Source: a candidate division WOR-3 bacterium (lineage in GTDB: Bacteria; Hydrothermota; Hydrothermia; LBFQ01; DSFT01). Taken from it: a stretch of DNA of 64,000 nt. Positions 1-64,000 of this stretch are shown one piece after another. How positions within the stretch are numbered: the stretch's first letter is position 1; every line of letters begins with the position of its first letter. The position numbers and the translations under genes are program-made. The stretch spans positions 1,723 through 65,722 of the forward strand of contig JBDRXL010000001.1 in assembly GCA_039802865.1 (NCBI GenBank), written 5' to 3'. A model generated the notes under the pieces. The model did not search any database, was not told the origin of the DNA, and worked only from the letters and a program-made list of their open reading frames with translations.

Positions 1-2
1 AA

Positions 3-629
3 GCCTTAAGTCCAGCATTAAGTGAAGAAAAGAGAAAATGGCTTGGTGAGATAGCGGTAAAGGGAGCAAAAGCAATAGGTTACTATTCTGCTGGAACAAT
101 GGAATTTTTAATGGATAAAGATGGAAATATATATTTTATTGAAATGAATACAAGAATACAAGTAGAGCATCCCGTAACAGAAATGATTACAGGAATTGAT
201 ATTGTAAAAGAGATGATTTTAATAGCAATGGATGAAAAATTAAGATATAAACAGGAAGATATTAAATTTAAAGGGCATGCTATTGAAGCAAGAATAAATG
301 CAGAAGACCCAGAAAGGAACTTTATACCAACTGCTGGAAAAATTGATTTTGTTCATAAACCCGGTGGTCCTGGTATTAGAGTTGATAGTCATATATATTC
401 TGGTTATACAATACCTCCATATTATGATTCATTGATTGCAAAACTTATTGCTTGGGATGAAAATAGAGAGAAAGCTATAAATAGATTAAAAAGAGCACTT
501 GAAGAGTTTGTAATTAGAGGAGAAGGGATTAAAACGATAATTCCATTACATTTAAAAATTTTAGAAAATGAAAAATTTAAAAAAGGTGATATTCATACAA
601 ATTTCTTAGAAGAGATTAGTATCCTTTAA
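3..629 (+). CDS. accC: Acetyl-CoA carboxylase biotin carboxylase subunit, C-terminal portion (5' end cut by the window edge)
   Basis: The frame is open from position 3. Conserved biotin carboxylase C-terminal region ([22 protein letters not shown]). Confidence 0.85.
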
Positions 630-639
630 AATTTCAAGT

Positions 640-1158
640 ATGAGAAGTTTTATTTTTTTAACTTTTCTTTTTTTAGGTTGTTCTTATGCCCAAAAGGAAC
701 TTAAAATTGATGAAAATAAATTAATTGAATTTATAAAGAAAAATTTTAAAAATTATCAAATTTTTGATAAACCTATCATTAAGGCTAAATATAAAAATTT
801 GATCTTGGTTGAATTTGCAAGTGCAGGTGCCGCTACTAATTATAGTGTTATTCTATTATATAAGAACAATAATTTTCAGATTACAAAAATTAAAAAGGAT
901 AGTAAATATGAGGATGCTATATTTGTAATTGGAGTAGGCGGTGCTGGAAGATATAGTGCTGATGTAAAACTTGGTGAAAAATTAAAATTTTATGAGTATT
1001 CTATATATGGTGAAGATAATGATTATTGTAGAGCTAATGTTTATAATTTTAATAATAAGGCTTTTATATTAGATGAAAAAGAAAGTAAAATTGAAAGAGA
1101 AAATTATTGTAAAGAGGTTTGTAAAATGCTTGGAATTGAAAGTAAAGCTTGTGATTAA
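640..1158 (+). CDS. Lipoprotein with one copy of a ~150-aa Cys-containing domain (family shared with the next gene)
   Basis: Signal peptide plus lipobox (FLGCSYAQ). Strong similarity to each repeat of the 1183-2628 protein (YSADVKLGEKL...DYC...VY.F.N...DEKES...NYC..C). Confidence 0.6.
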   Translation: MRSFIFLTFLFLGCSYAQKELKIDENKLIEFIKKNFKNYQIFDKPIIKAKYKNLILVEFASAGAATNYSVILLYKNNNFQITKIKKDSKYEDAIFVIGVGGAGRYSADVKLGEKLKFYEYSIYGEDNDYCRANVYNFNNKAFILDEKESKIERENYCKEVCKMLGIESKACD

Positions 1159-1182
1159 CCCATACCTTAAAATTTTAAAACT

Positions 1183-2628
1183 ATGAGAAAGTTCATTTTA
1201 TTTTCAATATTTATTTTGTTTTGGGGGTGCTCCTCTGATAAGGTTGATGAGAAGAAACTGGAAGAGTTTATAAAGGAGAATTTCAAAGATTATGAGCTTC
1301 TTGATAAGCCTATTATTAAGGAGAAATATAAAAATTTGATTTTAGTGAGTTTTGCAAAAGCCGGAACGGAAGGGGTTTATAGTGTAGTTTTATCACATAA
1401 GGGAAATAAGTTTAAAATTGTAGATATTAAGAAAGGTGATGAAACAAAAAAAGCTATATTTACAATTGGAAAAGATAGGACTGAAAGATATAGTGCTGAT
1501 GTAAAACTTGGAGAAAAATTAATTATTTATGAGCACTCTATATATGGTAAGAAAGATGATTATTGTAATGCTTATGTTTATAAATTTGAAAATGGCATAT
1601 TTGTGTTTGATGAAAAGGAAAGCTTAAATGAAAAAGGAAATTATTGTTATGAGATTTGCCAAAAAATTGATGTTGATAGTAGAGTTTGCAATCCAGAAAT
1701 TGACCAAAAGAAATTAAGTGAGTTTATTAAAAATAACTTTTCAAATTATAAGCTTTCCAAAAATCCTATTATTATAGATAGATATAAGAGTTTAGTTGTA
1801 GTAAGGTTTTCAACGGACTATAAAAGTGCAATTTTATTGTATAAAAATAATGAATTTCAAAGTGTAAAAGTTAAGAAAGGAAATGAAGAGGAAAATGCTA
1901 TATTTAAAACAGTTATAGGAAAACAGGTAGGTTCCCGTGTAAAAATTATTGATAATAAAGTAATAGCTTATGATTATTCAATTAGTAATAACAAAAATGA
2001 TTATTGTGAAGTTAGAGTTTATGATTTTGATAGAAATGTGCTTATCCCAAATAGAGAAGCAAAAAACATAGAAATTACAAGTTGTATGGCAATATGTAGT
2101 GCTATATTAGATGGAAATTGGAAAAGTAGTGTTGCTTGCTCCAAGCTTTCATCTCCCGAAAAATTAGATGTTACAATTGATGAGAGTAATTTAAAAAGTA
2201 TAGTAAGGGAAAAGTTCGGTAGCGGTCTAGATGAAGTTGAACAAGAGATTGAACCCTCTATATCAAGTGTTATAGGTTTTAAGGATTTAATTATTGTAAG
2301 TGCAGAAAAATACTTTTATAGTGCAAGAAATATTCAGAAGGAAGAAGGAAACTTAATATTAAAATATAAAGATGGAAACTTTCAAATAGTAAAGGTTAAG
2401 AAAGGTGATGTATATGAAGAAGCTGTATGGTCCTATCAATCTCCAGCTCATAATTTAGAAATAGGTATTGATGGAAAAATAAGGCGTTATACCTATAATT
2501 CTTCTAGTGATTGTAATGTTGAAGTTTATGATATTTCAGATGATGGACTTATTCTTGATGAAAAAGCAAGCAAAATAGAAACTGGAATTTATTGTAAAAT
2601 TAAAGATATAATAACATCAGTAAAATAG
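1183..2628 (+). CDS. Lipoprotein with three tandem copies of the same ~150-aa Cys-containing domain
   Basis: Lipobox FWGCSS. Internal repeats start near residues 20, 180 and 330, each carrying the conserved DYC/NYC/C pattern. Confidence 0.6.
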   Translation: MRKFILFSIFILFWGCSSDKVDEKKLEEFIKENFKDYELLDKPIIKEKYKNLILVSFAKAGTEGVYSVVLSHKGNKFKIVDIKKGDETKKAIFTIGKDRTERYSADVKLGEKLIIYEHSIYGKKDDYCNAYVYKFENGIFVFDEKESLNEKGNYCYEICQKIDVDSRVCNPEIDQKKLSEFIKNNFSNYKLSKNPIIIDRYKSLVVVRFSTDYKSAILLYKNNEFQSVKVKKGNEEENAIFKTVIGKQVGSRVKIIDNKVIAYDYSISNNKNDYCEVRVYDFDRNVLIPNREAKNIEITSCMAICSAILDGNWKSSVACSKLSSPEKLDVTIDESNLKSIVREKFGSGLDEVEQEIEPSISSVIGFKDLIIVSAEKYFYSARNIQKEEGNLILKYKDGNFQIVKVKKGDVYEEAVWSYQSPAHNLEIGIDGKIRRYTYNSSSDCNVEVYDISDDGLILDEKASKIETGIYCKIKDIITSVK

Positions 2629-4023
2629 TTGAAAAGCTTGTTTAACTACCTCTGAATCATCAAAATGATATTTAACTCCCTTTATTTCTTGATAAGTTTC
2701 ATGACCTTTGCCCGCTATCAATACAACATCATCACTATTTGATATAGAAATTGCAAGTTTAATTGCCTTTTCTCTATCTAATTGAACAATATGAGCTTTA
2801 TTTAATCCATTTTCTATATCTTTAACAATTTGTATAGGTTCTTCATCTCTTGGATTATCACTTGTTAATATAATTATATCTGCCAATTCAGAAACTTTGC
2901 CCATCAATGGTCTTTTAGAATGGTCCCTATTTCCACCTGCTCCAAATACTAATATAATTTTCTTATTAAAAACACTTCTTAAAGTTTTTAAAACTCTATA
3001 AAGGGCATCAGGGGTATGTGCATAATCTATAAATACATTTTTTATCCTTTCAAGTCTTCCTTTTGGGGGATTTACCAAACTTAATACATCAACAATTTTA
3101 TTATCATCAAAACCAATTGCTTTTAAAATTGAATAAGAGCAAAGTAAATTATAAGCATTAAATTCACCAATGAAATTTCTATTTTCAATAATTTTATCAA
3201 AAATTTTTATTTTAAGCCCATTTGCAGAATTTTCAATAATTTCACCTTTAAATGTTGCTTTTTTATAAAAACCATAAGTTATTACTTTCCCATTGCAATT
3301 ATTTATAAAGTAATCACTATTCTCATCATCTACATTTATAATTCCTATGCTATCTTTATTTAACATTCTAAATAATTTAGCTTTTGCATCTCTATAATTT
3401 TCAAATGTTTTATGAAAATCCAAATGGTCAATTGTTAGATTTGTAAAAACCCCAATTTTAAAATCAACATCATCTACTCTATTCAATGCCAATGCATGAC
3501 TTGAAACTTCCATAACTAAAAAATTCCCACCATTCTTAAAAATCTCAAAAATATATCTTTGTAGCTCTAAGGATTGGGGAGTTGTTAATGTAGGTGTTTC
3601 TTTTCTTATAATTAAATCATTTATAACTGTTCCAAGAAGACCTGTTTTATAATTTAAATAATTCAAAGCCTGATATGTTATATAAGATGTTGTAGTTTTT
3701 CCATTAGTTCCAGTTATTCCGATTACGAAAACTTTTTTAGAAGGATAGTTATAAAATTTTGCTGAAATTTTTGAAAGGACTTCTCTTGTGTTTTGAACAA
3801 TTATTTGATTTATATTAAAATTGAATTTTCTTTCAACTACAATTGCTTTTGCTCCATTCTTAATTGCTTCTTCTACAAAGTTATGCCCATCATTTTTTTC
3901 ACCCCTTATAGCAAAAAAGACAAAATTATCTTTTACTTCTTTACTATTATAAGCTAATCCCTTTACTTCAAAATCAAAGAAATTTTCAATTTTATATTCA
4001 CTAAATAATTCTGATAGTTTCAA
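2617..4023 (-). CDS. murE: UDP-N-acetylmuramoyl-L-alanyl-D-glutamate--2,6-diaminopimelate ligase (Mur ligase family)
   Basis: Mur ligase P-loop GITGTNGKTTT. Typical length and domain order. Probable TTG start at 4021-4023. Confidence 0.8.
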   Translation of the reverse strand: MKLSELFSEYKIENFFDFEVKGLAYNSKEVKDNFVFFAIRGEKNDGHNFVEEAIKNGAKAIVVERKFNFNINQIIVQNTREVLSKISAKFYNYPSKKVFVIGITGTNGKTTTSYITYQALNYLNYKTGLLGTVINDLIIRKETPTLTTPQSLELQRYIFEIFKNGGNFLVMEVSSHALALNRVDDVDFKIGVFTNLTIDHLDFHKTFENYRDAKAKLFRMLNKDSIGIINVDDENSDYFINNCNGKVITYGFYKKATFKGEIIENSANGLKIKIFDKIIENRNFIGEFNAYNLLCSYSILKAIGFDDNKIVDVLSLVNPPKGRLERIKNVFIDYAHTPDALYRVLKTLRSVFNKKIILVFGAGGNRDHSKRPLMGKVSELADIIILTSDNPRDEEPIQIVKDIENGLNKAHIVQLDREKAIKLAISISNSDDVVLIAGKGHETYQEIKGVKYHFDDSEVVKQAFQLFY

Positions 4024-4274
4024 AGCTGTCTATAAAGTATAACAAAAATAATTCCAAAAATAAGCATTAAAAGAGAAAAATTGAAAATTAGTGAAAATGA
4101 GAAGTTAAAAGTAACTAAATCAATTTTTACATTTTCTATTCCAAATTTAATTTTATGGGTTATAAATTCACTTGCAGGATGTGGTGGAAGGTATTTCGTT
4201 ATTGCCCAATCTGTAATTGTTCCCATAATAAAACCTAAAATTAATACAAAGAAATAAGATTTAAGGGATTTCAA
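4020..4274 (-). CDS. Small hydrophobic protein (two predicted TM helices) with a TTG start 1 nt after the tRNA-Leu 3' end. Possibly not a real gene.
   Basis: ORF only. Hydrophobic composition. Its stop overlaps the murE start (TTGA). Confidence 0.25.
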   Translation of the reverse strand: MKSLKSYFFVLILGFIMGTITDWAITKYLPPHPASEFITHKIKFGIENVKIDLVTFNFSFSLIFNFSLLMLIFGIIFVILYRQL

Positions 4275-4275
4275 A

Positions 4276-4362
4276 TGCCCGGGGAGGGACTCGAACCCTC
4301 ACGCCCCTTTTGGGGGCCCAGGATTTTAAGTCCTGTGCGTCTTCCTATTCCGCCACCCGGGC
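4276..4362 (-). tRNA. tRNA-Leu (anticodon UAA), class II with a long variable arm
   Basis: The reverse complement reads GCCCGGGTGGCGGAATAGG...CAGGACTTAAAATCCTG...GGGTTCGAGTCCCTCCCCGGGCA. It has a 7-bp acceptor stem, anticodon loop CTTAAAA, a T-arm GGTTCGAGTCC, and no encoded CCA. Confidence 0.85.
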
Positions 4363-4365
4363 AAG

Positions 4366-4381
4366 TTTGAAAATTTTAAAG
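4366..4381 (-). promoter_or_regulatory. Promoter-like palindromic motif TTTGAAAATTTTAAAG 5-6 nt upstream of the tRNA-Leu 5' end
   Basis: Same motif as is found upstream of many CDS starts. Contains the -10-like hexamer TAAAAT. Confidence 0.45.
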
Positions 4382-4387
4382 CAAGAG

Positions 4388-5227
4388 TTATTTATCCTTT
4401 TTTGTTGTAAAAATAAATCCTTCATACCATACATGAGAAGGACTTGATGCTCTATTATCAAACGACACATACACAATAAGTGGTCGAGAACCTTCTCCAT
4501 TTTCATCTCTTGAACCTTTAATCAACCAATATTGCCTACCACCACTTAACATGCCATCATAATAAACATATCCCTTTGAATCGTAAATTTTAGCTCTTGT
4601 ATTAACATCATTTAGTAAGTATATATAGAGAACTAAGATATCATTTTCATCAACTACATAAAAGGTTTCAATTGAACTTTTAGTGCCTATTTTTAGATTA
4701 TAATCTCCTTTATGAAACCTCGTTTCTAACTTCTTAAATTTAGAACCATCCCAGTATAAGAGAGAAGGAACAGGTCTAGAAGAGTGTGCTATAATATAAT
4801 TACTGACATACATATCAAAATCAGAATCATAGACTTCTTCATCTTTATAATAGAGATAACCAAGTCCCTGTATATAAATATCAGTTTTTTCACCGGGTTC
4901 TTCAATTTCTATCCATTTCCCATTTCTGTATAAAAACACATGAACTATCCTTCCAATTTTAGCAGAAACTGATTCCACAATTTTTATTCCAATTTTATCT
5001 CCAATAGGAATAGTAGTTACATCTCCTATTTGACTACCACCCTCCTCGCTTTGCACCTTAAATATCACTTCTCTCTTACCGGTTGCACCATCAACTACAA
5101 CAACACTGTTTTTCCCCCATATTATCTCATCATCAACCTTATCTCCCGTTACATCTTCTATAAGCTTTTGAGCATATAAGAAAGAAAAGCTATAAAGAAG
5201 AAGAAAATATGAACTTAACTTTTTCAT
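4388..5227 (-). CDS. Secreted protein of unknown function
   Basis: N-terminal signal peptide (LLLYSFSFLYAQ). SD sequence GGAGGGG upstream. No recognisable catalytic motif. Confidence 0.5.
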   Translation of the reverse strand: MKKLSSYFLLLYSFSFLYAQKLIEDVTGDKVDDEIIWGKNSVVVVDGATGKREVIFKVQSEEGGSQIGDVTTIPIGDKIGIKIVESVSAKIGRIVHVFLYRNGKWIEIEEPGEKTDIYIQGLGYLYYKDEEVYDSDFDMYVSNYIIAHSSRPVPSLLYWDGSKFKKLETRFHKGDYNLKIGTKSSIETFYVVDENDILVLYIYLLNDVNTRAKIYDSKGYVYYDGMLSGGRQYWLIKGSRDENGEGSRPLIVYVSFDNRASSPSHVWYEGFIFTTKKDK

Positions 5228-5287
5228 ATTTCCCCTCCTTTATTTTGAAAATTTTAAAGTCTTCACTATAAAATTTCAAATCCAACA

Positions 5288-6313
5288 TTGTTAAAACTTC
5301 TATTGTTATTTCATATTTTAATTTTTCTTATTGCTTTATATAAATTTGCTTCAATAAAAAAACTCAAAAGAAATTATAAAGAAAAACAACCTTTTGTTTC
5401 AATTTTAATTCCTGCAAGAAATGAAGAAAAAAATTTGCCTATCTTATTAAATTCCTTATTGAAAGTTAAGTATGAAAACGTAGAGATTCTAATTTATGAT
5501 GATTTATCGGAAGATAGAACTTATGAAATTGCTAAAAGCTTTGAAAATGAAAAAATTAAAGTAATAAAGGGGAAAGAAAAACCTTTTCACTGGATTGGAA
5601 AAAACTTTGCTTTATATAATTTAGTAAAATTTTCAAAGGGTGAAATTTTAATATTCTTAGATGCGGATGTTGAAATTATTGATGAGGAATTTATTCTTAA
5701 AGTTGTAGATAATATAAATGAAAATAATGTTATTACGGGTTTTGGGAAATTTGAAGGAGGTGGAAAAGCTATATTATCTATAATAACATTTCTGTTTTCA
5801 CAAATTCCTATAAATTTAGGATTGAATGGACAATTTTGGGCAATTAAAAGAGAAAACTATTTAAAATATGAGCCACACCTTAAATTTAAAAATGAAGTTC
5901 TTGAAGATGTAAAAATTGGTATTTATTTGTTATTTAAAGGGTTAAAAGTGGAATTTTTTGATCTTAAAGATGTATTTAAGGTAAAAATGTATGATAATTT
6001 TTATGAAATGATTGAAGGGCTTACAAAAAATGCATATAGTATGTTTGGTAAGAAATTTACACCAATAATGGTTATTTTATTTTACTTTGCTTTTCTAATT
6101 CCATTTATTTTATTTCCAATTTATCCATTTTACTTAATTTGCTTAATTATTCTATTAGATAAGCTTATTTGCGATATTAAATATGGCTTTTCAATAAAAT
6201 ATACTTTTTTAACACCAATTAGCTTTTTTATATTTGGATTAATAATGTTAAGGTCTTGGTATTTTTCTTTAAAGGGTAAGCTTTACTGGAAAGGAAGAAA
6301 TTTAAAGCTTTAA
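5288..6313 (+). CDS. Family 2 glycosyltransferase, membrane-anchored with multiple C-terminal TM helices
   Basis: Sequence SILIPARNEE...YDDLSEDRT followed by the D-x-D-like LDADVE motif. TTG start. Confidence 0.7.
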   Translation: MLKLLLLFHILIFLIALYKFASIKKLKRNYKEKQPFVSILIPARNEEKNLPILLNSLLKVKYENVEILIYDDLSEDRTYEIAKSFENEKIKVIKGKEKPFHWIGKNFALYNLVKFSKGEILIFLDADVEIIDEEFILKVVDNINENNVITGFGKFEGGGKAILSIITFLFSQIPINLGLNGQFWAIKRENYLKYEPHLKFKNEVLEDVKIGIYLLFKGLKVEFFDLKDVFKVKMYDNFYEMIEGLTKNAYSMFGKKFTPIMVILFYFAFLIPFILFPIYPFYLICLIILLDKLICDIKYGFSIKYTFLTPISFFIFGLIMLRSWYFSLKGKLYWKGRNLKL

Positions 6314-6322
6314 AATTTTCAT

Positions 6323-6610
6323 ATGAGAGTAACTGCCAGGAACTTTGAGATAACGGAGACGCTGAGAGAATATATAAACAAGCGCTTAGGTTATCTTGGG
6401 AGATATTCTAATCATATTATAGATAGTGAAATGATATTCCATGAGGAAAGAGGACAATATAAAGGGGAGTTAATTATAAAAGTAAAAGGAAGAACAATAA
6501 AAGCAGAAACAAAAAGTAATGATATATTAAAAGTAGTAGATGAATTAAAGGATATAGCAATAAGGGAGCTTAAAAAATATGAAGAAAAACTAAAAGACCA
6601 TAGAAAATAA
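6323..6610 (+). CDS. hpf: Ribosome hibernation promoting factor / ribosome-associated inhibitor (short form)
   Basis: N-terminus MRVTARNFEITETLREYINKRL is typical of the HPF/RaiA family. About 95 aa. Confidence 0.8.
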   Translation: MRVTARNFEITETLREYINKRLGYLGRYSNHIIDSEMIFHEERGQYKGELIIKVKGRTIKAETKSNDILKVVDELKDIAIRELKKYEEKLKDHRK

Positions 6611-8221
6611 GTGAAAAATGTTTTATTCTTCTTAATTCCAAGTATTTTTTATGTTATATTCATAATAAAATTATTTGAACTTCAAATTTTAAAAGGTGAA
6701 GAATTTTCTAAAAAAGCAATTGAAAATCATTTTTATACAATAAATTTAAAACCAGCAAGAGGTAATATATACGATAGAAATGGTAAAATTTTAGCAGGAA
6801 ATATAGTAAATACAAAGATATTTATTGTTTCAAAGGAAAAAGAGCTAATTAAAGAATATGAAAATTATATTGCCTCTTTAAATGGTTATTATTCTGATAT
6901 AATGGATTATATTGATTTTTCAAGTATTAGTTCAAGAAGAGAACTACTAAAAAACATTATCTTTGTTCCAATTACAAGTAGAATTTATCCCTATAAAGAA
7001 TTAACACCCCATTTAATTGGTTATGTAAATAAGGATGGAATTGGAGTTGAAGGATTTGAGAAGGTATTTGAAGATAGTTTAAGGGGGAAGGAAGGAAAAA
7101 TAATTATACCTGTTGATGTAAGAATGAATATTGTAGATAAAAATAAAATTATTTATAATTTTCCAGAAAAAGGTAAAGACTATAAATTAACCTTAGATAT
7201 TGAACTTCAAATGTTTATAGATAGTTTGGTAAAAAATTATGAAAAATCCGCTGTTATTGTAATGAAAACAAATGGAGAAGTTTTGGCAATGTATTCAAAG
7301 CCAACGTATAATCCTCAGATATTTTCAAGAGGTTTAACAAGGGCAGAATGGGAATATATTAATAATCCAGATTTAGCACCACTATTAAATAGAGCAATCT
7401 CAGGTTTATATCCACCAGGTTCTATTGGAAAAGTTTTAACAACCTTAATAGCGCTCGAAAATGGTTGGAATTGGAAAAATTCAATGCCTTGTTATGGATA
7501 TACAATTTATGGAGGTAATGTCTTTAAAGATTGGACTGTTCATTATCATATTTCAGATATTAAGGAAGCACTTGAAGTATCTTGTAATGTTTATTATTAT
7601 ACACTTGGGAGATTTGTTGGACTTGTAAAATTAACAAATTATTTAAAAAAGCTCGATATATTTAATAAAAAATTTACATTTTTACCCCAAGAGAAAATTT
7701 CATTTGTTCCAGATAGTAGTTGGTATATGAAAAATTATAAATTTATACCTGGTGGAGCTGCTCTTAATCTTGCCATTGGTCAAGGTGAATTATTACTTAC
7801 ACCAATTGCAATATCAATGCTAACTGGTGCAATAGCTAATAATGGGAAAATGCCATATCCAAAATTTTATTTTGGTCAAATTATTAAAGATACTTTTAAG
7901 TTGCAATTTTCTGATTCTGTTATTAAAACTACAAGAGAAGCAATGCTACAAGTTGTGAAAGGTCCGAGAGCAACAGCAGGTTATATTAATTGGAAGCTTT
8001 ATGAATATGGATTTAATATAAATGTTGCCGGAAAAACTGGCTCTTCTGAAAATCCACATAGTAAAAAAACCCATTCACTTTTTACATTATTTGCTCCATA
8101 TGAAAACCCTGAATTTATAATAACTGTTGTAGTAGAAACAGCGGGACATGGAAGTGATGTTGCAGTTCCAATAGCTCTTGAAATTTTAAGATGGTGTTTA
8201 TTGCATTATTATTATCAATAA
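6611..8221 (+). CDS. mrdA: Penicillin-binding protein 2 (elongasome transpeptidase)
   Basis: N-terminal TM helix, PBP dimerisation domain and transpeptidase domain. Sits immediately upstream of rodA. GTG start. Confidence 0.8.
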   Translation: MKNVLFFLIPSIFYVIFIIKLFELQILKGEEFSKKAIENHFYTINLKPARGNIYDRNGKILAGNIVNTKIFIVSKEKELIKEYENYIASLNGYYSDIMDYIDFSSISSRRELLKNIIFVPITSRIYPYKELTPHLIGYVNKDGIGVEGFEKVFEDSLRGKEGKIIIPVDVRMNIVDKNKIIYNFPEKGKDYKLTLDIELQMFIDSLVKNYEKSAVIVMKTNGEVLAMYSKPTYNPQIFSRGLTRAEWEYINNPDLAPLLNRAISGLYPPGSIGKVLTTLIALENGWNWKNSMPCYGYTIYGGNVFKDWTVHYHISDIKEALEVSCNVYYYTLGRFVGLVKLTNYLKKLDIFNKKFTFLPQEKISFVPDSSWYMKNYKFIPGGAALNLAIGQGELLLTPIAISMLTGAIANNGKMPYPKFYFGQIIKDTFKLQFSDSVIKTTREAMLQVVKGPRATAGYINWKLYEYGFNINVAGKTGSSENPHSKKTHSLFTLFAPYENPEFIITVVVETAGHGSDVAVPIALEILRWCLLHYYYQ

Positions 8222-9324
8222 TTGGCATTCTTGAAATTTTTACCATAGATAAAAATTTAGCATATAAACAAATATCATATTTGATTTTTTCGGTTTTATT
8301 TGGCTATTTAATATATAGATATTTTAAAGTTGCTTATATAAGAATGCTATTTTATCCAATTTTATTTCTTACAATTATTTTACTTATTTTAGTGCATTTC
8401 TCACCTTCAGATGTAAATAGATGGATTGATTTAAAGTTTTTTTATTTTCAACCTTCTGAATTATCAAAAATTTTATTGGCATTTATGTTTTATTTATATA
8501 ATCCTTCTGAAAAATTTTTTAAGGTATCTTTCATAATATTGATTTTGTTTATACTCATTTTAACTCAACCAGATTTAGGGTTTGCATTTTCAATTGTCTT
8601 TGTTTCATTTATGATATTTTATTATGCTAATGTTAATAGAAATTTACTTTTATTTTTATTATTCTCAATTATTGCGATATTTAGCTCGTTTAATATCATT
8701 ATGTTCTTTTTTAGCTTTTTAGTCTTAATTTTAATAAATTATTTATTGAAATCAAAGTGGTATTGGTCAATAACTTCAATTTTAACATTTATATTTATCG
8801 GGGTAATAACACCTATTATTTGGTATAATGTTTTAAAACCATATCAAAGAGCAAGGATTATAGCTTTTTTAAATCCAGAAGCTTATAAGCAAAGTGAAGC
8901 ATATCAAATTTATCAAGCTCAAATAGCAATAGGAAGTGGAAAAATTTTTGGAAAGGGTTATGATAAAGGAACTCAAAAAAAATATGATTTCTTGCCCGCT
9001 TCTCATACAGATTTTATATTCTCTTCAATATGTGAAGATTTTGGTTTTATTGGAGGATTTTCTATAATCACTTTAATTTTTATTTTAATTTTAAGAATGC
9101 TTTTTGTATTTTTAAAAGTTGAAGATGAGCAATTGAAAAGATTTACATTAACCTTAATTTTGTTTTTTATATATTCATTTATTATAAATATCTCGGTAAA
9201 TTTAGCGATATTACCTGCAAAGGGCTATCCATTACTTTTTATGAGTTATGGAGGAAGTCATATGCTTATAGATTATATTTGCTTATTTTTAATAATGTGG
9301 GTTAAGAAAGTTTCAACTTTTTAA
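8191..9324 (+). CDS. rodA: SEDS-family peptidoglycan glycosyltransferase RodA
   Basis: Polytopic membrane protein located after PBP2. Has the conserved FtsW/RodA C-terminal region (PAKGYPLLFMSYGGS). Confidence 0.75.
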   Translation: MVFIALLLSIIGILEIFTIDKNLAYKQISYLIFSVLFGYLIYRYFKVAYIRMLFYPILFLTIILLILVHFSPSDVNRWIDLKFFYFQPSELSKILLAFMFYLYNPSEKFFKVSFIILILFILILTQPDLGFAFSIVFVSFMIFYYANVNRNLLLFLLFSIIAIFSSFNIIMFFFSFLVLILINYLLKSKWYWSITSILTFIFIGVITPIIWYNVLKPYQRARIIAFLNPEAYKQSEAYQIYQAQIAIGSGKIFGKGYDKGTQKKYDFLPASHTDFIFSSICEDFGFIGGFSIITLIFILILRMLFVFLKVEDEQLKRFTLTLILFFIYSFIINISVNLAILPAKGYPLLFMSYGGSHMLIDYICLFLIMWVKKVSTF

Positions 9325-10141
9325 TTTTACTATTTAATATCAAAAATAAATTTTCACTTTCAAAATGTAAAATTCTTGAAATATAACCATCTAAAATTTT
9401 ATGAAATTCACCATCTTTATATTCAAATAATCCATTTGAAGTTCCTATAAATAGCTTATCACTTGAATAAATATCAGTTATATAATCTTCTGAAAATTCA
9501 AATACTTTTATTATTCTATCTTGATAAAAAAATCCAACTTTACTTTTTGAAAATGGCTCTGAAAAGCCAATGATTATTGTATCCTTATAAATTGAAATGG
9601 ATTTTATAAAATTAGAAGGTAATTTTCCAAGTATAAAGTGTTTAACTTTTGAATTTTCAATAATATACAATCCATAGCCATTTGTCCCAATAATAAGCTT
9701 GTTTTTATAAAATTTATAAGTTTCTATTTCTGAAATTTTAATAGTATCATTATTTCTAAAAATTCCATTTTTAAACAAATAAAAACCATTTACATAACCT
9801 ATTATTCCATCCTTTTCTTTAAATTGAATAAAACTTTTTCCATCATAAAAATAAATTTTGCTTTTTGAAATTAAAAATAAACTATCATTGCTTATTGAAA
9901 ATTTTCCATAAAAATTATAACTATTTATCTTTCTTAAATTTTTATCATATTCAAATATCCCACAACTTAATGTTAAAATAATGAATTTTTCTTTATAATA
10001 AATCCCATCTACAAAAGAGCTATCACAAGATGAAAATGATGTTAATTTTTTATTTGCAATTTCTTTGGATTTCTGACACGATAGAATTTGCAATAGTCCG
10101 AGATAAATTATCAACATAAAGTAAGTCTTCAAGTGTTTCAT
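9302..10141 (-). CDS. Lipoprotein of unknown function
   Basis: Lipobox LLQILSC. Its 5' end overlaps the 3' end of dxr in another frame, so the true start may be the internal Met near 10117. Confidence 0.45.
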   Translation of the reverse strand: MKHLKTYFMLIIYLGLLQILSCQKSKEIANKKLTSFSSCDSSFVDGIYYKEKFIILTLSCGIFEYDKNLRKINSYNFYGKFSISNDSLFLISKSKIYFYDGKSFIQFKEKDGIIGYVNGFYLFKNGIFRNNDTIKISEIETYKFYKNKLIIGTNGYGLYIIENSKVKHFILGKLPSNFIKSISIYKDTIIIGFSEPFSKSKVGFFYQDRIIKVFEFSEDYITDIYSSDKLFIGTSNGLFEYKDGEFHKILDGYISRILHFESENLFLILNSKIKKLKLS

Positions 10142-11192
10142 CTTTTATATCCTCCTTTTGAATTCTATTTAAAGTTTCTTCAACAACTTTAAAAATATCT
10201 CTAAACTTAATTTTCCCTTCTAAAAAACTATAAACTGCAATTTCATTTGAAGCATTCATAATTGTAGGATAATATGATAATTTTTCTAAACAAAAATAAG
10301 CAATTTTTAAAGATGGGAATTTTTCAAAATCTGGTTTTAAAAATGTTAATTTTTCAAAATCATAGGGATGTGTAATAGTTGATGGTTTTTCAAGTCTTTG
10401 AGGATAACTTAAAGCATAAGCAATAGGTATTCTCATATCTGGAAATCCTAAATGTGCCAATAATGAACCATCTTTTAATTGAACAAATGAATGAATTATA
10501 CTTTGGGGATGAATTACAACATCTATGTTTTTAGTATCAAATAAATAATAGGCTTCAATAATTTCAAGAGCTTTATTAAATAAAGTTGCAGAATCAATAG
10601 TAATTTTCTTACCCATTTTCCATGTAGGATGCTTTAAAGCATCTTCAACACTAACATTTTCCATCTCTTCAATTGTTAAGTTCAAAAATGGACCTCCTGA
10701 TGCAGTTAAAATAATTCTTTCAAATTCTTCTTTATATGGATTTATAAGTTGAAAAATAGCAGAATGTTCAGAATCAACAGGTATTATAATAGAATTTGAA
10801 TTTTTTAAATGATTTTTTACTATTTTTCCAAATGAAACAAGAACTTCCTTATTAGCAAGAGCTATATTTATATTATTTTTTATTGCCTTTAAAACAGGAA
10901 ATATAGAAAATGTTCCAGTCGTAGAAACAAATAATAAATCTATATTCTCTATAAGCTCTAAAATTTCATCCTTTCCTTTATAAATTTTAAATTCCTCACT
11001 CTTAATATCTAAATTCTCATTTATAAATCCAACTTTTTTAACATTAAATTCCTTTGCAATTTCAAATAATTTCTCATAATTTGAATAAGAAACCAAAAAT
11101 TCAATTTTATATAAATTTTTAAACTTTCTAATTACTTCAATTGTTTGAATGCCTATTGAACCAGTAGCTCCAATTATACCTATTCTTTTCAT
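10050..11192 (-). CDS. dxr: 1-deoxy-D-xylulose 5-phosphate reductoisomerase
   Basis: N-terminal NADPH-binding fold IGIIGATGSIG and conserved Dxr core. About 380 aa. Confidence 0.85.
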   Translation of the reverse strand: MKRIGIIGATGSIGIQTIEVIRKFKNLYKIEFLVSYSNYEKLFEIAKEFNVKKVGFINENLDIKSEEFKIYKGKDEILELIENIDLLFVSTTGTFSIFPVLKAIKNNINIALANKEVLVSFGKIVKNHLKNSNSIIIPVDSEHSAIFQLINPYKEEFERIILTASGGPFLNLTIEEMENVSVEDALKHPTWKMGKKITIDSATLFNKALEIIEAYYLFDTKNIDVVIHPQSIIHSFVQLKDGSLLAHLGFPDMRIPIAYALSYPQRLEKPSTITHPYDFEKLTFLKPDFEKFPSLKIAYFCLEKLSYYPTIMNASNEIAVYSFLEGKIKFRDIFKVVEETLNRIQKEDIKDETLEDLLYVDNLSRTIANSIVSEIQRNCK

Positions 11193-11194
11193 AT

Positions 11195-11212
11195 TTTAAA
11201 AAATTTTAAAAG
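11195..11212 (-). promoter_or_regulatory. Promoter-like motif TTTTAAAATTTTTTAAAAT directly upstream of the dxr start
   Basis: A variant of the recurrent palindromic motif, located 2 nt before the start codon. Confidence 0.3.
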
Positions 11213-11918
11213 CATAATAAATACCAATTTTAAATTCCTTTTCATTTATTATAAAATCCCCTCTGATATTATTATAAGATACTGAAAATCCATAAATCAT
11301 ATTATAATCCTTTGTTTTTAAGTTTTGCCATACTCCACCCCTTAACATCAAATATTCCCTATATATAAAAAATTCAACATTACTAAATGCATAAAATGTA
11401 GTATCTATATTTGAAATTCCAAATGTTAAAAATCTATAAATTGTTGGTTCATATGAAATAGCTAAAATTCCATTAAATGTATTTCTATACTCTCCATAAA
11501 ATCTAAAACTTGCTTGCTCAAATGAAGCAATTTTAAAAAATCCCCTTATTTCAAAACTATCTTTAATATATCCAACTGAAAGCTTTATTTGATGTTTATC
11601 GAAAATACTAAAATTAGAGCCAACATTAAAATTAATTTTATCTCCAATATAAAATCCATTAAAACCAACATCAATTTTATTAAATTTATAACCCAAACCC
11701 AATCCATATATTGTATCAAAATAAAAACTATAAACAAAGTTTTCTAAAATGGGGAATGTAAAATAGGCTTTTTTATAAGTTATATCAAATTGCAAAGCAT
11801 TATAAAATAATATTTGAGATGCTGGGAAATAGAACCTTTCACTTTCATCAGATATAATTTTATTAAAAAATCCTAAGCCTTCTTGTCTTATAAGAGTTGA
11901 TATTAAAAAGTGTAGCAT
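11196..11918 (-). CDS. Hypothetical protein, possibly an outer-membrane beta-barrel
   Basis: Alternating aromatic/hydrophobic beta-strand pattern and a C-terminal ...YYAFKIF ending in Phe. No clear signal peptide in the annotated N-terminus. Confidence 0.3.
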   Translation of the reverse strand: MLHFLISTLIRQEGLGFFNKIISDESERFYFPASQILFYNALQFDITYKKAYFTFPILENFVYSFYFDTIYGLGLGYKFNKIDVGFNGFYIGDKINFNVGSNFSIFDKHQIKLSVGYIKDSFEIRGFFKIASFEQASFRFYGEYRNTFNGILAISYEPTIYRFLTFGISNIDTTFYAFSNVEFFIYREYLMLRGGVWQNLKTKDYNMIYGFSVSYNNIRGDFIINEKEFKIGIYYAFKIF

Positions 11919-11959
11919 AGTTGAAAGTTTAAAGGAATAACAATTTAACCATTAAACTT

Positions 11960-12955
11960 TTGGCTATGAAAATAAGAGAACTTGAACTTATCAATTTTAA
12001 AAAATTCTCCCACTTAAAAATTCAATTCTCTGAAAATATCAATTTAATTATAGGTAAAAATAGAGCTGGAAAAACTACTATTATTGAAGCAATTAGTTAT
12101 ATTTCTATTCCTCGCTCTTTTAGAAATGTAAAGGATGAATACTTAATTAAGTTTAATGAGAATGGATTTTCAGTAAAAGCAATATTTTCTAACTTAACAG
12201 AACATTATGTTTTAATAACTTATAAGAAAAATGGATTTAAGATAATAACACTTGACAATAAAAGAGTTAAGACATTTTTAAAGCTTTTTGAAAAATTTCC
12301 AGTTTTAACATTCCATTCAAATAATTACAATATAATAGAACAATCCCCAGAAATAAGAAGAAAATTTTTTGATTGGTTCTTTTCTATATTGGATTATGAA
12401 TATTTTGTAAGTCTTTATAAATATAAGAAAATTTTAGAACAAAAAAATAAAGCCTTAAAACTAAAAAGTGATGTTTTAATATGGAATAGACAATTAAAAG
12501 AAGTTTCAAATTACATAATCAAAAAAAGGGAAGAATACATTGAAAAATTAAATTCTATTATAAAAGAACAAGACCAAAATATAAAAATTGAATATGTAAA
12601 TTCTTTAAAAGATAAAACATTTGAAAGTGTTTTAGAATTTGAGATAAAAAGAGGATTTAGTATAATAGGACCTCACAGAGATGATTATAAGTTTTATTAT
12701 AAAAACTATGATTCAAAGTTTTTTTCATCAGAGGGTGAAAAAAGGAAAATTTTCTTAGAGCTTTCGCTTGCTATGATAAAATTAAGTAAAATTATTAAAA
12801 ATGAAGAACCTATTATAATGTTTGATGACCCATTTAGTGTTTTAGATGAAAATGAACTAATTGATTTATTAAATAAAATTGAAAAATTAAACTTACAAGT
12901 AATAATAACCTCTATAAGACCAATTAAAATTAATGCCCATATTATTAACCTTTAA
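11960..12955 (+). CDS. RecF-family ATPase, copy 1
   Basis: Walker A GKNRAGKTTIIEAISY near the N-terminus, signature-like SEGEKRKIF, and Walker B/D-loop IIMFDDPFSVLDE near the C-terminus. Confidence 0.65.
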   Translation: MAMKIRELELINFKKFSHLKIQFSENINLIIGKNRAGKTTIIEAISYISIPRSFRNVKDEYLIKFNENGFSVKAIFSNLTEHYVLITYKKNGFKIITLDNKRVKTFLKLFEKFPVLTFHSNNYNIIEQSPEIRRKFFDWFFSILDYEYFVSLYKYKKILEQKNKALKLKSDVLIWNRQLKEVSNYIIKKREEYIEKLNSIIKEQDQNIKIEYVNSLKDKTFESVLEFEIKRGFSIIGPHRDDYKFYYKNYDSKFFSSEGEKRKIFLELSLAMIKLSKIIKNEEPIIMFDDPFSVLDENELIDLLNKIEKLNLQVIITSIRPIKINAHIINL

Positions 12956-12963
12956 AATTTTCA
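12949..12963 (+). promoter_or_regulatory. Promoter-like motif CCTTTAAAATTTTCA located 2 nt upstream of the ATG of recF-like copy 2
   Basis: A recurrent motif that overlaps the stop codon of copy 1. Confidence 0.4.
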
Positions 12964-12965
12964 GT

Positions 12966-13970
12966 ATGAGGATAAAAGAGCTTGAGCTTATAAACTTTAA
13001 AAAGTTTAGTTATATAAAGTTAAACTTCCATGATGGAATAAACTTCATTATTGGTAAAAATGGAACTGGAAAGACCACCATTATTGAGGCAATTAGCTAT
13101 ATCTCTACTCCTAAATCTTTTAGGAAAGTAAAAGACGAACACCTAATTAAGTTTAATGAGAATGGATTTTCAATAAAAGCAAAAATCCAAAATCTAATTG
13201 AAAATGACATACTTATAACATATCAAAAAGGAGGATTAAAAACTATAACTTTAAATGGTAAAAAAGTTAAATTGTTTTCACATCTTATTAAAGAATTTCC
13301 AATTTTAACATTTTACACAAATAACTATACTTTAATTGACCAAACTCCAAGTATGAGAAGAAAATTTTTTGATTGGTTCTTCTCTACTCTAAACTATGAA
13401 TATTATTCAAATCTTTATAAATATAGAAAGATATTATTGCAAAAAAATGAAGCATTAAAACAAAAAGGTGATGTATCCGTCTGGAATAAACAATTAGAAC
13501 AATATGCACAATACCTTATAAAAATGCGTGAAGAATATATTAAAAAGTTAAATAGCCTTATAAATGAAATAGATAAGGATGTTAAAATGGATTATTACAA
13601 TTCCTTAAAAGATAAATCTTTTGATGAATTTTTAGAAGTGGAGATGGAAAAGGGATTTAGTATAGTAGGTCCTCATAGAGATGATTATAATTTCTATTAT
13701 AAGGAGCATAATGCGAAAATTTTTGCTTCAGAAGGTGAAAGAAGAAAAATTTTCCTTGATCTTGCAATTGCTATGATTAAATTAATTAAATCTACAAAAG
13801 ATATAGAACCTATTGTAATTTTTGATGATCCTTTTAATGTTTTAGATGAATATAAACTTCAATCATTTTTTGATAGTGTTAAAGATATGAACTTACAATT
13901 TATAATTACATCTGTAAAACCTGTATCACATTTAAAAGGCCATGTTATAAATTTGAATACTTATATGTAA
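12966..13970 (+). CDS. RecF-family ATPase, copy 2 (tandem paralog, about 50% identical to copy 1)
   Basis: Same motif set as copy 1 (GKNGTGKTTIIEAISY, SEGERRKIF, IVIFDDPFNVLDE). Start chosen at the ATG 12966 (MRIKELELINF). Confidence 0.65.
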   Translation: MRIKELELINFKKFSYIKLNFHDGINFIIGKNGTGKTTIIEAISYISTPKSFRKVKDEHLIKFNENGFSIKAKIQNLIENDILITYQKGGLKTITLNGKKVKLFSHLIKEFPILTFYTNNYTLIDQTPSMRRKFFDWFFSTLNYEYYSNLYKYRKILLQKNEALKQKGDVSVWNKQLEQYAQYLIKMREEYIKKLNSLINEIDKDVKMDYYNSLKDKSFDEFLEVEMEKGFSIVGPHRDDYNFYYKEHNAKIFASEGERRKIFLDLAIAMIKLIKSTKDIEPIVIFDDPFNVLDEYKLQSFFDSVKDMNLQFIITSVKPVSHLKGHVINLNTYM

Positions 13971-13971
13971 T

Positions 13972-15156
13972 TTAGAATTCTAAATTCATTGACTTTAAAA
14001 CTAAATTCATCGTTTCTTCTGCCCTATTTCTCGCTTTTTGTGAGCCTTCATTTAATATATTCAAAATCTCATCTTCTTTAATTTTTTCTCTTTTTTCTCT
14101 TATTGGTTCTAAGAATTTATCCATCTTATTAAAAAGCTTTAATTTACAATCCACGCATCCAAGTTTTCCACTCTTACAATCATTATAAATTTCTTCTCTT
14201 TCTTCCTTATTGAAAATTTTTTGTAAATAATAAATTGGACAAATATCTGGTCTTCCTGGATCATTTTTTCTAATTTTTTGAGGGTCAGTATAGTATTTTC
14301 TTAATTTCTCTTTTATTGTATTACTATCATCAGAAATATAAATAGCATTATTATAGCTTTTACTCATTTTCCTTCCATCTATACCAAGAACTTTTGGAAA
14401 TTCCGTTAATAAAGGTTCTGGAATTGGGAAAATTTCTCCAAATATATTATTGAACTTTCTTGCCAATTCTCTTGTAAGTTCTAAATGTGATAATTGATCT
14501 TGACCAATTGGAACATAATTTGCTCTATAAATTAAAATATCTGAGCTTTGTAAAACTGGATAACCAAGAAATCCATAACTTATTTCTGCATTAACAGGTA
14601 TTTCTTCTAATTCTATTGAAGTTTTCATAAATTCCCTTAATAACTCTAAAAAATCTCCCTTTAATTTCCTATATATTTGATCTTTTATCTTCTGCTTATC
14701 TACTTCAATATCAAATGTTTTCATTATAAAATCCACATCACTTCTAATAATATGTTCAACTCTTTCTTCATCTATATTTAGATGAAATTTTGTTTCTATT
14801 CCCTTTTTTCTTAACTCTTCAACTTTCTCTTTATATGTAGGAACTCTAAATAATCTACTTATTGAGACTAACATTGATAAAATGATATGAAATTCTGAAT
14901 GTTGTTTAACTTTTGATTGAACAAATAAAACACTTTTCTTGGGGTCAATTCCTACACTTAACCAATCTTTTAAAACTTCAATAGTATTAGATTTTATTTC
15001 AAAAGCTATTTTTATATCATCTGTTAGAGCATGATAATCTGCAATGAAAAAATAACAATTATATTTATTTTGTAATTCTTTCCAATTTTCTAAAACACCT
15101 ACTAAATGTCCAATATGTAATTTACCTGTTGGGCGCATTCCAGAAAGCACTATCAT
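13972..15156 (-). CDS. trpS: Tryptophanyl-tRNA synthetase with a C-terminal Cys4 motif (C-x20-C-x6-C-x2-C)
   Basis: Class I HIGH-type motif GKLHIGH and KMSKS. Cys cluster ICP...[11 protein letters not shown]. Confidence 0.85.
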
Positions 15157-16022
15157 ATTATATTTGTGCTCCCATCTAAAGAAATTATAATATTATCAAT
15201 TAATCTTGTTTTTCCAAAGAAAACCGCTAAGGCTATTAAAACTTCCCCTTTAATTTCGCTTATTGGTTTTAAATTTTTTGTATCAACAATTTGAATATAT
15301 TGAATTTTAGCAAGTGGTGCATTTTCTATTATAAATTTTTCCATCTCACTTATTATTTTATTACTATCTCTTTCACCATTTTCAATTAAATTTTTAGCAA
15401 GCATTAGAGATTTATATAAAACTGTTGCTTGTTTTCTTTCTTCTGGATTTAAATATACATTTCTTGAAGACATTGCAAGTCCATCAGATTCTCTAATAGT
15501 TGGTCCTGGAATAATTGTAATATCTAAATTTAAATCTCTTACCATTCTTTTAATTATGAAATATTGTTGTGCATCTTTTAAACCAAATACTGCAATATGA
15601 GGTTTTACAATATTAAATAATTTAAGAACAACTGTTGCAACTCCCCTAAAATGCCCTGGTCTAAACTTTCCACAAAGCTCTTCATCCAAATTTTTCACTT
15701 CAACATATGTTGAAAAATCTTCTAAATACATTTCTTTTTCATCAGGAACAAATACAATATCAACATTCTCCTTTTCACATAATTTTAAATCTCTTTCCAA
15801 ATCTCTTGGATATTCCTTAAAATCTTCATTAGGTCCAAATTGTAATGGATTTACAAAAATAGAAACTACTAAAATATGTGATTTTTTTCGTGCTATTCTA
15901 AATAATGATAAATGGCCTTCATGTAAATAACCCATAGTAGGAACAAATCCTATGGTTTTACCTTCCCTTCTATAAACTTCTGACAAATCCATCATTTCAC
16001 CTATGCTTTTAATAACTTTCAT
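15153..16022 (-). CDS. panC: Pantoate--beta-alanine ligase
   Basis: Motif [15 protein letters not shown] and typical ~285-aa length. Stop overlaps the trpS start. Confidence 0.85.
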
Positions 16023-17119
16023 ATCTCAAGTTCATAAGAATTTATAAATTCTATATTATTGTTCAAAAGTATGTTTTCTAATTGTGGTGGAATAAGATAA
16101 CTAATCAAAATTCTAAATTGCCTCCCACCTATCTCATTACACTTCTCTATAAATTTATTAACTTCTTTTTGACTTAATCTCGTTTTCGCTTCACCTATAA
16201 TTATAAATTCTTCTCCATCTCTTTTGCCCTTTCCATATATATTCACCTCTATATATTTTTTTCCTAATTTTATATATCCTCTTTTAAGTGGTTCAATTAT
16301 CTCAATGTTATATTTTTCTTTTAGAAGTTTTGGCAAATATCTGATTGCTCTATCTTCAAGTAAATATCCAAAATTATCACTTAATGTTTCAAGTTTTTTC
16401 CTTGTTTGTTTATTAACTTTTTCTGACCTTTCAAAAGCTTTTGTTAAGTTGTTTATTCTTTCAGTTAGTTCAATTAAAGCCTTTTCTAATCTATCTATCC
16501 TTTCACCTTGTTCTTTTGTTATTTGTCTTAGTTCATTTACTGCTTGTCTTAATTCACTTACTGCTTGTGTTAATTCCATTACCGCTTTTTCTAATTTTTC
16601 TATTCTTTCTCCATGTTCTTTTGTTATTTCTCTTAATTCATTTACAGACTTTGTTAAACTTTCAATAGCTTGCCATATTCTTTGAAATTCTTCATTCATT
16701 CTTTGCTCCATTCTATCCATTCTTTGATTGCTTTCCTTAATAGCTTGTCTTAATTCATTTACTGCATGTGTTAGCTCAATTATTTTCTCACTATGCTCTT
16801 TACTTACTTCTCTTAATTCACTAACTGCTTGTGCTAAAACATTTACTCTTTCAGTTAATTCAATCAAAGCTTTCTCTAATATATCTATCCTTTCACCCTG
16901 CTCCTTACTTACTTTGGTTAGCTCAATTAAGGCCTTTTCTAACCTGTCAAACCTTTCATTATGAGCTCTATTTCCCTCCCTAATTATATCCCATAGCTCT
17001 TGTATCATTCTCCTATTTTGCTCGATCTCCTCCTTTATTATGATTTCTACAATTTCTCTTATGGAATCTCTATATTCTTCTGGAAGTTTTTCTAATATCT
17101 TGTTTATTTTTTCTATCAT
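16019..17119 (-). CDS. Coiled-coil protein with 35-aa heptad repeats and a C-terminal PD-(D/E)XK-like domain (resembles the DUF3782-type family)
   Basis: Repeats of [32 protein letters not shown]. C-terminal ...LEDRAIRYL...IEVNIYGK...IIIGEAKTR. Recurrent promoter motif directly upstream. Confidence 0.55.
16430..16960. repeat. Imperfect ~105-bp tandem repeats in coding DNA (five or more units)
   Basis: Visible nucleotide-level repetition (ttgttcttttgttatttgtcttagttcatttactgcttgtcttaattcacttactgcttgtg...) matching the 35-aa protein repeats. Confidence 0.5.
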
Positions 17120-17121
17120 AA

Positions 17122-17136
17122 AGAAAATTTTAAAGC
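17122..17136 (-). promoter_or_regulatory. Promoter-like motif GCTTTAAAATTTTCT 3 nt upstream of the start of the coiled-coil gene
   Basis: Recurrent motif. Confidence 0.4.
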
Positions 17137-19403
17137 TTTATTTTCCAATTATAAATAGCATTTGAGACTACAAAGATATCAGAAAGAGCCATTGCAAAAG
17201 CAGAATATATTGGATGAAAAGAAATATAAAAACCTGCAAAAGGTATAAGAACGATATTATAGAAAAATGTCCAAAATAAATTCCATCTCATTTTACTACT
17301 TGCAATTTTAGAAATTTCAAAAGCTTTCAAAATTCCATCAATATCACTCTTAATAAGAATAATATCTCCACTCTCTTTTACAATATCAAGAGCATTTGAA
17401 ACTGCAATTGATAAATCTGCTTTTGAAAGAACAATAGCATCATTAATTCCATCTCCTATATATAACACTTTATGCCCCTTTTCCTTTAAATTTTCTACAA
17501 ATTTTAATTTATCAAATGGACTTAAATTTGAATAAAATTCTTCTATTCCAAGTTCATTACAAACCTTTTTAACATTCTCATAACTATCACCACTTAAAAC
17601 AATTATTTTATAATTCTTCTTTTTAAGAATATCTATTAACTTTTTAGCATTTTCTTTTATTACATCTTCAAAAACAAGCTCAAAAGCTCCATATCCTTCA
17701 ATATAATAACCAATATCAAAATTAACATTTAAATGTTCTCTTTCAAATAATTTCCTATTTCCTACAATTACTTTTCTATTATTCACAATTCCTCTAATCC
17801 CCTCCCCTCTTATATATTCAAATTCTTTAACCTCGTAAAATTCTCCATTATAATTATTCAAAATTGCTTTTGAGATAGGATGCTCATTCAATTTTTCAAT
17901 TGATGCTAAATAAATTAAATGCTCATAAGGTATATTACTTTTTAATGTTAATTTTCCTTCTGTAAGTGTTCCTGTTTTATCAAATATAATAATATCAATT
18001 TTATTAGCTCTTTCAAGAGAAGCGGAATTTTTAATAATTATACCATTTTTAAGAGCTTTATTAATACTAACTGCTATAACAAGTGGAATAGCAATTCCAA
18101 TTGCACAAGGACAAGCAATAACAAGAACAGATATTAATTTCAAAAGTGCAATCTCAAAATTAGCTTTTATAAACCAAAATATAAATACAATTATTGAAAA
18201 TATAACAACAGTTGGAGTAAATATCGCTGATACTCTATCCGCTAAACTTTCAAGAACTGATTTTTCCCTTTGAGCATACCTTGAAATTTTTAAAATCTCA
18301 TTAAATAATGTATTACTTCCAACTCTTAATGCTTTTACTTTCAAATATCCTTCTTTAAGAATAGTTCCTTGAAAAACTTCATCATTTTTAGATTTTTTAA
18401 CAGGTTTAAACTCTCCACTAAAAGCACTTTCATCAACATAACCTTCTCCCTCAATTATAACCCCATCAGCAGGAACTAAAAATCCTTCCTTTACTATAAA
18501 AATATCTCCTTCTTTTAAATCACTAATATCAATTTCTACTTCCTTATTATTATCCAAAATAATAACTTTTTTAGGCTTTTGAACATATAAATTTCTTAAA
18601 TTTTCAAAAACTTTAAATTTTGCCCTTTCTTCAAAAAATTTTCCAATTAAAATAACACTTATTATAATACCACTTGTTGCAAAATAAACGTGGTGAAAAG
18701 TTTGTGGATTTATAAAATGTAAAAATGAACCAAAGAATGCAGAAAGGGTTCCAAGGGATATTAATACATTCATATCTAAATTTTTAGCTTTTAAAGATTT
18801 TATAGCATTTTTTATAAAGTATAAACCAAAATAAAATTGAATAGGTATTGTAAGAATAAGTTGAATAATAGGATGTAAAGGCATTGAAAATTCATGTAAT
18901 AAGAGTGGAATTGAAAGAATTGAAGAAAATAAAGCCCTTCTTTTTATATCATTTAACTCTTTCTTCCTTTCTTCATATTCAATATCAAATGCACTTTTAC
19001 CCTCACTTAATAAATGAGCCTTATATCCAAGTTCTCTAATATCCCTTAAAATATCATTAATATCTTTTAATGGAGAAATTTCTAACTTTAAAACTTTGCT
19101 TTCAAAATCATAATAATAAGATAAAATAGAACTTTCATTTATTAAATAATTCTCTAAATTTTTATCAAACATTGGAATATAAATTTCAACATTTTTCGTT
19201 AAAATTTCATATCCTATGCTTGATAATTCTTGCTTTGCCTTTTTGAAATTAAAATTCTTTTCAAACTCAACAATTAGCAATTCACTTGCTAAATCCACAT
19301 CTACAAACTTCACATCTTCATAACTTTTAATTACATTTTTAACTGTTCTTGCACAATTTGAACAAGTCATACCTCTTACAGGAAGTTTTATTATTTTTGT
19401 CAT
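17130..19403 (-). CDS. copA: Copper/heavy-metal translocating P1B-type ATPase
   Basis: N-terminal HMA motif GMTCSNCA, TM CPC motif ACPCAIG, phosphorylation motif DKTGTLT, and GDGINDA. Confidence 0.85.
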   Translation of the reverse strand: MTKIIKLPVRGMTCSNCARTVKNVIKSYEDVKFVDVDLASELLIVEFEKNFNFKKAKQELSSIGYEILTKNVEIYIPMFDKNLENYLINESSILSYYYDFESKVLKLEISPLKDINDILRDIRELGYKAHLLSEGKSAFDIEYEERKKELNDIKRRALFSSILSIPLLLHEFSMPLHPIIQLILTIPIQFYFGLYFIKNAIKSLKAKNLDMNVLISLGTLSAFFGSFLHFINPQTFHHVYFATSGIIISVILIGKFFEERAKFKVFENLRNLYVQKPKKVIILDNNKEVEIDISDLKEGDIFIVKEGFLVPADGVIIEGEGYVDESAFSGEFKPVKKSKNDEVFQGTILKEGYLKVKALRVGSNTLFNEILKISRYAQREKSVLESLADRVSAIFTPTVVIFSIIVFIFWFIKANFEIALLKLISVLVIACPCAIGIAIPLVIAVSINKALKNGIIIKNSASLERANKIDIIIFDKTGTLTEGKLTLKSNIPYEHLIYLASIEKLNEHPISKAILNNYNGEFYEVKEFEYIRGEGIRGIVNNRKVIVGNRKLFEREHLNVNFDIGYYIEGYGAFELVFEDVIKENAKKLIDILKKKNYKIIVLSGDSYENVKKVCNELGIEEFYSNLSPFDKLKFVENLKEKGHKVLYIGDGINDAIVLSKADLSIAVSNALDIVKESGDIILIKSDIDGILKAFEISKIASSKMRWNLFWTFFYNIVLIPFAGFYISFHPIYSAFAMALSDIFVVSNAIYNWKIKL

Positions 19404-19423
19404 AGCTTTAAAATTTTAAAGTT
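19404..19423. promoter_or_regulatory. Perfect 16-bp palindrome CTTTAAAATTTTAAAG between the divergent copA and 19422 genes, placed 2-4 nt from both start codons
   Basis: Sequence is cat AGCTTTAAAATTTTAAAGTT g ATG. One palindrome serves both strands. Confidence 0.5.
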
Positions 19424-19862
19424 GATGAAATTTTATTTTTTATCTTTTCTGATATTTACAATTCTTGTTTTGATATTTGACTTTCTTTACTTTATTTTAT
19501 TTAAGAAATTTAATATACTTATAATGATTTCAATAGCATTAGCTGTTGTTTCAACAATTGTTGTTTCCATTCTTTATAGAAAATATAGAATCCTTTCAGA
19601 TTTTGATATAAAAATTGATAATGAAGGGATATTTTTTAAAATTCCAAAGCCCATTGCAGAAGAACTTGAACTTGAAGTTCAAAAGGGTAAATATCTATGG
19701 AGACAAATAAAAAATGTCCAATATGATAGTGAAAATCATATAATTTATTTAGTTTTAATAAGCAAAATTAAAATCCCTATTCCCTTAGTAGGTTTAAGAA
19801 ATGAGCAAATTGAAGAAATTTTATCTCAAATTAGTAAATATACAAGTGTTGAGGTAGTGTGA
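19422..19862 (+). CDS. Membrane protein of unknown function
   Basis: Two N-terminal TM helices followed by a soluble C-terminal domain. Lies upstream of nusB. Confidence 0.4.
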   Translation: MMKFYFLSFLIFTILVLIFDFLYFILFKKFNILIMISIALAVVSTIVVSILYRKYRILSDFDIKIDNEGIFFKIPKPIAEELELEVQKGKYLWRQIKNVQYDSENHIIYLVLISKIKIPIPLVGLRNEQIEEILSQISKYTSVEVV

Positions 19863-19865
19863 ATT

Positions 19866-20357
19866 ATGATTTATCCTTTTCATGGCAGAAGACTTGCGAG
19901 GGCTATTGTCGTTGAAACAATATATAATGCAGAATTATTGAATTTAAATATAGATGAAGTATTTGAAAGTATTTCAAGGATGAAAAAAGAATATTTTATG
20001 TCTATAATAAATGAAATTAAGAAAGAAAAAATAAGGGAAAAATTTATAAAAGACTTGGAGAATTGGGATGAAATTTTAAATTTTTCAAAAGCAATTATAA
20101 ATAGCTATAAAGAAAATAAGGAAAAAATTGAGATGATTTTAAGAGAAAATATTAAAGGAGATTGGGATTATGAAAGGATATTTTTGTTGGAAAAGTCAAT
20201 TTTAAAAACCGCTGTCTCTGAACTATTAGCATTAAATACCCCTTATAAAGTAATAATTTCAGAAGCTTTAAGTATAGGAGATTATTTCGTTTCCCAGGAG
20301 GCAGTTAAACTTATAAATGCAATATTAGATGGAATTGTAAAAGGTTTAAAGGTTTGA
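19866..20357 (+). CDS. nusB: Transcription antitermination factor NusB-like
   Basis: N-terminal RRLARAIVVETIYNAEL and C-terminal ERIFLLEKSILKTAVSELL...ISEALSIGDYF match the NusB pattern. Confidence 0.65.
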   Translation: MIYPFHGRRLARAIVVETIYNAELLNLNIDEVFESISRMKKEYFMSIINEIKKEKIREKFIKDLENWDEILNFSKAIINSYKENKEKIEMILRENIKGDWDYERIFLLEKSILKTAVSELLALNTPYKVIISEALSIGDYFVSQEAVKLINAILDGIVKGLKV

Positions 20358-20378
20358 ATAACTTTAAAATTATCAACT

Positions 20379-21353
20379 ATGTTAACTTTATTCTTTATTT
20401 CTCAGAGTATAGAAATATATTCATCTCAAGAAGAATCTAATTATGAAGGAAAGGAAGAAACAAATGATTACTTATGGTTGTGGAAGAAAGGTAAGAAATA
20501 TACTATCTCAATAAGAATTCTTCAACCAGAAGGAGCTATTGTTGAAATTCAAAAAGAAAATAATCCAAATCCAATTTATAAAGCTGATATTCCTACAACA
20601 TATACAAAAACTAAAGTATCTTCGCGTGATGAAGGATTTTATAGAATTATTGTAAGTAAAGAAAATTATAGCTGGTCTAAGAAATTTGAAATTAAATCTG
20701 GGTATGAATATACTCTTTATGTAAAATCACTATCTACAAAGGAAGAAAAAGAAGAATATAATGATTATTATATTATAAGAAAACCATCATCAGAGACAGT
20801 TTTAAAAATAGTAGAACCAAAAGGAGCAAATGCTGAAATTTATAAAGAAAATTCCACAGTCCCTATTCATAAAAGTGATATTCCAACAAGCAAATCATTA
20901 AATGAAAGTGGATATTATAAAGTTATTGTAACAAATGAAAGTAGTAAGTGGGAAGGAAAGGTAGAAGTAAAGAAAAATTATGAGAATATATTATATGTAA
21001 AAAATCTGGCTCCAATTTCAAAACCCACTTTAAAACCAATAAGTGAAGAAAGTTTCAAAAGCCTTATTCAAAATCTAAAAAGTGAAATATCTGAATTTAC
21101 AAGAATAGAAATTTTAAAAACCGCTGTTAGTAAAAATTATTTTCTTGTAAGACATTTAGAAGAGATACTTGACCAATTTACTTCTGAGCTTAATAAAGAG
21201 GAGGTTGTAAAAATTGTTTATCCAAAAATTATAGATAAGGAAAATATACATCAAATTTTCTCAAAATTTACTTCATCCCTTTCAAAAGAAAATATAAGGG
21301 AATGGATTGAAAATTATGATAGTGGTAATGTTGAAAAGGAGGGATGGAAATGA
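20379..21353 (+). CDS. Protein with two PEGA-like beta-sandwich repeats (probably envelope-associated)
   Basis: Two internal repeats (GAIVEIQKENNP...YRIIVSKENYSWSKKFEIKSGYEYTLYVK and GANAEIYKENST...YKVIVTNESSKWEGKVEVKKNYENILYVK). Confidence 0.4.
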   Translation: MLTLFFISQSIEIYSSQEESNYEGKEETNDYLWLWKKGKKYTISIRILQPEGAIVEIQKENNPNPIYKADIPTTYTKTKVSSRDEGFYRIIVSKENYSWSKKFEIKSGYEYTLYVKSLSTKEEKEEYNDYYIIRKPSSETVLKIVEPKGANAEIYKENSTVPIHKSDIPTSKSLNESGYYKVIVTNESSKWEGKVEVKKNYENILYVKNLAPISKPTLKPISEESFKSLIQNLKSEISEFTRIEILKTAVSKNYFLVRHLEEILDQFTSELNKEEVVKIVYPKIIDKENIHQIFSKFTSSLSKENIREWIENYDSGNVEKEGWK

Positions 21354-21871
21354 GGAAAATTATTCTTTTGTTTTTAAGTAGTTGTGTTTCTGGTTATTAT
21401 GCAAAAGGTTCAAATGTGAATTTAGATTATTCAAAAAATTATAAAGTATCAATAATTCCACAATTAAAAAGTAATTATTTGAATGAAGATGATTTAAGAA
21501 AAGTTTATGAAGCATTTTATTTAGAATTATCAAGGATTAAGAATTTTACTATTGTTGAAAGAGAAAAAGTTGAGGAGATATTAAAAGAATTGAATTTTCA
21601 GTATTCAGGACTTGTAGATATTTCAACAGCAAAGGAATTTGGTAAATTAACAGGTGCAGATTTAATAGCAAGTTATGAAGTAATTTCAGCAAAACAGGAG
21701 ATGGATGGTTTTCGTGAAATTGTAATTTCAATTAAAATAATAAATGTTCAAACGGGAGAAATAGCCTATATTGGAAGGGGAAGAGGTGAAGGATATGATG
21801 ATAAAATTACGATTATAGATATGGCTGTTAGCAATTCATTACATACTTTAAAACAAACTTTTAAGAAATGA
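21344..21871 (+). CDS. Small lipoprotein with a CsgG/TolB-N/LpoB-like fold signature
   Basis: Lipobox LSSC. Motif LSRIKNFTIVEREKVEEILKELNFQYSG resembles the CsgG/FlgT-N family motif (F.VVER..L..IL.E..FQ.SG). SD sequence GGAGGG. Confidence 0.4.
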   Translation: MEMRKIILLFLSSCVSGYYAKGSNVNLDYSKNYKVSIIPQLKSNYLNEDDLRKVYEAFYLELSRIKNFTIVEREKVEEILKELNFQYSGLVDISTAKEFGKLTGADLIASYEVISAKQEMDGFREIVISIKIINVQTGEIAYIGRGRGEGYDDKITIIDMAVSNSLHTLKQTFKK

Positions 21872-22404
21872 AATATTTAATTTTATTATTAGTGTTAGGT
21901 TGTGCAAGTCAAACAAAAACAAAAAAATTAAATTATTTAGAAAATAATAAGAATTATAGAATTGCTTTAATATCATCAACAAAAAATCATAGCTCAATTT
22001 TAAATATAGTTGAAAATGAAATTGCTCAAAAACTATTAGAACTTAAAATATTTGAAGTAATAGAAAGGAAAGAGCTTGAAAAAGTATTAAATGAAATTAC
22101 ACTTACAAATGATACATTATCATTTGAGGAATTTGGAAAAGTAATAAATGCTGAACTATTGGGAATATATAATGTTGATGATTTTGTTAAGAAAAAGGAA
22201 AAAGTTTGCATTCCAGTAATATTTCATCATGAAATTATTTGTAAAGATGAAGATGTATTTGAAATAACAATTAGCTTTAAAATTATAGACTTGAAGACAT
22301 ATAAAGTTATATATGCAAATTCAGGTAGCTCAAAAGCTTATAATTTAGATGATTGTATAAAAAGTGCAATAGATGAAGTTATGTCAAAATTAGAAGGAGG
22401 TTAA
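21868..22404 (+). CDS. Small lipoprotein, paralog of the preceding gene (CsgG/TolB-N-like)
   Basis: Lipobox LGCAS. Motif LKIFEVIERKELEKVLNEITLT. 4-nt overlap with the upstream gene. Confidence 0.4.
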   Translation: MKYLILLLVLGCASQTKTKKLNYLENNKNYRIALISSTKNHSSILNIVENEIAQKLLELKIFEVIERKELEKVLNEITLTNDTLSFEEFGKVINAELLGIYNVDDFVKKKEKVCIPVIFHHEIICKDEDVFEITISFKIIDLKTYKVIYANSGSSKAYNLDDCIKSAIDEVMSKLEGG

Positions 22405-22407
22405 GCC

Positions 22408-23190
22408 ATGATGTTATTTTTATTTTTTCAAATGAGCAAGGCAGTTGAAACAATAAAGGATGGGAAAGTAGATTGGTCAAAGGGGATTGTAACTGCTAAG
22501 GGATATGGAGTTTTTGATATAAATGCAAAGAACGTAAATGCTGAAATTTTGAAAGCGCAAAGAGTAGCAGTTGTTGTCGCTCAAAGGAACTTACTTGAAA
22601 CAATAAAGGGTGTTTATATAAATTCTGAAACAATTGTTGAAGATTATATGTTAAAGAGTGATCTTATAGTTAGTAGGGTTAATGGAATTGTAAAAGGAGC
22701 AAGAATGATAGGAGAGCCTAAAATTGATAGACAAAATGGTATTGTAGAAGTTGAGCTTGCTGTTGATTTATATGGAGATAATGGATTAGTAAGTGCTATT
22801 CTTCCAGAAATTATAAAAAATACAAAAAAACAAAACTTAGATGATATTAAGGATAATCCAAGCTTTTCTGCACTTGTTTTAGATGGTTCAGGAACAAATA
22901 TAAAGCCATCACTATTTCCTAAAATTTATGATGAAAATGGAAACTTAATTTTTGATACTGCCTGGCTTATTGATGAAAATAATCCAAAAGCTCAAAGAGT
23001 TATTAAATTTGTTGAAAATTTAAATGAGATATTAAATGACCCAGAACTTAAAGATAATCCACTTGTAATCAAAATTAAATCTGTTTTAAATGGAAGGGAT
23101 ATTGTAGTTGATAAAGATAGTGCAAATAAAATAAAGTGGCTTAAAAAAGCTTGGGAGCTTGGCAAAAAAATTGTATTAACATTATTTTAA
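22408..23190 (+). CDS. LPP20/FlgP-like domain protein
   Basis: Pattern GYGV...A...A.VVAQRNLLETIKGVYINSETIVEDYML.SD.I.S.V.GIVKGA is typical of LPP20-family domains. SD sequence GGAGG. Confidence 0.4.
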   Translation: MMLFLFFQMSKAVETIKDGKVDWSKGIVTAKGYGVFDINAKNVNAEILKAQRVAVVVAQRNLLETIKGVYINSETIVEDYMLKSDLIVSRVNGIVKGARMIGEPKIDRQNGIVEVELAVDLYGDNGLVSAILPEIIKNTKKQNLDDIKDNPSFSALVLDGSGTNIKPSLFPKIYDENGNLIFDTAWLIDENNPKAQRVIKFVENLNEILNDPELKDNPLVIKIKSVLNGRDIVVDKDSANKIKWLKKAWELGKKIVLTLF

Positions 23191-23202
23191 AAGGAGGTAA
23201 TT

Positions 23203-24234
23203 ATGTTAATTTTTTTGATTTTACAAACAGAAAAAAGTATAATTGTAGAAGGAGTTTCATCTACAAATAATGTTAGCTTAGATGTAGCAAGAGATAGAGC
23301 AATTTCCGATGCTCTTAGAAATGCTGTTGAACAAGCACTTGGAACATATATTGAAAGTCAAACTATTATTGAAAATTATAATCTTATTGAAGATAATATA
23401 CTTTCAAAATCAAAAGGCTATGTTAAGAATTATAAAATTATTTCTGAAAAACAAGAGGATGGACTTTATAGAGTAAAAATAATAGCAATTGTAGATAATA
23501 AGAAAATTGAAGATGATTTATCATCATTAAAAATTCTTATTTTACAAAAAGAAAGACCAAGAATTTTAATTCTTGCAAATGAGGAATTCTTAGAAGATAT
23601 TTTAATTGAAAAATTTAGGGATAAGGAATTTCCAATTGTAGATCAAAATAAACTGAAAGAAAAATTAAAAAAGGAAGAGATAAGACTTATATTAGAAGGA
23701 GCAAAAGATAGTTTATTAGCAAGATATGCATTAAGGGAGGGAGCAGAAATTATTTTAATTGCTAAATATAATGAGAATAAGAAAAAAGTTGAGGGGTATA
23801 ATATAGATTTAAAAGAAGTTTCTATATCTGCAAGATTAATTGATCCAAGATCCGCAGAAGTATTAGCTTCTACAAGAATTGACAAATCTTATCCAAATAT
23901 AACCCAAACTATTAAAAATCAATTAGTAGATTCATTATTTAGTGTATTATTACCAAAAACAATAAAGCAATTTCAAGAAAATAATATAGTAAAAATTTAT
24001 GTTTATAATGTTAGTTTTGATGATGTTGGAAAATTAAGAGAAGTGCTAATTAATAATGTTAGAAAGGTTGATAAAATTATTTTAAGGGAATTTTTAGAAA
24101 ATAATGCTATTTTAGAATTAATAACTCCTGAAAATCCAACTTCAATAGCCCAAATTATAAAAAGTAATTTTAAAAATGTTGAAATTAGTGAAATAGGAGG
24201 AATGAATATATATGTAAGATGGAAAGGAAAATAG
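23203..24234 (+). CDS. Protein with an N-terminal LPP20/FlgP-like domain and a C-terminal extension
   Basis: Motif VARDRAISDALRNAVEQALGTYIESQTIIENYNLIEDNILSKSKGYVKNYKII. SD sequence AAGGAGG. Confidence 0.4.
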   Translation: MLIFLILQTEKSIIVEGVSSTNNVSLDVARDRAISDALRNAVEQALGTYIESQTIIENYNLIEDNILSKSKGYVKNYKIISEKQEDGLYRVKIIAIVDNKKIEDDLSSLKILILQKERPRILILANEEFLEDILIEKFRDKEFPIVDQNKLKEKLKKEEIRLILEGAKDSLLARYALREGAEIILIAKYNENKKKVEGYNIDLKEVSISARLIDPRSAEVLASTRIDKSYPNITQTIKNQLVDSLFSVLLPKTIKQFQENNIVKIYVYNVSFDDVGKLREVLINNVRKVDKIILREFLENNAILELITPENPTSIAQIIKSNFKNVEISEIGGMNIYVRWKGK

Positions 24235-24956
24235 CATTTATTAGTGATTTTGGAGAAAGTTTTTATGTAGGACAAGTAAAGGGAGTAATTAAATCAATAA
24301 ATCCAAATGCTGAAATTATTGATATTACTCATAATGTTCCAAAATTTAATATAAAAGCAGGTCAATTTGTATTATATAGCTCATATAAGTATTTTCCAAA
24401 GGGGACAATATTTTTAGTAGTTATTGATCCTGGTGTAGGTTCAAATAGGAAGGCAATTGCTATTGAAAGTGATAATTATTATTTTGTAGGTCCAGATAAT
24501 GGATTATTTGGTTTTTTGAAAAATTACAAAGCATATGAAATAGAAATCCCAAAGAATGCAAGTTATACATTTCATGCAAGAGATGTATTTGCACCTTTTT
24601 GTGCAAAATTATCAAAAGGCTATAATATAGAAGATATTGCAAAACCTATTGAAGATATCATTAAATTAGATTTTAGAGAAGTTAAAGTTTTTGAAAATTA
24701 TATAATTGGTGAAATTGTATTCGTAGATGATTTTGGAAATTTGATAACAAACATTGAATTTAATGAGAATTTTAAATATGTGGAGATTAATGAAATTAAA
24801 ATTAGTAAAAAAGTTAGAACTTATAGTGATGCAAAGAAGGGAGAATTAGTATTTTTAAAGGGTTCTTATGAATTTTTGGAAATTAGTATAGTTGAAGGAA
24901 ATGCAAGTAAAGTGTTAAATGTAAGTTTTGGAGAAAAGGTAAAAGTTTATATTTAA
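24219..24956 (+). CDS. SAM hydroxide adenosyltransferase family protein (DUF62 / fluorinase-like)
   Basis: N-terminus IAFISDFGESFYVGQVKGVIKSINP is characteristic of this family. About 245 aa. Confidence 0.65.
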   Translation: MERKIAFISDFGESFYVGQVKGVIKSINPNAEIIDITHNVPKFNIKAGQFVLYSSYKYFPKGTIFLVVIDPGVGSNRKAIAIESDNYYFVGPDNGLFGFLKNYKAYEIEIPKNASYTFHARDVFAPFCAKLSKGYNIEDIAKPIEDIIKLDFREVKVFENYIIGEIVFVDDFGNLITNIEFNENFKYVEINEIKISKKVRTYSDAKKGELVFLKGSYEFLEISIVEGNASKVLNVSFGEKVKVYI

Positions 24957-24960
24957 AGTC

Positions 24961-24976
24961 CTTTAAAATTTTCAAA
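24961..24976 (+). promoter_or_regulatory. Promoter-like motif CTTTAAAATTTTCAAA 3 nt upstream of the pgk ATG
   Basis: Recurrent motif. Confidence 0.4.
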
Positions 24977-24978
24977 CT

Positions 24979-26169
24979 ATGAAAAAACTTTCAATTATAG
25001 ATGTTCCAAAGGAAAGTTTAAAAAACAAAAGAATTTTTTTAAGGGTTGATTTTAATGTTCCTATTGAAAATAACAAAGTTGTAGATGATTATAGAATTAA
25101 AAAAACTCTTCCAACAATAAATTATTTAAAAGATAGTGGGGCTATTTTAATTTTAGCTTCTCATCTTTCAAGACCAAAAGGTATTGAGTTAAAATATTCC
25201 CTAAAACCAGTTTCAGAGCATTTAAGTAAATTATTAAATACACAGGTAAAGTTCTTTGATATTCAAGAAAATAATTATCGTGATTATTTAAGAAGGATAA
25301 AATCAGAAGTTTTAAAATTAAAGGAAGGTGATATTTTGCTTTTAGAAAATATAAGATTTGATGAAGGGGAAGAGAAAAATGATGAAAATTTAATAAATGA
25401 ATTATATAATTTTGGTGAAATTTATGTAAATGATGCATTTGGAACAAGCCATAGAAAACATGCATCTGTTTATGGTCTTGCTTTAAGATATAATTTGAGA
25501 CTTGCAGGAATATTAATGAAAAATGAAATTGAATATCTTTATAAAGTAAAGGAAAATCCTATTCAACCATTTTATAGTATTATTGGTGGGGTTAAAGTTT
25601 CTGATAAAATAAAAGTGCTTGAAAATCTTATAAAAGTTTCAAAGAAAATTCTTATTGGTGGAGCTATGGCATATACATTTTTAAAAGTTAAAGGAATAAA
25701 TGTAGGAAGTTCAATAATTGATGAAAAAAGCTTAGATTTTGCTAAAAGTTTCTTGGATAAATATAGTGAAAAAATTATTTTACCAATTGACCATATTGTA
25801 AAGAATTCTAAAATTATGAATGTTGAAGAAATAATGGAAGGATACATAGGAATGGATATTGGTAAGAAAACAATTGAATTATTTAAGCAAGAGCTGAAAG
25901 ATGCAAAAATGATATTCTTTAATGGACCACTTGGAAAATTTGAAGATAAGGAATTTAGTAGTGGAACATTTGAAATTGCTAAATTTTTAAGTGAGCTTAC
26001 AAAAAGAGGTGTAATTACAGTAATCGGAGGGGGTGATACAGTATCTGCAATTCATAGTGCTAATCTAAAAGATGAGGATTTTAGTCATGTATCAACAGGT
26101 GGGGGAGCAACCTTAGAGTTAATATCTGGTGAAGAAATGCCTGGAATAGAGGTTTTAAGCAATGTTTAA
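24979..26169 (+). CDS. pgk: Phosphoglycerate kinase
   Basis: Motif RVDFNVP and the conserved C-terminal GGGDTVSA / STGGGA motifs. Confidence 0.9.
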   Translation: MKKLSIIDVPKESLKNKRIFLRVDFNVPIENNKVVDDYRIKKTLPTINYLKDSGAILILASHLSRPKGIELKYSLKPVSEHLSKLLNTQVKFFDIQENNYRDYLRRIKSEVLKLKEGDILLLENIRFDEGEEKNDENLINELYNFGEIYVNDAFGTSHRKHASVYGLALRYNLRLAGILMKNEIEYLYKVKENPIQPFYSIIGGVKVSDKIKVLENLIKVSKKILIGGAMAYTFLKVKGINVGSSIIDEKSLDFAKSFLDKYSEKIILPIDHIVKNSKIMNVEEIMEGYIGMDIGKKTIELFKQELKDAKMIFFNGPLGKFEDKEFSSGTFEIAKFLSELTKRGVITVIGGGDTVSAIHSANLKDEDFSHVSTGGGATLELISGEEMPGIEVLSNV

Positions 26170-26515
26170 GAAAAAAAATGAGCATAATAGCGTAGATACA
26201 ATTATTGGGAGTAAAGGAATTTTTAGAGGAAATATAGAAGTAGATGGAGGAGCTTTAATAGATGGAAAAATAGAAGGAAACGTAAAAGTAAATGGAATTT
26301 TAATTGTTGGAAAGGAAGGATATATTATTGGGGAGGTTTGGGCAAGTGATTTAATAATTAGTGGCAAGATTGAGGGAAAAGTTTACATTAAAAATAGAGT
26401 TGAAGTTCAAAATACAGGAAAAATAGATGGAGAATTACATTGTAAAGTATTAGTTGTGGATGAAGGGGGATATGTAAACGGATTGATGGATATGAAATAT
26501 CAAGAGGTTGAATGA
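26162..26515 (+). CDS. Bactofilin-family cytoskeletal protein
   Basis: Beta-helical repeat pattern GxIxGxIxVDG..I.G.IEG.V.V.G.L.V with typical ~117-aa size. Confidence 0.7.
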   Translation: MFKKKNEHNSVDTIIGSKGIFRGNIEVDGGALIDGKIEGNVKVNGILIVGKEGYIIGEVWASDLIISGKIEGKVYIKNRVEVQNTGKIDGELHCKVLVVDEGGYVNGLMDMKYQEVE

Positions 26516-28191
26516 TTCTCTATATAATTCAAATGCCATCAGATATAGAAAAAGCCTTAATTTACAACTCAAAACCAGATAGTCAAATTTTAATTGATTT
26601 TAAGAAGAAATATCCAGATATAGAATGGGTATTTGAATTTTTATATCAAAGGGATTTTAAAAAATTTGATATTGAAAAGTTAATAAAACTTAATGCCAAA
26701 AAGCAATATATAACAGCAATTTTAAATATGTATCTTGAAAGCTTAAGCAAAAGGAATTTAAAAGATAGTTTAAGAAGTATTTATTTAAAATATAAAAATT
26801 ATTTTAATGCAAAAAGCTATGAAATTTTATATTCAATTTTAAAAGACAAAAATATCCTTTTAGAGCTTGCTAATAATTTTCCAAGCTCTGAAATAGTTTA
26901 TAAATCTATAAATGAGTTGAAATTATCTCAACTTACAAAAGCACAAATTTTATATTATAATGAGAAATATAAGGATTTAATAGAACAAATTCAACCAGAA
27001 TCTGCACTTTATTTTTATGTAGATGCTTTATCAAAGTTAAGTGATTTTAAAAAGGCTAGTGAGATATGTAAAAATTATAAAAATACAAATTTTAAAAAAT
27101 CAGATTATTTTTTTGAATGTGCATTAAATTTGTTAGAATATGGTGATACAATAACTGCTTTTGAATTTATTGATAGCTTATATGAATATAATCCTTATAT
27201 AGCGGTTAGGCTTGGAGGATATAATGCAATTGTTTCAAAAAGATATGACTTATTCTTTAATACATTAAAAGATACACTCATTGGTGAAGTTCAATTTATG
27301 AAAGCACTTGTTTATTATGTTAAAAGAGATTATATAAATACGATTATAACCCTTGAAAAAATTCCCAAAATTACAAATGATAACTTTGAAATTTCAAGAG
27401 CATATTATTGGCTTTATAAATTAACAAGAAATAATGATTATTTAATGAAAATTTACAAAACTCATCCAAATGGTTATTATGCTTTATATTCAAACTTCTA
27501 TCCAAAAATTATAGATACTACATTTTATGATGAAAGCAAATTTCAATTATATCAAAAGCCAATAATTTTAGAAATCCTTGGATTTAGAAGTGAATTTTGG
27601 AGATTTTTGAACGAAGAAAATAGAATTTATCTTATATATATGTTAAATAAAATTGGCTCATATGACCTTGCTCTTGATTTAGCTGAAAACTTAATATCTC
27701 CTTTTATTCCAAAAGATATTATTTTTATGGCTTATCCTACACCATATTTTCAAGAATTTTTAAATGCTAGTAATAAAAGTGGAATTGAAATAGAATTATT
27801 ATATGCAATTGTAAGGGAAGAAAGTAAGTTTAATAAGAATGTAGTTTCAAGAGCAGGAGCTATGGGAATAGCACAAGTTATGCCAGAAGATTTTAAACGC
27901 TGGTCAAGAAAACTAAATTTACCATATAAACCTTTTGATGTTAAAATAAACTTATTAATTGGAGCTATGCACTTTAAAGAATTCTTAGAAATGTTTAATT
28001 ATGATATTAACCTTACAATATGTGCTTATAATGCTGGTCCTAATGCTGTTAAAAGATGGTTAAGTGTTTTAGATTATAATGATACAGACTTATTTTTTGA
28101 GCTAATTCCATATAGAGAAACGAGAAATTATTATAGAAGGGTTATGAGAAGCTATCTTATGTATAAATATATATTTTCAAACTTCAAATGA
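26512..28191 (+). CDS. Lytic murein transglycosylase (Slt family) with an N-terminal helical domain
   Basis: SLT catalytic motif ESKFNKNVVSRAGAMGIAQVMP...AYNAGP. Confidence 0.7.
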   Translation: MILYIIQMPSDIEKALIYNSKPDSQILIDFKKKYPDIEWVFEFLYQRDFKKFDIEKLIKLNAKKQYITAILNMYLESLSKRNLKDSLRSIYLKYKNYFNAKSYEILYSILKDKNILLELANNFPSSEIVYKSINELKLSQLTKAQILYYNEKYKDLIEQIQPESALYFYVDALSKLSDFKKASEICKNYKNTNFKKSDYFFECALNLLEYGDTITAFEFIDSLYEYNPYIAVRLGGYNAIVSKRYDLFFNTLKDTLIGEVQFMKALVYYVKRDYINTIITLEKIPKITNDNFEISRAYYWLYKLTRNNDYLMKIYKTHPNGYYALYSNFYPKIIDTTFYDESKFQLYQKPIILEILGFRSEFWRFLNEENRIYLIYMLNKIGSYDLALDLAENLISPFIPKDIIFMAYPTPYFQEFLNASNKSGIEIELLYAIVREESKFNKNVVSRAGAMGIAQVMPEDFKRWSRKLNLPYKPFDVKINLLIGAMHFKEFLEMFNYDINLTICAYNAGPNAVKRWLSVLDYNDTDLFFELIPYRETRNYYRRVMRSYLMYKYIFSNFK

Positions 28192-29090
28192 AGGTGATAC
28201 ATATTATAAATAACATAGGTGGTGGAAGTGGAACATTTTTAAGAAACATTCAAAAAAAAGGTGAAATAGTTTGGGAAATATCAAAACAAAAACAATTACC
28301 AATAAAATTAAATGAAATAAAAGCAATTGTAATGTATGGTTATATTGAACATTTTGATTTTAAACCATTTAAAAATAAAAAGAAAATATATTACTTTCAT
28401 GGACTTAGAGCAATTTCAAGAAGAATGCTATTTAATAAATTTGAATTTAATCCAATACACTTATATAAATTTTATAAATTTAAAAATTGGCTTAAAAACT
28501 TTGATTGCTTTATAAGTGCAAGCTTTTCTTTGAGTAATTTAGTAAAAAAGTTTTATAATGTAGATAGTTTTGTAATTTATAATGGTTTAGATTTTAAAAG
28601 TATGCCTGAGATAAAAAGAGAAAGAAATGATAAAGTATTATTATGGATTGGAAGGTCTGCTTGGATTAAAGGTTTAGATAATTTTTTAAAATTAATGGAA
28701 TTATTACCAGAATATGAGGGATGGATTTTGGGGGTTGAAAATAAAAATTATAAAAATATAAAATTTTTTGGTTATCAAAAAGATGTTTATAATTATATTT
28801 CAAAAGCAAAAGCAGTAGTTATAACAAGTTATTATGAAGCTCTTTCTTATGTAACCTTAGAAAGTTTATATTATGGAGTTCCTGTTTTAAGCTTAAAGAG
28901 TGCAGGTGGAGTTTTTGAAATTTTACAAATTTTAAATAAATATGAGTGGATTTTTGATGATATATATCAAATGGCAGAATTTATAAAAAATAATGAAATT
29001 GAAGATTATAAGATAGATTATTTATTTAATGAGCTTTTTGATTTTGAAAGAAATTATTTAAGACTTAAAAAAATTATTGAAATGCTTTAA
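28188..29090 (+). CDS. Glycosyltransferase group 1-like protein (short)
   Basis: GT-B C-terminal half pattern (LLWIGRSAWIKG...E..S..TLES...G.PV). N-terminal half is weak or absent. Confidence 0.4.
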   Translation: MKVIHIINNIGGGSGTFLRNIQKKGEIVWEISKQKQLPIKLNEIKAIVMYGYIEHFDFKPFKNKKKIYYFHGLRAISRRMLFNKFEFNPIHLYKFYKFKNWLKNFDCFISASFSLSNLVKKFYNVDSFVIYNGLDFKSMPEIKRERNDKVLLWIGRSAWIKGLDNFLKLMELLPEYEGWILGVENKNYKNIKFFGYQKDVYNYISKAKAVVITSYYEALSYVTLESLYYGVPVLSLKSAGGVFEILQILNKYEWIFDDIYQMAEFIKNNEIEDYKIDYLFNELFDFERNYLRLKKIIEML

Positions 29091-29099
29091 AATTTTAAG
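29084..29099 (+). promoter_or_regulatory. Promoter-like motif GCTTTAAAATTTTAAG 3 nt upstream of the ATG at 29102
   Basis: Recurrent motif. Confidence 0.4.
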
Positions 29100-29101
29100 T
29101 T

Positions 29102-29587
29102 ATGAAAATCAAAACAATAGAGTTGCCTTCTATTGGAAAACGCTATGATTTTATAACAGAAAGTAATTCTAAATTTGTTCTAATAGATTATTTTTCTGGT
29201 ATTAAGGAGATTTATTTATTAAAGGATGGACAAACCATAGGACCAATTAAGTTAAATGAAGATGAAGCAGATCAATTAGCGGTTATATTATCTGGTGTAT
29301 TTTTGAAAGGTTTTATTGAAAAGCGAATAGATATAATTTTTAAAGATTTGGGAATTGAAAATGTGAAAATTGAAGAAGATTTTAAATGTATAAATAAAAC
29401 AATTGGAGAGCTTAAATTTAGAACAATAACTCAAACTTATATTATTGCTATTATAAGAGATGAAAAACCAATTATTATGCCAGAACCTTCTGAAAAAATT
29501 TTATTAAATGATATTGTTGTTTTGCTTGGAAATTTAGAAAACATAGAAAAAGCAATTAAATATTTAAAGGGATTAGTCATAGTTTAA
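29102..29587 (+). CDS. TrkA-C (RCK_C) domain protein, possibly a K+ transport regulatory subunit (KhtT-like)
   Basis: C-terminal TrkA-C pattern IGELKFRTITQTYIIAIIRDEKPIIMPEPSEKILLNDIVVLLG. Confidence 0.5.
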   Translation: MKIKTIELPSIGKRYDFITESNSKFVLIDYFSGIKEIYLLKDGQTIGPIKLNEDEADQLAVILSGVFLKGFIEKRIDIIFKDLGIENVKIEEDFKCINKTIGELKFRTITQTYIIAIIRDEKPIIMPEPSEKILLNDIVVLLGNLENIEKAIKYLKGLVIV

Positions 29588-29596
29588 AATTTTCAT
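29583..29596 (+). promoter_or_regulatory. Promoter-like motif GTTTAAAATTTTCA 2 nt upstream of the hpt ATG
   Basis: Recurrent motif. Confidence 0.4.
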
Positions 29597-29597
29597 T

Positions 29598-30122
29598 ATG
29601 TTCATCATAAGTGAGCAAGAGATAAAGGAAAAAGTTAAGGAAATTGCTCAAAGAATATCAGAGGATTATAAGGATAGTAAGGAATTAGTATTGATAGGGG
29701 TGTTAAAGGGGGCTTTTATATTTTTGGCAGATTTAGTAAGAGAATTGAAAGTAAATTGTGAAATTGATTTTATAAAAGTTTCATCATATGGTAAATCTAC
29801 GGAAAGTTCAGGAATTGTAAGGATTGAGCTTGATACAAGTATTGATATTGCAAATAAGGATGTTATTATTGTTGAAGATATTCTTGATACAGGATTAACC
29901 CTAAAATATATTAAAGAATTATTTTTAGCAAGAAATCCTAAATCCTTAAAAATTGCAGTATTACTTGATAAAATAGAAAGAAGGAAAGTAGATATTAAAG
30001 CGGATTATGTAGGTTTTGTTGTTCCTGATAAGTTTTTGGTAGGTTATGGATTAGATTTTGCTGAAAAATTTAGATATTTACCTTATGTAAGAGAATTATC
30101 TAAAACCGAATATTCTCCTTAA
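29598..30122 (+). CDS. hpt: Hypoxanthine-guanine phosphoribosyltransferase
   Basis: PRPP-binding motif VIIVEDILDTGLTL and typical ~174-aa length. Confidence 0.85.
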   Translation: MFIISEQEIKEKVKEIAQRISEDYKDSKELVLIGVLKGAFIFLADLVRELKVNCEIDFIKVSSYGKSTESSGIVRIELDTSIDIANKDVIIVEDILDTGLTLKYIKELFLARNPKSLKIAVLLDKIERRKVDIKADYVGFVVPDKFLVGYGLDFAEKFRYLPYVRELSKTEYSP

Positions 30123-31571
30123 TGTAAAATCAATTAAAAGTAAAAAAATTACAAGAAAACCCCAAAATAAATTATTAAAAATTTCTTTTTCAACTTTTCT
30201 CTTTTCAATCTCAATCTCATTTAAACTTTTTATAAACTTTCCACCTGTTTTATTTACAATACTTGAAAGTGTTAAACTATCAATGCCTTCTTCATTTTCA
30301 AAACTTAATGTATCTGGTTTTAAAATAAATTGCTTTTGATAAACTTTCCTATTATTTAAAATCCCTAAAATTTGTAAAGTCTCTTCCTTTTTTATTTCAA
30401 ATACATAATAATTTGGAATTTCTTTATTTTTAGCATAAAATTTAACATCTGGATTATTTGAAGAAATTCTCATATAAACCTTATTGAAAAAAACATTATA
30501 ATTTACACTAATCATAGGCTTTAAATTTATTGCGGTATTTATAATAGGAAGAATAACATTTTTATATTCATTAAATTCATATCTTCCCCTTTTCCAAAGC
30601 TCACTTGATAAAACAAAAACTCTATTTTTATAAATTCCACTAATTTGATTAATTCTTTCATCCCATTTAAAATTTATATCTTTGTTATCTAAAAATATCA
30701 AATCTTCTCCATTATCTTTACCATAACCAATTGTCAAAATAAATTCTTTATTTATTTTTTCACCTTTTAAATTTAAAATTACTTCATATCCCATTTCCTT
30801 CAAAGCTCTATTTAATAATCCAATTTCAGGTGTAACTTTATAAACATTAATTAAAATTTTATTAGGAATTTCCTTTACATTCAAAGCATAAGCCTTCTGT
30901 CTATTAAGAAATTTCACATTTATCTTATAATACCCTTCTTGACCTGGTGATTTTAATAAAAATGTATATGAATTTAAACCCTTATTAATTTTTAGATTTT
31001 TTGAAATTCTTGAAGTATCAAGGGAAATTTCAATATTTATAGTTGTATCTTTATTTGAAAAAATTTCAAAATAAGTTTGAAATAACTCATTTGGAAAAAC
31101 ACTTTTAGGATAAATAACATTCTTAATTGATATTTGTTCTATCTTTATATTTGGATAAATTACATAAATTGGGATATTGAAATTGTTATAATCAATTTCT
31201 TGTGGATAATTGTGCCAACCATCTCCTATATATACGATTTTTTCATAATTTTTTAAATAACTTAAAGCATTTAAGTTTGTAATGTTATATTTAAAATCAA
31301 GGCTTTTGAATTTATAAATACTATCTCCAAGCTCAAATTTATCAAAATTCTTTGTATCTATGCTTTTATAAAAATCTAAAAGCCAACTTGAACTTTTTGA
31401 AAGGTCAAAAACAATTGCAATTTTTTTATTTTCTTCATATGTAGTAATTTTTGGATTTATGATAATTATACTCAAAAGAATAATTGCAAGCATTCTTATA
31501 ATTTTTGAAAATAATGGTTTTGTAAAAAATAGAATAATAATTGTGATTAAAATAAAGGTTAAAATTTTCAA
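30096..31571 (-). CDS. Membrane-anchored vWA-like protein (BatA-like architecture)
   Basis: Two N-terminal TM helices, then a MIDAS-like [13 protein letters not shown], and a C-terminal TM helix. TTG start. Confidence 0.35.
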
Positions 31572-32038
31572 GTGTTTATTTTAATCCAAAATAATTCTTG
31601 CCCATATTCAACAGGCTTTCCATTTTCAACTAATATCCTTTCAACAATACCATCCACATCACTTTCAATCTCATTCATAACTTTCATAGCTTCAATAATA
31701 CATAATACTTGTCCTTTTTTTACAAAATCTCCTTCTTTCACATAAGGTTCTGCCCCTGGTGAAGGTGCTCTATAAAATGTTCCAACTAATGGAGATCTAA
31801 TTATATGGATATTTTCCTTTTTCTCCTCTACTCTTTTTTCTTCTTTTTCTATTTTTTGTTCAATTTTTTGTTCTATAACAGGAGAAGTTGTAATTGGACT
31901 TGATATAACGGGAATTTGAACTTGATTATTTTTTGATAATTTTATTCTAAATTTTGGATTTTCCATTTCAATTTCAAGCTCACTTAATCCACTCCTTCTA
32001 AAAATTTTTATAATCCTAACAATATCTTTAAGTTTCAC
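31568..32038 (-). CDS. accB: Acetyl-CoA carboxylase biotin carboxyl carrier protein
   Basis: Biotinylation motif [11 protein letters not shown] inside a C-terminal biotinyl domain. 4-nt overlap with efp. Confidence 0.8.
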
Positions 32039-32595
32039 TTTCTTCCCACCCTTTCAATATATTTATCTTCTCTTGTATCTACCTTTATAATATCTCCAAC
32101 TTCAATAAAATATGGAACTTTAATAACTTTTCCTGTTTCTAATTTTGCAGGCTTACCACCACCTGCTACTGTATCACCCTTAAAATTAGGTTCTGTTTCA
32201 ACAACTTCAAGCTCTACAAAATTCGGTAATTCTATTCCTATTGGTCTATCATCAATATATAAAATAAAAATTTCAAGTCCTTCTTTTAAGTAATCTATAC
32301 TATTTTCAATATCTTGTTTATTAAAGTGAATTTCTTCATATGTTTGATTATCAAAGAATACATAAGTATCTTCATTTAACTTATAAGAAAATATACCCGA
32401 ATGCTTTTCAAGTGTTATTTCTTCAATTGGTTCATCTCTCTTTACAGATAAGTTATAAACATTGCCTGTTTTTAAATGTTTTACTTTTAATGAATAAGTA
32501 GTAATATCATTTGCTTTATGAACATGCTTAAAATCAAGGACCAAATAAGGCTCATCTTTATATTTTATAGCAATTCCTTTTCTTATTTCCGCCAT
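32035..32595 (-). CDS. efp: Elongation factor P with a divergent beta3-beta4 loop
   Basis: Typical 186-aa length. C-terminal [28 protein letters not shown] matches EF-P. The loop reads HKANDI instead of KPGKG. Confidence 0.7.
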
Positions 32596-32596
32596 A

Positions 32597-32631
32597 TTGA
32601 AAATTTTAAAGCAAGGTATAAAATTTCAAAA
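32597..32631. promoter_or_regulatory. Divergent intergenic region carrying two promoter-like motifs (GCTTTAAAATTTTCAAT for efp, TATAAAATTTCAAAA for rlmI)
   Basis: Each motif ends 2-4 nt before its respective start codon. Confidence 0.4.
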
Positions 32632-32634
32632 TTT

Positions 32635-33762
32635 ATGAAGAAAGTTTATATAAAAACATTTCCAGAGTATTCTATTGTTTATGATGATTTGGTCTTAAGT
32701 AGAGAAGGTGGTCCTGGTCCTGGGGATGTTGTTTTTGTATATCATAAGAGTGGGAAATTCATAGGAAGTGCTTTTTATAATCCACATTCTAGAATAAATT
32801 TAAGAATTTTCTCATTTAAAGAAGAAGACTTTGATTATGAATATATTAAGAGAACAATGAAAAGAGCTTATGATTATCGCAAAAGTTTAGGATTTGAAAA
32901 TTCATTTAGACTTGTTTATTCAGAAGTAGATTTTATGCCTGGTTTAATTATTGATAAATATCAAGATGGATTTGTTTTTCAAGTATTTTCCATAGGAATA
33001 GAAGTAAGAAAAGAGCTTATTATTAAAGCATTAATTGAATTATTTGATCCATTATTTATTCATGAAAAAAGCACAGGTCATCTAAGAAAATTAGAAGGAC
33101 TTCCTTATATAAATAGAACAGTTTATGGTGAGATTCCTGAAAATTACATTGTAAAAATTAATGATGTTAATTTTAAATTTTTTGTAGGTCAAAAAACTTC
33201 ATTATTTTTAGACCAATCTGAAAACTATTTAAAACTTTTAAATTATGTTAAAGATGGATTTGAAATTTTGGATGCATTTTGCTATGTAGGAGGATTTGGA
33301 ATTCACTTTTTAAGAAAAAATGTAAATGTTACATTTTTGGATATTTCAAAAGATGCTTTAAATATACTTCAAGAGAATTTAAAAATAAATAATATATTAG
33401 GAAGTTATGAAATCGCATGTTCGGATGTATTTGATTACTTAAAAAGTTGTAATAAAAAATTTGATTTTATAGTTCTTGACCCACCTGCATTTACAAAAAG
33501 CAAAGAAAAACTTGAAAATGCATTAAGGGCTTATGATAGAATGCATAAATTAGCAATAAATTTATTAAAGGATAATGGATATTTAGCAACATTTAGTTGT
33601 TCATTCTATGTAAAAGAAGAGCATTTATTAGAAAGTATAAAAAAAGTTTCAAAAGAAAACTTTATTATTTTAGAAACCTTATATCAATCAAAAGACCATC
33701 CTTGGACTTTAAAGTTTTCTGAAAGCTTATATTTAAAAGGATTTTTATTAAGAAAAATATAA
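32635..33762 (+). CDS. rlmI: Class I SAM-dependent rRNA (cytosine-C5) methyltransferase, RlmI/RlmK-like (PUA + MTase)
   Basis: Motif I LDAFCYVGGFGI and motif IV LDPPAF. Start taken at ATG 32635; the longer ORF-track start would overlap efp. Confidence 0.65.
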   Translation: MKKVYIKTFPEYSIVYDDLVLSREGGPGPGDVVFVYHKSGKFIGSAFYNPHSRINLRIFSFKEEDFDYEYIKRTMKRAYDYRKSLGFENSFRLVYSEVDFMPGLIIDKYQDGFVFQVFSIGIEVRKELIIKALIELFDPLFIHEKSTGHLRKLEGLPYINRTVYGEIPENYIVKINDVNFKFFVGQKTSLFLDQSENYLKLLNYVKDGFEILDAFCYVGGFGIHFLRKNVNVTFLDISKDALNILQENLKINNILGSYEIACSDVFDYLKSCNKKFDFIVLDPPAFTKSKEKLENALRAYDRMHKLAINLLKDNGYLATFSCSFYVKEEHLLESIKKVSKENFIILETLYQSKDHPWTLKFSESLYLKGFLLRKI

Positions 33763-33778
33763 GCTATAAAATTTTCCA
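33763..33778 (+). promoter_or_regulatory. Promoter-like motif GCTATAAAATTTTCCA upstream of the lipoprotein gene at 33784
   Basis: Recurrent motif. Confidence 0.35.
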
Positions 33779-33783
33779 TAGTT

Positions 33784-34848
33784 ATGAAAAAACTTTTGAT
33801 ATTTTTAACTCTCTTGGCTTGTAATGTAAAAAAACCAGAAACCGGACCAAGTTGGGATGTATATCCAAGATTTCCAATTGGAGACTCCATCTCTTCTGCA
33901 TATGATATAGCAAGAAAATCTGCCGGCAAAGATTCCTTAAAGGTTGTAAGAATTGATGATAATTGGTTTTATTGGATAGAGGAAGATAAAAGATATAATG
34001 ATACTATAAGCTTACCATCAGATACAGTCGTTTCACTATTTGTAATAGATTTTAATAAACCAAAGGAAATTATAAGAGGTTATGATAAGGTTTATATAAA
34101 TGATTGTAAAGCAAGAATTAAGCTTTATTTTAGTAATACTTTAAATGATACAATATATGGATATTTAAAAATCACTATTCTGTTTAAAGAAAGTGGAAAT
34201 CAGGACTTCTTTATAATTCCAAATATTGTAATTCCACCTGGAAATTATAAGACAAATCCATATATTTATGAAAAGGATGGATTTAGAATTAAAGCAGAGA
34301 CTACAATTGTTCATATGGACTTTATTGCAAATAGCTCTTCAAATCCAAACTTAACAACTACCTTAGATAGCGCAATAGGTCAATTTTGGGTTCCTCCTCA
34401 TTTTGAAGCATACGATACTGTAATTGCTTATAAACTACAAGAATTTGACCAAAATCAACCAATATCAGCAGAAACATCTGGTATTAAATTTAAAAAAGTT
34501 TGGGTTGAACTTTATACAAGGCATTCCTTACCTATAAAAATTTTATCTCAGGTTTGGATTAAAGATACAGTGTTAAATGATTCAATTTTTGTTACAAACG
34601 AATACTTTAAGAGTGCTCCAAAAGACCCCAATACAGGCTATTCAACAGGTTACGTTTATGATACAATAATTGTAGTTTTAGATACAAATCAATTAAATTA
34701 CTATAATCAAAGAAGAGGAAAATTAAAAATATCTTTATTGGGTATTGCTCCAATATATACAAACTATCCTGAAAGAGCTTATATTAGAAGCAAAGATTCC
34801 CTCGAAGTTTGGGGAGATATTAAAGCAATTATAGGGATAAACCAGTAA
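33784..34848 (+). CDS. Lipoprotein of unknown function, first gene of a two-gene unit with the OmpA-family giant
   Basis: Lipobox LTLLACN. The downstream gene follows after 11 nt with a strong SD (AAGGAGG). Confidence 0.45.
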   Translation: MKKLLIFLTLLACNVKKPETGPSWDVYPRFPIGDSISSAYDIARKSAGKDSLKVVRIDDNWFYWIEEDKRYNDTISLPSDTVVSLFVIDFNKPKEIIRGYDKVYINDCKARIKLYFSNTLNDTIYGYLKITILFKESGNQDFFIIPNIVIPPGNYKTNPYIYEKDGFRIKAETTIVHMDFIANSSSNPNLTTTLDSAIGQFWVPPHFEAYDTVIAYKLQEFDQNQPISAETSGIKFKKVWVELYTRHSLPIKILSQVWIKDTVLNDSIFVTNEYFKSAPKDPNTGYSTGYVYDTIIVVLDTNQLNYYNQRRGKLKISLLGIAPIYTNYPERAYIRSKDSLEVWGDIKAIIGINQ

Positions 34849-34859
34849 GGAGGTAGAAT

Positions 34860-37712
34860 ATGTTAGTGATTTTAACATACTTTAATCCTGCTTATCCAGG
34901 ACTTTTATATTTCCCAAACTTTTACTTCTCTATTCCATACCTAAAAGCCCAAATTACGAACAATTGGTTAAATCTAAACATATATAATACTTATGTAAAT
35001 AGCTTTATAACTGATAATGATAAGAGCTATTTATTATCAGAGATAGATGGAAGAAACTTTTTCTTATGGGGATATAGTGATCTGTCAGTTTTTATAAATT
35101 ATAAGGGATTTTATCTTGGTGCTGAAAATTCTGGTGGTTCTTACTTTGCTACAAGAACAAATGACCCCATTGAATTTCTATTAAATGCTAATAATCAAGT
35201 AGATAAAATCTATGACTTATCCATAGACAAACTTCAAAGTTTAAGCTATATTCAATACTTCTTAGGCTATGCTTATAGATATAAAGATGTTATTTTTGGG
35301 TTAAGATTAAATTATTTACAAACAACTCCATATTTAGAAGTAAATAGCAATATAAATTTAGATAATGCTAAGCATTATTTGGCAAGTTTTGATACAATAA
35401 ACATTAAATATTATGCAGGAGGTGATGGATTATCTGCGGATTTAGGATTTTTATATGAGCCAAAAGGAAAAGGTTGGTTTTTAGGATTTAATATAAGAAA
35501 TTTGTTATCCAATATAAACTTTTCAAATAATTGGAAATTTCCATTTTATAAACCAGATTTTCAAAGAGATAGTATTTGGGTTATAAAGGGCTATTATCAA
35601 AAAACATCAGATACAACCGCTGAATTTGTAAAAACAGATAGCTTTTTATTATATATTTCGCCAGAAGAAGCATTTGAATTACAACTTATTGGAATGCTTG
35701 ATAGTATAAATGTTTTAAGACTTATCTTCGCAGATACATCTAATAAAAGCTTAATTGTAAATGATGCAATTTATAATAGAAATGTTATAAAAAATTATAG
35801 AATTCCACCTGTTTTTGCCTTGGATTTTGGATATAGAGATTTAACAAATAAATATGGATTTAATTTTGCTTATATTCAAGGATTTTCTGAAAGTTTTATA
35901 TCTACTAAAAAACCAAAATTCTTAGCAAGTGCATTTTATAAAATTTTCAAGTTTTTACCCCTTGGATTTTATATTTCCTTAGGTGGTAGAGAAAAATTTG
36001 AATTTGGACTTAATGGAGGACTTGATTTTAATTATTGGATATTAAACATGGGATGGGATTGGTCAAGAGGATTTAGTTATTCTGCAAAGGGACATAGAGT
36101 TTATTTAGAAAGTGCTTTTAAATCTCCAATTAAAGGAAAGCTTGAAATTAAAGTTATAGATTCTTTAACAAATAAAGTTATAGCAAATGCTGAGGTTAAT
36201 ATATTAAGAGGAACAAAAAGTTTGAGAAAATTATTCACAAATTACGAAGGATTAGTAACTTTAAATTTAGAACCAGATAAATATAAAATTGAAGTTTCGG
36301 CAAGAAATTATATTTCTAAAATTGATTCTATTGAAGTTATACCAAAAACAATAAATACAAAAATAATAAAACTAATGCCTGCTGGTGGTCTTTTAAATAT
36401 CGTTGTTCTTGATAGTATTAGTAGAGATACATTAAAGAATGTAAAAGTTGTAATAAATGACAGTTCTTATGAATATAATGGTGGAATTTTAAAAGCTTTT
36501 GCAAAGGAAGGTCCTGCACAAATTAGAGCATTTAAAGATAGATATAAAGATTATTATAGTGTTTTGGATGTAAAAATTGGAGATAGTATTAATAAGGAAA
36601 TTTTAATGTCTCCAAAATTTGCTAAGCTTTTTGTTAAAGTATTTGATGAAAAGACTAAGCAACCTCTTTTAGCAAACATTAAATTAGTAAAGAATGATAG
36701 CATTATTGCAAGTGTTCAAAGTGAAACATTAAGTATAGAACTTGAAGATGGAAATTATAAATTGCTTGTAAATAAGGAAGGATATGCACAATATAGTGAT
36801 GTATTTGAGATGAAAGGAGGAGTTGATTTAACGAAGGAAGTTTATTTAAGAAGCGATATTGGTTATTTGCTTGTTGAAGTAATAGATAAGATGACAGGAG
36901 AGCATCTAAATAATGCTCAAATTTTAATAATTTCTGAAAAAGGAGATACTACTTCAAGAGCTATTACTGATAATAGTGGCAAATATGAAACATCACTTGG
37001 TAAAGGTTTATATAAAGTAATTGCTCAAAAAGAAGAATATATACCAAATTCAGAATTTGTTCAAATTGAAAGAGATTCAAGAAACAGGATAGTGATTCCA
37101 TTAACACCAAAATTTGCTATTATATATGGACTTGTTCTTGATGCAGAAAAAGGATTTAGAGTAAAAGCAAAAATTGATATTAAGAAGGAAAATAATGTTA
37201 TAAATACAATTGAAGGAGATAGTTATTATGTAAAATTAGATGCAGGGGATTATGTTTTTGAAGTAAGAGCCAAGGATTATGCTCCAAGAATAGCCGATAT
37301 TCGTTTAAATAATGGTGAAAAATATAGAAGGGATTTCTTACTTACAAAAGTTGGACAAGTATTTACATTTAGAAATATTTACTTTGACTTTAATAAAGCT
37401 ACTATTAGAAAGGAATCTTATCCTGTCTTAGATTCAATATATCAATTCTTAGCCGAAAATCCAACAATTGTTGTAGAAGTTGCAGGACATGCTGATGAAA
37501 GAGGTGGTTATGAATACAATATAAGACTTACCCAAGCAAGAGCAAATGCAGTTGTTGATTATCTTGTAAAGAAAGGAATAGATCCTAATAGATTAATTCC
37601 AAAAGGTTATGGTTGGACTCAACCAGTTATAAAAGGAGCAAAAACAGAAAAAGAGCACCAATTAAATAGAAGAGTTGAATTTAGAATTATAAAAGAGATG
37701 GAAGGACAATAG
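34860..37712 (+). CDS. Large OmpA-family protein with an N-terminal beta-barrel-like region, five Ig-like/CarbopepD_reg-like domains and a C-terminal OmpA peptidoglycan-binding domain
   Basis: C-terminal OmpA_C motif FDFNKATIRKES...AGHADERGGYEYNIRLTQARANAV. Repeated ~80-aa modules (KLEIKVIDSLTNKVIANAEVNI..., LLNIVVLDSISRDTL..., KLFVKVFDEKTKQPL..., YLLVEVIDKMTGEHL..., IIYGLVLDAEKGF...). Confidence 0.6.
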   Translation: MLVILTYFNPAYPGLLYFPNFYFSIPYLKAQITNNWLNLNIYNTYVNSFITDNDKSYLLSEIDGRNFFLWGYSDLSVFINYKGFYLGAENSGGSYFATRTNDPIEFLLNANNQVDKIYDLSIDKLQSLSYIQYFLGYAYRYKDVIFGLRLNYLQTTPYLEVNSNINLDNAKHYLASFDTINIKYYAGGDGLSADLGFLYEPKGKGWFLGFNIRNLLSNINFSNNWKFPFYKPDFQRDSIWVIKGYYQKTSDTTAEFVKTDSFLLYISPEEAFELQLIGMLDSINVLRLIFADTSNKSLIVNDAIYNRNVIKNYRIPPVFALDFGYRDLTNKYGFNFAYIQGFSESFISTKKPKFLASAFYKIFKFLPLGFYISLGGREKFEFGLNGGLDFNYWILNMGWDWSRGFSYSAKGHRVYLESAFKSPIKGKLEIKVIDSLTNKVIANAEVNILRGTKSLRKLFTNYEGLVTLNLEPDKYKIEVSARNYISKIDSIEVIPKTINTKIIKLMPAGGLLNIVVLDSISRDTLKNVKVVINDSSYEYNGGILKAFAKEGPAQIRAFKDRYKDYYSVLDVKIGDSINKEILMSPKFAKLFVKVFDEKTKQPLLANIKLVKNDSIIASVQSETLSIELEDGNYKLLVNKEGYAQYSDVFEMKGGVDLTKEVYLRSDIGYLLVEVIDKMTGEHLNNAQILIISEKGDTTSRAITDNSGKYETSLGKGLYKVIAQKEEYIPNSEFVQIERDSRNRIVIPLTPKFAIIYGLVLDAEKGFRVKAKIDIKKENNVINTIEGDSYYVKLDAGDYVFEVRAKDYAPRIADIRLNNGEKYRRDFLLTKVGQVFTFRNIYFDFNKATIRKESYPVLDSIYQFLAENPTIVVEVAGHADERGGYEYNIRLTQARANAVVDYLVKKGIDPNRLIPKGYGWTQPVIKGAKTEKEHQLNRRVEFRIIKEMEGQ

Positions 37713-37724
37713 AGGGTTATTCCC

Positions 37725-37740
37725 CCTTTAAAATTTAAAA
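37725..37740 (+). promoter_or_regulatory. Promoter-like motif CCTTTAAAATTTAAAA ending immediately at the ATG of the DNA methyltransferase
   Basis: Recurrent motif. Confidence 0.4.
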
Positions 37741-38649
37741 ATGATTGAAATTGAAAAAATAGAAAATTTTATATCTATGACAAAAGTTGATTATAATAAC
37801 TATAAAGAATTTTTAAAAAATCGCAATTATGTTATAGTTGAAAATGTGAAATTGGAAATTGGGAGAAATTGGAAAATAAAAGAATTCGAACCAAAACATT
37901 TTGAATTAGAAACTACCAATGTCTGGTCCTTTCCCAATAGAGGTAAATGGGCAACGCATTATCTCAACTCAAAATATAGAGGTAATTGGGCACCTCAGGT
38001 TGTTAGAAATCTACTTATAAGATACACTAAGGAGGGGGATTGGGTTTTAGATCCTTTCGTTGGTTCGGGCACAACTTTAATAGAAGCAAAACTCCTCAGA
38101 AGAAATGCTATTGGTATAGATATTAATTATGAAGCGGTAATACTTACCTTGGATAGATTAAATTTTGATATGCCTCCTAACTTATTAGAAAATGATAAAA
38201 AACCAATAATAGAAGTTTATGTTGGCGATGCACGAAATTTAGATAAGATAGAGAATGAATCTATTGACTTTATTGCTGCCCATCCTCCATATGTGGATAT
38301 AATAGGTTATAGTAAAAATTCAAATTCCAAAATAGATGGAGATTTATCAAAAATACATTCTGTAGAAGATTTTTGCATAGAAATGAAAAAAGTTGCTAAG
38401 GAAATGTATAGAGTTCTGAAACCACATAAATTTTGTGCTATTTTGATAGGTGATACAAGAAGGAAAAAATATCATATTCCGATATCTTTCAAGGTTTTAA
38501 ATGTTTTTCTTGAAGTAGGATTTAAATTAAAGGAGGATATAATAAAAATTCAGCATAGAATGAAAACAACACCTTTATGGGTAAAGAGAAGTAAAGAGCT
38601 TAATTTCCTTCTTCTTCAATACGAACACTTATTTGTATTTGAAAAATGA
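37741..38649 (+). CDS. SAM-dependent DNA methyltransferase (N6-adenine or N4-cytosine), motif I before motif IV
   Basis: AdoMet-binding VLDPFVGSGTT...IGIDIN..A, then catalytic AAHPPY about 80 aa downstream. Confidence 0.6.
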   Translation: MIEIEKIENFISMTKVDYNNYKEFLKNRNYVIVENVKLEIGRNWKIKEFEPKHFELETTNVWSFPNRGKWATHYLNSKYRGNWAPQVVRNLLIRYTKEGDWVLDPFVGSGTTLIEAKLLRRNAIGIDINYEAVILTLDRLNFDMPPNLLENDKKPIIEVYVGDARNLDKIENESIDFIAAHPPYVDIIGYSKNSNSKIDGDLSKIHSVEDFCIEMKKVAKEMYRVLKPHKFCAILIGDTRRKKYHIPISFKVLNVFLEVGFKLKEDIIKIQHRMKTTPLWVKRSKELNFLLLQYEHLFVFEK

Positions 38650-39206
38650 GGCAAGTTGACTTGGAAAAGTTTATGTCTTTTAAAAGAGGAAATTCATTAG
38701 AAAAACCTTTAAGTGTTGTGAAAATTAATGATAATTATATTTTAGCGATATATAAGGGTAAAAAGAGTAAAGCTGACATTTTAATTCGTTATAGGCAAAA
38801 ACTAAAAAATAACAAGTGGAGCAATATAAGAACACCGAAACATATTCACTGGATTGTTGATATTTTAATGAAATTAAGCAGGGAACCAGAACTTACCAAA
38901 AAGTTTTTAGATACATTAATGAATATCTGGGATACTCTTAAACCCTTAAATGAAAAAACAAGGGATAAATTGAAATTAGAAGACTTATTTAAATATGATA
39001 ATAAAATTTTAAATGAATTTCGGGAACTAAGTAAATATGGGGAGTATAATATTAAATTCTTAATACTTCTAGCTAAACTTTTAATGATTCAAGAAAAAAC
39101 TAATTATCCCAAAGGAAAAATTTTTCAAAAGCTAATTGAAAAGCTAAAAGAAGGAGAAGATTTATTTAGTATATTGCAAATAGCAACTTTAAGGAAGATG
39201 AGTTAA
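38646..39206 (+). CDS. Hypothetical 186-aa protein translationally coupled to the methyltransferase; candidate restriction or control partner, unverified
   Basis: ATGA overlap with the MTase stop. No recognisable nuclease motif. Confidence 0.3.
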   Translation: MRQVDLEKFMSFKRGNSLEKPLSVVKINDNYILAIYKGKKSKADILIRYRQKLKNNKWSNIRTPKHIHWIVDILMKLSREPELTKKFLDTLMNIWDTLKPLNEKTRDKLKLEDLFKYDNKILNEFRELSKYGEYNIKFLILLAKLLMIQEKTNYPKGKIFQKLIEKLKEGEDLFSILQIATLRKMS

Positions 39207-39222
39207 TAACCTTTTAGTTTGT

Positions 39223-39237
39223 GCTTTAAAATTTCAA
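39223..39237 (+). promoter_or_regulatory. Promoter-like motif GCTTTAAAATTTCAA 1 nt upstream of the ATG at 39239
   Basis: Recurrent motif. Confidence 0.4.
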
Positions 39238-39238
39238 T

Positions 39239-39832
39239 ATGACTGTTCAAGTGCCTGAAATTAAATTGAATGAAAATGTTAAATTAAATAGTAAAGAAAC
39301 CGCTTTAATAATAGTGGATATGCAAAATGATTTTTGTGATGAGAAAGGAAGTTTATTTGTTCCAGAAAGTAGAAAAACAATAGAACCCATTCAAAAACTA
39401 ATAGAAAAAGCAAGAGAAAAGAATGTGAAAATTTTTTATACTCAAGACACTCACAAAAAAGATGATAAAGAATTTGAAATATGGCCTGTTCATGTAGTAG
39501 AAGGAACATGGGGTTGGGAAATTATACCCGAACTTAAACCTACTGAAAATGATATTATTATAAGGAAATTAAGATATGATGGATTTTATGGAACAAGCCT
39601 AGATCATTATTTAAAAATCTACAATATAAGGAACTTGGTAATAGTTGGAACAGTTGCTAATATATGTGTTCTCCATACTGCTGGAAGTGCTGCTTTAAGA
39701 TGGTATAATATAATTGTTCCTATTGATGGGATTTCTGCTTTAAATGAATTTGATTATTATATTGCTTTAAGGCAAATAGACTTTTTATATAAAGGTATTT
39801 TAACGAAAGTTGAATTTATAGAATTTGTATGA
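39239..39832 (+). CDS. Isochorismatase-family cysteine hydrolase (nicotinamidase-like)
   Basis: N-terminal [12 protein letters not shown], catalytic Cys context GTVANICV and a conserved Lys. Confidence 0.65.
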
Positions 39833-41688
39833 TAAAAGAATATTTTGATGTAATTGTAATAGGTGGAGGACATGCAGGTATTGAAGCAAGTTTAGCAAGT
39901 GCAAGAATGGGTTTGAAAACTCTTCTATTAACACTTGATATTGATAAAATTGGTCAGATGTCTTGTAATCCAGCTATGGGGGGAATTGCAAAAGCACATT
40001 TAATTAAAGAAATTGATGCACTTGGTGGAGAGATAGCAGTGGCAACAGATGAATGCGCAATATCTACAAAAATGCTAAATGTGAGAAAAGGTCCAGCAGT
40101 ATGGTCTTTAAGAGCACAAGTTGATAGAAAAGCTTATAGAGAAAGGATGAAAAGAGTTGTAATGAATACAAAGAATTTAAGTGTATTTCAAGAGGAAGTT
40201 GTAAAATTAATAATTGATGGATATAAGGCAAAAGGTGTAATTACATCACTTGGATATGAATTTTATGCAAAAGCAATTGTTCTAACAACTGGGACATTTC
40301 TTGGAGGGAAAATTTATATAGGATATAATACTAAAATGGCTGGAAGGCTTGGAGAATCCCCATCTATTGAACTATCTAAGCAATTAAGAGAAATTTTTAA
40401 TATATCAAGATTAAAAACAGGAACATCTCCAAGAATAGATGGGAGAACTATTGATTTTTCAAAATTAAAAATTGATGAACCTGATAATCCACCAAGAGGT
40501 TTTTCATTTAGAAATCCTTACTTAAACATAGAACAATTACCTTGCTATGTAACTTATTCAAATGAAAGAACACATGAAATAGTTATGAAAAATTTACATT
40601 TAGCTCCTATGTATAATGGATTAATAAAAAGTAAAGGTCCAAGATATTGTCCAAGTTTTGAAACAAAAGTTGTAGAATTCTTTAAAGAAGTCAAAAGTCA
40701 TAGAATTGTATTAGAACCAGATGGAAGAGACACAAATGAGTGGTATTTAAATGGCTTTTCAACATCATTACCATTAGAAGTTCAATATGAAATGTTAAGA
40801 ACACTTCCTGGACTTGAAAATGCAGTAATATTAAGACCAGGATATGCAGTAGAATATGATTATGTAGATCCAAGAGAATTATATCCTTGGCTTGAAACAA
40901 AGAAAATAGAAAATCTATTTTTAGCTGGACAAATAAATGGAACAACGGGTTATGAAGAAGCAGCAGCACAAGGTATAATAGCGGGTATTAATGCAGGATT
41001 AAGGGCTATGAATAAAGAACCATTTTTCCTTACAAGACAAGATGGTTATATTGGAGTCTTAATTGATGATTTAATTACAAAAGGAGCAGATGAGCCATAT
41101 AGAATGCTAACCGCAAGAAATGAATATAGATTAATTCATAGAATGGATAATGCTTATGATAGACTTTCAGAATATGGATATAAACTTGGACTTTTAAAAT
41201 ATGAAGATTATAAAATTATAAAAGAAAAAATTGATATTGTGAGAGAGGAAATTGAAAGATTAAAAAATACAAGAATTAAAGCAAGTGAAATAAATCCAAA
41301 ACTTAAAGAGTTAAATAGCTCAGAAGTTAAAGAAAGCATTACCTTAGCAGATCTTTTAAAAAGAGTTGAAATTAAATATGAGCACTTATTAAAGTGGGGA
41401 TATGGTAAAATTGAAGATAAATTATTGATTGAAAAAATTGAAATTGAAATTAAATATGAAGGATATATTAAAAATCTCTTACAAGAAGCAGAAAAATTGA
41501 GGAGAATAGAAAAAGTAATAATTCCAGATGAAATAGATTATTATGCAATAGTTAATGTATCAAACGAAGGAAAAGATAAACTTAACAAATATAAACCAAA
41601 AACAATTGGGCAAGCACTAAGAATTCCAGGCATAAAACCTACGGATGTTATAAATCTTTATTACTATTTACAAAGGAGTAAAAATTGA
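39829..41688 (+). CDS. mnmG: tRNA uridine 5-carboxymethylaminomethyl modification enzyme MnmG (GidA)
   Basis: FAD-binding motif [14 protein letters not shown] and the full-length conserved core. About 619 aa. Confidence 0.9.
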
Positions 41689-41769
41689 TGGATGTAATTT
41701 ATTTTTCAATTTTGTTATTTATAGCACTTTACTGGGTTTTAAAGCCTATTGTTAAAAGCGCTAAGTGAA

Positions 41770-42202
41770 ATGGATTATACTGTTTCTGAAGTATTTAAGG
41801 AAGTGTTTGAGGCCTTATATGGCAACAAACTCGGTAATCTATATAGTAATGCACGAAATGATATTACTACTATATTTGGGGCTCACAGAACAAAGAATAA
41901 AACAGAAAGTTACTATTGACAAAGAAATTATTTATAAAAGAATAAGTGGTCAAGAGATAGTTTCTTATGGAGTATTTGTTGTTGATAATGAAAAAAGGGG
42001 ATCGAACTTCTTTCTTTTAGAAGAAATTGATGAAGATTTTTATGTAAATCCAAGAAACACAATGTTCCAGGTAAAATATAATCCTTTCCTTCGAAAACCC
42101 ATTGACTACTATTCATTCATAATGAACTTAACCAATTCGGTTATCAAGTCCCTTACAAAGAGTTTAAATACAACTAAAACCGAAATTGCTTATCTAACAT
42201 GA
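41770..42202 (+). pseudogene. Disrupted gene remnant upstream of the second DNA MTase. Its N-terminal part (41770-41919, MDYTVSEVFKEVFEALYGNKLGNLYSNARND...) and C-terminal part (about 41920-42202) lie in different frames.
   Basis: The globular-looking N-terminal segment ends at a stop and the rest continues in the +1 frame. The frame switch falls near an A-rich run around 41900-41925. The ORF-track 145-aa GTG-start ORF has a junk-like hydrophobic N-terminus. Confidence 0.3.
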
Positions 42203-43551
42203 GAAAGAATAACATTTTAAATGAAAAAATTGGCTTTGTTCAAACCCCATCAGAAATAGCTAAGTTAATGATTATGTTATCAACAGTTGATAAAAATTCT
42301 AATATATTAGATACGGGTTGTGGAGAAGGTATTTTTTTGCAAGAGCTTGAAAAAGAAGGATATATAAATTGCTATGGTATAGAAATAAATAAAGAGCTTT
42401 ATGAATTATGCAAAAAGAAATTCAAAGATAAATATAAGATAATTTTGGGAGATTTCTTAACTTATAGTTTTAATGAGAAATTTGATTTAATTATAGGAAA
42501 TCCGCCATACATTCATTTTAATCAAATACCTACACAAATTCGAAACAATGTAAGAAAAATTATCAAAACAAGCGAAGGAGATATTTATTATGCTTTTATT
42601 ATAAGGTCAATACAACTTTTAAAAAATGGTGGGGAACTTATATACATTGTCCCCTACTCCTTTTTTTATAACACTTATGCAAAAATAGTAAGGGAATTTA
42701 TACTTAATTATGGAAAAATAGAGATAATTATTGATTTAGATGAAGCAAGAATTTTTAATAATGAAAATCCAGAAACAATTATATTTAAATTTAAAAAGGG
42801 AAAATTCAACTTAAATCAAGAGAAAATAATCCTTTTAAGAATAAAGAGGAAAAATTCAAAACCTTATGAAATATACATAAAAGCAAAAAATTCATTAGAA
42901 ACAAAAAATTCAAACGATTTATTTGAATATAACATAATCCCCCATTATACAAATACAAATCAATGGTCTTCACTATTTTTTTATATTCCTAATTTCAAAT
43001 ATATTCTATTAAAAGAAATTGCAAAAGTTGGTGTAGGAATGGTATCAGGATTTGATAAAGCATTTATAATACAAGATGATAGTAAATTTACTTTTGAAGA
43101 AGGAAAACTTATAAAAAAGTTTGTGAAAGCAAAACATTGTAAGAGATATGTTGTAGATGGATATACAAAATATATTCTTATTGATGATAGCATTAAAAGT
43201 GAAGAATATTTAAAAGAAAATTATCCAAACATTTATTTAAAACTTGAAGTTTATAAGGAAGAAATGAAAAATAGATATTTGGTAAATAAGATGTGGTTTA
43301 ATTGGCAAGCTTTAAGAAACTATGAATTTTTATTAAAAAATTATAATAAAAAACGCATTTATGTGCCCACCTTAGATAGACATAATTATAATAGATTTAG
43401 CTTAGGAGAAGAAGGATTATTACCAGCAGGTGATGTGCTATTTATACAACCATTTGATGAAGAAAATTTATATTTTTTACTTGGTTATCTTAATAGCTCT
43501 TTTTTAGAAAATACTATCTTGAAAATGGAGGAAGAAGAGGAGGACGCATAG
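42199..43551 (+). CDS. Gamma-class (TaqI/Eco57I-like) N6-adenine DNA methyltransferase. Its C-terminus is truncated by a frameshift at a T6 tract (43500-43505); the lost C-terminal ~60 aa continues in the +1 frame to 43733.
   Basis: Motifs FVQTPSEIAKLM, LDTGCGEGIF and IIGNPPYI. In the +1 frame, YLENGGRRGGRIVFTQKFLENAKIPIFENKL... matches the conserved C-terminal end of this MTase family. Confidence 0.6.
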   Translation: MRKNNILNEKIGFVQTPSEIAKLMIMLSTVDKNSNILDTGCGEGIFLQELEKEGYINCYGIEINKELYELCKKKFKDKYKIILGDFLTYSFNEKFDLIIGNPPYIHFNQIPTQIRNNVRKIIKTSEGDIYYAFIIRSIQLLKNGGELIYIVPYSFFYNTYAKIVREFILNYGKIEIIIDLDEARIFNNENPETIIFKFKKGKFNLNQEKIILLRIKRKNSKPYEIYIKAKNSLETKNSNDLFEYNIIPHYTNTNQWSSLFFYIPNFKYILLKEIAKVGVGMVSGFDKAFIIQDDSKFTFEEGKLIKKFVKAKHCKRYVVDGYTKYILIDDSIKSEEYLKENYPNIYLKLEVYKEEMKNRYLVNKMWFNWQALRNYEFLLKNYNKKRIYVPTLDRHNYNRFSLGEEGLLPAGDVLFIQPFDEENLYFLLGYLNSSFLENTILKMEEEEEDA

Positions 43552-43723
43552 TATTTACACAAAAATTTCTTGAAAATGCAAAAATTCCGATATTTGAAAA
43601 TAAATTAAAAGATGAAATAATAAAAATTACTTTGGAAATTTTAGATAAGAAAAATAAGAATGATATAAGTAATTTAGAAAATGAAATGGATAACATAATA
43701 AATAAATTTATAACTTTAAAATT

Positions 43724-44404
43724 TTGGTCTTGAAAGTTCTTGAAGTAAAAAATTTGAGTGTTTATATAGATGGTAAAGAGATTTTAAAAGATATTAATTT
43801 TTCGCTAAATGAATCAGAGTTATTAATTGTAATTGGTCCAAATGGTGGTGGAAAAACAACCCTTCTTAAAGCAATTTTAAAAATTATACCTTATAAAGGA
43901 GAAGTTTATATTAAAGAAAATTATAAAATTGGTTATTTACCACAAAACATAGAGAATATATCAAATATCCCAATCACCATTTATGAAATTTTAAAATTCT
44001 TTACAAATGTAAAAAAATCAAAAATTGAGGAAATTATGGAAATTTTTGAATTAAAAAATTATAAAAATGAGTTATTTAAAAATGTATCTGGGGGGTTAAA
44101 ACAAAGAACGTTAATTGCACTCAGTATATTAACAGGAAGTAATATCCTATTATTAGATGAGCCTACGAATAATCTTGATTTAAATGCACAGCGTGAATTT
44201 TATGAATTAATTAAAAAATTAAAAAAAGATTTTAAAATATCTACAATTATGGTAAGTCACGATATAGGGATTGTAAGTGCTATTGCTGATAATGTCCTAT
44301 GTTTAAATAAAGTTATGTATTATCATGGAGAACCAAGTTTAAATGAAAAATTGCTTTGTGAATTATATGGAAATGAAATAAAAATTATATTCCATGCTCA
44401 TTAG
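43724..44404 (+). CDS. Metal (Zn/Mn-type) ABC transporter ATP-binding protein
   Basis: Walker A GPNGGGKTT, signature VSGGLKQR and Walker B LLLDEPTNNLD. ZnuC-like size. TTG or GTG start region. Confidence 0.7.
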   Translation: MVLKVLEVKNLSVYIDGKEILKDINFSLNESELLIVIGPNGGGKTTLLKAILKIIPYKGEVYIKENYKIGYLPQNIENISNIPITIYEILKFFTNVKKSKIEEIMEIFELKNYKNELFKNVSGGLKQRTLIALSILTGSNILLLDEPTNNLDLNAQREFYELIKKLKKDFKISTIMVSHDIGIVSAIADNVLCLNKVMYYHGEPSLNEKLLCELYGNEIKIIFHAH

Positions 44405-45161
44405 TGCTATTATATTTAGTGGGATTATATCAATTATTTTAGGAATATTATCTTTTTTTGTAGTTTCAAGAAATTTAGAATTTGCAGGAACTGGTATATC
44501 ACATGCGGTATTTGGAGGAATTGCTCTTGGTATTGCATTAAAAATAAATCCCTTAATTAGTGCTACAATTTTTGCAATTCTCATTTCTATTTTAATTGTA
44601 GAAAGTTCATATAAACAATCAGAAAATACTGCAATTGGTATTATTTATCCATTCTCTATGGCAATTGGAATTATTATTCTTTCAAAATTTTCAAAAAATT
44701 ATCAAGACATTTGGTCATATCTATTTGGAAATATATTCTTTATTACAATTGAAGATTTCATAATTTTTTTAACTTATTCAATAATTGTAATTATTTTTAT
44801 TATTCTTACTTTCAAAAAGCTTATTTTTATAGCCTTCCATAAAGAATTAGCATTAGCTTATAAAATAAATGTAAAACTTTATGATTACTTATTTTTTATA
44901 ATGCTTTCGTTTGGAATAATTTTATCTGTTAAACTCCTTGGAATAATTCTTGCAACTGCTTTCTTAGTAATACCTTCTGCAATTAGTTTTAGATTATTAA
45001 AAGGAATAATAAAAAACATCATTTTTTCACCAATTATAGCATTTATCCTTACAACAATCGGCATTACAATATCTTATCTTTTTGATATTCCAACAGGTTC
45101 AACTATTATTGCTATTAGCTCAATTGCTTATTTAATTTTAATTTATATTTTTAGACAATAA
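44394..45161 (+). CDS. Metal ABC transporter permease (ZnuB/MntB-like)
   Basis: Polytopic hydrophobic protein that overlaps the ATPase gene. No adjacent substrate-binding protein gene. Confidence 0.6.
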   Translation: MLISAIIFSGIISIILGILSFFVVSRNLEFAGTGISHAVFGGIALGIALKINPLISATIFAILISILIVESSYKQSENTAIGIIYPFSMAIGIIILSKFSKNYQDIWSYLFGNIFFITIEDFIIFLTYSIIVIIFIILTFKKLIFIAFHKELALAYKINVKLYDYLFFIMLSFGIILSVKLLGIILATAFLVIPSAISFRLLKGIIKNIIFSPIIAFILTTIGITISYLFDIPTGSTIIAISSIAYLILIYIFRQ

Positions 45162-46311
45162 TTATAATTTCATCTTGTTTTATAGTAGTAATAATAGCTT
45201 GATTATCCTTAATATAAACATTTATCTCTGACCTAATACCAAATTCATTTTCAATATAAATGCCAGGTTCAATTGAAAATAAACAACCATTTAAAATTCT
45301 TCTATCATCATGTGTTTCAAAATTATCCATATTAACATTTATCCAATGAACATTTTTCCCAATAGAATGCCCTGTTCTATGAATAAAATACTTTAAATAA
45401 CCTTTCTTTTCAATATAGCTTCTTACAACATCATCTACTTCATATCCAAAAATTGGTAAATTTTTACTTAATTTTTCATTAATAAATTCAACCGCTAAAT
45501 CTCTTGCACTTTTAACAATCTCAAAGACTTCCTTATATTTCTCAAAAATTTTATCTCCATAAAAGCCAACCCAAGTAATATCATAATAAATACTATTTTC
45601 TTTATTAACTCTTGCCCAAATATCAATTAAAAATGGCTTATTATATTCAATTTTCTTAAAATTGGATTTTGTAGGCATATAATGTGGATTTGCAGAATTT
45701 TCAGAAATGGCAAAAATTGGATAATCACCATCTGTTGTTAAATTATTACAAATTAACTCATTATATATAAATTGTTGAGCTTCATATTCATTTTTAAAGT
45801 ACTTGATATTTTCAAATGTTTTAAATAAAACATTCTTTATAATTTCACCTGCTTCATAATGAGTTTTTATTTCATCTTCACTAATTAAAGAAAACATTTG
45901 AACTAAATTTGCAGAAGAAACAATTTCAATGTTTAAGCTTTTTAAAATTTCATAAGTTCCAGCATCTAATATAGAAATATATGGAATTGAGCAATTTTTG
46001 GAATATTCCATAGCAATTAACTTATAATTTTTTAAAATATCTTTTAATTTTTCTCTCAATTCAATCCATGTTAAATATAATATTTTCTTTCCAGGTAAAT
46101 GTTCAAGTTTATGTGGTTCAACCCTTGACAATAATTTTATTGGTTCTCCATCCTTTGGTATAAAATAAAACCATCTTCTTGTAAAATGCTCCTTTGGATT
46201 TATATTTAATATCCAATGAGCTATATAATTTCTATTTTGAAAATCATAAAATAACCATCCGTCTAAATTAAAATCCTTTAATAATGTTTGAATTTTTAAA
46301 ATTCTGTCCAT
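45151..46311 (-). CDS. M24-family metallopeptidase (Xaa-Pro aminopeptidase/prolidase-like)
   Basis: C-terminal pita-bread fold motifs HRTGHSIG and FSIEPGIY. Confidence 0.65.
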   Translation of the reverse strand: MDRILKIQTLLKDFNLDGWLFYDFQNRNYIAHWILNINPKEHFTRRWFYFIPKDGEPIKLLSRVEPHKLEHLPGKKILYLTWIELREKLKDILKNYKLIAMEYSKNCSIPYISILDAGTYEILKSLNIEIVSSANLVQMFSLISEDEIKTHYEAGEIIKNVLFKTFENIKYFKNEYEAQQFIYNELICNNLTTDGDYPIFAISENSANPHYMPTKSNFKKIEYNKPFLIDIWARVNKENSIYYDITWVGFYGDKIFEKYKEVFEIVKSARDLAVEFINEKLSKNLPIFGYEVDDVVRSYIEKKGYLKYFIHRTGHSIGKNVHWINVNMDNFETHDDRRILNGCLFSIEPGIYIENEFGIRSEINVYIKDNQAIITTIKQDEIIIIV

Positions 46312-46889
46312 GGAAGAATTTCTTTTATTCTTAAAATTTTCTCATCCTTTATATCTTTATAATCCCCAACCATTATAGTATCTGGTCCCAATTTAGCATA
46401 AACAATAAAACTATCAGGAGCAAATATATAATATCTTCTTATGATTTTTTGAGAGTTTGGTGTTTTTTCAAAGTAATAATAATTTATGGCATATCTTAGA
46501 TTTTCAGATTTTTCAACACTTATTAATGTCCTTGAAAAATAATCATTACCAGAAATTATAAACTCCCTATTAAAACCATTTACAAATGGATATGGGAAAT
46601 AAGGTAAATAACCGTCATAAGCAATAATAAGTTGGTCATTTTTAGAATATTCAATGGTTCTTCTTATCAAAATCATATCCCCAGTATATAATAATTTTTC
46701 TAAATTTCCTTCAAAATCCAAAACTATAAATAAACTATCATCTTTAATTGCTTTTATTTGAAATTCTTGATTATTTTGATCTAAATAAATCCAAGTAGAA
46801 AACTTTTTAAATGGTAAATAATTTGAAACTTCAATATCAATTATTTTAGAACAAGCAAAAAGAAATAAAAAAATTATAAACCTTGACAT
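46296..46889 (-). CDS. Lipoprotein of unknown function
   Basis: Lipobox FLFACSK. Confidence 0.4.
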   Translation of the reverse strand: MSRFIIFLFLFACSKIIDIEVSNYLPFKKFSTWIYLDQNNQEFQIKAIKDDSLFIVLDFEGNLEKLLYTGDMILIRRTIEYSKNDQLIIAYDGYLPYFPYPFVNGFNREFIISGNDYFSRTLISVEKSENLRYAINYYYFEKTPNSQKIIRRYYIFAPDSFIVYAKLGPDTIMVGDYKDIKDEKILRIKEILPWTEF

Positions 46890-47197
46890 CTCGGAAATGC
46901 ATTATATAACTTATTAAAGCTTTCAAGAATTTGATTATAAAATTTTAAAGGATTTTGAGCTTTAAAAAAAGAAAAACCTAATCTATAACCTTCATTTATA
47001 ATTCCTTTTAGACATTTATTTGGATTTTCATAAATTCTCAATAACTCTTCCCTTATATTTTCTGAATAACCAAAATATAAAATCTCATTTTTTTCATACT
47101 CAAAAATATAAAAAACACCAGGCTCATTTGGAGAAAACTTATTAATGTAAAAATCATTAAATGGATATTTCCTATGCCAATCTGGCCATTTATGCAT
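46874..47197 (-). CDS. Small GIY-YIG-like domain protein (tentative)
   Basis: Motif PGVFYIFEYEKNEILYFGYSENIREEL resembles the GIY...YIG...R pattern. Recurrent promoter motif directly upstream. Confidence 0.3.
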   Translation of the reverse strand: MHKWPDWHRKYPFNDFYINKFSPNEPGVFYIFEYEKNEILYFGYSENIREELLRIYENPNKCLKGIINEGYRLGFSFFKAQNPLKFYNQILESFNKLYNAFPRCQGL

Positions 47198-47216
47198 AGC
47201 TTGAAATTTTAAAGCT
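47198..47216 (-). promoter_or_regulatory. Near-palindromic promoter-like motif AGCTTTAAAATTTCAAGCT upstream of the small GIY-YIG-like gene
   Basis: Recurrent motif. Confidence 0.35.
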
Positions 47217-48333
47217 ACGTATTTTTAAATCTCCTCAAATAATCCTCCTTAAACTCATAAAAATAGCCTTCTCTGATAGCTTTTCTAATTTGTTCTAAAA
47301 ATTTTATAAAGAAATAAACAGAATGATAACTTGCTAAAATTCCTGCACTTACTTCATTTATAGAAAACAAATATCTAATATATGCTCTTGAATAATTTTT
47401 ACAAACTTTACAATCACAATTTACATCAAGTGGTCTTTCATCATTCTTATATTTTGCATTTTCTATCCTTAAAATTCCTTCACTTGTAAAAACTGTTCCC
47501 CTTCTTGAATTTCTTGTTGGAATAACACAATCAAACAAATCCACACCTAAGCTAATATATTCAAGAATTTCATCAGGTTTTCCTATTCCCATTAAATATC
47601 TTACTTTATTTTCAGGTAATTTTGGAACAAATTCCCTAACTACCCAATCCCTTTCTTCTCTTGGTTCTCCAAGTGCAAGTCCTCCAATTGCATAACCATC
47701 AAAATTCAAACCTAAAATCTCATTAAATGATTTTTCCCTTAAATTTTTATAAAATCCACCTTGAATTATACCAAATAATGCTCCTTTTGGTTTTACTTCT
47801 TCATAATATCTTTTTGATTCTATTGCCCATTTTGTTGTTAAATTAACACTTAATAAATTTTCTTCATAGCTTGAAGGATATTTCGTAGGATAATCCAAAA
47901 CCATCATTATATCTGAATTTAATTTCATTTGTATATCTATTACTTTTTTTGGTGTAAGCTCAACTATTGAACCATCAATATGAGAACGAAATATAAAACC
48001 ATATTCTTTTACTTTTCTAAACTTTGAAAGTGAAAATACTTGAAATCCACCAGAATCCGTTAAAATTGAACCATTAAAATTTATAAATTTATGAAGTCCT
48101 CCCATACTTTCTATCAAATCCTCCCCAGGTCTTAAATGTAAATGATATGTATTACATACAATAATTTGAGCTCCCATTTCCATTAAATCTAAAGTTGTTA
48201 ATGACTTTATCGTTCCTGTTGTGGCAACAGGCATAAAGTTAGGAAGCTCAACAATAGAAGTTTTTGTTTGTAAAACTGAATATCTTGCAAAAGTTCTATT
48301 ATCTTTCTTTATTATCTCAAATTTCAAACTCAT
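47215..48333 (-). CDS. tgt: Queuine tRNA-ribosyltransferase
   Basis: Conserved TGT core (LVELPNFMPVATTG, DLFDCVIPTRN) and zinc motif CDCKVCKNYSRAYIRYL. Confidence 0.85.
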   Translation of the reverse strand: MSLKFEIIKKDNRTFARYSVLQTKTSIVELPNFMPVATTGTIKSLTTLDLMEMGAQIIVCNTYHLHLRPGEDLIESMGGLHKFINFNGSILTDSGGFQVFSLSKFRKVKEYGFIFRSHIDGSIVELTPKKVIDIQMKLNSDIMMVLDYPTKYPSSYEENLLSVNLTTKWAIESKRYYEEVKPKGALFGIIQGGFYKNLREKSFNEILGLNFDGYAIGGLALGEPREERDWVVREFVPKLPENKVRYLMGIGKPDEILEYISLGVDLFDCVIPTRNSRRGTVFTSEGILRIENAKYKNDERPLDVNCDCKVCKNYSRAYIRYLFSINEVSAGILASYHSVYFFIKFLEQIRKAIREGYFYEFKEDYLRRFKNT

Positions 48334-49426
48334 TTAAAACACTTTCAAATAAATTGCTATCTATTAAAAAGCTAATCCTTAAATCTGATATCGTTAAAAA
48401 TGAAATAGGATATTTTATAATTTTTGAATGAATTTCAGGACTATTTAAAAGTCCATAACCAATTATTGAAACAAACTTCTTATTATCTTCAAAATCAAAA
48501 TTTTTAAACAAATTTGAAAATGCTTTAAAATCACTTGACTTTATAATTAAAACTGCCTTATCTACAAACTTTTGAAACAAAATAATTTGAATATCATTTT
48601 GAGAAAGTAAGTTCAATATCTCGTCATTATAATTCATAACAATTTTAATAACATCTAATTGAGTTATTGCGTTTATTTTTGGACTTTCAAGAAAATTCCC
48701 AACCATCGTCCCATCCCCCCTTTCAAAAGAGCTATAAATATAAAATGGAAAATTAAACTTTGCACTTAAACTAACCGCTCTTGAATGCATAACCTTTGCA
48801 CCAAAACTTGCCATTTCAATTAACATATCAAAACTAATTTTTTCAAATTTTTTGGAATTTTTTATTCTTGGGTCAATTGCATAAACTCCATCAACATCTG
48901 TATATATTTCACACTTTACATTTTCAAATTTTTTGGAAAGTTCAATAGCAATAGCAATTGCTGTTAAATCACTTCCTCCCCTTCCAAGTGTTGTAATTTC
49001 TTTTTCAATACTAACCCCCTGAAATCCAGCAATAATGGGAACTTCATTATTATTCAGGCAATCCAAAACTCTATTTAATTTTACTTCTATAATTCTTGCA
49101 TTATTAAATCTATTTTCTGTAATTATTCCAACCTGGGAACCTGTAAATGATTTAGAAGGTATTCCAATTTTATTTAAAGCAATTGACAATAATGCCATAG
49201 ATATTCTTTCCCCAACAGATATTAACATATCTACTTCTCTTTTAGGTGGATTTTCTGAAATCTCATATGCTAAATTTAATAAATTATCCGTAGATTTACC
49301 CATTGCTGAAACTACTACAACAGGTTTATAACCTTCATCTATTTTACTTTTTATAATATTGGCAACATTTATTATTCTATCTTTATTAGCGACAGAAGAG
49401 CCTCCAAATTTCATTACAACTATCAT
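48317..49426 (-). CDS. lysC: Aspartate kinase (monofunctional, with ACT domains)
   Basis: N-terminal VVMKFGGSSV and amino-acid kinase fold. About 369 aa. Confidence 0.8.
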   Translation of the reverse strand: MIVVMKFGGSSVANKDRIINVANIIKSKIDEGYKPVVVVSAMGKSTDNLLNLAYEISENPPKREVDMLISVGERISMALLSIALNKIGIPSKSFTGSQVGIITENRFNNARIIEVKLNRVLDCLNNNEVPIIAGFQGVSIEKEITTLGRGGSDLTAIAIAIELSKKFENVKCEIYTDVDGVYAIDPRIKNSKKFEKISFDMLIEMASFGAKVMHSRAVSLSAKFNFPFYIYSSFERGDGTMVGNFLESPKINAITQLDVIKIVMNYNDEILNLLSQNDIQIILFQKFVDKAVLIIKSSDFKAFSNLFKNFDFEDNKKFVSIIGYGLLNSPEIHSKIIKYPISFLTISDLRISFLIDSNLFESVLNEFEI

Positions 49427-50955
49427 CCTATCTCCTCTATCTTAAATCCATCTTCTGTTGTAAGAATAACAATATAATTTAAATTTTCTGGTGCATAAAT
49501 TGATAAAATTTGTTGATTATCTAAAATAGTATAATACTTTAATTTTGAAACAATATCTTTTAGGTCGCCTTTTAATAAAATTTTAAATCTAACCCCAAGT
49601 TTTCTTAAATTATCCAAGCTTTGAAATAGCTCATCATCAAACTTATCAATTATCAAGTCAAAATTCTCTTCAAGTTTTAAATTAACTTTATAATTACTAA
49701 AATAATTTTCAGTTTCTTCAATGAAATCTGTTAAATTTTCTGCTTCCATAGAAAATCCACATGCATTTTTATGCCCCCCATAGTTTATAAATAAATCTGA
49801 AAGAGCATTTAAAAATTCAAGCATATTATATCCATTTGGAGCTCTTATTTCTGCAACAATTTTGTGCTCTTCATCATACGAAATAGCAATAACTGGAACC
49901 TTAAATTTATCCTTAATTCTACTTGCTATATAACCTATGTGATATGGACTTAAATGTCTCAAATCCAAAAGAATATAACCTTTAATTCTTTTTATATTTC
50001 TTTCTATTCTTTTTACTTCCGCATCTAATTTTGTTGTAATTTCAAGAGAATACTTATAAATTCTACTAAGTTGTTCCTCTACAAAAACCTCATCATCAGA
50101 CAATAATAATTCTACAATTAAATGCCTTTCGCCCTCACTATTTATAGTTGAAAGTATAGGAATAAGACTTTCAATAGAAGCTCCTTGACCTGTTATTAAT
50201 GAATAAGCTCTAAATAATGGAAAACTATATTTATTTATAAGCTCCTTTGCTAAATCTACAATAATTTTATTTTCTGAAAATATAGGCATTCTATCAGATA
50301 TTGTGCCAAGTGCAGAATAAATAATAATTTCAGGATGATTTTCAAGTATAAAATTAATATCATAACCAAACTTTAAATTGATAAGACCAAGAGCAATTTT
50401 TAAGCTTAAACCAGAAGCAGAAAGATAAGGAATTGTTCCACCAAGTTTCGGATTTAAAATAATAGCGGAGGGTAATTCTTCTGGCATTTCATGATGGTCT
50501 GCAATAATTACACTTATACCATTTTCCTTTGCATACTCTACTTCTTCTATACTACTCAATCCTGTATCAACACATATAATAAGTTTAATTCCTTTACTAT
50601 AAGCAAAATCTACTCCCTGTCTTGTTAATTTATGTCCTTGACTTCCCCTTTTTGGAATATAATATATTGGATTTGAATTAAGAATTCTTAATACTTTTAG
50701 TAAAATTGCTGTTGAACTAACCCCATCCAAATCATCATGTCCCCAAATTAAAATCTCCTCTTTTGAAGAATATCTCAAAATTTCCTTTAATGCTAATTCC
50801 ATATTTGCAATTGCTCTATATGGCAATAAATTTTCAATAGTAGGATAAAATAAACTCTTTACCAAGTCTGTATCTACTATCCCTTTCCTAATAAGTGCTT
50901 TTGCTACTATCGGATGCACTTTATATTCATTTATAAGAACTTGCTCCACATTCAT
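49423..50955 (-). CDS. recJ: DHH-family single-stranded-DNA exonuclease RecJ-like
   Basis: Motifs GHDDLDG, ICVDTG and IIADHHE (DHH), plus a DHHA1-like C-terminal region. Confidence 0.65.
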   Translation of the reverse strand: MNVEQVLINEYKVHPIVAKALIRKGIVDTDLVKSLFYPTIENLLPYRAIANMELALKEILRYSSKEEILIWGHDDLDGVSSTAILLKVLRILNSNPIYYIPKRGSQGHKLTRQGVDFAYSKGIKLIICVDTGLSSIEEVEYAKENGISVIIADHHEMPEELPSAIILNPKLGGTIPYLSASGLSLKIALGLINLKFGYDINFILENHPEIIIYSALGTISDRMPIFSENKIIVDLAKELINKYSFPLFRAYSLITGQGASIESLIPILSTINSEGERHLIVELLLSDDEVFVEEQLSRIYKYSLEITTKLDAEVKRIERNIKRIKGYILLDLRHLSPYHIGYIASRIKDKFKVPVIAISYDEEHKIVAEIRAPNGYNMLEFLNALSDLFINYGGHKNACGFSMEAENLTDFIEETENYFSNYKVNLKLEENFDLIIDKFDDELFQSLDNLRKLGVRFKILLKGDLKDIVSKLKYYTILDNQQILSIYAPENLNYIVILTTEDGFKIEEIG

Positions 50956-50958
50956 AAT

Positions 50959-52148
50959 TTACCTCCTTATATACCAATCTATATAATTTTTTATCCCTTC
51001 TGCTATAGCCTTTGCTAACTTATTTTGATACTCTTCATCCATTAAAAGTTTTGCCTCCTCTGGATTTGAAATAAATCCAATTTCTATAAGTATAGAAGGG
51101 GCATAAACTTTCCTTAAAACATAAAATCCTGCTTGCTTTATTCCCCTATCATTTCTTCCATCTTTCAATTTTTCATGAACAAAGAATGCTAACTTTTGAG
51201 ATTCCTTTAAATAAGCATTTTGTAAAATATCTGAAACAATAAATTTCAGAATATCACTTTCCTCTACTTCATACTTAATAACTGAATTTTCAAGAGCTTC
51301 AACCGCTCTTTCTTCACTTGTTCTTGCAGTTGATAGAAAGTAAGTTTCTGGTCCAAATGCATTATCTACTTCTGAATAATTACAATGAATACTTACAAAC
51401 AATTTAGCATTATACCTTTTTGCTATTTCTGCTCTCTCGCTTAAAGATAAGAATATATCTTCTTCCCTTGTTAATATCACTTTAAACCCATACCCCATTT
51501 ACCAATTGCTCCTGGGTCCTTTCCACCATGTCCAGGATCAATAACAATATAACCAAAATTACCATATGAGTAAAGTATAAATTTTAAAACATAATTTTCT
51601 TTAATTTTTTTATAAGAGCCGTATTTAGTAGAAACGAAAATTTTAAAGAATGCCCCCTCTTTTGTATGGAAAATTGCGATAGAATCAATAATTCCACTAT
51701 CTCCTTTTATAAAATTAAATTTTGGATAAAAACCATCTGGAAGATGTATTAAGATAGCATTTTCTTCAAGCCATAATTGTTCTTTTGTATTTCTTGATAA
51801 TGTAAAAATTAAAACACAACTATCACTATTTTCAATAATTTGAAATTTCTTAATTGTTTCAATTGCCCTAAAAAGCTCATTTGATTTATAATCCCAAAAT
51901 ATCGGTATAGATGTTAGCCTATAAATTATTAAAGCGATATCTTTGCCATTTACATAGATTTTATTATCCCTAATCTCATATAAAAACTTAAAAGTTTTAT
52001 CCTTATGCCTAAATATTTTATTTTGAAAATCAAAATAAATTGTGTCATCTTTGTAGATTGCTAAATTATTCAAGAGCTTTATTGAATAAACGGATAATAT
52101 ACTATCTAATGGAAATAAGATGCCCATCATCTTTCGCTTATATACCAA
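50959..52148 (-). pseudogene. N-acetylmuramoyl-L-alanine amidase (Amidase_3) with an N-terminal domain. A 64-bp deletion relative to the neighbouring paralog frameshifts it into two ORFs (51477-52148 and 50959-51498).
   Basis: After ...GHGGKDPGAIGKWG the frame hits MGLK-stop. The catalytic part YGFKVILTREEDIFLSLSERAEIAKRYNAKLFVSIHCNY continues in another frame. Compare with the intact copy at 52127-52705. Confidence 0.5.
51375..51573. repeat. Tract of ~200 bp identical to 52423-52686 apart from a 64-bp indel (gene-conversion tract between amidase paralogs)
   Basis: Identity verified by eye (tacaatgaatacttacaaacaatttagcattatacctttttgctatttctgctctctcgcttaaagataagaatatatcttcttcccttgttaatatcactttaaaccca...ccatttaccaattgctcctgggtcctttccaccatgtccaggatcaataacaatataaccaaaattaccatatgagtaaa). 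Confidence 0.7.
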
Positions 52149-52705
52149 TTTACATATTCCCTTATCCCTTCCGCTATACCTCTTGCTAATAAGTATTGAT
52201 AATTTTTGTCTATAAGAAGATTTGCTTCTTCTGGGTTTGAAACATATCCTATCTCTATTATAACAGAAGGAATATAAATATTTCTTAAAAGGTAAAAATT
52301 CGCCTTTGTTATACCTCTACTTTTTGTAAATTCATTTATTCTTTGATTTATGAAAAATGCTAGTTTTCTTGATTCATTAGATAAGAAGAATACTTCAGGT
52401 CCTTTGATATTACTCATCTCAAAATAATTACAATGAATACTTACAAACAATTTAGCATTATACCTTTTTGCTATTTCTGCTCTCTCGCTTAAAGATAAGA
52501 ATATATCTTCTTCCCTTGTTAATATCACTTTAAACCCATACTCCTTTTTTAAAATATTTGCTATTTTTTTGCTTACTGATAATGTAATATCTTTCTCCTT
52601 TATACCCCATTTACCAATTGCTCCTGGGTCCTTTCCACCATGTCCAGGATCAATAACAATATAACCAAAATTACCATATGAGTAAAAGTTCAAAAAAAAC
52701 AACAT
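52127..52705 (-). CDS. N-acetylmuramoyl-L-alanine amidase, catalytic (Amidase_3) domain only (192 aa), no evident signal peptide
   Basis: Motif IVIDPGHGGKDPGAIG...KVILTREED...LFVSIHCNY...GYVSNPEEA. Confidence 0.55.
   Translation of the reverse strand: MLFFLNFYSYGNFGYIVIDPGHGGKDPGAIGKWGIKEKDITLSVSKKIANILKKEYGFKVILTREEDIFLSLSERAEIAKRYNAKLFVSIHCNYFEMSNIKGPEVFFLSNESRKLAFFINQRINEFTKSRGITKANFYLLRNIYIPSVIIEIGYVSNPEEANLLIDKNYQYLLARGIAEGIREYVNWYISER
52423..52686. repeat. Partner of the identical tract at 51375-51573, and contains the extra 64 bp (52541-52604)
   Basis: See the partner repeat. Confidence 0.7.
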
Positions 52706-54171
52706 AGTTTTCTTAGTAATCTACTTATTCCTTTTGGTATATCAGAGGGTTTAAATGTTAATTTATCAAAAAATTCACAACTTCTTGAATGTAAATATGC
52801 AGAAAGGACTGTTGAATTTATAGGACTTAAATGTTGTGCCAAAAATCCACCAATTAAACCACTTAACACATCCCCACTCCCCCCTCTTGCCAATTTTTCA
52901 TCCCCCCATATATTTAAAAATTTTAAATTATTTTGAACAATAACACTTGGATTGCCTTTTAACAAAAGAACACATTTATTTTTACTTGAAAAATCCAAAG
53001 AAATTTTAATTCTATTTCTATCTATTTCATATGGGTCCTTATTTATAATAAAACTCATTTCTCCAACATGGGGAGTAATAATTGTTTTTTCATTTAGTAA
53101 ATGAATTTTATCAGAAATTGCCCATATTCCATCCGCATCAATGATTTTTGGAACATCTAATTTTATTATTTCATTCATAAACTCTTTTACACTTTCATTT
53201 CTTGAAATACCACTTCCTACTACAATACTATTAAAATTCAAATTTTTTGAAATTAAATCAATAAAGCTTTCCTTTGAAAAATAACCATCCTTATCCTCAA
53301 CAGGAATTACAATACTTTCTGGAATTCTTCCAACAACATATGGATATATCTTTTTAGGAACAACTACATAAATTAATCCTACTCCACTACTCAAAGCACC
53401 TATTACATTTAAAATTACCGCACCTACAAAATCCTTACTTCCCCCAATTATTAAAACTTTCCCTTTCTCTCTTTTACTCTCATAACCCTTATATTTTGGC
53501 AATAAATTTAATACATCCTCTTCTTCAAGATATAAAAATCCTTTATTTTCAGCAAGTTCCTCTTCAATTCCAATATCTATTACTTCTAAATTCCCTCTAT
53601 GAATTTTCCCTTCAAATAAATAATGTCCAAGCTTTTCATAAGCAAATGTATAAGTATAATTGCTTAAAAAAGCTATATTTTCAATAAAACCTGTTTCACC
53701 ATCCACTCCACTTGGAATATCAACACTAACTTTAATAGTTTTTGAATTATTAGCAATTTCAACAGCTTTATAAAAATCATCTTTTAAAGAACCTTTAAAT
53801 CCTGTTCCAAATATCGCATCAACAATAACATCAAAATTCTTTACATCCTCAATAAATTCCTTTTCATCAAACTTTTTATATTCCACATTAAAAACTTTTA
53901 ATAACTCAAAATTTATTTTTGTTTCATTTGTTTTAAAATTTTCATCAAAAATTATTACTTTTACATATTTTTTAAATTTTTTTAACCATCTTGCTATTAC
54001 AAATCCATCTCCTCCATTATTCCCACTTCCACACATAATTAAAAAACTTTTTCCAAAATTTTTAATTCTTTCTGCTACTGATTTTCCTGCATTTTCCATC
54101 AATACAATTTGTGGAATTTTTGAACTATTATCAATTTCCTTCATTTCAGATGGTGATACAATCCTTCTCAT
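52690..54171 (-). CDS. nnr: Bifunctional NAD(P)H-hydrate repair enzyme Nnr (epimerase + ADP-dependent dehydratase; YjeF-N/YjeF-C)
   Basis: YjeF-N motif MCGSGNNGGDG and C-terminal carbohydrate-kinase-like GDVLSGLIGGFLAQ. Confidence 0.8.
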   Translation of the reverse strand: MRRIVSPSEMKEIDNSSKIPQIVLMENAGKSVAERIKNFGKSFLIMCGSGNNGGDGFVIARWLKKFKKYVKVIIFDENFKTNETKINFELLKVFNVEYKKFDEKEFIEDVKNFDVIVDAIFGTGFKGSLKDDFYKAVEIANNSKTIKVSVDIPSGVDGETGFIENIAFLSNYTYTFAYEKLGHYLFEGKIHRGNLEVIDIGIEEELAENKGFLYLEEEDVLNLLPKYKGYESKREKGKVLIIGGSKDFVGAVILNVIGALSSGVGLIYVVVPKKIYPYVVGRIPESIVIPVEDKDGYFSKESFIDLISKNLNFNSIVVGSGISRNESVKEFMNEIIKLDVPKIIDADGIWAISDKIHLLNEKTIITPHVGEMSFIINKDPYEIDRNRIKISLDFSSKNKCVLLLKGNPSVIVQNNLKFLNIWGDEKLARGGSGDVLSGLIGGFLAQHLSPINSTVLSAYLHSRSCEFFDKLTFKPSDIPKGISRLLRKLCCFF

Positions 54172-54557
54172 ACTAAGAATTTTAGTTTTAATAATAACTT
54201 TCCTTGACCTACCACTTCCCCCTCCTTACAATGAACTTTCTCAACCATTGCATTTTGGGGGCTTGTAATAATCATTTCCATCTTCATTGATTCAATTGTA
54301 AGTAAAACATCATCTTTATTCACAAAATCCCCCTCTTTTACATTCAACTTATTTATCTTCCCTGTAATAGGTGATATTATTTCCTCTTTACTATGCTCTT
54401 CAAAAGCAGTTGTTTCTAAAACTTTTTCAATAACATATATCCTTGAATTGTAAAATAATATAATCTTTTCTCCTTCTTTTTTAAGCAAAAGCTCTAACTT
54501 TAAATTATGGTCTATACTAACATCATAAACATTTCCGTAATTATCTTTTAACTTCAT
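54168..54557 (-). CDS. Biotinyl/lipoyl-domain protein (second biotin carrier-like protein in the window)
   Basis: Motif TIESMKMEMIITSP (E-x-MKM biotinylation motif). Start chosen at MKLKDNYG to avoid overlapping lspA. Confidence 0.55.
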   Translation of the reverse strand: MKLKDNYGNVYDVSIDHNLKLELLLKKEGEKIILFYNSRIYVIEKVLETTAFEEHSKEEIISPITGKINKLNVKEGDFVNKDDVLLTIESMKMEMIITSPQNAMVEKVHCKEGEVVGQGKLLLKLKFLV

Positions 54558-55035
54558 GTTTAGACCTCTTAAAAACACTATCAAAAATAAGTAAAAATAT
54601 AGCAATTGTAATAACACTATCTGCCAAGTTAAACACAAACCATCTTAAATGCTCATTTATTCCAATATCCAAAAAATCTACTACCATTCCCCTAAATATC
54701 CTATCAATGATATTTCCTAGGGCTCCCCCAATAATTAAACAATAAGCAAAAAAACTTAAAAAACTCTTTTCTTTAATTGCAAGATATAACACAAACAATG
54801 TAATTGCAATAGCAATAGGAGTATAAGGAAATTTTTCTCCAAAATTTAAACCAAATGCAACACCTGGATTATAAACAAATGTTAATCTAAAAAATTCCCC
54901 AAATACACTTATAGGTTGATGATAGGGTAGATTTTTTTCAACCAAAAATTTTGTTAATTGGTCTAAAAATACAATAATAGAAGGTATAACCAATAGGAAA
55001 GATATTTTATTTTTCATTTTATGAGATTTAGCCAA
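54541..55035 (-). CDS. lspA: Lipoprotein signal peptidase (signal peptidase II)
   Basis: Conserved LspA motifs FRLTFVYNPGVAFG and NIIDRI...VVDFLD. Four TM segments. Confidence 0.8.
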   Translation of the reverse strand: MAKSHKMKNKISFLLVIPSIIVFLDQLTKFLVEKNLPYHQPISVFGEFFRLTFVYNPGVAFGLNFGEKFPYTPIAIAITLFVLYLAIKEKSFLSFFAYCLIIGGALGNIIDRIFRGMVVDFLDIGINEHLRWFVFNLADSVITIAIFLLIFDSVFKRSKHEVKR

Positions 55036-55706
55036 TCACTTAAAAGGAAGTAAAATCTACTAATTAAAAGTGAAAATCTTGCCATAATTGTATAACCAAA
55101 ACTTGCTCCAAATGTAATCATTATTATAATAATTCCAAGCTTTGCTATTCCAAGTAAAATTCCTCTTTGTTCCGCAGAGAAATAGAAATAAACAAGACCT
55201 GTAATAACTCCAAGTAAAATTACAATTGGACCAATTATTGTAAGAGCACTAATTAAGAAATTAAGGGGAGATGATAAATCTAAGCTAAAACTTGGAGAAA
55301 GAAGGGGTAAGAATGTTGCAGAAACCTGGGGAAATATAAATCCTTGTATAGTAGCTACAATTCCAATACCAGAGCCCACTCCTACTACAAAAGCAATAGG
55401 TAATCTTGAAAGCCATACTAAGGAAGGAATTATATATGAAAAAATTTCAAGCCTTGTAAGAGTTAAAATACCAAGGAAAATAGCAATAGCAGTCATAGTT
55501 CTTACAAATATATGCTGTTGTGGATCAAGACCCATTTGAATAGATGGAACAATAGCTTGATTTAAAGTTAAAATTACACCATATCCAGCAGATACCCCTA
55601 CAAAGATATGCTCTGCAAGTTTATATATTGGATTATCACCAAATACAAATGACAATACCGCAAGGGTTAAAAATGCAGCTATCCAAATACCAATAATTTC
55701 TATCAT
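55014..55706 (-). CDS. Polytopic membrane protein of unknown function (operon member 4 of 4)
   Basis: About six hydrophobic segments. 4-nt overlap with the upstream gene. Confidence 0.4.
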   Translation of the reverse strand: MIEIIGIWIAAFLTLAVLSFVFGDNPIYKLAEHIFVGVSAGYGVILTLNQAIVPSIQMGLDPQQHIFVRTMTAIAIFLGILTLTRLEIFSYIIPSLVWLSRLPIAFVVGVGSGIGIVATIQGFIFPQVSATFLPLLSPSFSLDLSSPLNFLISALTIIGPIVILLGVITGLVYFYFSAEQRGILLGIAKLGIIIIMITFGASFGYTIMARFSLLISRFYFLLSDWLNLIK

Positions 55707-56545
55707 GTTAAAAACCTCCTAAGTATAAAGCCAACATTCCCAAAAAGTATAAATAATAAAATTATGCTATGAACAGAAACTTGCGAAACCATAATCAAAG
55801 ATGCAAGACCTTTTTTATTTGCTAAACTTTCATAATCATAAGCTCCTTTAAGTCCCCCTACAATTCCAACAATTTGTTTTGCTTGATAATATGGAAAGTA
55901 TTGAGGAGCCATAACCGCAGTAACTGCAAAAGCCATCTTTACACCGTATCTTGCTTGAACAATTTGAATCCAGAAATCTCCCGTTGCTCCCGCTTCAAAT
56001 CCAAATAATAAGTCTATATCCTTATAATTTAAAATCCCATCTTCCCCAACAATTTCTTTATATATTGGATAACTATCAAGTGGCTTATTGTAATAATCAA
56101 CTTGAAAAACATTCCTAAAATCCTCACTTAAACCTATCATAACCCCAACAACACCAGGTCTAAAACCAAGTATTAAATAATCTTCTCCATATTTTTTATT
56201 ATATTTCTTTGCAATTTTTTCTATTGCACTTATACCAACTATTAAACCTTGAAATTGCCAATGCGTCATCAATAGAACTTTTACATTCTTTTTGAAAGCT
56301 TGTTCTAAAACTACTTCTAAAACTGGTTGAAGTTCTGGATAAGCAGAAGGTCCATAGTCCGTGGAAAGTAATAATACATCTCCTTCTTTTAAGGATTCTA
56401 CCGCATTATAGGCTTCTTTAACTTCTTGCGTTGGTCTTGTAGGAAGAGAAGGTTTTAGAAATAGGGGAATAACTATGGAAAATATCAAAATTGTATAAAT
56501 TATTCTTCTATCTATAAGGGATAAAAAATCTAAAACTGCTCTCAT
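55703..56545 (-). CDS. Membrane-anchored protein of unknown function (operon member 3 of 4)
   Basis: N-terminal TM helix, a soluble domain and a C-terminal TM helix. 4-nt overlaps on both sides. Confidence 0.4.
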   Translation of the reverse strand: MRAVLDFLSLIDRRIIYTILIFSIVIPLFLKPSLPTRPTQEVKEAYNAVESLKEGDVLLLSTDYGPSAYPELQPVLEVVLEQAFKKNVKVLLMTHWQFQGLIVGISAIEKIAKKYNKKYGEDYLILGFRPGVVGVMIGLSEDFRNVFQVDYYNKPLDSYPIYKEIVGEDGILNYKDIDLLFGFEAGATGDFWIQIVQARYGVKMAFAVTAVMAPQYFPYYQAKQIVGIVGGLKGAYDYESLANKKGLASLIMVSQVSVHSIILLFILFGNVGFILRRFLT

Positions 56546-57336
56546 CTTATATAACCCCTTTCTATTCCAAATATAATTCTAAGAGAAAATGCAATAGAAC
56601 CAAGAGATAAACCAAGTCCTATTGCTCTTTGACCTGCACTATTTGGATAATTCATAATCCAATCGGAAAGTGCTGGAATAAAGTCAGAAAGAAGCATAGA
56701 AAATTGTGGTATGAATATAGATAATCCTAAGGTTAAGAAGAAAATACCAATAATATATCTTATTATAGAGCGAAATCCTGTATATTTTGTTCCCATATAA
56801 ATTAAATAGCTACCAGTTAATATCATAAAAGCAAAGAAAAATGGAATAAATATATAACCTCCAAATGGAACTCTCCCCATCATAACGATTGCTGCTGATA
56901 ATAAAAGTAATGTGGATTCTAAATTCCTAGCCCTAAATGCTCTATATGCTGCTGATGCAATAAAGAAAGCAAGTAATGAAAACATAGTAGCATCAAGTGG
57001 AAGGAAAACATTTTTAAATAACCATAAATAACTTGAATTTGGAACAAATGGACCCCCATATTTATACCATGCCCAAGCCCCCCAAAAAAGCGCTATAAAA
57101 AATGAAATTAAAAGAATAACACTATATACTGCATCTTTACTTTTTCTTCTAATTTTTCTGAAATGATAAAGAACAAGACTATCTATACCAAGCAAAAGTG
57201 CAAATCCAGAAACAATTACATACCACCTACTTGTAAGTTGTTCAATTTGCGTAAAAGGTTCTCTTGGTATAAAAAATAGAGCCATTATCAAAATTCCACT
57301 TATAAACGTAATGAATACTGGAAGTTGAACTTGCAT
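56542..57336 (-). CDS. Polytopic membrane protein of unknown function (operon member 2 of 4)
   Basis: Seven to eight hydrophobic segments. Confidence 0.4.
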   Translation of the reverse strand: MQVQLPVFITFISGILIMALFFIPREPFTQIEQLTSRWYVIVSGFALLLGIDSLVLYHFRKIRRKSKDAVYSVILLISFFIALFWGAWAWYKYGGPFVPNSSYLWLFKNVFLPLDATMFSLLAFFIASAAYRAFRARNLESTLLLLSAAIVMMGRVPFGGYIFIPFFFAFMILTGSYLIYMGTKYTGFRSIIRYIIGIFFLTLGLSIFIPQFSMLLSDFIPALSDWIMNYPNSAGQRAIGLGLSLGSIAFSLRIIFGIERGYIR

Positions 57337-57337
57337 T

Positions 57338-58459
57338 TTACCCCCCTACTTTAAAAATACTTGTATATGCTTCACTTAAACCTTTTAATATGTTATATTC
57401 AGAAAAGGTTGATAAAACAGCTCCAACAATAATAATTATAATAATTAACAATTTTGCAATATCTTCTGATTTAATTGTTCCAATTTCGGAAGGATTTTTG
57501 CTTAAATAAGCAGATGCAGCATAAAGCTCTTCACCAATAAGAGTATAATCACAAGATACTATAAAGAATGGTAATTGTGTAATTGCAGTAGTTCCAGCGA
57601 TATTTATAGCTCCTACATTATAAGAAGTCTCCGCCATTAACAAACTTTCTGCATAAAAGTAACCTTGATAAAAAGCTGCTCCTGGTCTTTCTCTAATTAC
57701 AATACCATTAAATCCAGCAGCAAATCCAAATTGTTCCGTTGTTAAAAACATTATATTATCTTCTTTATACAAATCTGGTCTTCCTGCTTCTGTAAAACCC
57801 TCTTTAACTGCTTCTCTTGAAGCAATCATTATAAGAGGGTCATTATTTGGAACAATTAAATCCATACCATAATTTGCAACTTTCCTAGCAACATATTTTA
57901 ATATTGCAATACCTGCTATAATGGAAGGATCACTTAAAGTTCCTATGCCTGTTGTATAAATTATTGGTCTTCCCATTTCTGTTGCCCTACCAACTGCATC
58001 ATCTATTGCTTCAAGCCCCGCAATTTTCCTAATATAAGGCACTTTACCCAACCTAGCAGAATAATAATAATAAAAGAAAAGAAGACCAAATACTAAAAGG
58101 AATACAAGCACAGGAAGCTTTTTAAAGTCAAAGTAAGGTTTATTTTCATTTTTATTTTTAATTAATAAAACAACAGGTTCAGACCACTTCGTATCCGCAT
58201 AAGTTGTATCATCAGAATAAGTTCTAATAAGATAGCTATATTTGACATTTGGTTTTACTGTTGTATCTATGAATTCCGTTTTATCCGTTTGTCCTAAAAG
58301 AAGTGGATGTTCCTTAGAGTTTTCTTCATCCGCTCTATAAACTTCATATTTTTTAATTTCCACAGGTGGAGCTTTCCACTTTAATATAACTTTATTTTCC
58401 TCCACCTTTATATTCAAGCTTTCTGCTTGAAAAGCGATATTAAATATAATGAAAAACAT
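57338..58459 (-). CDS. Membrane protein with an N-terminal FN3-like extracytoplasmic domain and a large second domain (operon member 1 of 4)
   Basis: FN3-like KVILKWKAPPVEIKKYEVYRAD...YSYLIRTY, a TM helix with poly-Tyr (FFYYYYS), a Gly-rich domain and a C-terminal TM helix. Confidence 0.4.
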   Translation of the reverse strand: MFFIIFNIAFQAESLNIKVEENKVILKWKAPPVEIKKYEVYRADEENSKEHPLLLGQTDKTEFIDTTVKPNVKYSYLIRTYSDDTTYADTKWSEPVVLLIKNKNENKPYFDFKKLPVLVFLLVFGLLFFYYYYSARLGKVPYIRKIAGLEAIDDAVGRATEMGRPIIYTTGIGTLSDPSIIAGIAILKYVARKVANYGMDLIVPNNDPLIMIASREAVKEGFTEAGRPDLYKEDNIMFLTTEQFGFAAGFNGIVIRERPGAAFYQGYFYAESLLMAETSYNVGAINIAGTTAITQLPFFIVSCDYTLIGEELYAASAYLSKNPSEIGTIKSEDIAKLLIIIIIIVGAVLSTFSEYNILKGLSEAYTSIFKVGG

Positions 58460-58465
58460 AAGTTC

Positions 58466-59176
58466 CTACAATTTTAAAGTATATAGCACTTGCTCATTTA
58501 TATTTAAAATTTTTATTTCATTTTCATTTATTACACCATATGTAAAGTGATTTATCCAATCACCAATGCATATAATTTTTTTATTTCCTTTTATCTCGCA
58601 CATTGGGCTGTGCAAGTGTCCAACTACTAATATATCTCCTTCAATTTTTTGAAAGTAATTCCATAACCAAGCAGGAACTTTATCAACATCATTATGAGCT
58701 TTCCTACTTGTTTTAGAAACAAATTTAGCAATTTTAATACCAAAATCTGGATGTATCATCTTAAATAACCAAACTAAAATAGGATTTTTTAAAATATCTC
58801 TTGTTTTAACTCTAAATTTTAAATCATCACCATGAGCAAAAACTAATTTCTTACCATCTATAATTAACTCATATTTTCCAATAATTGGCTTTATATTTAA
58901 TTTTTCAAAAAATTTTCCAATCCACAAATCATGATTTCCAGCTATATAAATAGTTTCAACATCTTTTGAAACCAAATATAATTCATTTAAAACCTTAAAG
59001 TAATGCGAAAATATCACACTATCATACTCAAACCAAAAATCAAATAAATCTCCAATTATTATAAATTTTTTTGCATTTTTTCTAACTCTATCCATTAAAA
59101 TTTTAAATTTTCTAAACTTTTCTTCCTCACTTTCAGAAAAGCCAAAATGAGCATCTGAAAATAGGTAAATTTCCAA
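58466..59176 (-). CDS. Calcineurin-like metallophosphoesterase (LpxH/YaeI-like fold)
   Basis: Motifs LFSDAHFG, GDLFDFW and GNHD. TTG start at 59174-59176. Confidence 0.6.
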   Translation of the reverse strand: MEIYLFSDAHFGFSESEEEKFRKFKILMDRVRKNAKKFIIIGDLFDFWFEYDSVIFSHYFKVLNELYLVSKDVETIYIAGNHDLWIGKFFEKLNIKPIIGKYELIIDGKKLVFAHGDDLKFRVKTRDILKNPILVWLFKMIHPDFGIKIAKFVSKTSRKAHNDVDKVPAWLWNYFQKIEGDILVVGHLHSPMCEIKGNKKIICIGDWINHFTYGVINENEIKILNINEQVLYTLKL

Positions 59177-59178
59177 AG

Positions 59179-59209
59179 TTTGAAATTTTAAACCTTTAAA
59201 ATTTTAAGC
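59179..59209. promoter_or_regulatory. Divergent intergenic region with two back-to-back promoter-like motifs (GTTTGAAATTTTAAAC and CCTTTAAAATTTTAAG)
   Basis: Each motif ends 2-3 nt before its start codon (TTG at 59176 on minus, ATG at 59212 on plus). Confidence 0.4.
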
Positions 59210-59211
59210 AT

Positions 59212-59778
59212 ATGAAATATCTATTAGATTTCAATTTTAGAAGGGGATATATCGTTTATCCATCAATTGTTGTAGTTGTAGGAGTTTTTGATAAGAATTT
59301 AAGGGCAAATTTTATGTCATGTATATGGAATACTCCTCTTTCATTTGATCCACCGCTTTATGGAGTTTCAATATCTCCTACAAGAGCAACATATAATTTA
59401 ATTTTAGAAAGAGAAGAATTTTCTATATGTTTTTGGCCATTTGATAAAGTTCAAGATGTTGAATTTTTTGGAACTTATAGTTATAGAGAAATTGATAAAT
59501 CAAAAGATATTAAATTAATTGAAAGTATTAAAACAAAAACTCCAATTCCAGAGAGAGCATATGCTGTTCTTGAATGCTCTTTATATGATTATACAACTTA
59601 TGGAGACCATACATTGTTCGTAGGTAAAATTCTTGTTATACATTTTGATGAAAATTCAACTTATGAGCTATTTAATATGCCTGTTTTAGATCTAAATAAA
59701 AAGAAACCTGTTTTATATCTTGGAAATGGCATATATTTAACCGTAGATGAAAAAACTATATTGAATTTGAGAAAGTAA
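59212..59778 (+). CDS. Flavin reductase-like (FMN-binding split-barrel) protein
   Basis: Flavin_Reduct-like pattern (FMSCIWNTPLSFDPPLYGVSISP...). About 188 aa. Confidence 0.55.
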   Translation: MKYLLDFNFRRGYIVYPSIVVVVGVFDKNLRANFMSCIWNTPLSFDPPLYGVSISPTRATYNLILEREEFSICFWPFDKVQDVEFFGTYSYREIDKSKDIKLIESIKTKTPIPERAYAVLECSLYDYTTYGDHTLFVGKILVIHFDENSTYELFNMPVLDLNKKKPVLYLGNGIYLTVDEKTILNLRK

Positions 59779-60451
59779 ATAAATAAACAAGATATTAGAA
59801 AAATTTCCAGAAGGGAAATTGTAGAAATTATAATAAAGGAGGAGATTGAGCAAAATAGGAAGATGATACAAGAGCTATGGGATATAATTAGGGAAGGGAA
59901 TAAAGTAAATGAAAGGTTATGGAAAACTGTTGAAGTTCTTGGTAAAAGGATAGATAAATTAACAAAAGTAAGTAAGGAGCAAGGTAAAAGAATAAATAGA
60001 TTAGAAAAAGCTTTGATTGAATTAACTGAAAGAGTAAATAATTTGACACAGGCAATTGAAGAAATGAGAAAAGCTAATCAAGAACAATTTGAAAGAATAA
60101 ATAAAAAATTTGATGAAATGAAAAAATACATAGACAATAAAATAAGTTCTCTTGGAGCACGATGGGGAATTGAATCAGAAAATACTTTCAGAAATTCAAT
60201 AGCTTATTTATTAAAAGACATAGGATTTAAGGTAGAAAAACTAATTTTCTTTGATGATGAAGGTTATGTATTCTCAAAACCTTCAACTATTGAAATAGAC
60301 CTTATTATAACAAATGGTAAAACAATAGCAATAGAAATAAAATCTAAGGAAAATTGATGATAAAATTTTTATAAGTCCATTTGTTTGTCCAGGTGGAGTT
60401 ATCAAGCTTGCACAAGAATTTAATATAAAAATTGAAAATGTAGAGCTTTAA
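59779..60451 (+). pseudogene. Decayed paralog of the 16019-17119 coiled-coil/PD-(D/E)XK gene. It lacks a start (homology begins right after the upstream stop), has a short coiled coil, and its C-terminal tail lies in a second frame.
   Basis: [30 protein letters not shown] matches the N-terminus of the full-length paralog. ...IAIEIKSKEN ends at a stop, then KIFISPFVCPGGVIKLAQEFNIKIENVEL continues in another frame and matches the paralog C-terminus. Confidence 0.45.
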
Positions 60452-60461
60452 AATTTTTGAA
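60445..60461 (+). promoter_or_regulatory. Promoter-like motif GCTTTAAAATTTTTGAA 2 nt upstream of the ATG at 60464
   Basis: Recurrent motif. Confidence 0.35.
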
Positions 60462-60463
60462 CA

Positions 60464-61675
60464 ATGAAATTTATAAGAGACCCTTTATATGAAGATTTTA
60501 TAATTTTAGACAATACTCTTTTAAAAGTTGTGGAGCATCCTTCATTTCAAAGATTAAGAAGAATTTCTCAACTTGGACTTGTAAGTTATATATATCCAGG
60601 CGCTACTCATACAAGATTTTCCCACTCACTTGGAACAGTTTATTTAATGGATGAAATTATTAAAAATTTGGAAATTAAGGGTTTTAAAATTGAAGAAGAA
60701 CTAAAAATATCTATGAAAATTTCTGCTCTTGTTCATGATATTGGACATGGACCATTTTCACATGCTCTTGAATTTACTTTATTAAACATAAAACATGAAG
60801 AGCTTACAAAATTGATATTAAAAAATGTCCTTAAAGACATAATTGGAGATGAGATTTGTAATAATGTTATTAAGATATTAAGCGGAGAGTTTGAGAAAAA
60901 ATTTGTAAATGAACTTATTAGTAGCCAACTTGATGTGGATAGACTTGATTATATTAGAAGAGATGCATTTTATTGTGGAGTTCATTATGGGTTAATTGAT
61001 GTTTCAAGAATTTTAAAAACTATTACTATTACAGATGATAATAAGTTAGCAATAGAAGAAAAAGGAAAGCATGCAGTTGAAGGTTATTTAGTTGCAAGAT
61101 ATTTAATGTATTGGTCAGTATATTTTCACAAAACAAATTTATCTTTACAAGCAATGCTATATTCATTATTTAAAAGGGCAAGGGATTTAATTGAAGAAAA
61201 ATGTGATATTCCACTTATTGAAAATTTAAGAATTCTTATTGAAGATGGAGTTAAAAGTGAAAGAGGTCTTAAAGCATTTTTAAATCTTGATGATAGCGAT
61301 ATGTTTTATTTATTTAAAATTTGGACAAATTCAAAAGATAGAATAATTTCAGATTTGTCAAGAAGAATTTTAAATAGGGAGATATTTAAAGTATATGATG
61401 AAGAGCTTTCTATTGAAGATATTGAAGAAATAAAAGATAATTTAAGAAAAGAGGGACTTGACCCAAAATATTATTTAATTGAAAAAGTTGCAATTGATAC
61501 TGCCTATGAACCATACAATTTAGATGGAGAAAGTAGTATAAAAGTTATTTTAAAGAATGGGAAAATAGTTGAAATTTCTCAAGCTTTACCAACAGATACT
61601 TTAAAGGCACTTTCAAGACCCATTAAAAAGAAACTTATATTTACACCCTTTCGTAAAAGCCACCAATCTGCTTAA
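60464..61675 (+). CDS. HD-domain dNTP triphosphohydrolase-like protein (dGTPase/SAMHD1-like family)
   Basis: HD motifs HTRFSHSLGT...HDIGHGPFSHA...DVDRLDYIRRD. About 403 aa. Confidence 0.65.
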   Translation: MKFIRDPLYEDFIILDNTLLKVVEHPSFQRLRRISQLGLVSYIYPGATHTRFSHSLGTVYLMDEIIKNLEIKGFKIEEELKISMKISALVHDIGHGPFSHALEFTLLNIKHEELTKLILKNVLKDIIGDEICNNVIKILSGEFEKKFVNELISSQLDVDRLDYIRRDAFYCGVHYGLIDVSRILKTITITDDNKLAIEEKGKHAVEGYLVARYLMYWSVYFHKTNLSLQAMLYSLFKRARDLIEEKCDIPLIENLRILIEDGVKSERGLKAFLNLDDSDMFYLFKIWTNSKDRIISDLSRRILNREIFKVYDEELSIEDIEEIKDNLRKEGLDPKYYLIEKVAIDTAYEPYNLDGESSIKVILKNGKIVEISQALPTDTLKALSRPIKKKLIFTPFRKSHQSA

Positions 61676-62681
61676 TTAATCCTTTCAATTCCAAGGATGT
61701 TAAAGTAGTAATAAGTTTTGAATAATCTTTAAAAATTTCAAGTAATTCATCAAAACTAACTCTCCCTACAATTTTCTCATAAACCAATTTTTCAAAATCA
61801 TCAAGCTCAATATTATTTAAATTTTTATTTATTGTTCCTAATTTAAACTCATTAAGTATATCTTCTGGACTTTCAACAATTTGAGCAATATTTTGTTTTA
61901 ATAATTTAATAGGACCCCTTGCTTGTGGAATATCTACTCTATTTGGAATTGTAAACACTTCTTTATTTAGTTCAAAAGCATATTTAGCGGTAATTAAAGC
62001 TCCTGAATCTTCTGAACCTTCAATTAACAAAACACCTATACTTAATGCTGATATTGTTAAATTTCTAATTGGAAATGTTTCCTTTGAAGGTTGAAAATCC
62101 AGAGGAAATTGCGATATAATTAATCCTCCTTCATTATAAATCCTTTTAAATAATTTCTCATTACTTTTTGGATGTAAAACATTAATTCCACTACCAAGAA
62201 CAACAATTGTATTTGGAATTGAACCTAAATGAGCATATGTATCTATTCCAATAGCTCCACCTGAAATAATAACAAGTTTTTGGGATAATATATTTGAGAA
62301 CTTATAAGCTAAATTTTTGCCATATTCAGTAGGTTTTCTTGTTCCAACAATAGCAAATTTTAATTTTTTTAACAATTTCAAATTTCCCCATGCATACAAT
62401 ATGGGAGTTGTAAATTCAAATTTTTCTAATTCTTCTGGAAAATTTTCATCCCCAAGAATTAGAATTTTTACATTTAATTTTTCTGCCTTTTTAACCTCTT
62501 CCTCTGCTCTTTTAAAGTCTAAATTTCTAATTTTTGGAACTAAGCTTTCTGGAATAATTTCTAATAATTCACTTGTTTTTGCCTTCATAATATTTTCAAC
62601 ATTTTTAAACTTATTTATTAATTTCCTATATCTACGTGCTCCAATTCCATCTGTTAATATAAGAGCAAGTTTTTCTATCAA
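61641..62681 (-). CDS. dprA: DNA processing protein DprA (Smf) with a C-terminal extension
   Basis: Rossmann-like core FAIVGTRKPTEYG...IISGGAIGIDTYAH. TTG start at 62679-62681. Confidence 0.7.
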   Translation of the reverse strand: MIEKLALILTDGIGARRYRKLINKFKNVENIMKAKTSELLEIIPESLVPKIRNLDFKRAEEEVKKAEKLNVKILILGDENFPEELEKFEFTTPILYAWGNLKLLKKLKFAIVGTRKPTEYGKNLAYKFSNILSQKLVIISGGAIGIDTYAHLGSIPNTIVVLGSGINVLHPKSNEKLFKRIYNEGGLIISQFPLDFQPSKETFPIRNLTISALSIGVLLIEGSEDSGALITAKYAFELNKEVFTIPNRVDIPQARGPIKLLKQNIAQIVESPEDILNEFKLGTINKNLNNIELDDFEKLVYEKIVGRVSFDELLEIFKDYSKLITTLTSLELKGLIKQIGGFYERV

Positions 62682-62720
62682 GATTAAAATTTTAAAGGAA
62701 ATTAAGCTTTTCAGTCTTAT

Positions 62721-62735
62721 CCTTTAAAATTTTCA
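62721..62735 (+). promoter_or_regulatory. Promoter-like motif CCTTTAAAATTTTCA 1 nt upstream of the V-ATPase B ATG. A second copy (GATTAAAATTTTAAAGG, 62683-62698) faces dprA.
   Basis: Recurrent motif on both sides of a divergent intergenic region. Confidence 0.4.
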
Positions 62736-62736
62736 T

Positions 62737-64000
62737 ATGAACGATTTGTCCGTCAAAGAATATACATCCGTAGATTACATATCTGGACCTCTTTTAATTG
62801 TTAAAAACGCAAAAGAGCTTTCATATGGAGCATTGGTAGAAATTGAGACAGAAACTGGTATTAAGAGAAGTGGTCAAGTTCTTGAAGTTACAGAAGATTT
62901 TGCAGTTATTCAAGTTCTTGAAGGAACATTAGGACTTGATGTTAAAACATGTAAAATTAGACTTGTAGAAGATGTTATTAGATTTGGTGTAAGTAGAAAT
63001 ATGATAGGAAGGATTTTTAATGGAAGAGGTGAGCCGATTGATGGACTTGGTCCTGTAATTCCAGAAAAAAGATTACCTATTATAGGTTCTCCAATAAACC
63101 CAGTTGCACGTGAAAAACCATCAGATTTTATACAAACAGGTATTTCCGCTATTGACGGATTTAATACACTTGTAAGAGGTCAAAAGCTACCATTATTCTC
63201 AGGTTCTGGATTGCCTGCTAATGAAATTGCTGCTATGATTATGAGATATGCTACTGTTAGAGGTGAAGGAGAACAATTCTTAATAGTATTTGGAGCAATT
63301 GGAATAACCCAAAGAGAATATGCTTACTTTAAACAACAATTTGAAGAAATGGGAGCAAGTAATAGATTAATAGCATTTATAAACTTGGCAGATGACCCCA
63401 CAATTGAAAGAATTTTAACTCCAAGATTTGCATTAACTGTTGCAGAATACTTTGCTTTTGAATTAGATTATCATGTATTAGTTATTCTTACAGATATTAC
63501 AAATTATTGTGAAGCATTAAGAGAAATATCTTCTGCAAGAGAGGAAGTTCCTGGAAGAAGAGGTTATCCAGGTTATATGTATACAGATTTAGCAAGCATT
63601 TATGAAAGAGCTGGAAGAATTAAAGGTAAAAAAGGCTCAGTTACTCAAATACCAATATTAACAATGCCCGATGACGATATTACTCATCCAATACCAGACT
63701 TAACAGGATATATTACAGAAGGACAAATTGTTCTTTCAAGAGAATTACATAGATTAGGAATATTTCCACCTATTGACATATTACCCTCACTTTCAAGACT
63801 TATGAATAATGGAATTGGTGAAGGTAAAACAGAAAAATATCATAGGCAATGGGCAGACCAGATATTTGCAGCATATGCAAGAGGAAAAGATAATAGAAGA
63901 CTTGCAGCAATTGTAGGTGAGGATGCATTATCTGAAATAGATAGAAAGTATATTAGATTTGCTGATGAGTTTGAAAAAGTTATGATAAATCAAGGTTTTC
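62737..64000 (+). CDS. V-type (A/V) ATP synthase subunit B (3' end beyond the window)
   Basis: Not in the ORF track because it runs off the window edge. Frame open from ATG 62737; [22 protein letters not shown]...[15 protein letters not shown]...[21 protein letters not shown] matches the non-catalytic B subunit. Confidence 0.8.

What the first reader, a model, noticed from the sequence alone, without database searches (positions are those of the whole stretch)
43491..43733. TaqI/Eco57I-like N6-adenine MTase truncated by a -1 frameshift in a T6 homopolymer; the conserved C-terminal tail is intact in the +1 frame
At 43500-43505 (tctTTTTTTag) the reading frame yields ...LNSSFLENTILKMEEEEEDA-stop. 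With one more T it would read ...LNSSFFRKYYLENGGRRGGRIVFTQKFLENAKIPIFENKLKDEIIKITLEILDK..., which is the typical C-terminal end of gamma-class MTases (the GG...LPIP... motif), and would terminate at 43733. Possible explanations are a homopolymer sequencing error, slipped-strand phase variation of the MTase, or early pseudogenisation.
Basis: seen in the sequence. Interest (0 to 1): 0.55.

Follow-up and report, generated by a model that had tools for sequence, protein, structure and literature searches.

The report
Frameshifted methylase in decaying restriction system
A DNA methylase gene in an uncultured hot-spring bacterium has really lost one T from a run of seven and so lacks its last 76 residues; the restriction enzyme gene next to it was already wrecked, so this is an ordinary defence system decaying into pseudogenes.

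Summary
The 450-aa ORF at 42199-43551 is a gamma-class (Eco57I/TaqI/CamA-like) N6-adenine DNA methyltransferase. It leaves its frame in the T6 run at 43500-43505. One extra T gives a 511-aa protein ending at 43733.

An intact ortholog of exactly this length and tail (P0123, 99% identical, same neighbours) exists in two other metagenomes and carries T7. T6 is found in the window and in 12 other assemblies. It is the only 1-bp indel against 37 SNPs over 13.3 kb, and it co-segregates with the SNPs private to the T7 lineage. It is therefore a real, inherited deletion, not a sequencing error. There is no sign of rapid on/off switching.

The best reading is stepwise decay of a Type II restriction-modification system: endonuclease first, orphaned methylase second. 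A basal -1 ribosomal slip on T_TTT_TTA would restore the exact wild-type protein, but nothing suggests it is programmed. Interest is low.

The parts
41749..42202 (+). Remnant (pseudogene) of the cognate Type II restriction endonuclease. Frame A (41749-41919) keeps only scraps of the N-terminal part, up to ...NKLGNLYSNARNDITT. Frame B (about 41825-42202) keeps residues ~100-224 of the ~240-aa enzyme. The block FSEPxDxIY...GRTPYDxLCxGK is missing, there is a frame switch near 41871, and 44 bp of the 3' end are deleted relative to L013/L014.
   Evidence: tblastn of the intact partners from L015 and L018 gives 56-60% identity over 114-125 aa, E 1e-43 to 8e-45, plus a 22-aa piece in another frame. 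Alignment A2 is and the three-frame translation. The intact family has a SwaI/HincII/EcoRV-like fold and matches PADLOC REase_II at 9.6e-102.
42199..43551 (+). Truncated gamma-class N6-adenine DNA methyltransferase ORF of 450 aa: 435 native residues plus 15 out-of-frame residues (LENTILKMEEEEEDA). The catalytic domain, with motif I DTGCGEG and motif IV GNPPY, and most of the target-recognition domain are intact.
   Evidence: The model of the repaired protein (pLDDT 88) matches CamA and M.BseCI at TM 0.77-0.80.
43500..43505 (+). T6 run, the site of the 1-bp deletion. The ancestral state is T7, encoding TCT TTT TTT = Ser-Phe-Phe. Together with base 43506 it forms the heptamer T_TTT_TTA in the X_XXY_YYZ register.
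   Evidence: T7 in L001 and L002 (L002 = L021); T6 in the window and L003-L014.
43506..43733 (+). Stranded 3' end of the methylase gene: codons 437-511 plus the stop TGA at 43731-43733, now out of frame. It encodes the last part of the target-recognition domain.
   Evidence: 100% identity to P0123 residues 435-511. Near-invariant residues are listed. Predicted elements are helices 434-442 and 451-459, strand 462-464, and helices 468-483 and 491-510. The stretch aligns to the C-terminal part of the CamA TRD.
43724..44404 (+). ABC-transporter ATPase gene. Its TTG start codons (43724 or 43730) overlap the ancestral methylase stop. In the T6 allele the upstream ORF ends about 180 nt earlier.
   Evidence: In L001 the gene calls are MTase 10001-11536 and ABC 11533-12207.

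Best explanation
This is a genuine, vertically inherited 1-bp deletion (T7 to T6) in the two Phe codons 435-436 of an orphaned Type II N6-adenine DNA methyltransferase gene. The gene once formed a two-gene restriction-modification system with a SwaI/HincII/EcoRV-fold endonuclease encoded immediately upstream and overlapping it.

In this WOR-3 lineage the endonuclease gene was destroyed first, by internal deletions that removed the conserved FSEPxD...GRTPYD block and by a frame switch. That removed the need for protective methylation. In one sublineage the methylase then lost its last 76 residues through the frameshift. Those residues form the closing helices and strand of the target-recognition domain and include 12 near-invariant positions.

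The truncated product is most likely inactive or unstable, so the locus is a young pseudogene pair.

Shown here: the frameshift, its inheritance, the intact T7 ortholog, the endonuclease remnant and its fold family.

Inferred: loss of methylase activity, relaxed selection as the cause, and any effect on the downstream ABC gene, whose start used to overlap the methylase stop.
For: (1) Intact ortholog P0123 is 511 aa and 99% identical, with the same neighbours (isochorismatase, mnmG, remnant, MTase, ABC). It carries T7 in two independent records, JGI 3300038392 and GCA_006214125.1.

(2) T6 is present in the window and in 12 other loci: six NCBI MAGs in two accession series (JBDRX*, JAUQPS) and six Logan assemblies (SRR27730012/27/29/45/46 and SRR21619488).

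(3) Window versus L001 over 13.3 kb shows 37 SNPs and a single 1-bp indel, which is this one. This rules out general homopolymer noise.

(4) The T state has the same distribution as the L001/L002-private SNPs that flank it (42532, 42542, 42546, 43102, 44462).

(5) The 90%-identity cluster in a collection of 15 billion proteins holds only three 450-aa variants and one 511-aa form.

(6) The upstream ORF is the C-terminal half of a ~240-aa partner. This partner sits directly upstream of the methylase, overlapping its start by 8 nt in L015 and L018, in about 20 related loci. The remnant is the same in the T7 loci, because no other indels occur there.

(8) Comparable decay is seen elsewhere: a frameshifted endonuclease in L016/L017 and L022; methylase variant P0125 frameshifted; both genes broken in L069; a shredded methylase in L081.

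(9) Methylase substitutions between lineages are 3 nonsynonymous to 1 synonymous, against 8:23 in the flanking genes (Fisher p = 0.08). This is suggestive of relaxed constraint only.
Against: The stranded tail carries no substitution or stop in any of the 15 sequences. However, overall diversity is only about 0.1-0.3%, so this says nothing either way.

Loss of activity in the truncated enzyme is inferred from conservation and structure, not measured.

If the inferred ancestor (T7, 44 bp present) is added, the three haplotype groups need either one crossover between 42198 and 43500 or a second change in the T tract. Recombination is directly visible nearby, because SNPs 41337, 41881 and 42467 are mutually incompatible. 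Branch lengths also place the T7 lineage as outgroup. Even so, a recurrent or reverted 1-bp change is not formally excluded.

The heptamer T_TTT_TTA could allow a trace of full-length protein.
Confidence: 0.8

Rival explanations
1. Homopolymer sequencing or assembly error: the organism really has T7 and an intact 511-aa methylase.
For: The difference is a single base in a homopolymer, in a metagenome-assembled genome. An intact T7 version exists at 99% identity.
Against: T6 recurs in 12 further assemblies made by different pipelines from at least six sequencing runs and two MAG accession series. It is the only 1-bp indel in 13.3 kb that contains many runs of the same length. It co-segregates perfectly with the lineage-defining SNPs.
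Confidence: 0.03
2. Slipped-strand phase variation: the T tract is a contingency locus that switches an orphan methylase (a phasevarion-like regulator) on and off.
For: Both T6 (off) and T7 (on) alleles exist among 99.8%-identical genomes, and the tail is still intact. Once the ancestor is included, the haplotype pattern needs either recombination or a second tract change.
Against: The tract is only 6-7 nt, which is ordinary in a 26% GC genome (78 T6 and 26 T7 runs per 64 kb). It is simply two invariant Phe codons. The equivalent tract is T6 in 22, T7 in 3 and T8 in 3 other loci from other species or MAGs, and is in frame in all of them. The tract state is uniform within each SNP-defined clade, 13 of 13 and 2 of 2. 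No 511-aa variant on the T6 background exists in the protein collection. The frameshift lies at the 3' end. The partner endonuclease remnant points to decay rather than regulation.
Confidence: 0.07
3. Recoding: the T6 allele is still expressed as full-length enzyme, through -1 ribosomal frameshifting on T_TTT_TTA (43500-43506) or through transcriptional slippage. This would give a mixture of 450-aa and 511-aa products.
For: The heptamer is in the X_XXY_YYZ register. A -1 slip gives ...SSFFRKYY..., which is identical to the wild-type protein (worked out from the sequence). U_UUU_UUA is the HIV-1 slippery sequence (PMC4373837).
Against: There is no stimulatory element. The 122 nt starting at the tract fold more weakly than shuffles (z = +1.42). 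No Shine-Dalgarno-like element is visible upstream of the tract in the sequence. There is no Rfam hit. In E. coli, heptamers without a stimulator reach only 2-10 times a background of about 0.05% (PMC4066793), which is under 1%. The register is an automatic by-product of deleting one T from TCT TTT TTT A. No ortholog uses a frameshift at this site. A run of six is short for RNA polymerase slippage (general knowledge).
Confidence: 0.07

Closest known systems
CamA of Clostridioides difficile (PDB 7lni and related), M.BseCI (7qw5-8) and M.TaqI (2adm, 1g38): monomeric gamma-class N6-adenine DNA methyltransferases
   Same: The motif order is the same: motif I, then motif IV (NPPY), then a C-terminal target-recognition domain. 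phmmer E-values are 2e-19 (CamA), 4e-18 (TaqI) and 1.6e-15 (BseCI). Foldseek TM is 0.77-0.80 to CamA and BseCI over the whole length, including the tail. In CamA the TRD is residues 320-577, a beta-cluster flanked by helices (PMC8187626).
   Different: Identity is only 17-24%, and the recognition sequence here is unknown. CamA is a conserved orphan regulator, whereas this family is normally paired with an endonuclease. The window copy lacks the last 76 residues.
R.SwaI (5tgq), HincII (3ebc) and EcoRV (1eo3): the blunt-cutting PD-(D/E)XK Type IIP endonuclease branch
   Different: Identity is 8-15%, there is no Pfam or NCBIfam model, and the third motif position is Asn rather than Asp/Glu. Cleavage and specificity are untested. 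In the window only a broken C-terminal half remains.
MjaIV system of Methanocaldococcus jannaschii (GTNNAC, m6A; R gene MJ1327)
   Same: It is a Type II system from the same kind of organism as the closest archaeal homologs. It has an m6A methylase and a recognition site related to that of HincII (PMC2615612, PMC11033074).
   Different: This is a lead from the literature only. No sequence comparison with MjaIV could be made with these tools, so membership is untested.
Phase-variable DNA methyltransferases (phasevarions, such as mod genes with simple-sequence repeats)
   Same: In both, a repeat-length change in the coding sequence switches a methylase open reading frame off.
   Different: Here the tract is short, common by chance, conserved as two Phe codons, stable within clades, and sits near the 3' end.
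Decay of restriction-modification systems into orphan methylases and pseudogenes (general pattern)
   Same: The endonuclease is lost before the methylase, and the methylase is then frameshifted. Parallel cases occur in sister loci.
   Different: Nothing is different in kind. This is one more example, in an uncultured thermophilic phylum.

Membership tests
Gamma-class N6-adenine DNA methyltransferase (Pfam Eco57I PF07669 / N6_Mtase PF02384; TaqI/CamA type) | AdoMet-binding motif I and catalytic motif IV (NPPY), in that order | tested here: met
   LDTGCGEG at residues 37-44 and GNPPY at 100-104, which are invariant in alignment A1. Pfam Eco57I 1.4e-24 and N6_Mtase 1.1e-16.
Gamma-class N6-adenine DNA methyltransferase (Pfam Eco57I PF07669 / N6_Mtase PF02384; TaqI/CamA type) | Two-domain fold with a C-terminal target-recognition domain | tested here: met
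Gamma-class N6-adenine DNA methyltransferase (Pfam Eco57I PF07669 / N6_Mtase PF02384; TaqI/CamA type) | Complete open reading frame through the target-recognition domain | tested here: not met
   The window ORF ends at residue 435 plus 15 foreign residues, so residues 436-511 are out of frame.
Gamma-class N6-adenine DNA methyltransferase (Pfam Eco57I PF07669 / N6_Mtase PF02384; TaqI/CamA type) | Sequence-specific m6A methylation activity | not testable with these tools
   This needs a methylome or an enzyme assay.
Type II restriction-modification system | Adjacent endonuclease and methylase genes | tested here: met
   The pair is conserved, with the endonuclease directly upstream of the methylase (8-nt overlap in L015 and L018) in about 20 related loci. 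PADLOC REase_II 9.6e-102 and MTase_II 3.9e-146.
Type II restriction-modification system | Endonuclease with a nuclease fold | tested here: met
Type II restriction-modification system | Both genes intact in this window | tested here: not met
   The endonuclease is reduced to a two-frame remnant that lacks the FSEPxD...GRTPYD block. The methylase is frameshifted.
Phase-variable methyltransferase (contingency locus) | Hypermutable repeat tract longer or more frequent than chance | tested here: not met
   T6/T7 is ordinary here: 78 T6 and 26 T7 runs in 64 kb. The tract is two conserved Phe codons, and it is T6-T8 and in frame in 28 other loci.
Phase-variable methyltransferase (contingency locus) | Tract length varies among closely related genomes independently of the genetic background | tested here: not met
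   13 of 13 are T6 in one SNP-defined clade and 2 of 2 are T7 in the other. Only consensus sequences could be tested; read-level heterogeneity is not testable here.
Programmed -1 ribosomal frameshift site | Slippery heptamer X_XXY_YYZ in the zero-frame register | tested here: met
   T_TTT_TTA at 43500-43506, with zero-frame codons TCT TTT TTA.
Programmed -1 ribosomal frameshift site | Stimulatory element: a downstream structure or an upstream Shine-Dalgarno-like sequence | tested here: not met
   The downstream 122 nt fold more weakly than shuffles (z +1.42). No SD-like element is seen upstream. There is no Rfam match.
Programmed -1 ribosomal frameshift site | The frameshift arrangement is conserved among orthologs | tested here: not met
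   All other loci read through this site in a single frame, and the nearest ortholog has T7.

The most novel reading that the evidence does not exclude
The T6/T7 tract may be more than a dead-end mutation. Either it is a slow, reversible switch, with the T7 lineage being a revertant as the 44-bp-deletion and 42467 characters would allow. Or the T6 allele still makes a trickle of exact wild-type enzyme through -1 slippage on T_TTT_TTA. In either case an orphaned methylase in an uncultured thermophile would be kept at tunable low dosage rather than lost.
Probability: 0.07. Interest if true: 0.5.

Novelty: new member of a known kind. Interest (0 to 1): 0.15.

Why it matters
The finding matters only modestly, in three ways.

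1. It gives a clean, population-resolved example of the usual order of restriction-modification decay: nuclease first, methylase second. The example comes from candidate phylum WOR-3, with both the before (T7) and after (T6) alleles preserved in public metagenomes.

2. It shows that a ~240-aa protein family labelled 'hypothetical', with no Pfam or NCBIfam model, is a SwaI/HincII-fold Type II endonuclease. The family is spread across thermophilic bacteria and archaea.

3. It flags an annotation problem. The truncated 450-aa product is deposited under ordinary protein accessions as an intact 'class I SAM-dependent methyltransferase', and the endonuclease remnant is called as a gene.

None of this opens a new question.

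Tried and rejected
- **Exact-pattern scans for other tract lengths.** I searched GGTTATCTTAATAGCTC-N5-9-AGAAAATACTA. Metagenome contigs returned only the already known VAPR01004252, and genome contigs returned nothing. No further haplotypes were gained.
- **Sequencing platform of the JBDRX* MAGs.** I tried to find it through the WOR-3 paper PMC12542636. That paper's genomes are a different deposit (CNP0007392/PRJEB93962), so the platform stays unknown.
- **Family and structure searches on the endonuclease partner and on the 186-aa ORF 38646-39206.** Pfam and NCBIfam (both proteins) and a PDB sequence search (partner only) found nothing. Only PADLOC and the fold comparison identified the partner.
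- **Stimulatory RNA for frameshifting.** None was found.
- **Terminator between the premature stop and the ABC gene.** None was found.
- **Second copy of the methylase or the partner in the window.** There is none.
- **Link to MjaIV (GTNNAC).** This is a literature lead only and could not be tested by sequence.
- **Selection on the stranded tail.** This could not be tested, because no substitutions occur there.
- **'T7 is a reversion'.** I considered this because of the 44-bp and 42467 characters. I rejected it as the main reading because the T7 lineage has by far the longest branch and recombination is directly visible in 41337-42467.
Full report
**Observation**

The window is 26% GC. At 43500-43505 there is a run of exactly six T. 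The ORF 42199-43551 (450 aa) reads ...LGYLNSSF and then fifteen unrelated residues (LENTILKMEEEEEDA) before a stop. Adding one T gives a 511-aa protein that ends ...ITLKFWS with a stop at 43731-43733.

The protein is a gamma-class N6-adenine DNA methyltransferase. It matches Pfam Eco57I at 1.4e-24 and N6_Mtase at 1.1e-16. It has the motifs DTGCGEG and GNPPY and matches PADLOC MTase_II at 3.9e-146.

**Is the tail real coding sequence?**

Yes. Full-length homologs of 500-540 aa at 51-68% identity cover 96-98% of the repaired protein. They come from WOR-3, Aquificota, Thermotogota, Methanocaldococcus, Thermococcus and Asgard archaea. In the alignment the stretch just after the frameshift is among the best conserved parts of the protein. 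F435, F436, R437, Y439, Y440, L441, G444, R447, G448, R450, Q455 and P464 are each at least 90% conserved.

The 90%-identity cluster of the window protein holds three 450-aa variants and one 511-aa member, P0123. The C-terminus of P0123 is letter for letter the repaired tail.

**Error, switch or mutation?**

*The two alleles.* P0123 is encoded in two records, JGI 3300038392 and GCA_006214125.1. The gene order is the same as in the window: isochorismatase, mnmG, small ORF, methylase, ABC ATPase, ABC-3 permease. Both records carry T7.

The 450-aa forms are encoded on 20 contigs that were read. Twelve of these were fetched as loci: six NCBI MAGs in two accession series and six Logan assemblies of separate sequencing runs. 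All twelve carry T6.

*Against a sequencing error.* Across 13.3 kb, the window and L001 differ by 37 substitutions and by one single-base indel, which is this one. The region contains many runs of equal length, so the indel is not homopolymer noise.

*Against rapid switching.* The T state has the same distribution as the substitutions private to L001/L002 on both sides of it (42532, 42542, 42546, 43102, 44462). The tract itself is just TCT TTT TTT, that is Ser-Phe-Phe with both Phe invariant. At the same site the tract is T6 in 22, T7 in 3 and T8 in 3 other loci, always in frame. No other relative changes frame there. Runs of six or seven T are commonplace in this genome.

I conclude that this is a single inherited deletion. 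Neither an artefact nor a contingency locus fits the data.

*One caveat.* L013/L014 (T6) retain 44 bp at the junction with the upstream ORF, and all other loci lack them, including the T7 loci. With the obvious ancestor (T7, 44 bp present), this needs either one crossover between 42198 and 43500 or a second change in the tract.

Two things favour the crossover. SNPs 41337, 41881 and 42467 are mutually incompatible, so recombination or mosaic consensus is visible in exactly that interval. The T7 lineage also has about 18 private substitutions in 5.6 kb, against about 5 for L013/L014, which places the root on the T7 branch. A reverted or recurrent tract change therefore remains possible but is the less economical reading.

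**Surroundings**

The small ORF upstream (41765-42202 as listed; similarity starts at about 41749) has no Pfam or NCBIfam hit. In another WOR-3 species (L015) and in Methanocaldococcus sp. 10A (L018), a 238-240-aa gene sits in the same position and overlaps the methylase start by 8 nt.

The window ORF is 56-60% identical to residues ~100-224 of that protein. A 22-residue piece (NKLGNLYSNARNDITT...) lies in a second frame. The conserved N-terminal block FSEPxDxIY...GRTPYDxLCxGK is missing.

The wreck is the same in the T7 loci, because no other indels occur there. The nuclease was therefore lost before the methylase frameshift.

Among 69 related loci from species-representative genomes, the partner is intact upstream of the methylase in about a dozen. 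It is broken in L016/L017, L022, L030 and L035. Both genes are broken in L069. The methylase is shredded in L081. The partner is absent in the more distant Asgard, Marinitoga and Ignavibacteria copies. A sister WOR-3 methylase also has a frameshifted variant, P0125. Decay of this system is recurrent.

**What the truncation removes**

The model of the repaired protein (pLDDT 88.1) superposes on CamA and M.BseCI at TM 0.77-0.80, and on M.TaqI. phmmer aligns residues 79-502 to CamA residues 143-572. In CamA, residues 320-577 form the target-recognition domain, a beta-cluster flanked by helices (PMC8187626).

The lost residues 436-511 are predicted as helices 434-442 and 451-459, strand 462-464, and helices 468-483 and 491-510. 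A few natural homologs lack the very last helix (for example P0070, 486 aa). Among the complete homologs aligned, none stops before the GGRRGGR...IP block; the shorter hits look like partial or N-terminally truncated sequences.

Loss of specific DNA binding, or misfolding, is therefore the likely outcome. This is an inference.

Substitutions between the T7 and T6 lineages are 3 nonsynonymous to 1 synonymous in the methylase, against 8:23 in the flanking genes (p = 0.08). This is compatible with relaxed constraint once the nuclease was gone, but it is not significant.

**Recoding**

Deleting one T from TCT TTT TTT A necessarily leaves T_TTT_TTA (43500-43506) in the X_XXY_YYZ register. A -1 slip there would yield ...SSFFRKYY..., the exact wild-type protein. 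U_UUU_UUA is the HIV-1 slippery sequence (PMC4373837).

There is, however, no downstream structure (z = +1.42), no upstream Shine-Dalgarno-like element and no Rfam match. In E. coli, heptamers without stimulators give only 2-10 times a ~0.05% background (PMC4066793). At most a trace of full-length enzyme is expected, as an incidental leak.

**A side effect**

The ancestral stop (43731-43733) overlaps the TTG start of the ABC ATPase gene (43724 or 43730). In the T6 allele translation ends about 180 nt earlier. No terminator-like site lies between the two. Any effect on the transporter is speculative.

**Comparison and verdict**

The locus is a degenerate member of a known kind: a Type II system with a gamma-class m6A methylase and a SwaI/HincII/EcoRV-branch endonuclease. 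Its specificity is unknown. MjaIV (GTNNAC; PMC2615612, PMC11033074) is an untested lead.

The frameshift is real, young and inherited. The best explanation is pseudogenisation following loss of the nuclease (confidence 0.8). The rivals are phase variation (0.07), meaningful recoding (0.07) and sequencing error (0.03).

Interest is low (0.15). The useful by-products are the identification of an unannotated endonuclease family and an annotation correction.

Noticed in passing
window 37741-39206: A beta-class N6_N4 DNA methyltransferase (37741-38649; PADLOC MTase_II PDLC03376 at 3.5e-80) overlaps by 4 nt a 186-aa ORF (38646-39206). That ORF has no Pfam, NCBIfam or PADLOC match. This may be a second Type II system with an unclassified endonuclease. 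Both genes show zero substitutions against L001.
   Followed up: partly
window about 42194-42198; L013 about 2360-2405; L014: There is a 44-bp indel at the junction of the endonuclease remnant and the methylase start. L013/L014 keep 44 bp that encode the ancestral endonuclease C-terminus (...LLQIQKEIVEIKKYT). The window and all other loci, including the T7 loci, lack them.
   Followed up: yes
window 41337, 41881, 42467: Three SNPs among the 15 near-identical sequences are mutually incompatible (four gametes). This indicates recombination between co-existing strains, or mosaic consensus sequences in the MAGs.
   Followed up: partly
L016/L017 5348-6002; protein P0125; L022; L030; L035; L069; L081: The same restriction-modification pair has decayed in parallel in other lineages. 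The endonuclease is frameshifted in a sister WOR-3 species. That species' methylase has a frameshifted 449-aa variant. Both genes are broken in a Calescibacterium MAG. The methylase is shredded into three frames in 'Bacterium HR19'.
   Followed up: partly
window 43724-43733: The ancestral methylase stop codon (TGA, 43731-43733) overlaps the TTG start codons of the downstream ABC-transporter ATPase gene. The frameshift moves the upstream stop about 180 nt away, so any translational coupling is lost.
   Followed up: no
window 39239-39832: The isochorismatase-family gene carries 7 of the 37 substitutions between the window and L001 within 594 bp, including two adjacent ones in a single codon. This is a local hotspot compared with its neighbours.
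   Followed up: no
window 42199-43551 and 41765-42202 (public annotation): The truncated 450-aa product is deposited under normal protein accessions as 'class I SAM-dependent methyltransferase' (for example MEO0217094.1). The endonuclease remnant is called as a gene of 114-158 aa, with different starts in different assemblies. Neither is flagged as a pseudogene.
   Followed up: partly

Follow-up and report, generated by a model that had tools for sequence, protein, structure and literature searches.

Two adjacent amidase genes with an identical 264-nt tract and a 64-bp deletion in the longer gene in a candidate division WOR-3 bacterium

We analyzed a 64-kb window of DNA, by which we mean the whole stretch of 64,000 nucleotides, from a hot-spring bacterium with a low GC content (26%) that belongs to candidate division WOR-3. 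Two real peptidoglycan amidase genes are located next to each other within one minus-strand operon. The genes of the locus and two regions of the longer amidase gene are as follows.

52690..54171, minus strand: bifunctional YjeF_N / Carb_kinase gene (NAD(P)H-hydrate repair), the upstream neighbour
52127..52705, minus strand: short amidase gene, 192 aa, from the ORF list and Pfam PF01520
50959..52148, minus strand: long AmiC-like amidase gene, frameshifted, present as ORFs 51477-52148 and 50959-51498
51575..52127, minus strand: N-terminal beta-rich region of the long amidase, ~184 aa, with two sub-domains, the second of which is AMIN-like
51209..51331, minus strand: 41-codon segment of the long gene only, seen as an alignment gap, to which the AmiA/AmiB regulatory domain aligns
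49423..50955, minus strand: DHH/DHHA1 (RecJ-like) gene, the downstream neighbour

The short gene overlaps both of its neighbours: its start shares 16 nt with the end of yjeF, stop included, and its terminal TGA overlaps the start codon, ATG, of the long gene. For the RecJ-like gene, a strong ribosome-binding site (AAGGAGG) lies inside the final codons of the long amidase. In the sister species, the 3′ end of yjeF directly overlaps the long amidase gene.

The two genes share one tract of perfect identity. Outside it, nucleotide identity was 65.3% and amino-acid identity 54.6% (97 aligned codons), with dN of 0.32-0.34 and dS of 1.6-1.8, in agreement with the first-pass annotation, which had called the genes adjacent minus-strand Amidase_3 paralogs that are diverged overall. 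Inside it, no difference was observed in 264 nt. The copies of the tract are located as follows.

52423..52686, minus strand: upper tract copy, 264 nt, codons 7-94 of the short gene
51375..51574, minus strand: lower tract copy, 200 nt, which equals 264 minus 64

Exact-match extension gave two blocks: 51375-51493 of the lower copy matches 52423-52541 of the upper copy (119 nt), and 51490-51574 matches 52602-52686 (85 nt). The blocks share 4 nt, ATAC (51490-51493), in the lower copy. The sharing had earlier been described as base for base apart from 64 missing nucleotides, and this is what was found: the lower copy, 51375-51574, is the upper copy, 52423-52686, minus 64 nt. At both ends of the tract, the identity falls off within a few bases, and the probability of 200 consecutive matches arising by chance at the background identity is ~1e-37. 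The tract is the only perfect long repeat in the 64-kb window, and its copies lie in tandem genes with 848 bp between them. A promoter and terminator scan of 49000-56000 gave hits no more numerous than in shuffled sequence, and an Rfam search over the window returned one tRNA only; these searches found no RNA or regulatory element that explains the conservation of the tract.

The difference between the copies of the tract was mapped to the following positions.

52542..52605, minus strand: the 64 nt of the upper copy that the lower copy lacks, encoding IKEKDITLSVSKKIANILKKE, including the zinc-ligand Glu
51490..51493, minus strand: deletion junction in the lower copy, a 4-nt microhomology ATAC (GTAT in gene orientation)

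The missing 64 nt can be placed anywhere between 52538-52601 and 52542-52605, an ambiguity of 4 nt, and this range includes the position given by the first-pass annotation (52541-52604). The flanking direct repeat noted there is present, but according to the exact-match blocks it is ATAC and not just ATA. An imperfect 11-nt repeat, AAATGGGGTAT / AAAAGGAGTAT (9/11 in gene orientation), is located ahead of both sides of the junction. The deleted allele reads GGTAAATGGGGTAT joined to GGGTTTAAAG at the junction and the intact allele reads GGTAAATGGGGTATAAAGGAG. Flanks specific to the lower copy are …AAAATTTATAC, located upstream of the tract, and …GAAAATTATGTTTTAAAATTTATAC, which ends immediately before the tract, with the junction 81-85 nt beyond.

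As had been annotated, the deletion splits the gene that bears the N-terminal domain; the resulting ORFs are 51477-52148 (223 aa if begun at TTG, 216 aa if begun at ATG) and 50959-51498 (179 aa). Re-insertion of the 64 nt restored an in-frame gene of 1254 nt from the TTG start, and its product from the ATG was 100% identical over 100% of its length to a database protein of 410 aa (P0001). Among the deleted 64 nt is the codon for E215, the Glu ligand in the EKD motif. In the long allele of the window, H200 is on the 223-aa ORF and H269 and E370 are on the 179-aa ORF, and the His-Glu-His zinc ligands and the catalytic Glu are not all on one polypeptide. Relative to the intact conspecific alleles, this is a frameshift whose junction shows a perfect microhomology of 4 nt and an imperfect one of 11 nt. 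Programmed frameshifting or bypassing was considered and dropped, because the sequence itself is absent in comparison with the intact alleles and a catalytic residue is lost.

The short gene encodes an Amidase_3 domain with little else. Pfam PF01520 matched it with 186.4 bits (cut-off 27) over residues 16-182, which covers positions 1-173 of the 174 in the profile. Only 15 residues precede the domain, leaving no room for a signal peptide, and the earlier description of this upstream copy as intact, catalytic only and devoid of a signal peptide was borne out for the 192-aa protein. H22, E37, H91, and E151 are present, as read from the sequence against structure alignments. The short gene lacks the entire 41-residue (123-nt) regulatory insert of AmiA/B/C, and its alignments with AmiA and AmiB ran in two stretches. 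The dN/dS of its 3′ half was ~0.2.

The long gene is, as judged from its sequence, an AmiC-like division amidase with beta-rich N-terminal domains followed by Amidase_3 with a regulatory insert. PF01520 matched the C-terminal fragment in the window with 132.5 bits (profile positions 40-174; cut-off 27), while the N-terminal fragment, which holds only the first 17 residues of Amidase_3, scored 20.9 bits, under the cut-off of 27; the domain is present in the repaired protein. H200, E215, H269, and E370 are invariant in homologs and are all carried by the intact 410-aa allele. The alignments of the long amidase to AmiA (8c2o) and AmiB (8c0j) passed in one stretch through the 41-codon segment, whose residues E301, N302, D321, and Q324 are invariant in 37 homologs. 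In AmiA-type enzymes, the regulatory domain consists of a blocking helix, whose Glu acts as a latch on the zinc, and of an interaction helix that is hydrophobic (PMC10268282). The sequence features point to a predicted insert of the AmiA/B/C type in the long gene, with a model pLDDT <50 at residues 291-312. The AlphaFold model had a pLDDT of 88.9 as a whole and >90 over residues 11-200. The top Foldseek hit was E. coli AmiC (4bin; 358 columns) with an rmsd of 20 and a TM of ~0.5, because the orientation of the domains differs. PilQ AMIN/B2 domains were also matched (4av2, E-value 1e-3; 4aqz, 7e-3), and Pfam gave no match, including AMIN, over the N-terminal region.

On inspection, the long amidases of the clade start with MGILFPLDS or MLLLDS, which aligns to the start of the first folded domain, and showed no recognisable Tat or Sec signal; residues 1-13 are structured in the AlphaFold model. 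More distant homologs have a hydrophobic leader. As the long-gene clade also has no recognisable signal peptide, this trait does not separate the two copies. The long gene is under purifying selection across the clade (dN 0.16-0.23 versus dS 0.8-1.4). A gene with an FtsX extracellular domain (PF18075) was observed near the long-amidase ortholog in L010.

The locus was then compared with 11 other assemblies of the species. Both genes are present in 6 of them, with an intact long gene of 410/411 aa equal to the repaired gene of the window, and a seventh also has an intact long gene. The first-pass annotation had proposed a search for full-length alleles in related strains, and the intact 410/411-aa protein was indeed found in these 7 other conspecific assemblies. 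Four assemblies (JBDRXJ, JBDRXN, JBDRXP, and CBFGIJ; loci L001, L004, L005, and L006) have two perfect 264-nt tracts. JBDRXK and JAUQPS have a single SNP in the upper tract; in JBDRXK it gives H91D, a zinc-ligand change in the short copy, with the long copy intact, a variant that JAUQPS seems to share. In three assemblies, both genes are collapsed by 1112 bp into a hybrid of 232 aa, and in two the contigs are broken inside the tract, so that 5 of the 11 assemblies are visibly disturbed at this point. In L002, L015, and L035, contigs stop after 127 or 117 nt of the tract, and Logan k=31 contigs begin 30 nt inside it; contigs of this species are carried in the Logan sets of SRR27730045, SRR21619498, and SRR27730012. 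Such ends are the mark that genuine repeats leave on de Bruijn graphs, and together with the paired tracts of the other assemblies they indicate that the repeat is real, as is the gene conversion.

The 64-bp deletion was found in none of the 11 assemblies. The junction 26-mer was absent from all sibling loci fetched, and exact look-ups of the ORF products (179, 216, and 217 aa) found no record. Look-ups with yjeF and the recJ-like gene returned 14 and 7 contigs, respectively, and the deletion was in none of them. Neither the lower-copy flank nor the deletion junction was found in JGI metagenome contigs; the species is not represented there, so this absence is uninformative. The deletion is the only private indel in ~20 kb of comparison. 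Indels of 19 and 34 nt are common to the window and L002 and absent from L001, indicating that short deletions do segregate in the species. Two polymorphisms in the 3′ part of the long gene (GAAA/AGGG at +263-266 from the tract end and G/A at +315) were considered as small conversions and rejected, because the bases of the short copy differ.

The long gene is the ancestral one, because the sister species (71-78% amino-acid identity) keep the order yjeF, long amidase, and recJ-like gene without the short gene. The short gene was seen in no other species: searches of 5.8 billion clusters and of 185,579 species genomes gave nothing closer than the long amidases of its clade, the genome scan being one in which the species representative of the host did not appear. 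An exhaustive comparison with 1.84 billion representatives placed the C-terminal half of the short protein nearest to the long amidases of its own clade (54-61% identity). A word-index search with the 3′ half of the gene returned only itself; this half has ≤70% nucleotide identity to any long gene. In a neighbour-joining tree of a 97-residue region, the short gene is on a long branch with bootstrap <50. The tract is 83-87% identical in nucleotides to the long-gene orthologs and 100% identical to the paralog. It groups with the paralog and not with the orthologs, an incongruence along the gene of the kind that conversion produces. Gene conversion, as proposed from the window at the outset, best explains a sharply bounded identical tract with 0/264 differences inside it and a dS of 1.6-1.8 outside. 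Because the tract resembles long-gene sequence, the long gene was probably the donor. This direction depends on small differences in dS near saturation: dS to L013 was 0.65 in the tract, 0.81 in the 3′ part of the long gene, and 1.19 in that of the short gene, the tract being the most conserved part of the domain.

Two other accounts of the tract were weighed against conversion. One holds that it is the footprint of the birth of the short gene, in which a recent duplication of 264 bp, plus ~45 bp upstream, was fused to the 3′ half of an older, foreign or relocated amidase gene. Such an event agrees with the finding of the short gene in this species only, with a weak similarity (~33/45 nt) that runs on upstream of the tract into the 3′ end of yjeF, and with the tree, which puts the 3′ half on a long branch (bootstrap <50). 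Against it, the 3′ half is closest to the long amidases of its own clade alone among 1.84 billion representatives, its dN/dS of ~0.2 suggests a long history as a functional amidase gene, and the boundaries of the tract preserve frame and domain, as is expected of conversion and less likely for an illegitimate fusion. We regard this account as improbable; its present outcome, two genes with an identical tract, would be the same as that of conversion. The other account takes the perfect repeat as a consensus or chimeric artefact of two strains, the genes being truly diverged throughout. All of the genomes are metagenome-assembled and strain mixtures are likely; however, perfect tracts occur in 4 assemblies of two accession series and tracts with one SNP in 2 more, making three series in total, and contigs that stop k nt into the tract, including those of Logan at k=31, mean that the same k-mers stood in two contexts in the raw reads. 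An artefactual repeat is therefore very improbable.

For the deletion itself, there is about an even chance that a conversion between old paralogs was followed by a true loss of 64 bp in the sampled population. The short gene is a diverged, catalytic-only paralog without the insert, placed exactly between yjeF and the long gene. The insert of the long gene would act as it does in E. coli AmiA/B/C, where it blocks the active site until a LytM activator binds. Ectopic gene conversion has replaced the first 264 bp or so of catalytic-domain sequence, making the copies identical there. The long gene may then have lost 64 bp between two GTAT microhomologies by slippage or microhomology-mediated deletion. 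This loss would have removed the codon of the zinc-ligand Glu and shifted the frame, leaving the long gene a pseudogene in this population, while the short paralog is intact and other strains retain the intact long gene. The lesions in opposite copies in different strains fit a functional redundancy of the two genes. The data show the anatomy of the locus, the tract and its occurrence in independent assemblies, the intact alleles of other strains, and the confinement of the short gene to the species; we infer the direction of conversion, the reality of the deletion, and the functional roles of both enzymes. A true deletion has against it that it is absent from the 11 other assemblies, that its ORF products are on no record, and that it inactivates a gene kept under purifying selection in the clade.

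The same loss has a considerable chance, somewhat short of even, of being an artefact of assembly, scaffolding or polishing at the 264-bp repeat, with an intact 410-aa amidase present as in the siblings. The one perfect long repeat in the window is precisely where the lesion falls, and 5 of the 11 siblings are disturbed there (three with the 1112-bp collapse and two with ends 117-127 nt in); no other assembly has the lesion, and the repaired protein is 100% identical to the database protein P0001. WOR-3 MAGs from Tengchong hot springs were assembled with SPAdes from 150-bp paired reads with a 300-bp insert, with re-assembly of recruited reads (PMC12542636), and QQ_bins.197, a sister-species MAG of the GTDB family f__DSFT01 used here, is listed in the same study. 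A 264-bp repeat with an 848-bp spacer is not spannable by such reads, and the sibling MAGs are named as scaffolds; this pipeline, however, is only a putative source of the window. The junction also speaks against an artefact. It joins tract positions 81-85 to 146-150, which match none of the k-defined contig ends of the siblings (tract positions 117, 127, 138, and, in Logan, 235), and assemblies are known to fail at the tract by breaking or by skipping a loop, not by deleting sequence inside it. Junction k-mers cannot arise in a de Bruijn assembler without reads; those of the deletion are new, and the 1112-bp collapse makes none. The junction is 81-85 nt from the lower-copy flank, a distance that a 127-mer or a 150-nt read covers, and this links it to the lower copy. 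A merge of contig ends was considered as the source of the junction and rejected: the 119-nt 3′ block equals a common MEGAHIT k, but the 81-85-nt 5′ block fits none, and the agreement is taken as coincidence. The read support required by the assembler slightly favours a genuine strain allele.

It is unlikely that the 64-bp deletion, the 1112-bp in-frame fusion, and the H91D allele are all real, co-existing variants, with the tract as a recombination hot spot. If they were true, the 264-bp cassette would keep generating alternative amidase architectures in natural hot-spring populations. One would be regulated and bear targeting domains, a second would be a bare domain free of regulation, and a third would be a bare domain under regulation, namely the 232-aa hybrid, which has the N-terminus of the short protein and the C-terminus of the long one with the regulatory insert. 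Both genes would be redundant enough for either to be lost. For LytM-regulated amidases, the variants would amount to a domain-shuffling series made by nature, within a clade whose division amidase also has no recognisable export signal, and they would indicate that division amidases can lose their regulatory and targeting modules in natural populations. The 232-aa "amidase" of the three sibling MAGs is probably a collapsed repeat.

The locus is ordinary biology, a paralog pair plus one putative private lesion, and holds no surprise for specialists in cell walls or genome evolution. Its chief value is in annotation and quality control, as the loss of the long amidase should not be assumed without read evidence. 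It also provides a small, clean case, from an uncultured thermophilic phylum, in which gene conversion has affected part of a pair made up of a regulated AmiC-like amidase and an insert-less paralog seen only in this species.

Concerted evolution by RecA-dependent gene conversion is textbook knowledge for tufA/tufB of Salmonella and E. coli. As in that pair, a segment is identical between the paralogs while the orthologs diverge, and its boundaries are sharp. Unlike in tufA/tufB, only 264 bp are homogenised here, the pair is otherwise 65% identical, and the copies are in tandem; tract copies 848 bp apart also permit a 1112-bp deletion that fuses the genes in frame. The known misassemblies of short-read MAGs at repeats longer than k, namely loop skipping and breaks, resemble what some of the siblings show, namely breaks 117-127 nt in or a skip of 1112 bp. 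In contrast, the 64-bp loss makes a new junction, which those failure modes do not.

The long amidase shares the Amidase_3 domain with E. coli AmiC (4BIN) and the AmiA/AmiB group (8C2O, 8C0J, and 3NE8). Its E301-N302 matches the Glu-Asn of the ERENR motif of AmiA, in which the Glu167 latch has been placed (PMC10268282), and its interaction helix has a hydrophobic stretch, ILKFIVSDIL, like that of the AmiA regulatory domain. The beta-sandwich N-terminal region gave fold hits to the AMIN domain of AmiC and the B2 domains of PilQ. The long amidase differs from the AmiA/B/C group in an extra N-terminal sub-domain with no Pfam AMIN match, in the lack of a recognisable Tat or Sec signal throughout its clade, in an Asn at the position of Asp135 of AmiA, and, in the window, in the frameshift. 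The short protein aligned over its whole length, without interruption, with the insert-less catalytic domain of Nostoc AmiC2 (5EMI; E-value 1e-36) and with Paenibacillus CwlV (1JWQ; 3e-33), which by analogy suggests that it may not need a LytM activator. Nostoc AmiC2 and CwlV are exported and have targeting domains or signals, whereas the short protein is a bare domain of 192 aa.

Exact-match extension showed that, on the plus strand, 51375-51493 is identical to 52423-52541 (119 nt) and 51490-51574 to 52602-52686 (85 nt). Because the two matching blocks share 4 nt of the lower copy (ATAC), this copy holds 200 of the 264 nt of the tract; it lacks 64 nt, which can be placed anywhere from 52538-52601 to 52542-52605, a 4-nt ambiguity. 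The identical tract and the 64-bp loss described in the first-pass annotation were thus borne out. An imperfect 11-nt repeat, AAATGGGGTAT / AAAAGGAGTAT in gene orientation, stands before the deleted segment on both sides. The features of the locus are as follows.

50959-52148, minus strand: long gene, AmiC-like amidase, split into the two ORFs below
51477-52148, minus strand: first ORF of the split long gene
50959-51498, minus strand: second ORF of the split long gene
51375-51574: lower copy of the tract, in the long gene
52127-52705, minus strand: short gene, Amidase_3 catalytic domain only
52423-52686: upper copy of the tract, in the short gene

Beyond the tract, the two genes share 65.3% nucleotide and 54.6% amino-acid identity over 97 codons (dN 0.32, dS 1.79), and the lower copy has 41 codons more than the upper one. 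At a background identity of 65.3%, 200 consecutive matches have a probability of about 1e-37, and the tract was the sole perfect one among the repeats of at least 60 nt in the whole 64-kb window. As had been read from the sequence, the 64-nt deletion leaves the long gene in two ORFs (51477-52148 and 50959-51498). When the 64 nt were put back, one frame was obtained, and its ATG-start product was 100% identical to P0001, the intact 410-aa long amidase.

A census of 11 other assemblies of the species (approximately 99.4-100% nucleotide identity) yielded the full-length alleles that the first-pass annotation had proposed to look for in related strains, as the long gene was intact (410/411 aa) in 7 of the 11.

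State of the amidase locus in sibling assemblies
Short gene present beside an intact long gene (410/411 aa): JBDRXJ, JBDRXK, JBDRXN, JBDRXP, CBFGIJ, JAUQPS
Intact long gene, with the contig broken in the upper tract: JBDRXS
Single tract and a hybrid gene of 232 aa, after the loss of exactly one repeat period (1112 bp): JBDRXM, JBDRXO, JBDRXR
Contig stops in the lower tract, after exactly 127 nt of it: JBDRXQ

Two perfect tracts were found in four of the six assemblies with both genes; JBDRXK and JAUQPS have one SNP in the upper tract. Of the two JBDRXS contigs, one breaks off after 117 nt of the upper tract and the other begins 127 nt before the tract end; Logan k=31 contigs begin 30 nt within the tract. 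Breaks of this kind are the mark of a true repeat that exceeds k in length, and we concluded that the repeat is real.

In JBDRXM, JBDRXO, and JBDRXR, the sole amidase between yjeF and the recJ-like gene is P0009, a 232-aa protein in which the start of the short gene is fused in frame to the regulatory insert and C-terminus of the long gene (loci L003/L016/L029 of GCA_039803005.1, L017/L030 of GCA_039802925.1, and L028 of GCA_039802905.1, corresponding to window 51575-52686). A 1112-bp loss across a 264-bp repeat makes no new k-mers. We consider skipping of the loop by the assembler the more likely origin of this loss, ahead of true recombination between the repeats. If these MAGs came from the published WOR-3 MAG pipeline or a similar one, in which the MetaBAT minimum was 2000 bp (PMC12542636), a loop contig of about 1.1 kb would have been under that size.

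The SNP of JBDRXK is a C-to-G change (L025/L027, GCA_039802845.1; L025 position 6271, homologous to window 52435) that causes H91D at a zinc ligand of the short amidase, with the long gene intact on the same contig. In the window, the two copies stand the other way round, with the lesion in the long one. The upper tract of JAUQPS (L034, GCA_030550205.1) was non-perfect, and this assembly probably carries the same H91D variant protein.

SNP density relative to the siblings also shifts across the amidase locus (window 43423-51500 versus 51490-59787; L001-L006, L015, L017, and L025). There were 0-2 differences per 3-8 kb on the yjeF side and 2-32 per 3-9 kb on the recJ-like side. In the long gene, 263-266 nt past the tract end (window approximately 51109-51112), L001 and L015 have AGGG and the other strains GAAA; a further A/G site of these two loci lies 315 nt past the tract end (window approximately 51060). 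Copying from the short gene was considered as the source of the four adjacent changes and rejected, since they do not match its homologous bases.

Whether the 64-bp deletion is a real allele we regard as an even call, with a small part of the remaining probability left to routes other than an artefact. The junction creates new k-mers, which a de Bruijn assembler could not write without reads, and it lies 81-85 nt from the flank specific to the lower copy, so that large k-mers or 150-nt reads would tie it to that copy. Its position coincides with no k-defined contig end in the siblings, and it shows microhomology of the kind that slippage usually leaves. The species does have segregating short indels, as 19- and 34-nt losses are common to the window and L002, and H91D in the short copy of JBDRXK, beside an intact long gene (apparently also in JAUQPS), is what copy redundancy would allow. 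An artefact nevertheless remains a serious contender, though short of an even chance: the junction was absent from all 11 other assemblies, and the deletion, private to the window's assembly, is the sole private indel over the approximately 20 kb compared. It falls inside the 0.8% of the window that is perfect repeat, in a repeat visibly disturbed in 5 of the 11 siblings, and it would destroy a gene conserved under purifying selection. The main use of the locus is as a caution when annotating this MAG and its siblings.

At 59787-59860, upstream of and at the 5' end of a DUF3782 gene (59863-60357), the window and L002 are without 34-nt and 19-nt segments that are kept in L001 (2780-2990) and in the window's inverted paralog 43 kb away; the gene encodes 201 aa in L001 and 164 aa after the losses. 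The paralog (16760-17160, within ORF 16019-17119) has stretches 79-91% identical. Two adjoining, overlapping SMC_N/AAA-type ATPase genes (11960-12955 and 12933-13970, plus strand) are tandem paralogs with a 300-nt stretch 73% identical and no identical tract. A 300-nt direct repeat of 73% identity (840-1139 and 1377-1676, plus strand) lies in adjoining ORFs 640-1158 and 1183-2628, which have no significant Pfam match.

Database proteins that match those of the window exactly or almost exactly are assigned by their annotation to MAGs of candidate division WOR-3. The sister-species MAG QQ_bins.197, from Tengchong hot-spring sediment, belongs to class Hydrothermia, order LBFQ01, family DSFT01, and has 27.6% GC (PMC12542636); the window has 26.4%. 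The minus-strand order is lspA, biotin/lipoyl protein, yjeF, short amidase, long amidase, recJ-like DHH, amino-acid kinase, and tgt. This series is tightly packed, with starts overlapping stops, and a promoter/terminator scan found no terminator-like sites between its genes.

In sister species with 71-78% identity in the long amidase, yjeF is followed by the long amidase, whose start it overlaps with its 3' end, and then by the recJ-like gene; the short gene is absent. The short gene was found solely in the window's species. Against 5.8 billion clusters, the best non-self matches of the full protein were the 232-aa hybrid and partial long amidases, after which identity was at most 47%; among 185,579 species (one genome each) no ortholog was found, just sister long amidases. 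In an exhaustive comparison of its C-terminal 100 residues with 1.84 billion representatives, the nearest were the long amidases of its own clade (identity 56% with the cluster representative and 54-61% with single members). Therefore, the short gene and the catalytic domain of the long amidase are diverged paralogs. With the tree of the 97-residue region unresolved and dS near saturation, the age of the short gene could not be fixed.

Identity of the tract is 100% between the two paralogs and 83-87% to orthologous long genes, the latter being the level expected for this conserved portion of the long gene. The dS to the closest sister species was 0.65 for the tract, 0.81 for the 3' part of the long gene, and 1.19 for that of the short gene. 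The tract value is nearer to that of the long gene, which is therefore the likely donor in a conversion of the short gene; as the dS margin is small, we infer this direction rather than regard it as shown. The weak similarity (approximately 33/45 nt) that extends from the tract upstream into the 3' end of yjeF is compatible with older homology beyond the reach of conversion. What the locus shows is ordinary and well understood: a gene conversion confined to part of two genes, a conserved AmiC-like amidase and a paralog that lacks the regulatory insert and was found in this species alone. The overall interpretation of the first-pass annotation was supported.

The short protein (192 aa; Pfam Amidase_3 over residues 16-182, 186 bits) agrees with its earlier description as an intact catalytic domain without a signal peptide, since just 15 residues precede the domain. 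In long amidases of the clade (P0001-P0007), the N-terminus (MGILFPLDS or MLLLDS) is already the start of the first folded domain, and more distant homologs (P0021, P0029, P0034, and P0039) have a hydrophobic leader before the same N-terminal motif. In the closest sister species (L013), the sole upstream extension that the long gene has in the window, from TTG at 52148 (MVYKRK...), is ruled out.

Over its whole length the short protein can be aligned with Nostoc AmiC2 (5emi) and CwlV (1jwq); it is without the regulatory insert and keeps the zinc ligands and catalytic Glu (H22, E37, H91, and E151). It would be expected to be active without an activator, and its dN/dS relative to the long gene over the 3' half, about 0.2, indicates past constraint. 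For the long gene, an AlphaFold model built on an alignment of 37 homologs (mean pLDDT 88.9) placed a confidently modelled beta-rich region at residues 1-187 and an Amidase_3 fold at 193-410, with pLDDT below 50 at 291-312. Its best Foldseek match was E. coli AmiC (4bin, 358 columns), followed by AmiA and AmiB and, further down, AMIN/B2 domains of PilQ. The long protein has a 41-residue segment absent from the short gene; with this segment included, its sequence aligned in a single stretch with AmiA (8c2o) and AmiB (8c0j, 3ne8), whereas alignment with the insert-less 5emi and 1jwq fell into two stretches. The counterpart in E. coli AmiA is a regulatory domain, in which a glutamate latches a blocking helix to the zinc and a hydrophobic interaction helix binds the LytM domain of EnvC (PMC10268282). 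E301-N302, invariant in all 37 homologs, aligns with the Glu-Asn of the AmiA ERENR motif, the site of the Glu167 latch (PMC10268282), and ILKFIVSDIL aligns with the interaction helix. On these grounds, structural and sequence matches together, we read the long gene as an AmiC-like, activator-dependent amidase; its resemblance to AmiC is clear, and regulation by a LytM protein we infer.

Follow-up and report, generated by a model that had tools for sequence, protein, structure and literature searches.

The window analysed here, a stretch of 64,000 nucleotides from a candidate division WOR-3 bacterium, contains four consecutive genes on the minus strand, which we refer to as P1 (57338-58459), P2 (56542-57336), P3 (55703-56545) and P4 (55014-55706); all features described below lie on this strand as well. 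According to the open reading frame list the genes encode proteins of 373, 264, 280 and 230 aa, and their positions and sizes agreed with those of the original prediction, which had been made from the sequence alone. Between the TAA stop codon of P1 and the ATG of P2 there is a gap of 1 nt, while the end of P2 and the start of P3, and likewise P3 and P4, have an ATGA in common (4-nt overlap each, read from the sequence). The adjoining lspA gene (54541-55017; signal peptidase II, TIGR00077, 1.7e-33) probably starts at ATG 55017, giving 158 aa as in related MAGs, and not at the mechanically listed TTG 55035; with this start it overlaps the stop codon of P4 by 4 nt, again as ATGA. Short gaps and overlaps extend beyond P1-P4, from an LpxH-like metallophosphoesterase gene (58466-59176; NF003743, 2e-21, below the curated cut-off), the first of the co-directional array and 6 nt upstream of P1, to lspA, the gene of a small biotin-carboxyl-carrier-like (BCCP-like) protein (54168-54557; Biotin_lipoyl, 8.4e-17, and NCBIfam BCCP models), nnr, amidase genes, and the genes of a DHH protein, a kinase and tgt. 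The LpxH-like, lspA and BCCP-like genes are described as context only. Tight coupling in the window is thus not peculiar to P1-P4, as the whole array shows it. Promoter-like sites in the window were not in excess over the shuffled expectation and one terminator-like site was found, within lspA, in a scan that is uninformative at 26-30% GC.

P1 is predicted to consist of a signal peptide, an FN3 ectodomain, a TM helix, a cytoplasmic alpha/beta domain and a second TM helix, and this FN3-TM-domain-TM layout was also seen in homologs, of which there are at least 7,973 at 90% clustering. The signal peptide is of the ordinary type I, is also present on P1 orthologs and has no lipobox. The FN3-like ectodomain (residues 13-89; 58193-58423) that had been noticed in the first protein proved to be a true FN3 domain with the corresponding beta-sandwich fold, its score against PF00041 being 22.5 bits (E 1.3e-4), under the gathering threshold of 25; it is predicted to be periplasmic. 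TM helix 1 (residues 112-136; 58052-58126), which has a poly-Tyr end, was located from the AF2 helix and hydropathy, and the K/R-rich loop that follows suggests that the cytoplasmic side lies there. In the AF2 model of P1 (pLDDT 88.8) a Rossmann-like alpha/beta domain of six beta-alpha units (residues 147-320; 57500-58021) sits between this helix and TM helix 2 (residues 323-353; 57401-57493), at the start of which D333 and K336 are invariant. The alpha/beta domain is the most conserved part of the whole module, and the 44 invariant columns of the P1 family alignment are concentrated in it and in the segment just before TM helix 2. Some P1 proteins carry long FN3/coiled-coil stalks that would span the periplasm.

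Residues 107-355 of P1 belong to the Pfam family DUF6754 (PF20539), which they matched with an E-value of 1e-104 and 349.7 bits (cut-off 27) over profile positions 3-251 of 257. The original statement that none of the four proteins can be placed in a family therefore stands for P2, P3 and P4 but not for P1. Members of PF20539 are often annotated as 'fibronectin type III domain-containing protein', and the Pfam entry, which gives no function, is silent on the three partner genes, the Rossmann-like fold between TM helices and the tandem arrays described below. A literature search on DUF6754/PF20539 found no relevant paper.

The AF2 model of P3 (pLDDT 94.9) also consists of an alpha/beta domain (residues 40-241; 55823-56428) between two TM helices, as had been expected for the third protein. 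The domain is Rossmann-like, and structure comparison gave generic Rossmann matches only. RCK/KTN (TrkA-N) domains were 5-11% identical to P3, and SDRs, sugar-binding proteins and GT-B enzymes scored equally. P3 lacks the GxGxxG motif and its domain is predicted to be periplasmic, whereas the RCK domains of K+ transporters and channels are cytoplasmic; P2 and P4 showed no match to a K+ channel or transporter family. Profile-profile comparison revealed no relation between P1 and P3 despite their common architecture. The termini of P3 (DRR...RR) are predicted to be cytoplasmic and its domain therefore periplasmic, and the Rossmann-like domains of P1 and P3 probably face opposite sides of the membrane. 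This topology is based on the positive-inside rule applied to family alignments, the signal peptides of P1 orthologs and a CARDB insertion in the P3 domain, the part that concerns P3 being drawn from short charged tails and this one insertion. Conserved Q255, H259 and N270 sit in the last TM helix. Clustered at 50% identity, the P3 family alone comprises 5,318 representatives (at least 5,000 clusters), and P3 had no Pfam, NCBIfam, PADLOC or PDB sequence match. P1 and P3, in which TM helices flank an alpha/beta domain on both sides, are alike in layout to GldG/BatA-type proteins, an architectural analogue from multi-gene membrane systems of the FCB group.

P2 and P4 are the two polytopic proteins that had been recognised in the set. 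P2 has a core of 6 TM helices, predicted N-in and C-in, to which an insertion of about 50 aa adds 2 TM helices in WOR-3, and its conserved motifs are PLDATMFSLLAFFIASAAYRAFRAR and WIMN.PN.AGQRGI...SLRII.GIERGY. P4, with about 6 TM helices and 2,357 homologs, has the conserved motif KDNP.YKFAEH after TM1 and FGASFGYTVMARISLLIGR near the C-terminus. Searches of Pfam, NCBIfam, PADLOC and PDB sequences gave no match for either protein, and no relation between them was found by profile-profile comparison. Voting on weak matches over the P2 family against Pfam gave nothing. For P4, DUF3704 came up when weak Pfam matches were pooled across family members, as one short, meaningless match, and was rejected.

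The gene order was compared in 94 non-redundant loci. P2, P3 and P4 came after P1 in this order for 73 of the 79 P1 genes with enough downstream DNA, a count that is inflated by shared ancestry as the loci were gathered via P1 similarity; the median intergenic distances for P1/P2, P2/P3 and P3/P4 were 9, -1 and -1 nt. Module loci were found in WOR-3/Hydrothermia, Zixibacteria, Stahlbacteria, Latescibacteria(-like) bacteria, Armatimonadota and unclassified metagenome contigs, and further P3 homologs come from MAG records labelled Coatesbacteria and Myxococcota. At least 15 loci contain two to three tandem, anciently diverged copies of the module, with a coordinated divergence of the four subunits to 40-55% identity. 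Identity between the paralogs was lowest in the parts predicted to face the periplasm (40% in P3, 41% in the P1 ectodomain) and highest in the P1 cytoplasmic domain (54%). Such tandem arrays of paralogs are a common feature of transporter families and would be unusual in a single-copy housekeeping machine. A few lineages have a split module, with only P1-P2, only P4 or only P1, and the genes thus need not be strictly co-translated. The cluster is thus conserved, and the original view of the four genes as one unit was strengthened by their constant order across several phyla and by the tandem duplication of whole modules. The inference that P1-P4 form one membrane complex is well supported by these data.

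Judged by its sequences, the module matches no studied system. Profiles of P1-P4 gave nothing significant against the PDB beyond FN3. The original prediction had named ABC-2 permeases and Rnf-like complexes as known families that the proteins might turn out to match; such matches were looked for and not found. In P2 and P4 there was no Pfam or NCBIfam match to an ABC-2/ABC permease signature, even at E<=10 across family members, and no ATPase gene is recurrent beside the module. Homologs of RnfD/NqrB, RnfA/E (NqrD/E) and RnfG/NqrC were not found among P1-P4, nor was an OAD_beta match of the kind expected for Na+-translocating decarboxylases (OadB/GcdB/MmdB). Literature on the module families, on PF13941 and on membrane complexes of the host phyla yielded nothing relevant.

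We favour, with somewhat less than even confidence, the reading that P1-P4 constitute one heteromeric inner-membrane complex of an uncharacterised kind, whose most probable activity would be the transport or translocation of a small molecule or an envelope precursor across the inner membrane; a transporter or translocase of a new kind is our best guess. P2 and P4, with 6-8 and about 6 TM helices, would form the membrane core. P1, exported by its type-I signal peptide, would put the FN3 stalk into the periplasm and hold its Rossmann-like domain at the cytoplasmic face between the two TM helices, the C-terminal edge of its sheet probably forming a pocket for a ligand or nucleotide, and P3 would present the second, unrelated Rossmann-like domain between its TM helices at the periplasmic face. 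The periplasmic side, with P3 and the ectodomain of P1, may determine specificity. The cytoplasmic P1 domain may dock on cytoplasmic motifs that are conserved in P2, P3 and P4, and in this way provide gating or coupling. Encoded upstream in some phyla are a GlmL-type ASKHA ATPase and a barrel-sandwich protein of 374 aa (BSH-374), which could be soluble energising or regulatory partners. More tentatively still, we consider it possible that the module represents an unrecognised class of machine, in which two unrelated Rossmann-like domains on opposite faces relay binding or energy across the polytopic core, driven or regulated in some lineages by the ASKHA ATPase and the barrel-sandwich protein. 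Against transport speak the lack of a recognisable permease fold and of an ATPase or substrate-binding protein in the module core. That the cytoplasmic domain of P1 is so extremely conserved would be in keeping with an enzyme no less than with a gating function.

Other readings were weighed against the same data. In the compact genome of the window unrelated genes are packed with the same overlaps, and a few lineages split the module, as would be expected if four unrelated membrane-protein genes merely lay side by side; this reading is effectively refuted by the order kept in 73 of 79 cases across phyla and by whole-module tandem duplications with paralog divergence coordinated over all four genes. 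The functional link to lspA that had been suggested, with the module as an accessory of lipoprotein processing or export acting with LspA, was not borne out and is very improbable. Besides the overlap in the window, lspA comes after P4 in 7 non-redundant loci of the WOR-3 type, with P1 identity as low as about 49%. However, among approximately 60 loci with downstream sequence it adjoins P4 only in this clade, and not in Zixibacteria, Stahlbacteria, Armatimonadota, Latescibacteria-like or most other metagenome loci, and the same overlaps in the window couple the unrelated nnr, amidases and tgt. The type-I signal peptide of P1 without lipobox and the absence of similarity of P1-P4 to Lgt, LspA, Lnt and Lol pathway families in Pfam and NCBIfam also argue against it, and two to three module copies would be ill-suited to a partner of a normally single-copy peptidase. 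The lspA adjacency is local synteny in a compact genome and is outside the proposed mechanism. The BSH-374 protein invites a comparison with Rnf and Na+-NQR, as it has an RnfC_N/NqrA_N-type domain and is encoded on the same strand directly upstream (-1) of P1 in 7 clustered loci and in L014, hence in at least eight loci from at least two phyla (Armatimonadota, Latescibacteria-like and others); a GlmL-like protein is encoded, also on the same strand, at -2 in five loci and L014. The module could accordingly be the membrane sector of an ion-translocating energy-converting complex, on which this RnfC/NqrA-like protein or a biotinyl carrier docks, and the BCCP-like gene two genes downstream in the window, which carries an ESMKME biotinylation motif, the polar residues in the P3 TM helix and D333 and K336 of P1 would be in line with this. 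We consider it decidedly unlikely, as the families named above and cofactor-binding families were not detected in P1-P4, which have no Fe-S or flavin motifs. BSH-374 resembles RnfC/NqrA in its N-domain alone (RnfC_N, 3.2e-6); it lacks the modifiable lysine, and neither SLBB nor 51K or Fe-S parts were detected in it. The protein is missing from the window and from the WOR-3 loci examined; its profile gave nothing significant against the PDB. The BCCP-like gene is conserved only among the closest relatives, and no carboxyltransferase gene accompanies it within the 21-kb neighbourhood.

An enzyme complex of cell-envelope biogenesis, for instance one in which the P1 cytoplasmic domain is the catalytic part and a lipid-linked precursor of LPS or peptidoglycan is modified or flipped, is also unlikely, although the enzyme-like conservation of this domain and the long stalks of some P1 proteins would suit it. 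Envelope genes do occur near the module: the LpxH-like gene, lspA and two amidases in the window, LpxB/LpxI in L016, Wzi in L011, and amidase, M23, S11 and S66 peptidases in Zixibacteria. However, these neighbours vary by locus and none is recurrent beyond close relatives, the LpxH-like gene being at its position only in the closest ones; two to three tandem paralogous modules would be unusual for a core biosynthetic step, and none of the known families of glycosyltransferases, flippases or polymerases showed similarity. Domains on both membrane faces, variable ectodomains and paralogous arrays could likewise belong to a transmembrane sensor, in which FN3 and P3 detect a cue that the P1 cytoplasmic domain relays. 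Yet no kinase, cyclase, HAMP, PAS, receiver or DNA-binding domain was present in the module or its recurrent neighbours, and two polytopic subunits of about 6 TM helices exceed what a sensor normally needs, which makes this reading very improbable.

If the module is one machine, as in the transporter or translocase reading that we prefer, it is a large protein system of many environmentally abundant, mostly uncultured phyla without a studied relative, with three of its four subunits (P2, P3 and P4) lacking a family name, and possibly a new architecture among membrane transport and coupling systems. Should the relay across two faces be true, it would be a transporter or energy-coupling architecture with no homolog in studied systems. 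Identifying the substrate or cue of the module would close a gap in the metabolic reconstructions of WOR-3, Zixibacteria, Latescibacteria and relatives. Family models are warranted for P2, P3 and P4, and annotation should treat the four genes as one unit, not as an 'FN3 domain protein' and three hypothetical proteins.

One SIR2-like neighbour was seen among the loci. Together with the tandem arrays it prompted us to consider a defence-system or phage origin, which was rejected as there was no PADLOC match and no relative on IMG/VR contigs. We also rejected the idea that a link to biotin or lipoate is central to the module, given the restricted occurrence of the BCCP-like gene and the lack of a modifiable lysine in BSH-374. 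The ligase encoded at +1 in four loci is LplA-like and not BirA, and at L036 its occurrence together with an upstream gcvPB gene indicates a glycine-cleavage context.

The four adjoining membrane-protein genes P1 (57338-58459, 373 aa), P2 (56542-57336, 264 aa), P3 (55703-56545, 280 aa) and P4 (55014-55706, 230 aa) are encoded on the minus strand of this candidate division WOR-3 bacterium (Ca. Hydrothermia, approximately 26-30% GC), and their ORF coordinates agreed exactly with the original prediction. Reading the junctions directly in the sequence, we found that a single base separates the stop codon of P1 from the start codon of P2, and that ATGA is common to both genes at the P2/P3 and the P3/P4 junction. 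P4 and lspA are also joined by an ATGA overlap, provided that lspA starts at the ATG at 55017. The listed lspA ORF (54541-55035, minus strand, 164 aa) has a TTG start, but the ATG is more likely, as it overlaps the P4 stop and yields the 158-aa protein found in the annotation of four MAGs with identical P1. The genes lie within a longer array of overlapping genes in one direction. Its first gene encodes an LpxH-like phosphoesterase; P1-P4 and lspA come next, then a gene for a small biotinyl carrier protein, nnr (YjeF), a pair of Amidase_3 genes, genes for a DHH protein and an amino-acid kinase, and tgt. The tight coupling is therefore a trait of the compact genome and not specific to P1-P4. 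Promoter-like sites were no commoner than in shuffled sequence, and the single terminator-like site detected lies within lspA; neither scan was informative at this GC content. The biotin-carboxyl-carrier-like protein (54168-54557, minus strand, about 129 aa), located between lspA and nnr, has an ESMKME biotinylation motif, and no carboxylase or decarboxylase partner for it was found within about 10 kb on either side.

Residues 107-355 of P1 matched Pfam DUF6754 (E 1e-104), an entry that is a catalogue name without function or literature, and the fn3 match fell just under the threshold. P2, P3 and P4 gave zero sequence matches in Pfam, NCBIfam, PADLOC and PDB, in searches that included scanning every family member at E<=10, or family profiles. 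Thus, the earlier statement that none of the proteins could be placed in a known family holds for P2, P3 and P4, but not for P1. No relation was detectable between P1 and P3 or between P2 and P4. The latter two are both polytopic, as had been proposed; the P2 core has 6 TM helices, and the WOR-3 versions gain two helices from an insertion of about 50 residues.

In the AlphaFold2 model of P1 (pLDDT 88.8) a short signal sequence is followed by an FN3 sandwich (13-89), a TM helix (112-136) whose end carries the poly-Tyr run, a beta/alpha domain of six units (147-320) and finally a long second TM helix (323-353). What had been taken for a Gly-rich domain is the beta1-loop-alpha1 segment of the soluble beta/alpha domain. 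Among 64 homologs (44-78% identity) the P1 domain has 44 invariant columns, many of them charged or polar (R144, R158, E161, E216, E224, R227, D229, Q243, R256, E271, E277, T290, Q295, D304, T306, E311, D333 and K336). These residues map at or just past the C-terminal ends of strands, a placement in the model that suggests a ligand-binding or catalytic pocket. Some long P1 proteins (934-1,009 aa) owe their extra length to FN3-like repeats and a coiled coil, and no enzymatic domain was found in these extra regions.

Since P1 orthologs carry clear type-I signal peptides and a K/R-rich loop follows the first TM helix, the FN3 domain should be on the periplasmic side and the DUF6754 domain on the cytoplasmic side. 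Similarly, the soluble domain of P3 is probably periplasmic, judging from a near-invariant D-R-R ahead of TM1, an R/K-rich C-terminal tail and a CARDB cell-adhesion domain inserted within the soluble domain of one long homolog. This domain is Rossmann-like and resembled RCK domains at 5-11% identity, with SDRs, sugar-binding proteins and GT-B enzymes scoring equally well and no GxGxxG motif present. The last TM helix of P3 has conserved Q255, H259 and N270. Candidate sites at which the P1 domain could dock are offered by motifs of P2 (YRAFRAR and GIERGY), P3 (DRRII) and P4 (KDNP.YKFAEH), all strongly conserved and predicted to be cytoplasmic.

The families are large: P1 has at least 7,973 clusters of homologs at 90% identity, from a search limited to 8,000 candidates, P3 has 5,318 representatives at 50% clustering (4,077 at E<=1e-10) by exhaustive profile searching with HMMER, and P4 has 2,357 homologs in a word-limited search. 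By source names, the homologs derive from WOR-3, Hydrothermia, Stahlbacteria, Zixibacteria, Latescibacteria, Armatimonadota, Coatesbacteria and one Myxococcota MAG. We fetched 100 loci, 80 of them by scanning metagenomes with the P1 alignment, and determined gene order in 98 (94 non-redundant) using HMMs of the four families; as loci were gathered via P1, modules without P1 would escape this survey. P2-P3-P4 followed in order and on the same strand after 73 of 110 P1 genes, another 31 were cut by a contig end, and only six had an incomplete module despite ample DNA, two of these being a second P1 copy immediately upstream of a complete module. Shared ancestry contributes to this count. The median gaps were 9, -1 and -1 nt for P1/P2, P2/P3 and P3/P4, respectively. 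Unrelated genes (DNA methyltransferase, sulfatase) were occasionally inserted between P3 and P4, a hot-spring lineage had P1-P2 together and P4 alone elsewhere, and one locus (L069) had P1 alone. The module was not found on viral contigs.

In at least 15 loci the complete module was present two or three times in tandem, with three copies in L017 (1-9511; P1 of the first copy almost wholly upstream of the fetched stretch), L054 (1223-12185) and L087 (9626-19830). The copies separated long ago, with joint divergence of the four genes: median identity between tandem copies was 54% for the TM and DUF6754 part of P1 and 41% for its ectodomain, 50% for P4, 44% for P2 and 40% for P3. The middle copy of L017 looks degraded, with P2 split (169 and 61 aa) and a garbled C-terminal part of P3 that appears as a separate overlapping ORF.

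The preserved order and the joint divergence support the proposal of one membrane complex: there is strong support for P1-P4 as one functional unit, and they very probably form one complex. For its activity, transport or translocation is the most economical reading, which we put forward tentatively, at somewhat under an even chance. It accounts for two polytopic and two bitopic subunits with domains on opposite faces, for repeated tandem duplication of the whole module with divergence fastest in periplasm-facing parts, and for the absence of signalling, redox or known catalytic domains, none of which was found in the module. An enzyme complex for envelope biogenesis is unlikely. The suggested functional link to lspA was not supported. 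Clustering the genes that flank the modules (six per side), we found few recurrent neighbours; lspA was at +1 in 7 loci, all WOR-3-type, and nothing beyond this WOR-3 synteny favours an lspA accessory, which is highly improbable. Likewise, the LpxH-like gene (-1, 5 loci) and the biotinyl carrier protein (+2 after lspA, 4 loci) were confined to the closest relatives.

In non-WOR-3 phyla, a conserved set of soluble proteins is encoded upstream (L014 423-3736, L015 4055-5176, L036 2881-6136, L059 4597-9708, L074 1-2149, L076 3-2649). It consists of a protein of about 110-130 aa, often preceding a GlmL/MutL-type ASKHA ATPase (about 600 aa; mostly -2, in 5 loci and L014), and the 374-aa protein BSH-374 (-1, or -2 in one locus; 7 clustered loci and L014). 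BSH-374 is highly conserved (52-60% identity between lineages; motifs YTPGL, QGIFG.GGE, TEGFG and TQIRAGV.RPE), with an RnfC_N/NqrA_N-type barrel-sandwich N-domain and a KOW-like C-terminus. For the protein as such, neither a dedicated family nor a relative of solved structure was found. Its N-domain raises the idea that the module is the membrane part of an ion-translocating complex to which BSH-374 would add a soluble barrel-sandwich subunit. We regard this as improbable, somewhat more so than the envelope enzyme: homologs of Rnf/Nqr membrane subunits were not found among P1-P4, and the barrel-sandwich partner is absent from the window and the WOR-3 loci. These also lack the GlmL-like partner. 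Nor could P1-P4 be assigned to ABC-2, decarboxylase sodium pumps, the lipoprotein pathway or defence systems. With no such membership and no family beyond DUF6754, the module appears to fall outside every characterised kind of system, new in the sense of having no detectable relative and not of a demonstrated new mechanism.

An LplA-like ligase gene was found at +1 (+3 in one locus) in 4 loci. In L036 the entire array is bracketed by gcvPB and the ligase gene, which may thus belong to a glycine-cleavage context there. In L059 a SIR2_2-domain gene (4986-6119) separates the GlmL-like gene from that of the small protein.

Downstream of the module, the Amidase_3 genes are partly duplicated (50959-52705, minus strand), with an 85-nt perfect direct repeat (51490-51574 and 52602-52686) and a 183-nt repeat of 85% identity (51318-51500 and 52366-52548), the copies being about 1.05-1.1 kb apart. 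In the window the second amidase reads as two ORFs (223 and 179 aa), where the MAGs with identical P1 have either a single gene of 407-411 aa or another arrangement; structural variation between strains or an artefact of assembly may explain this. The DUF3782 gene beside the array (59863-60357, plus strand, 164 aa) is variable or decaying, with lengths of 88, 164, 201 or 221 aa across these four MAGs and a PDDEXK_10 match in some. One of them (L003, 3464-6589) has a gyrA-like gene with an intein (Intein_splicing and LAGLIDADG) upstream of the counterpart to about 60.4 kb of the window; beyond the flavin-reductase gene, on its upstream side, the gene order departs from that of the other three, indicating a strain-level rearrangement breakpoint near 60 kb. 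In L001 (819-5670), the counterpart of the window from about 62.8 kb onward and past its end, a gene for a 547-aa TPR-repeat protein lies between the V-type ATPase A- and B-subunit genes, an unusual insertion in this operon. Rfam gave a single match across the 64 kb of the window, a tRNA gene (4276-4362, minus strand), which at 87 nt would be long enough for class II (Leu, Ser or Tyr).
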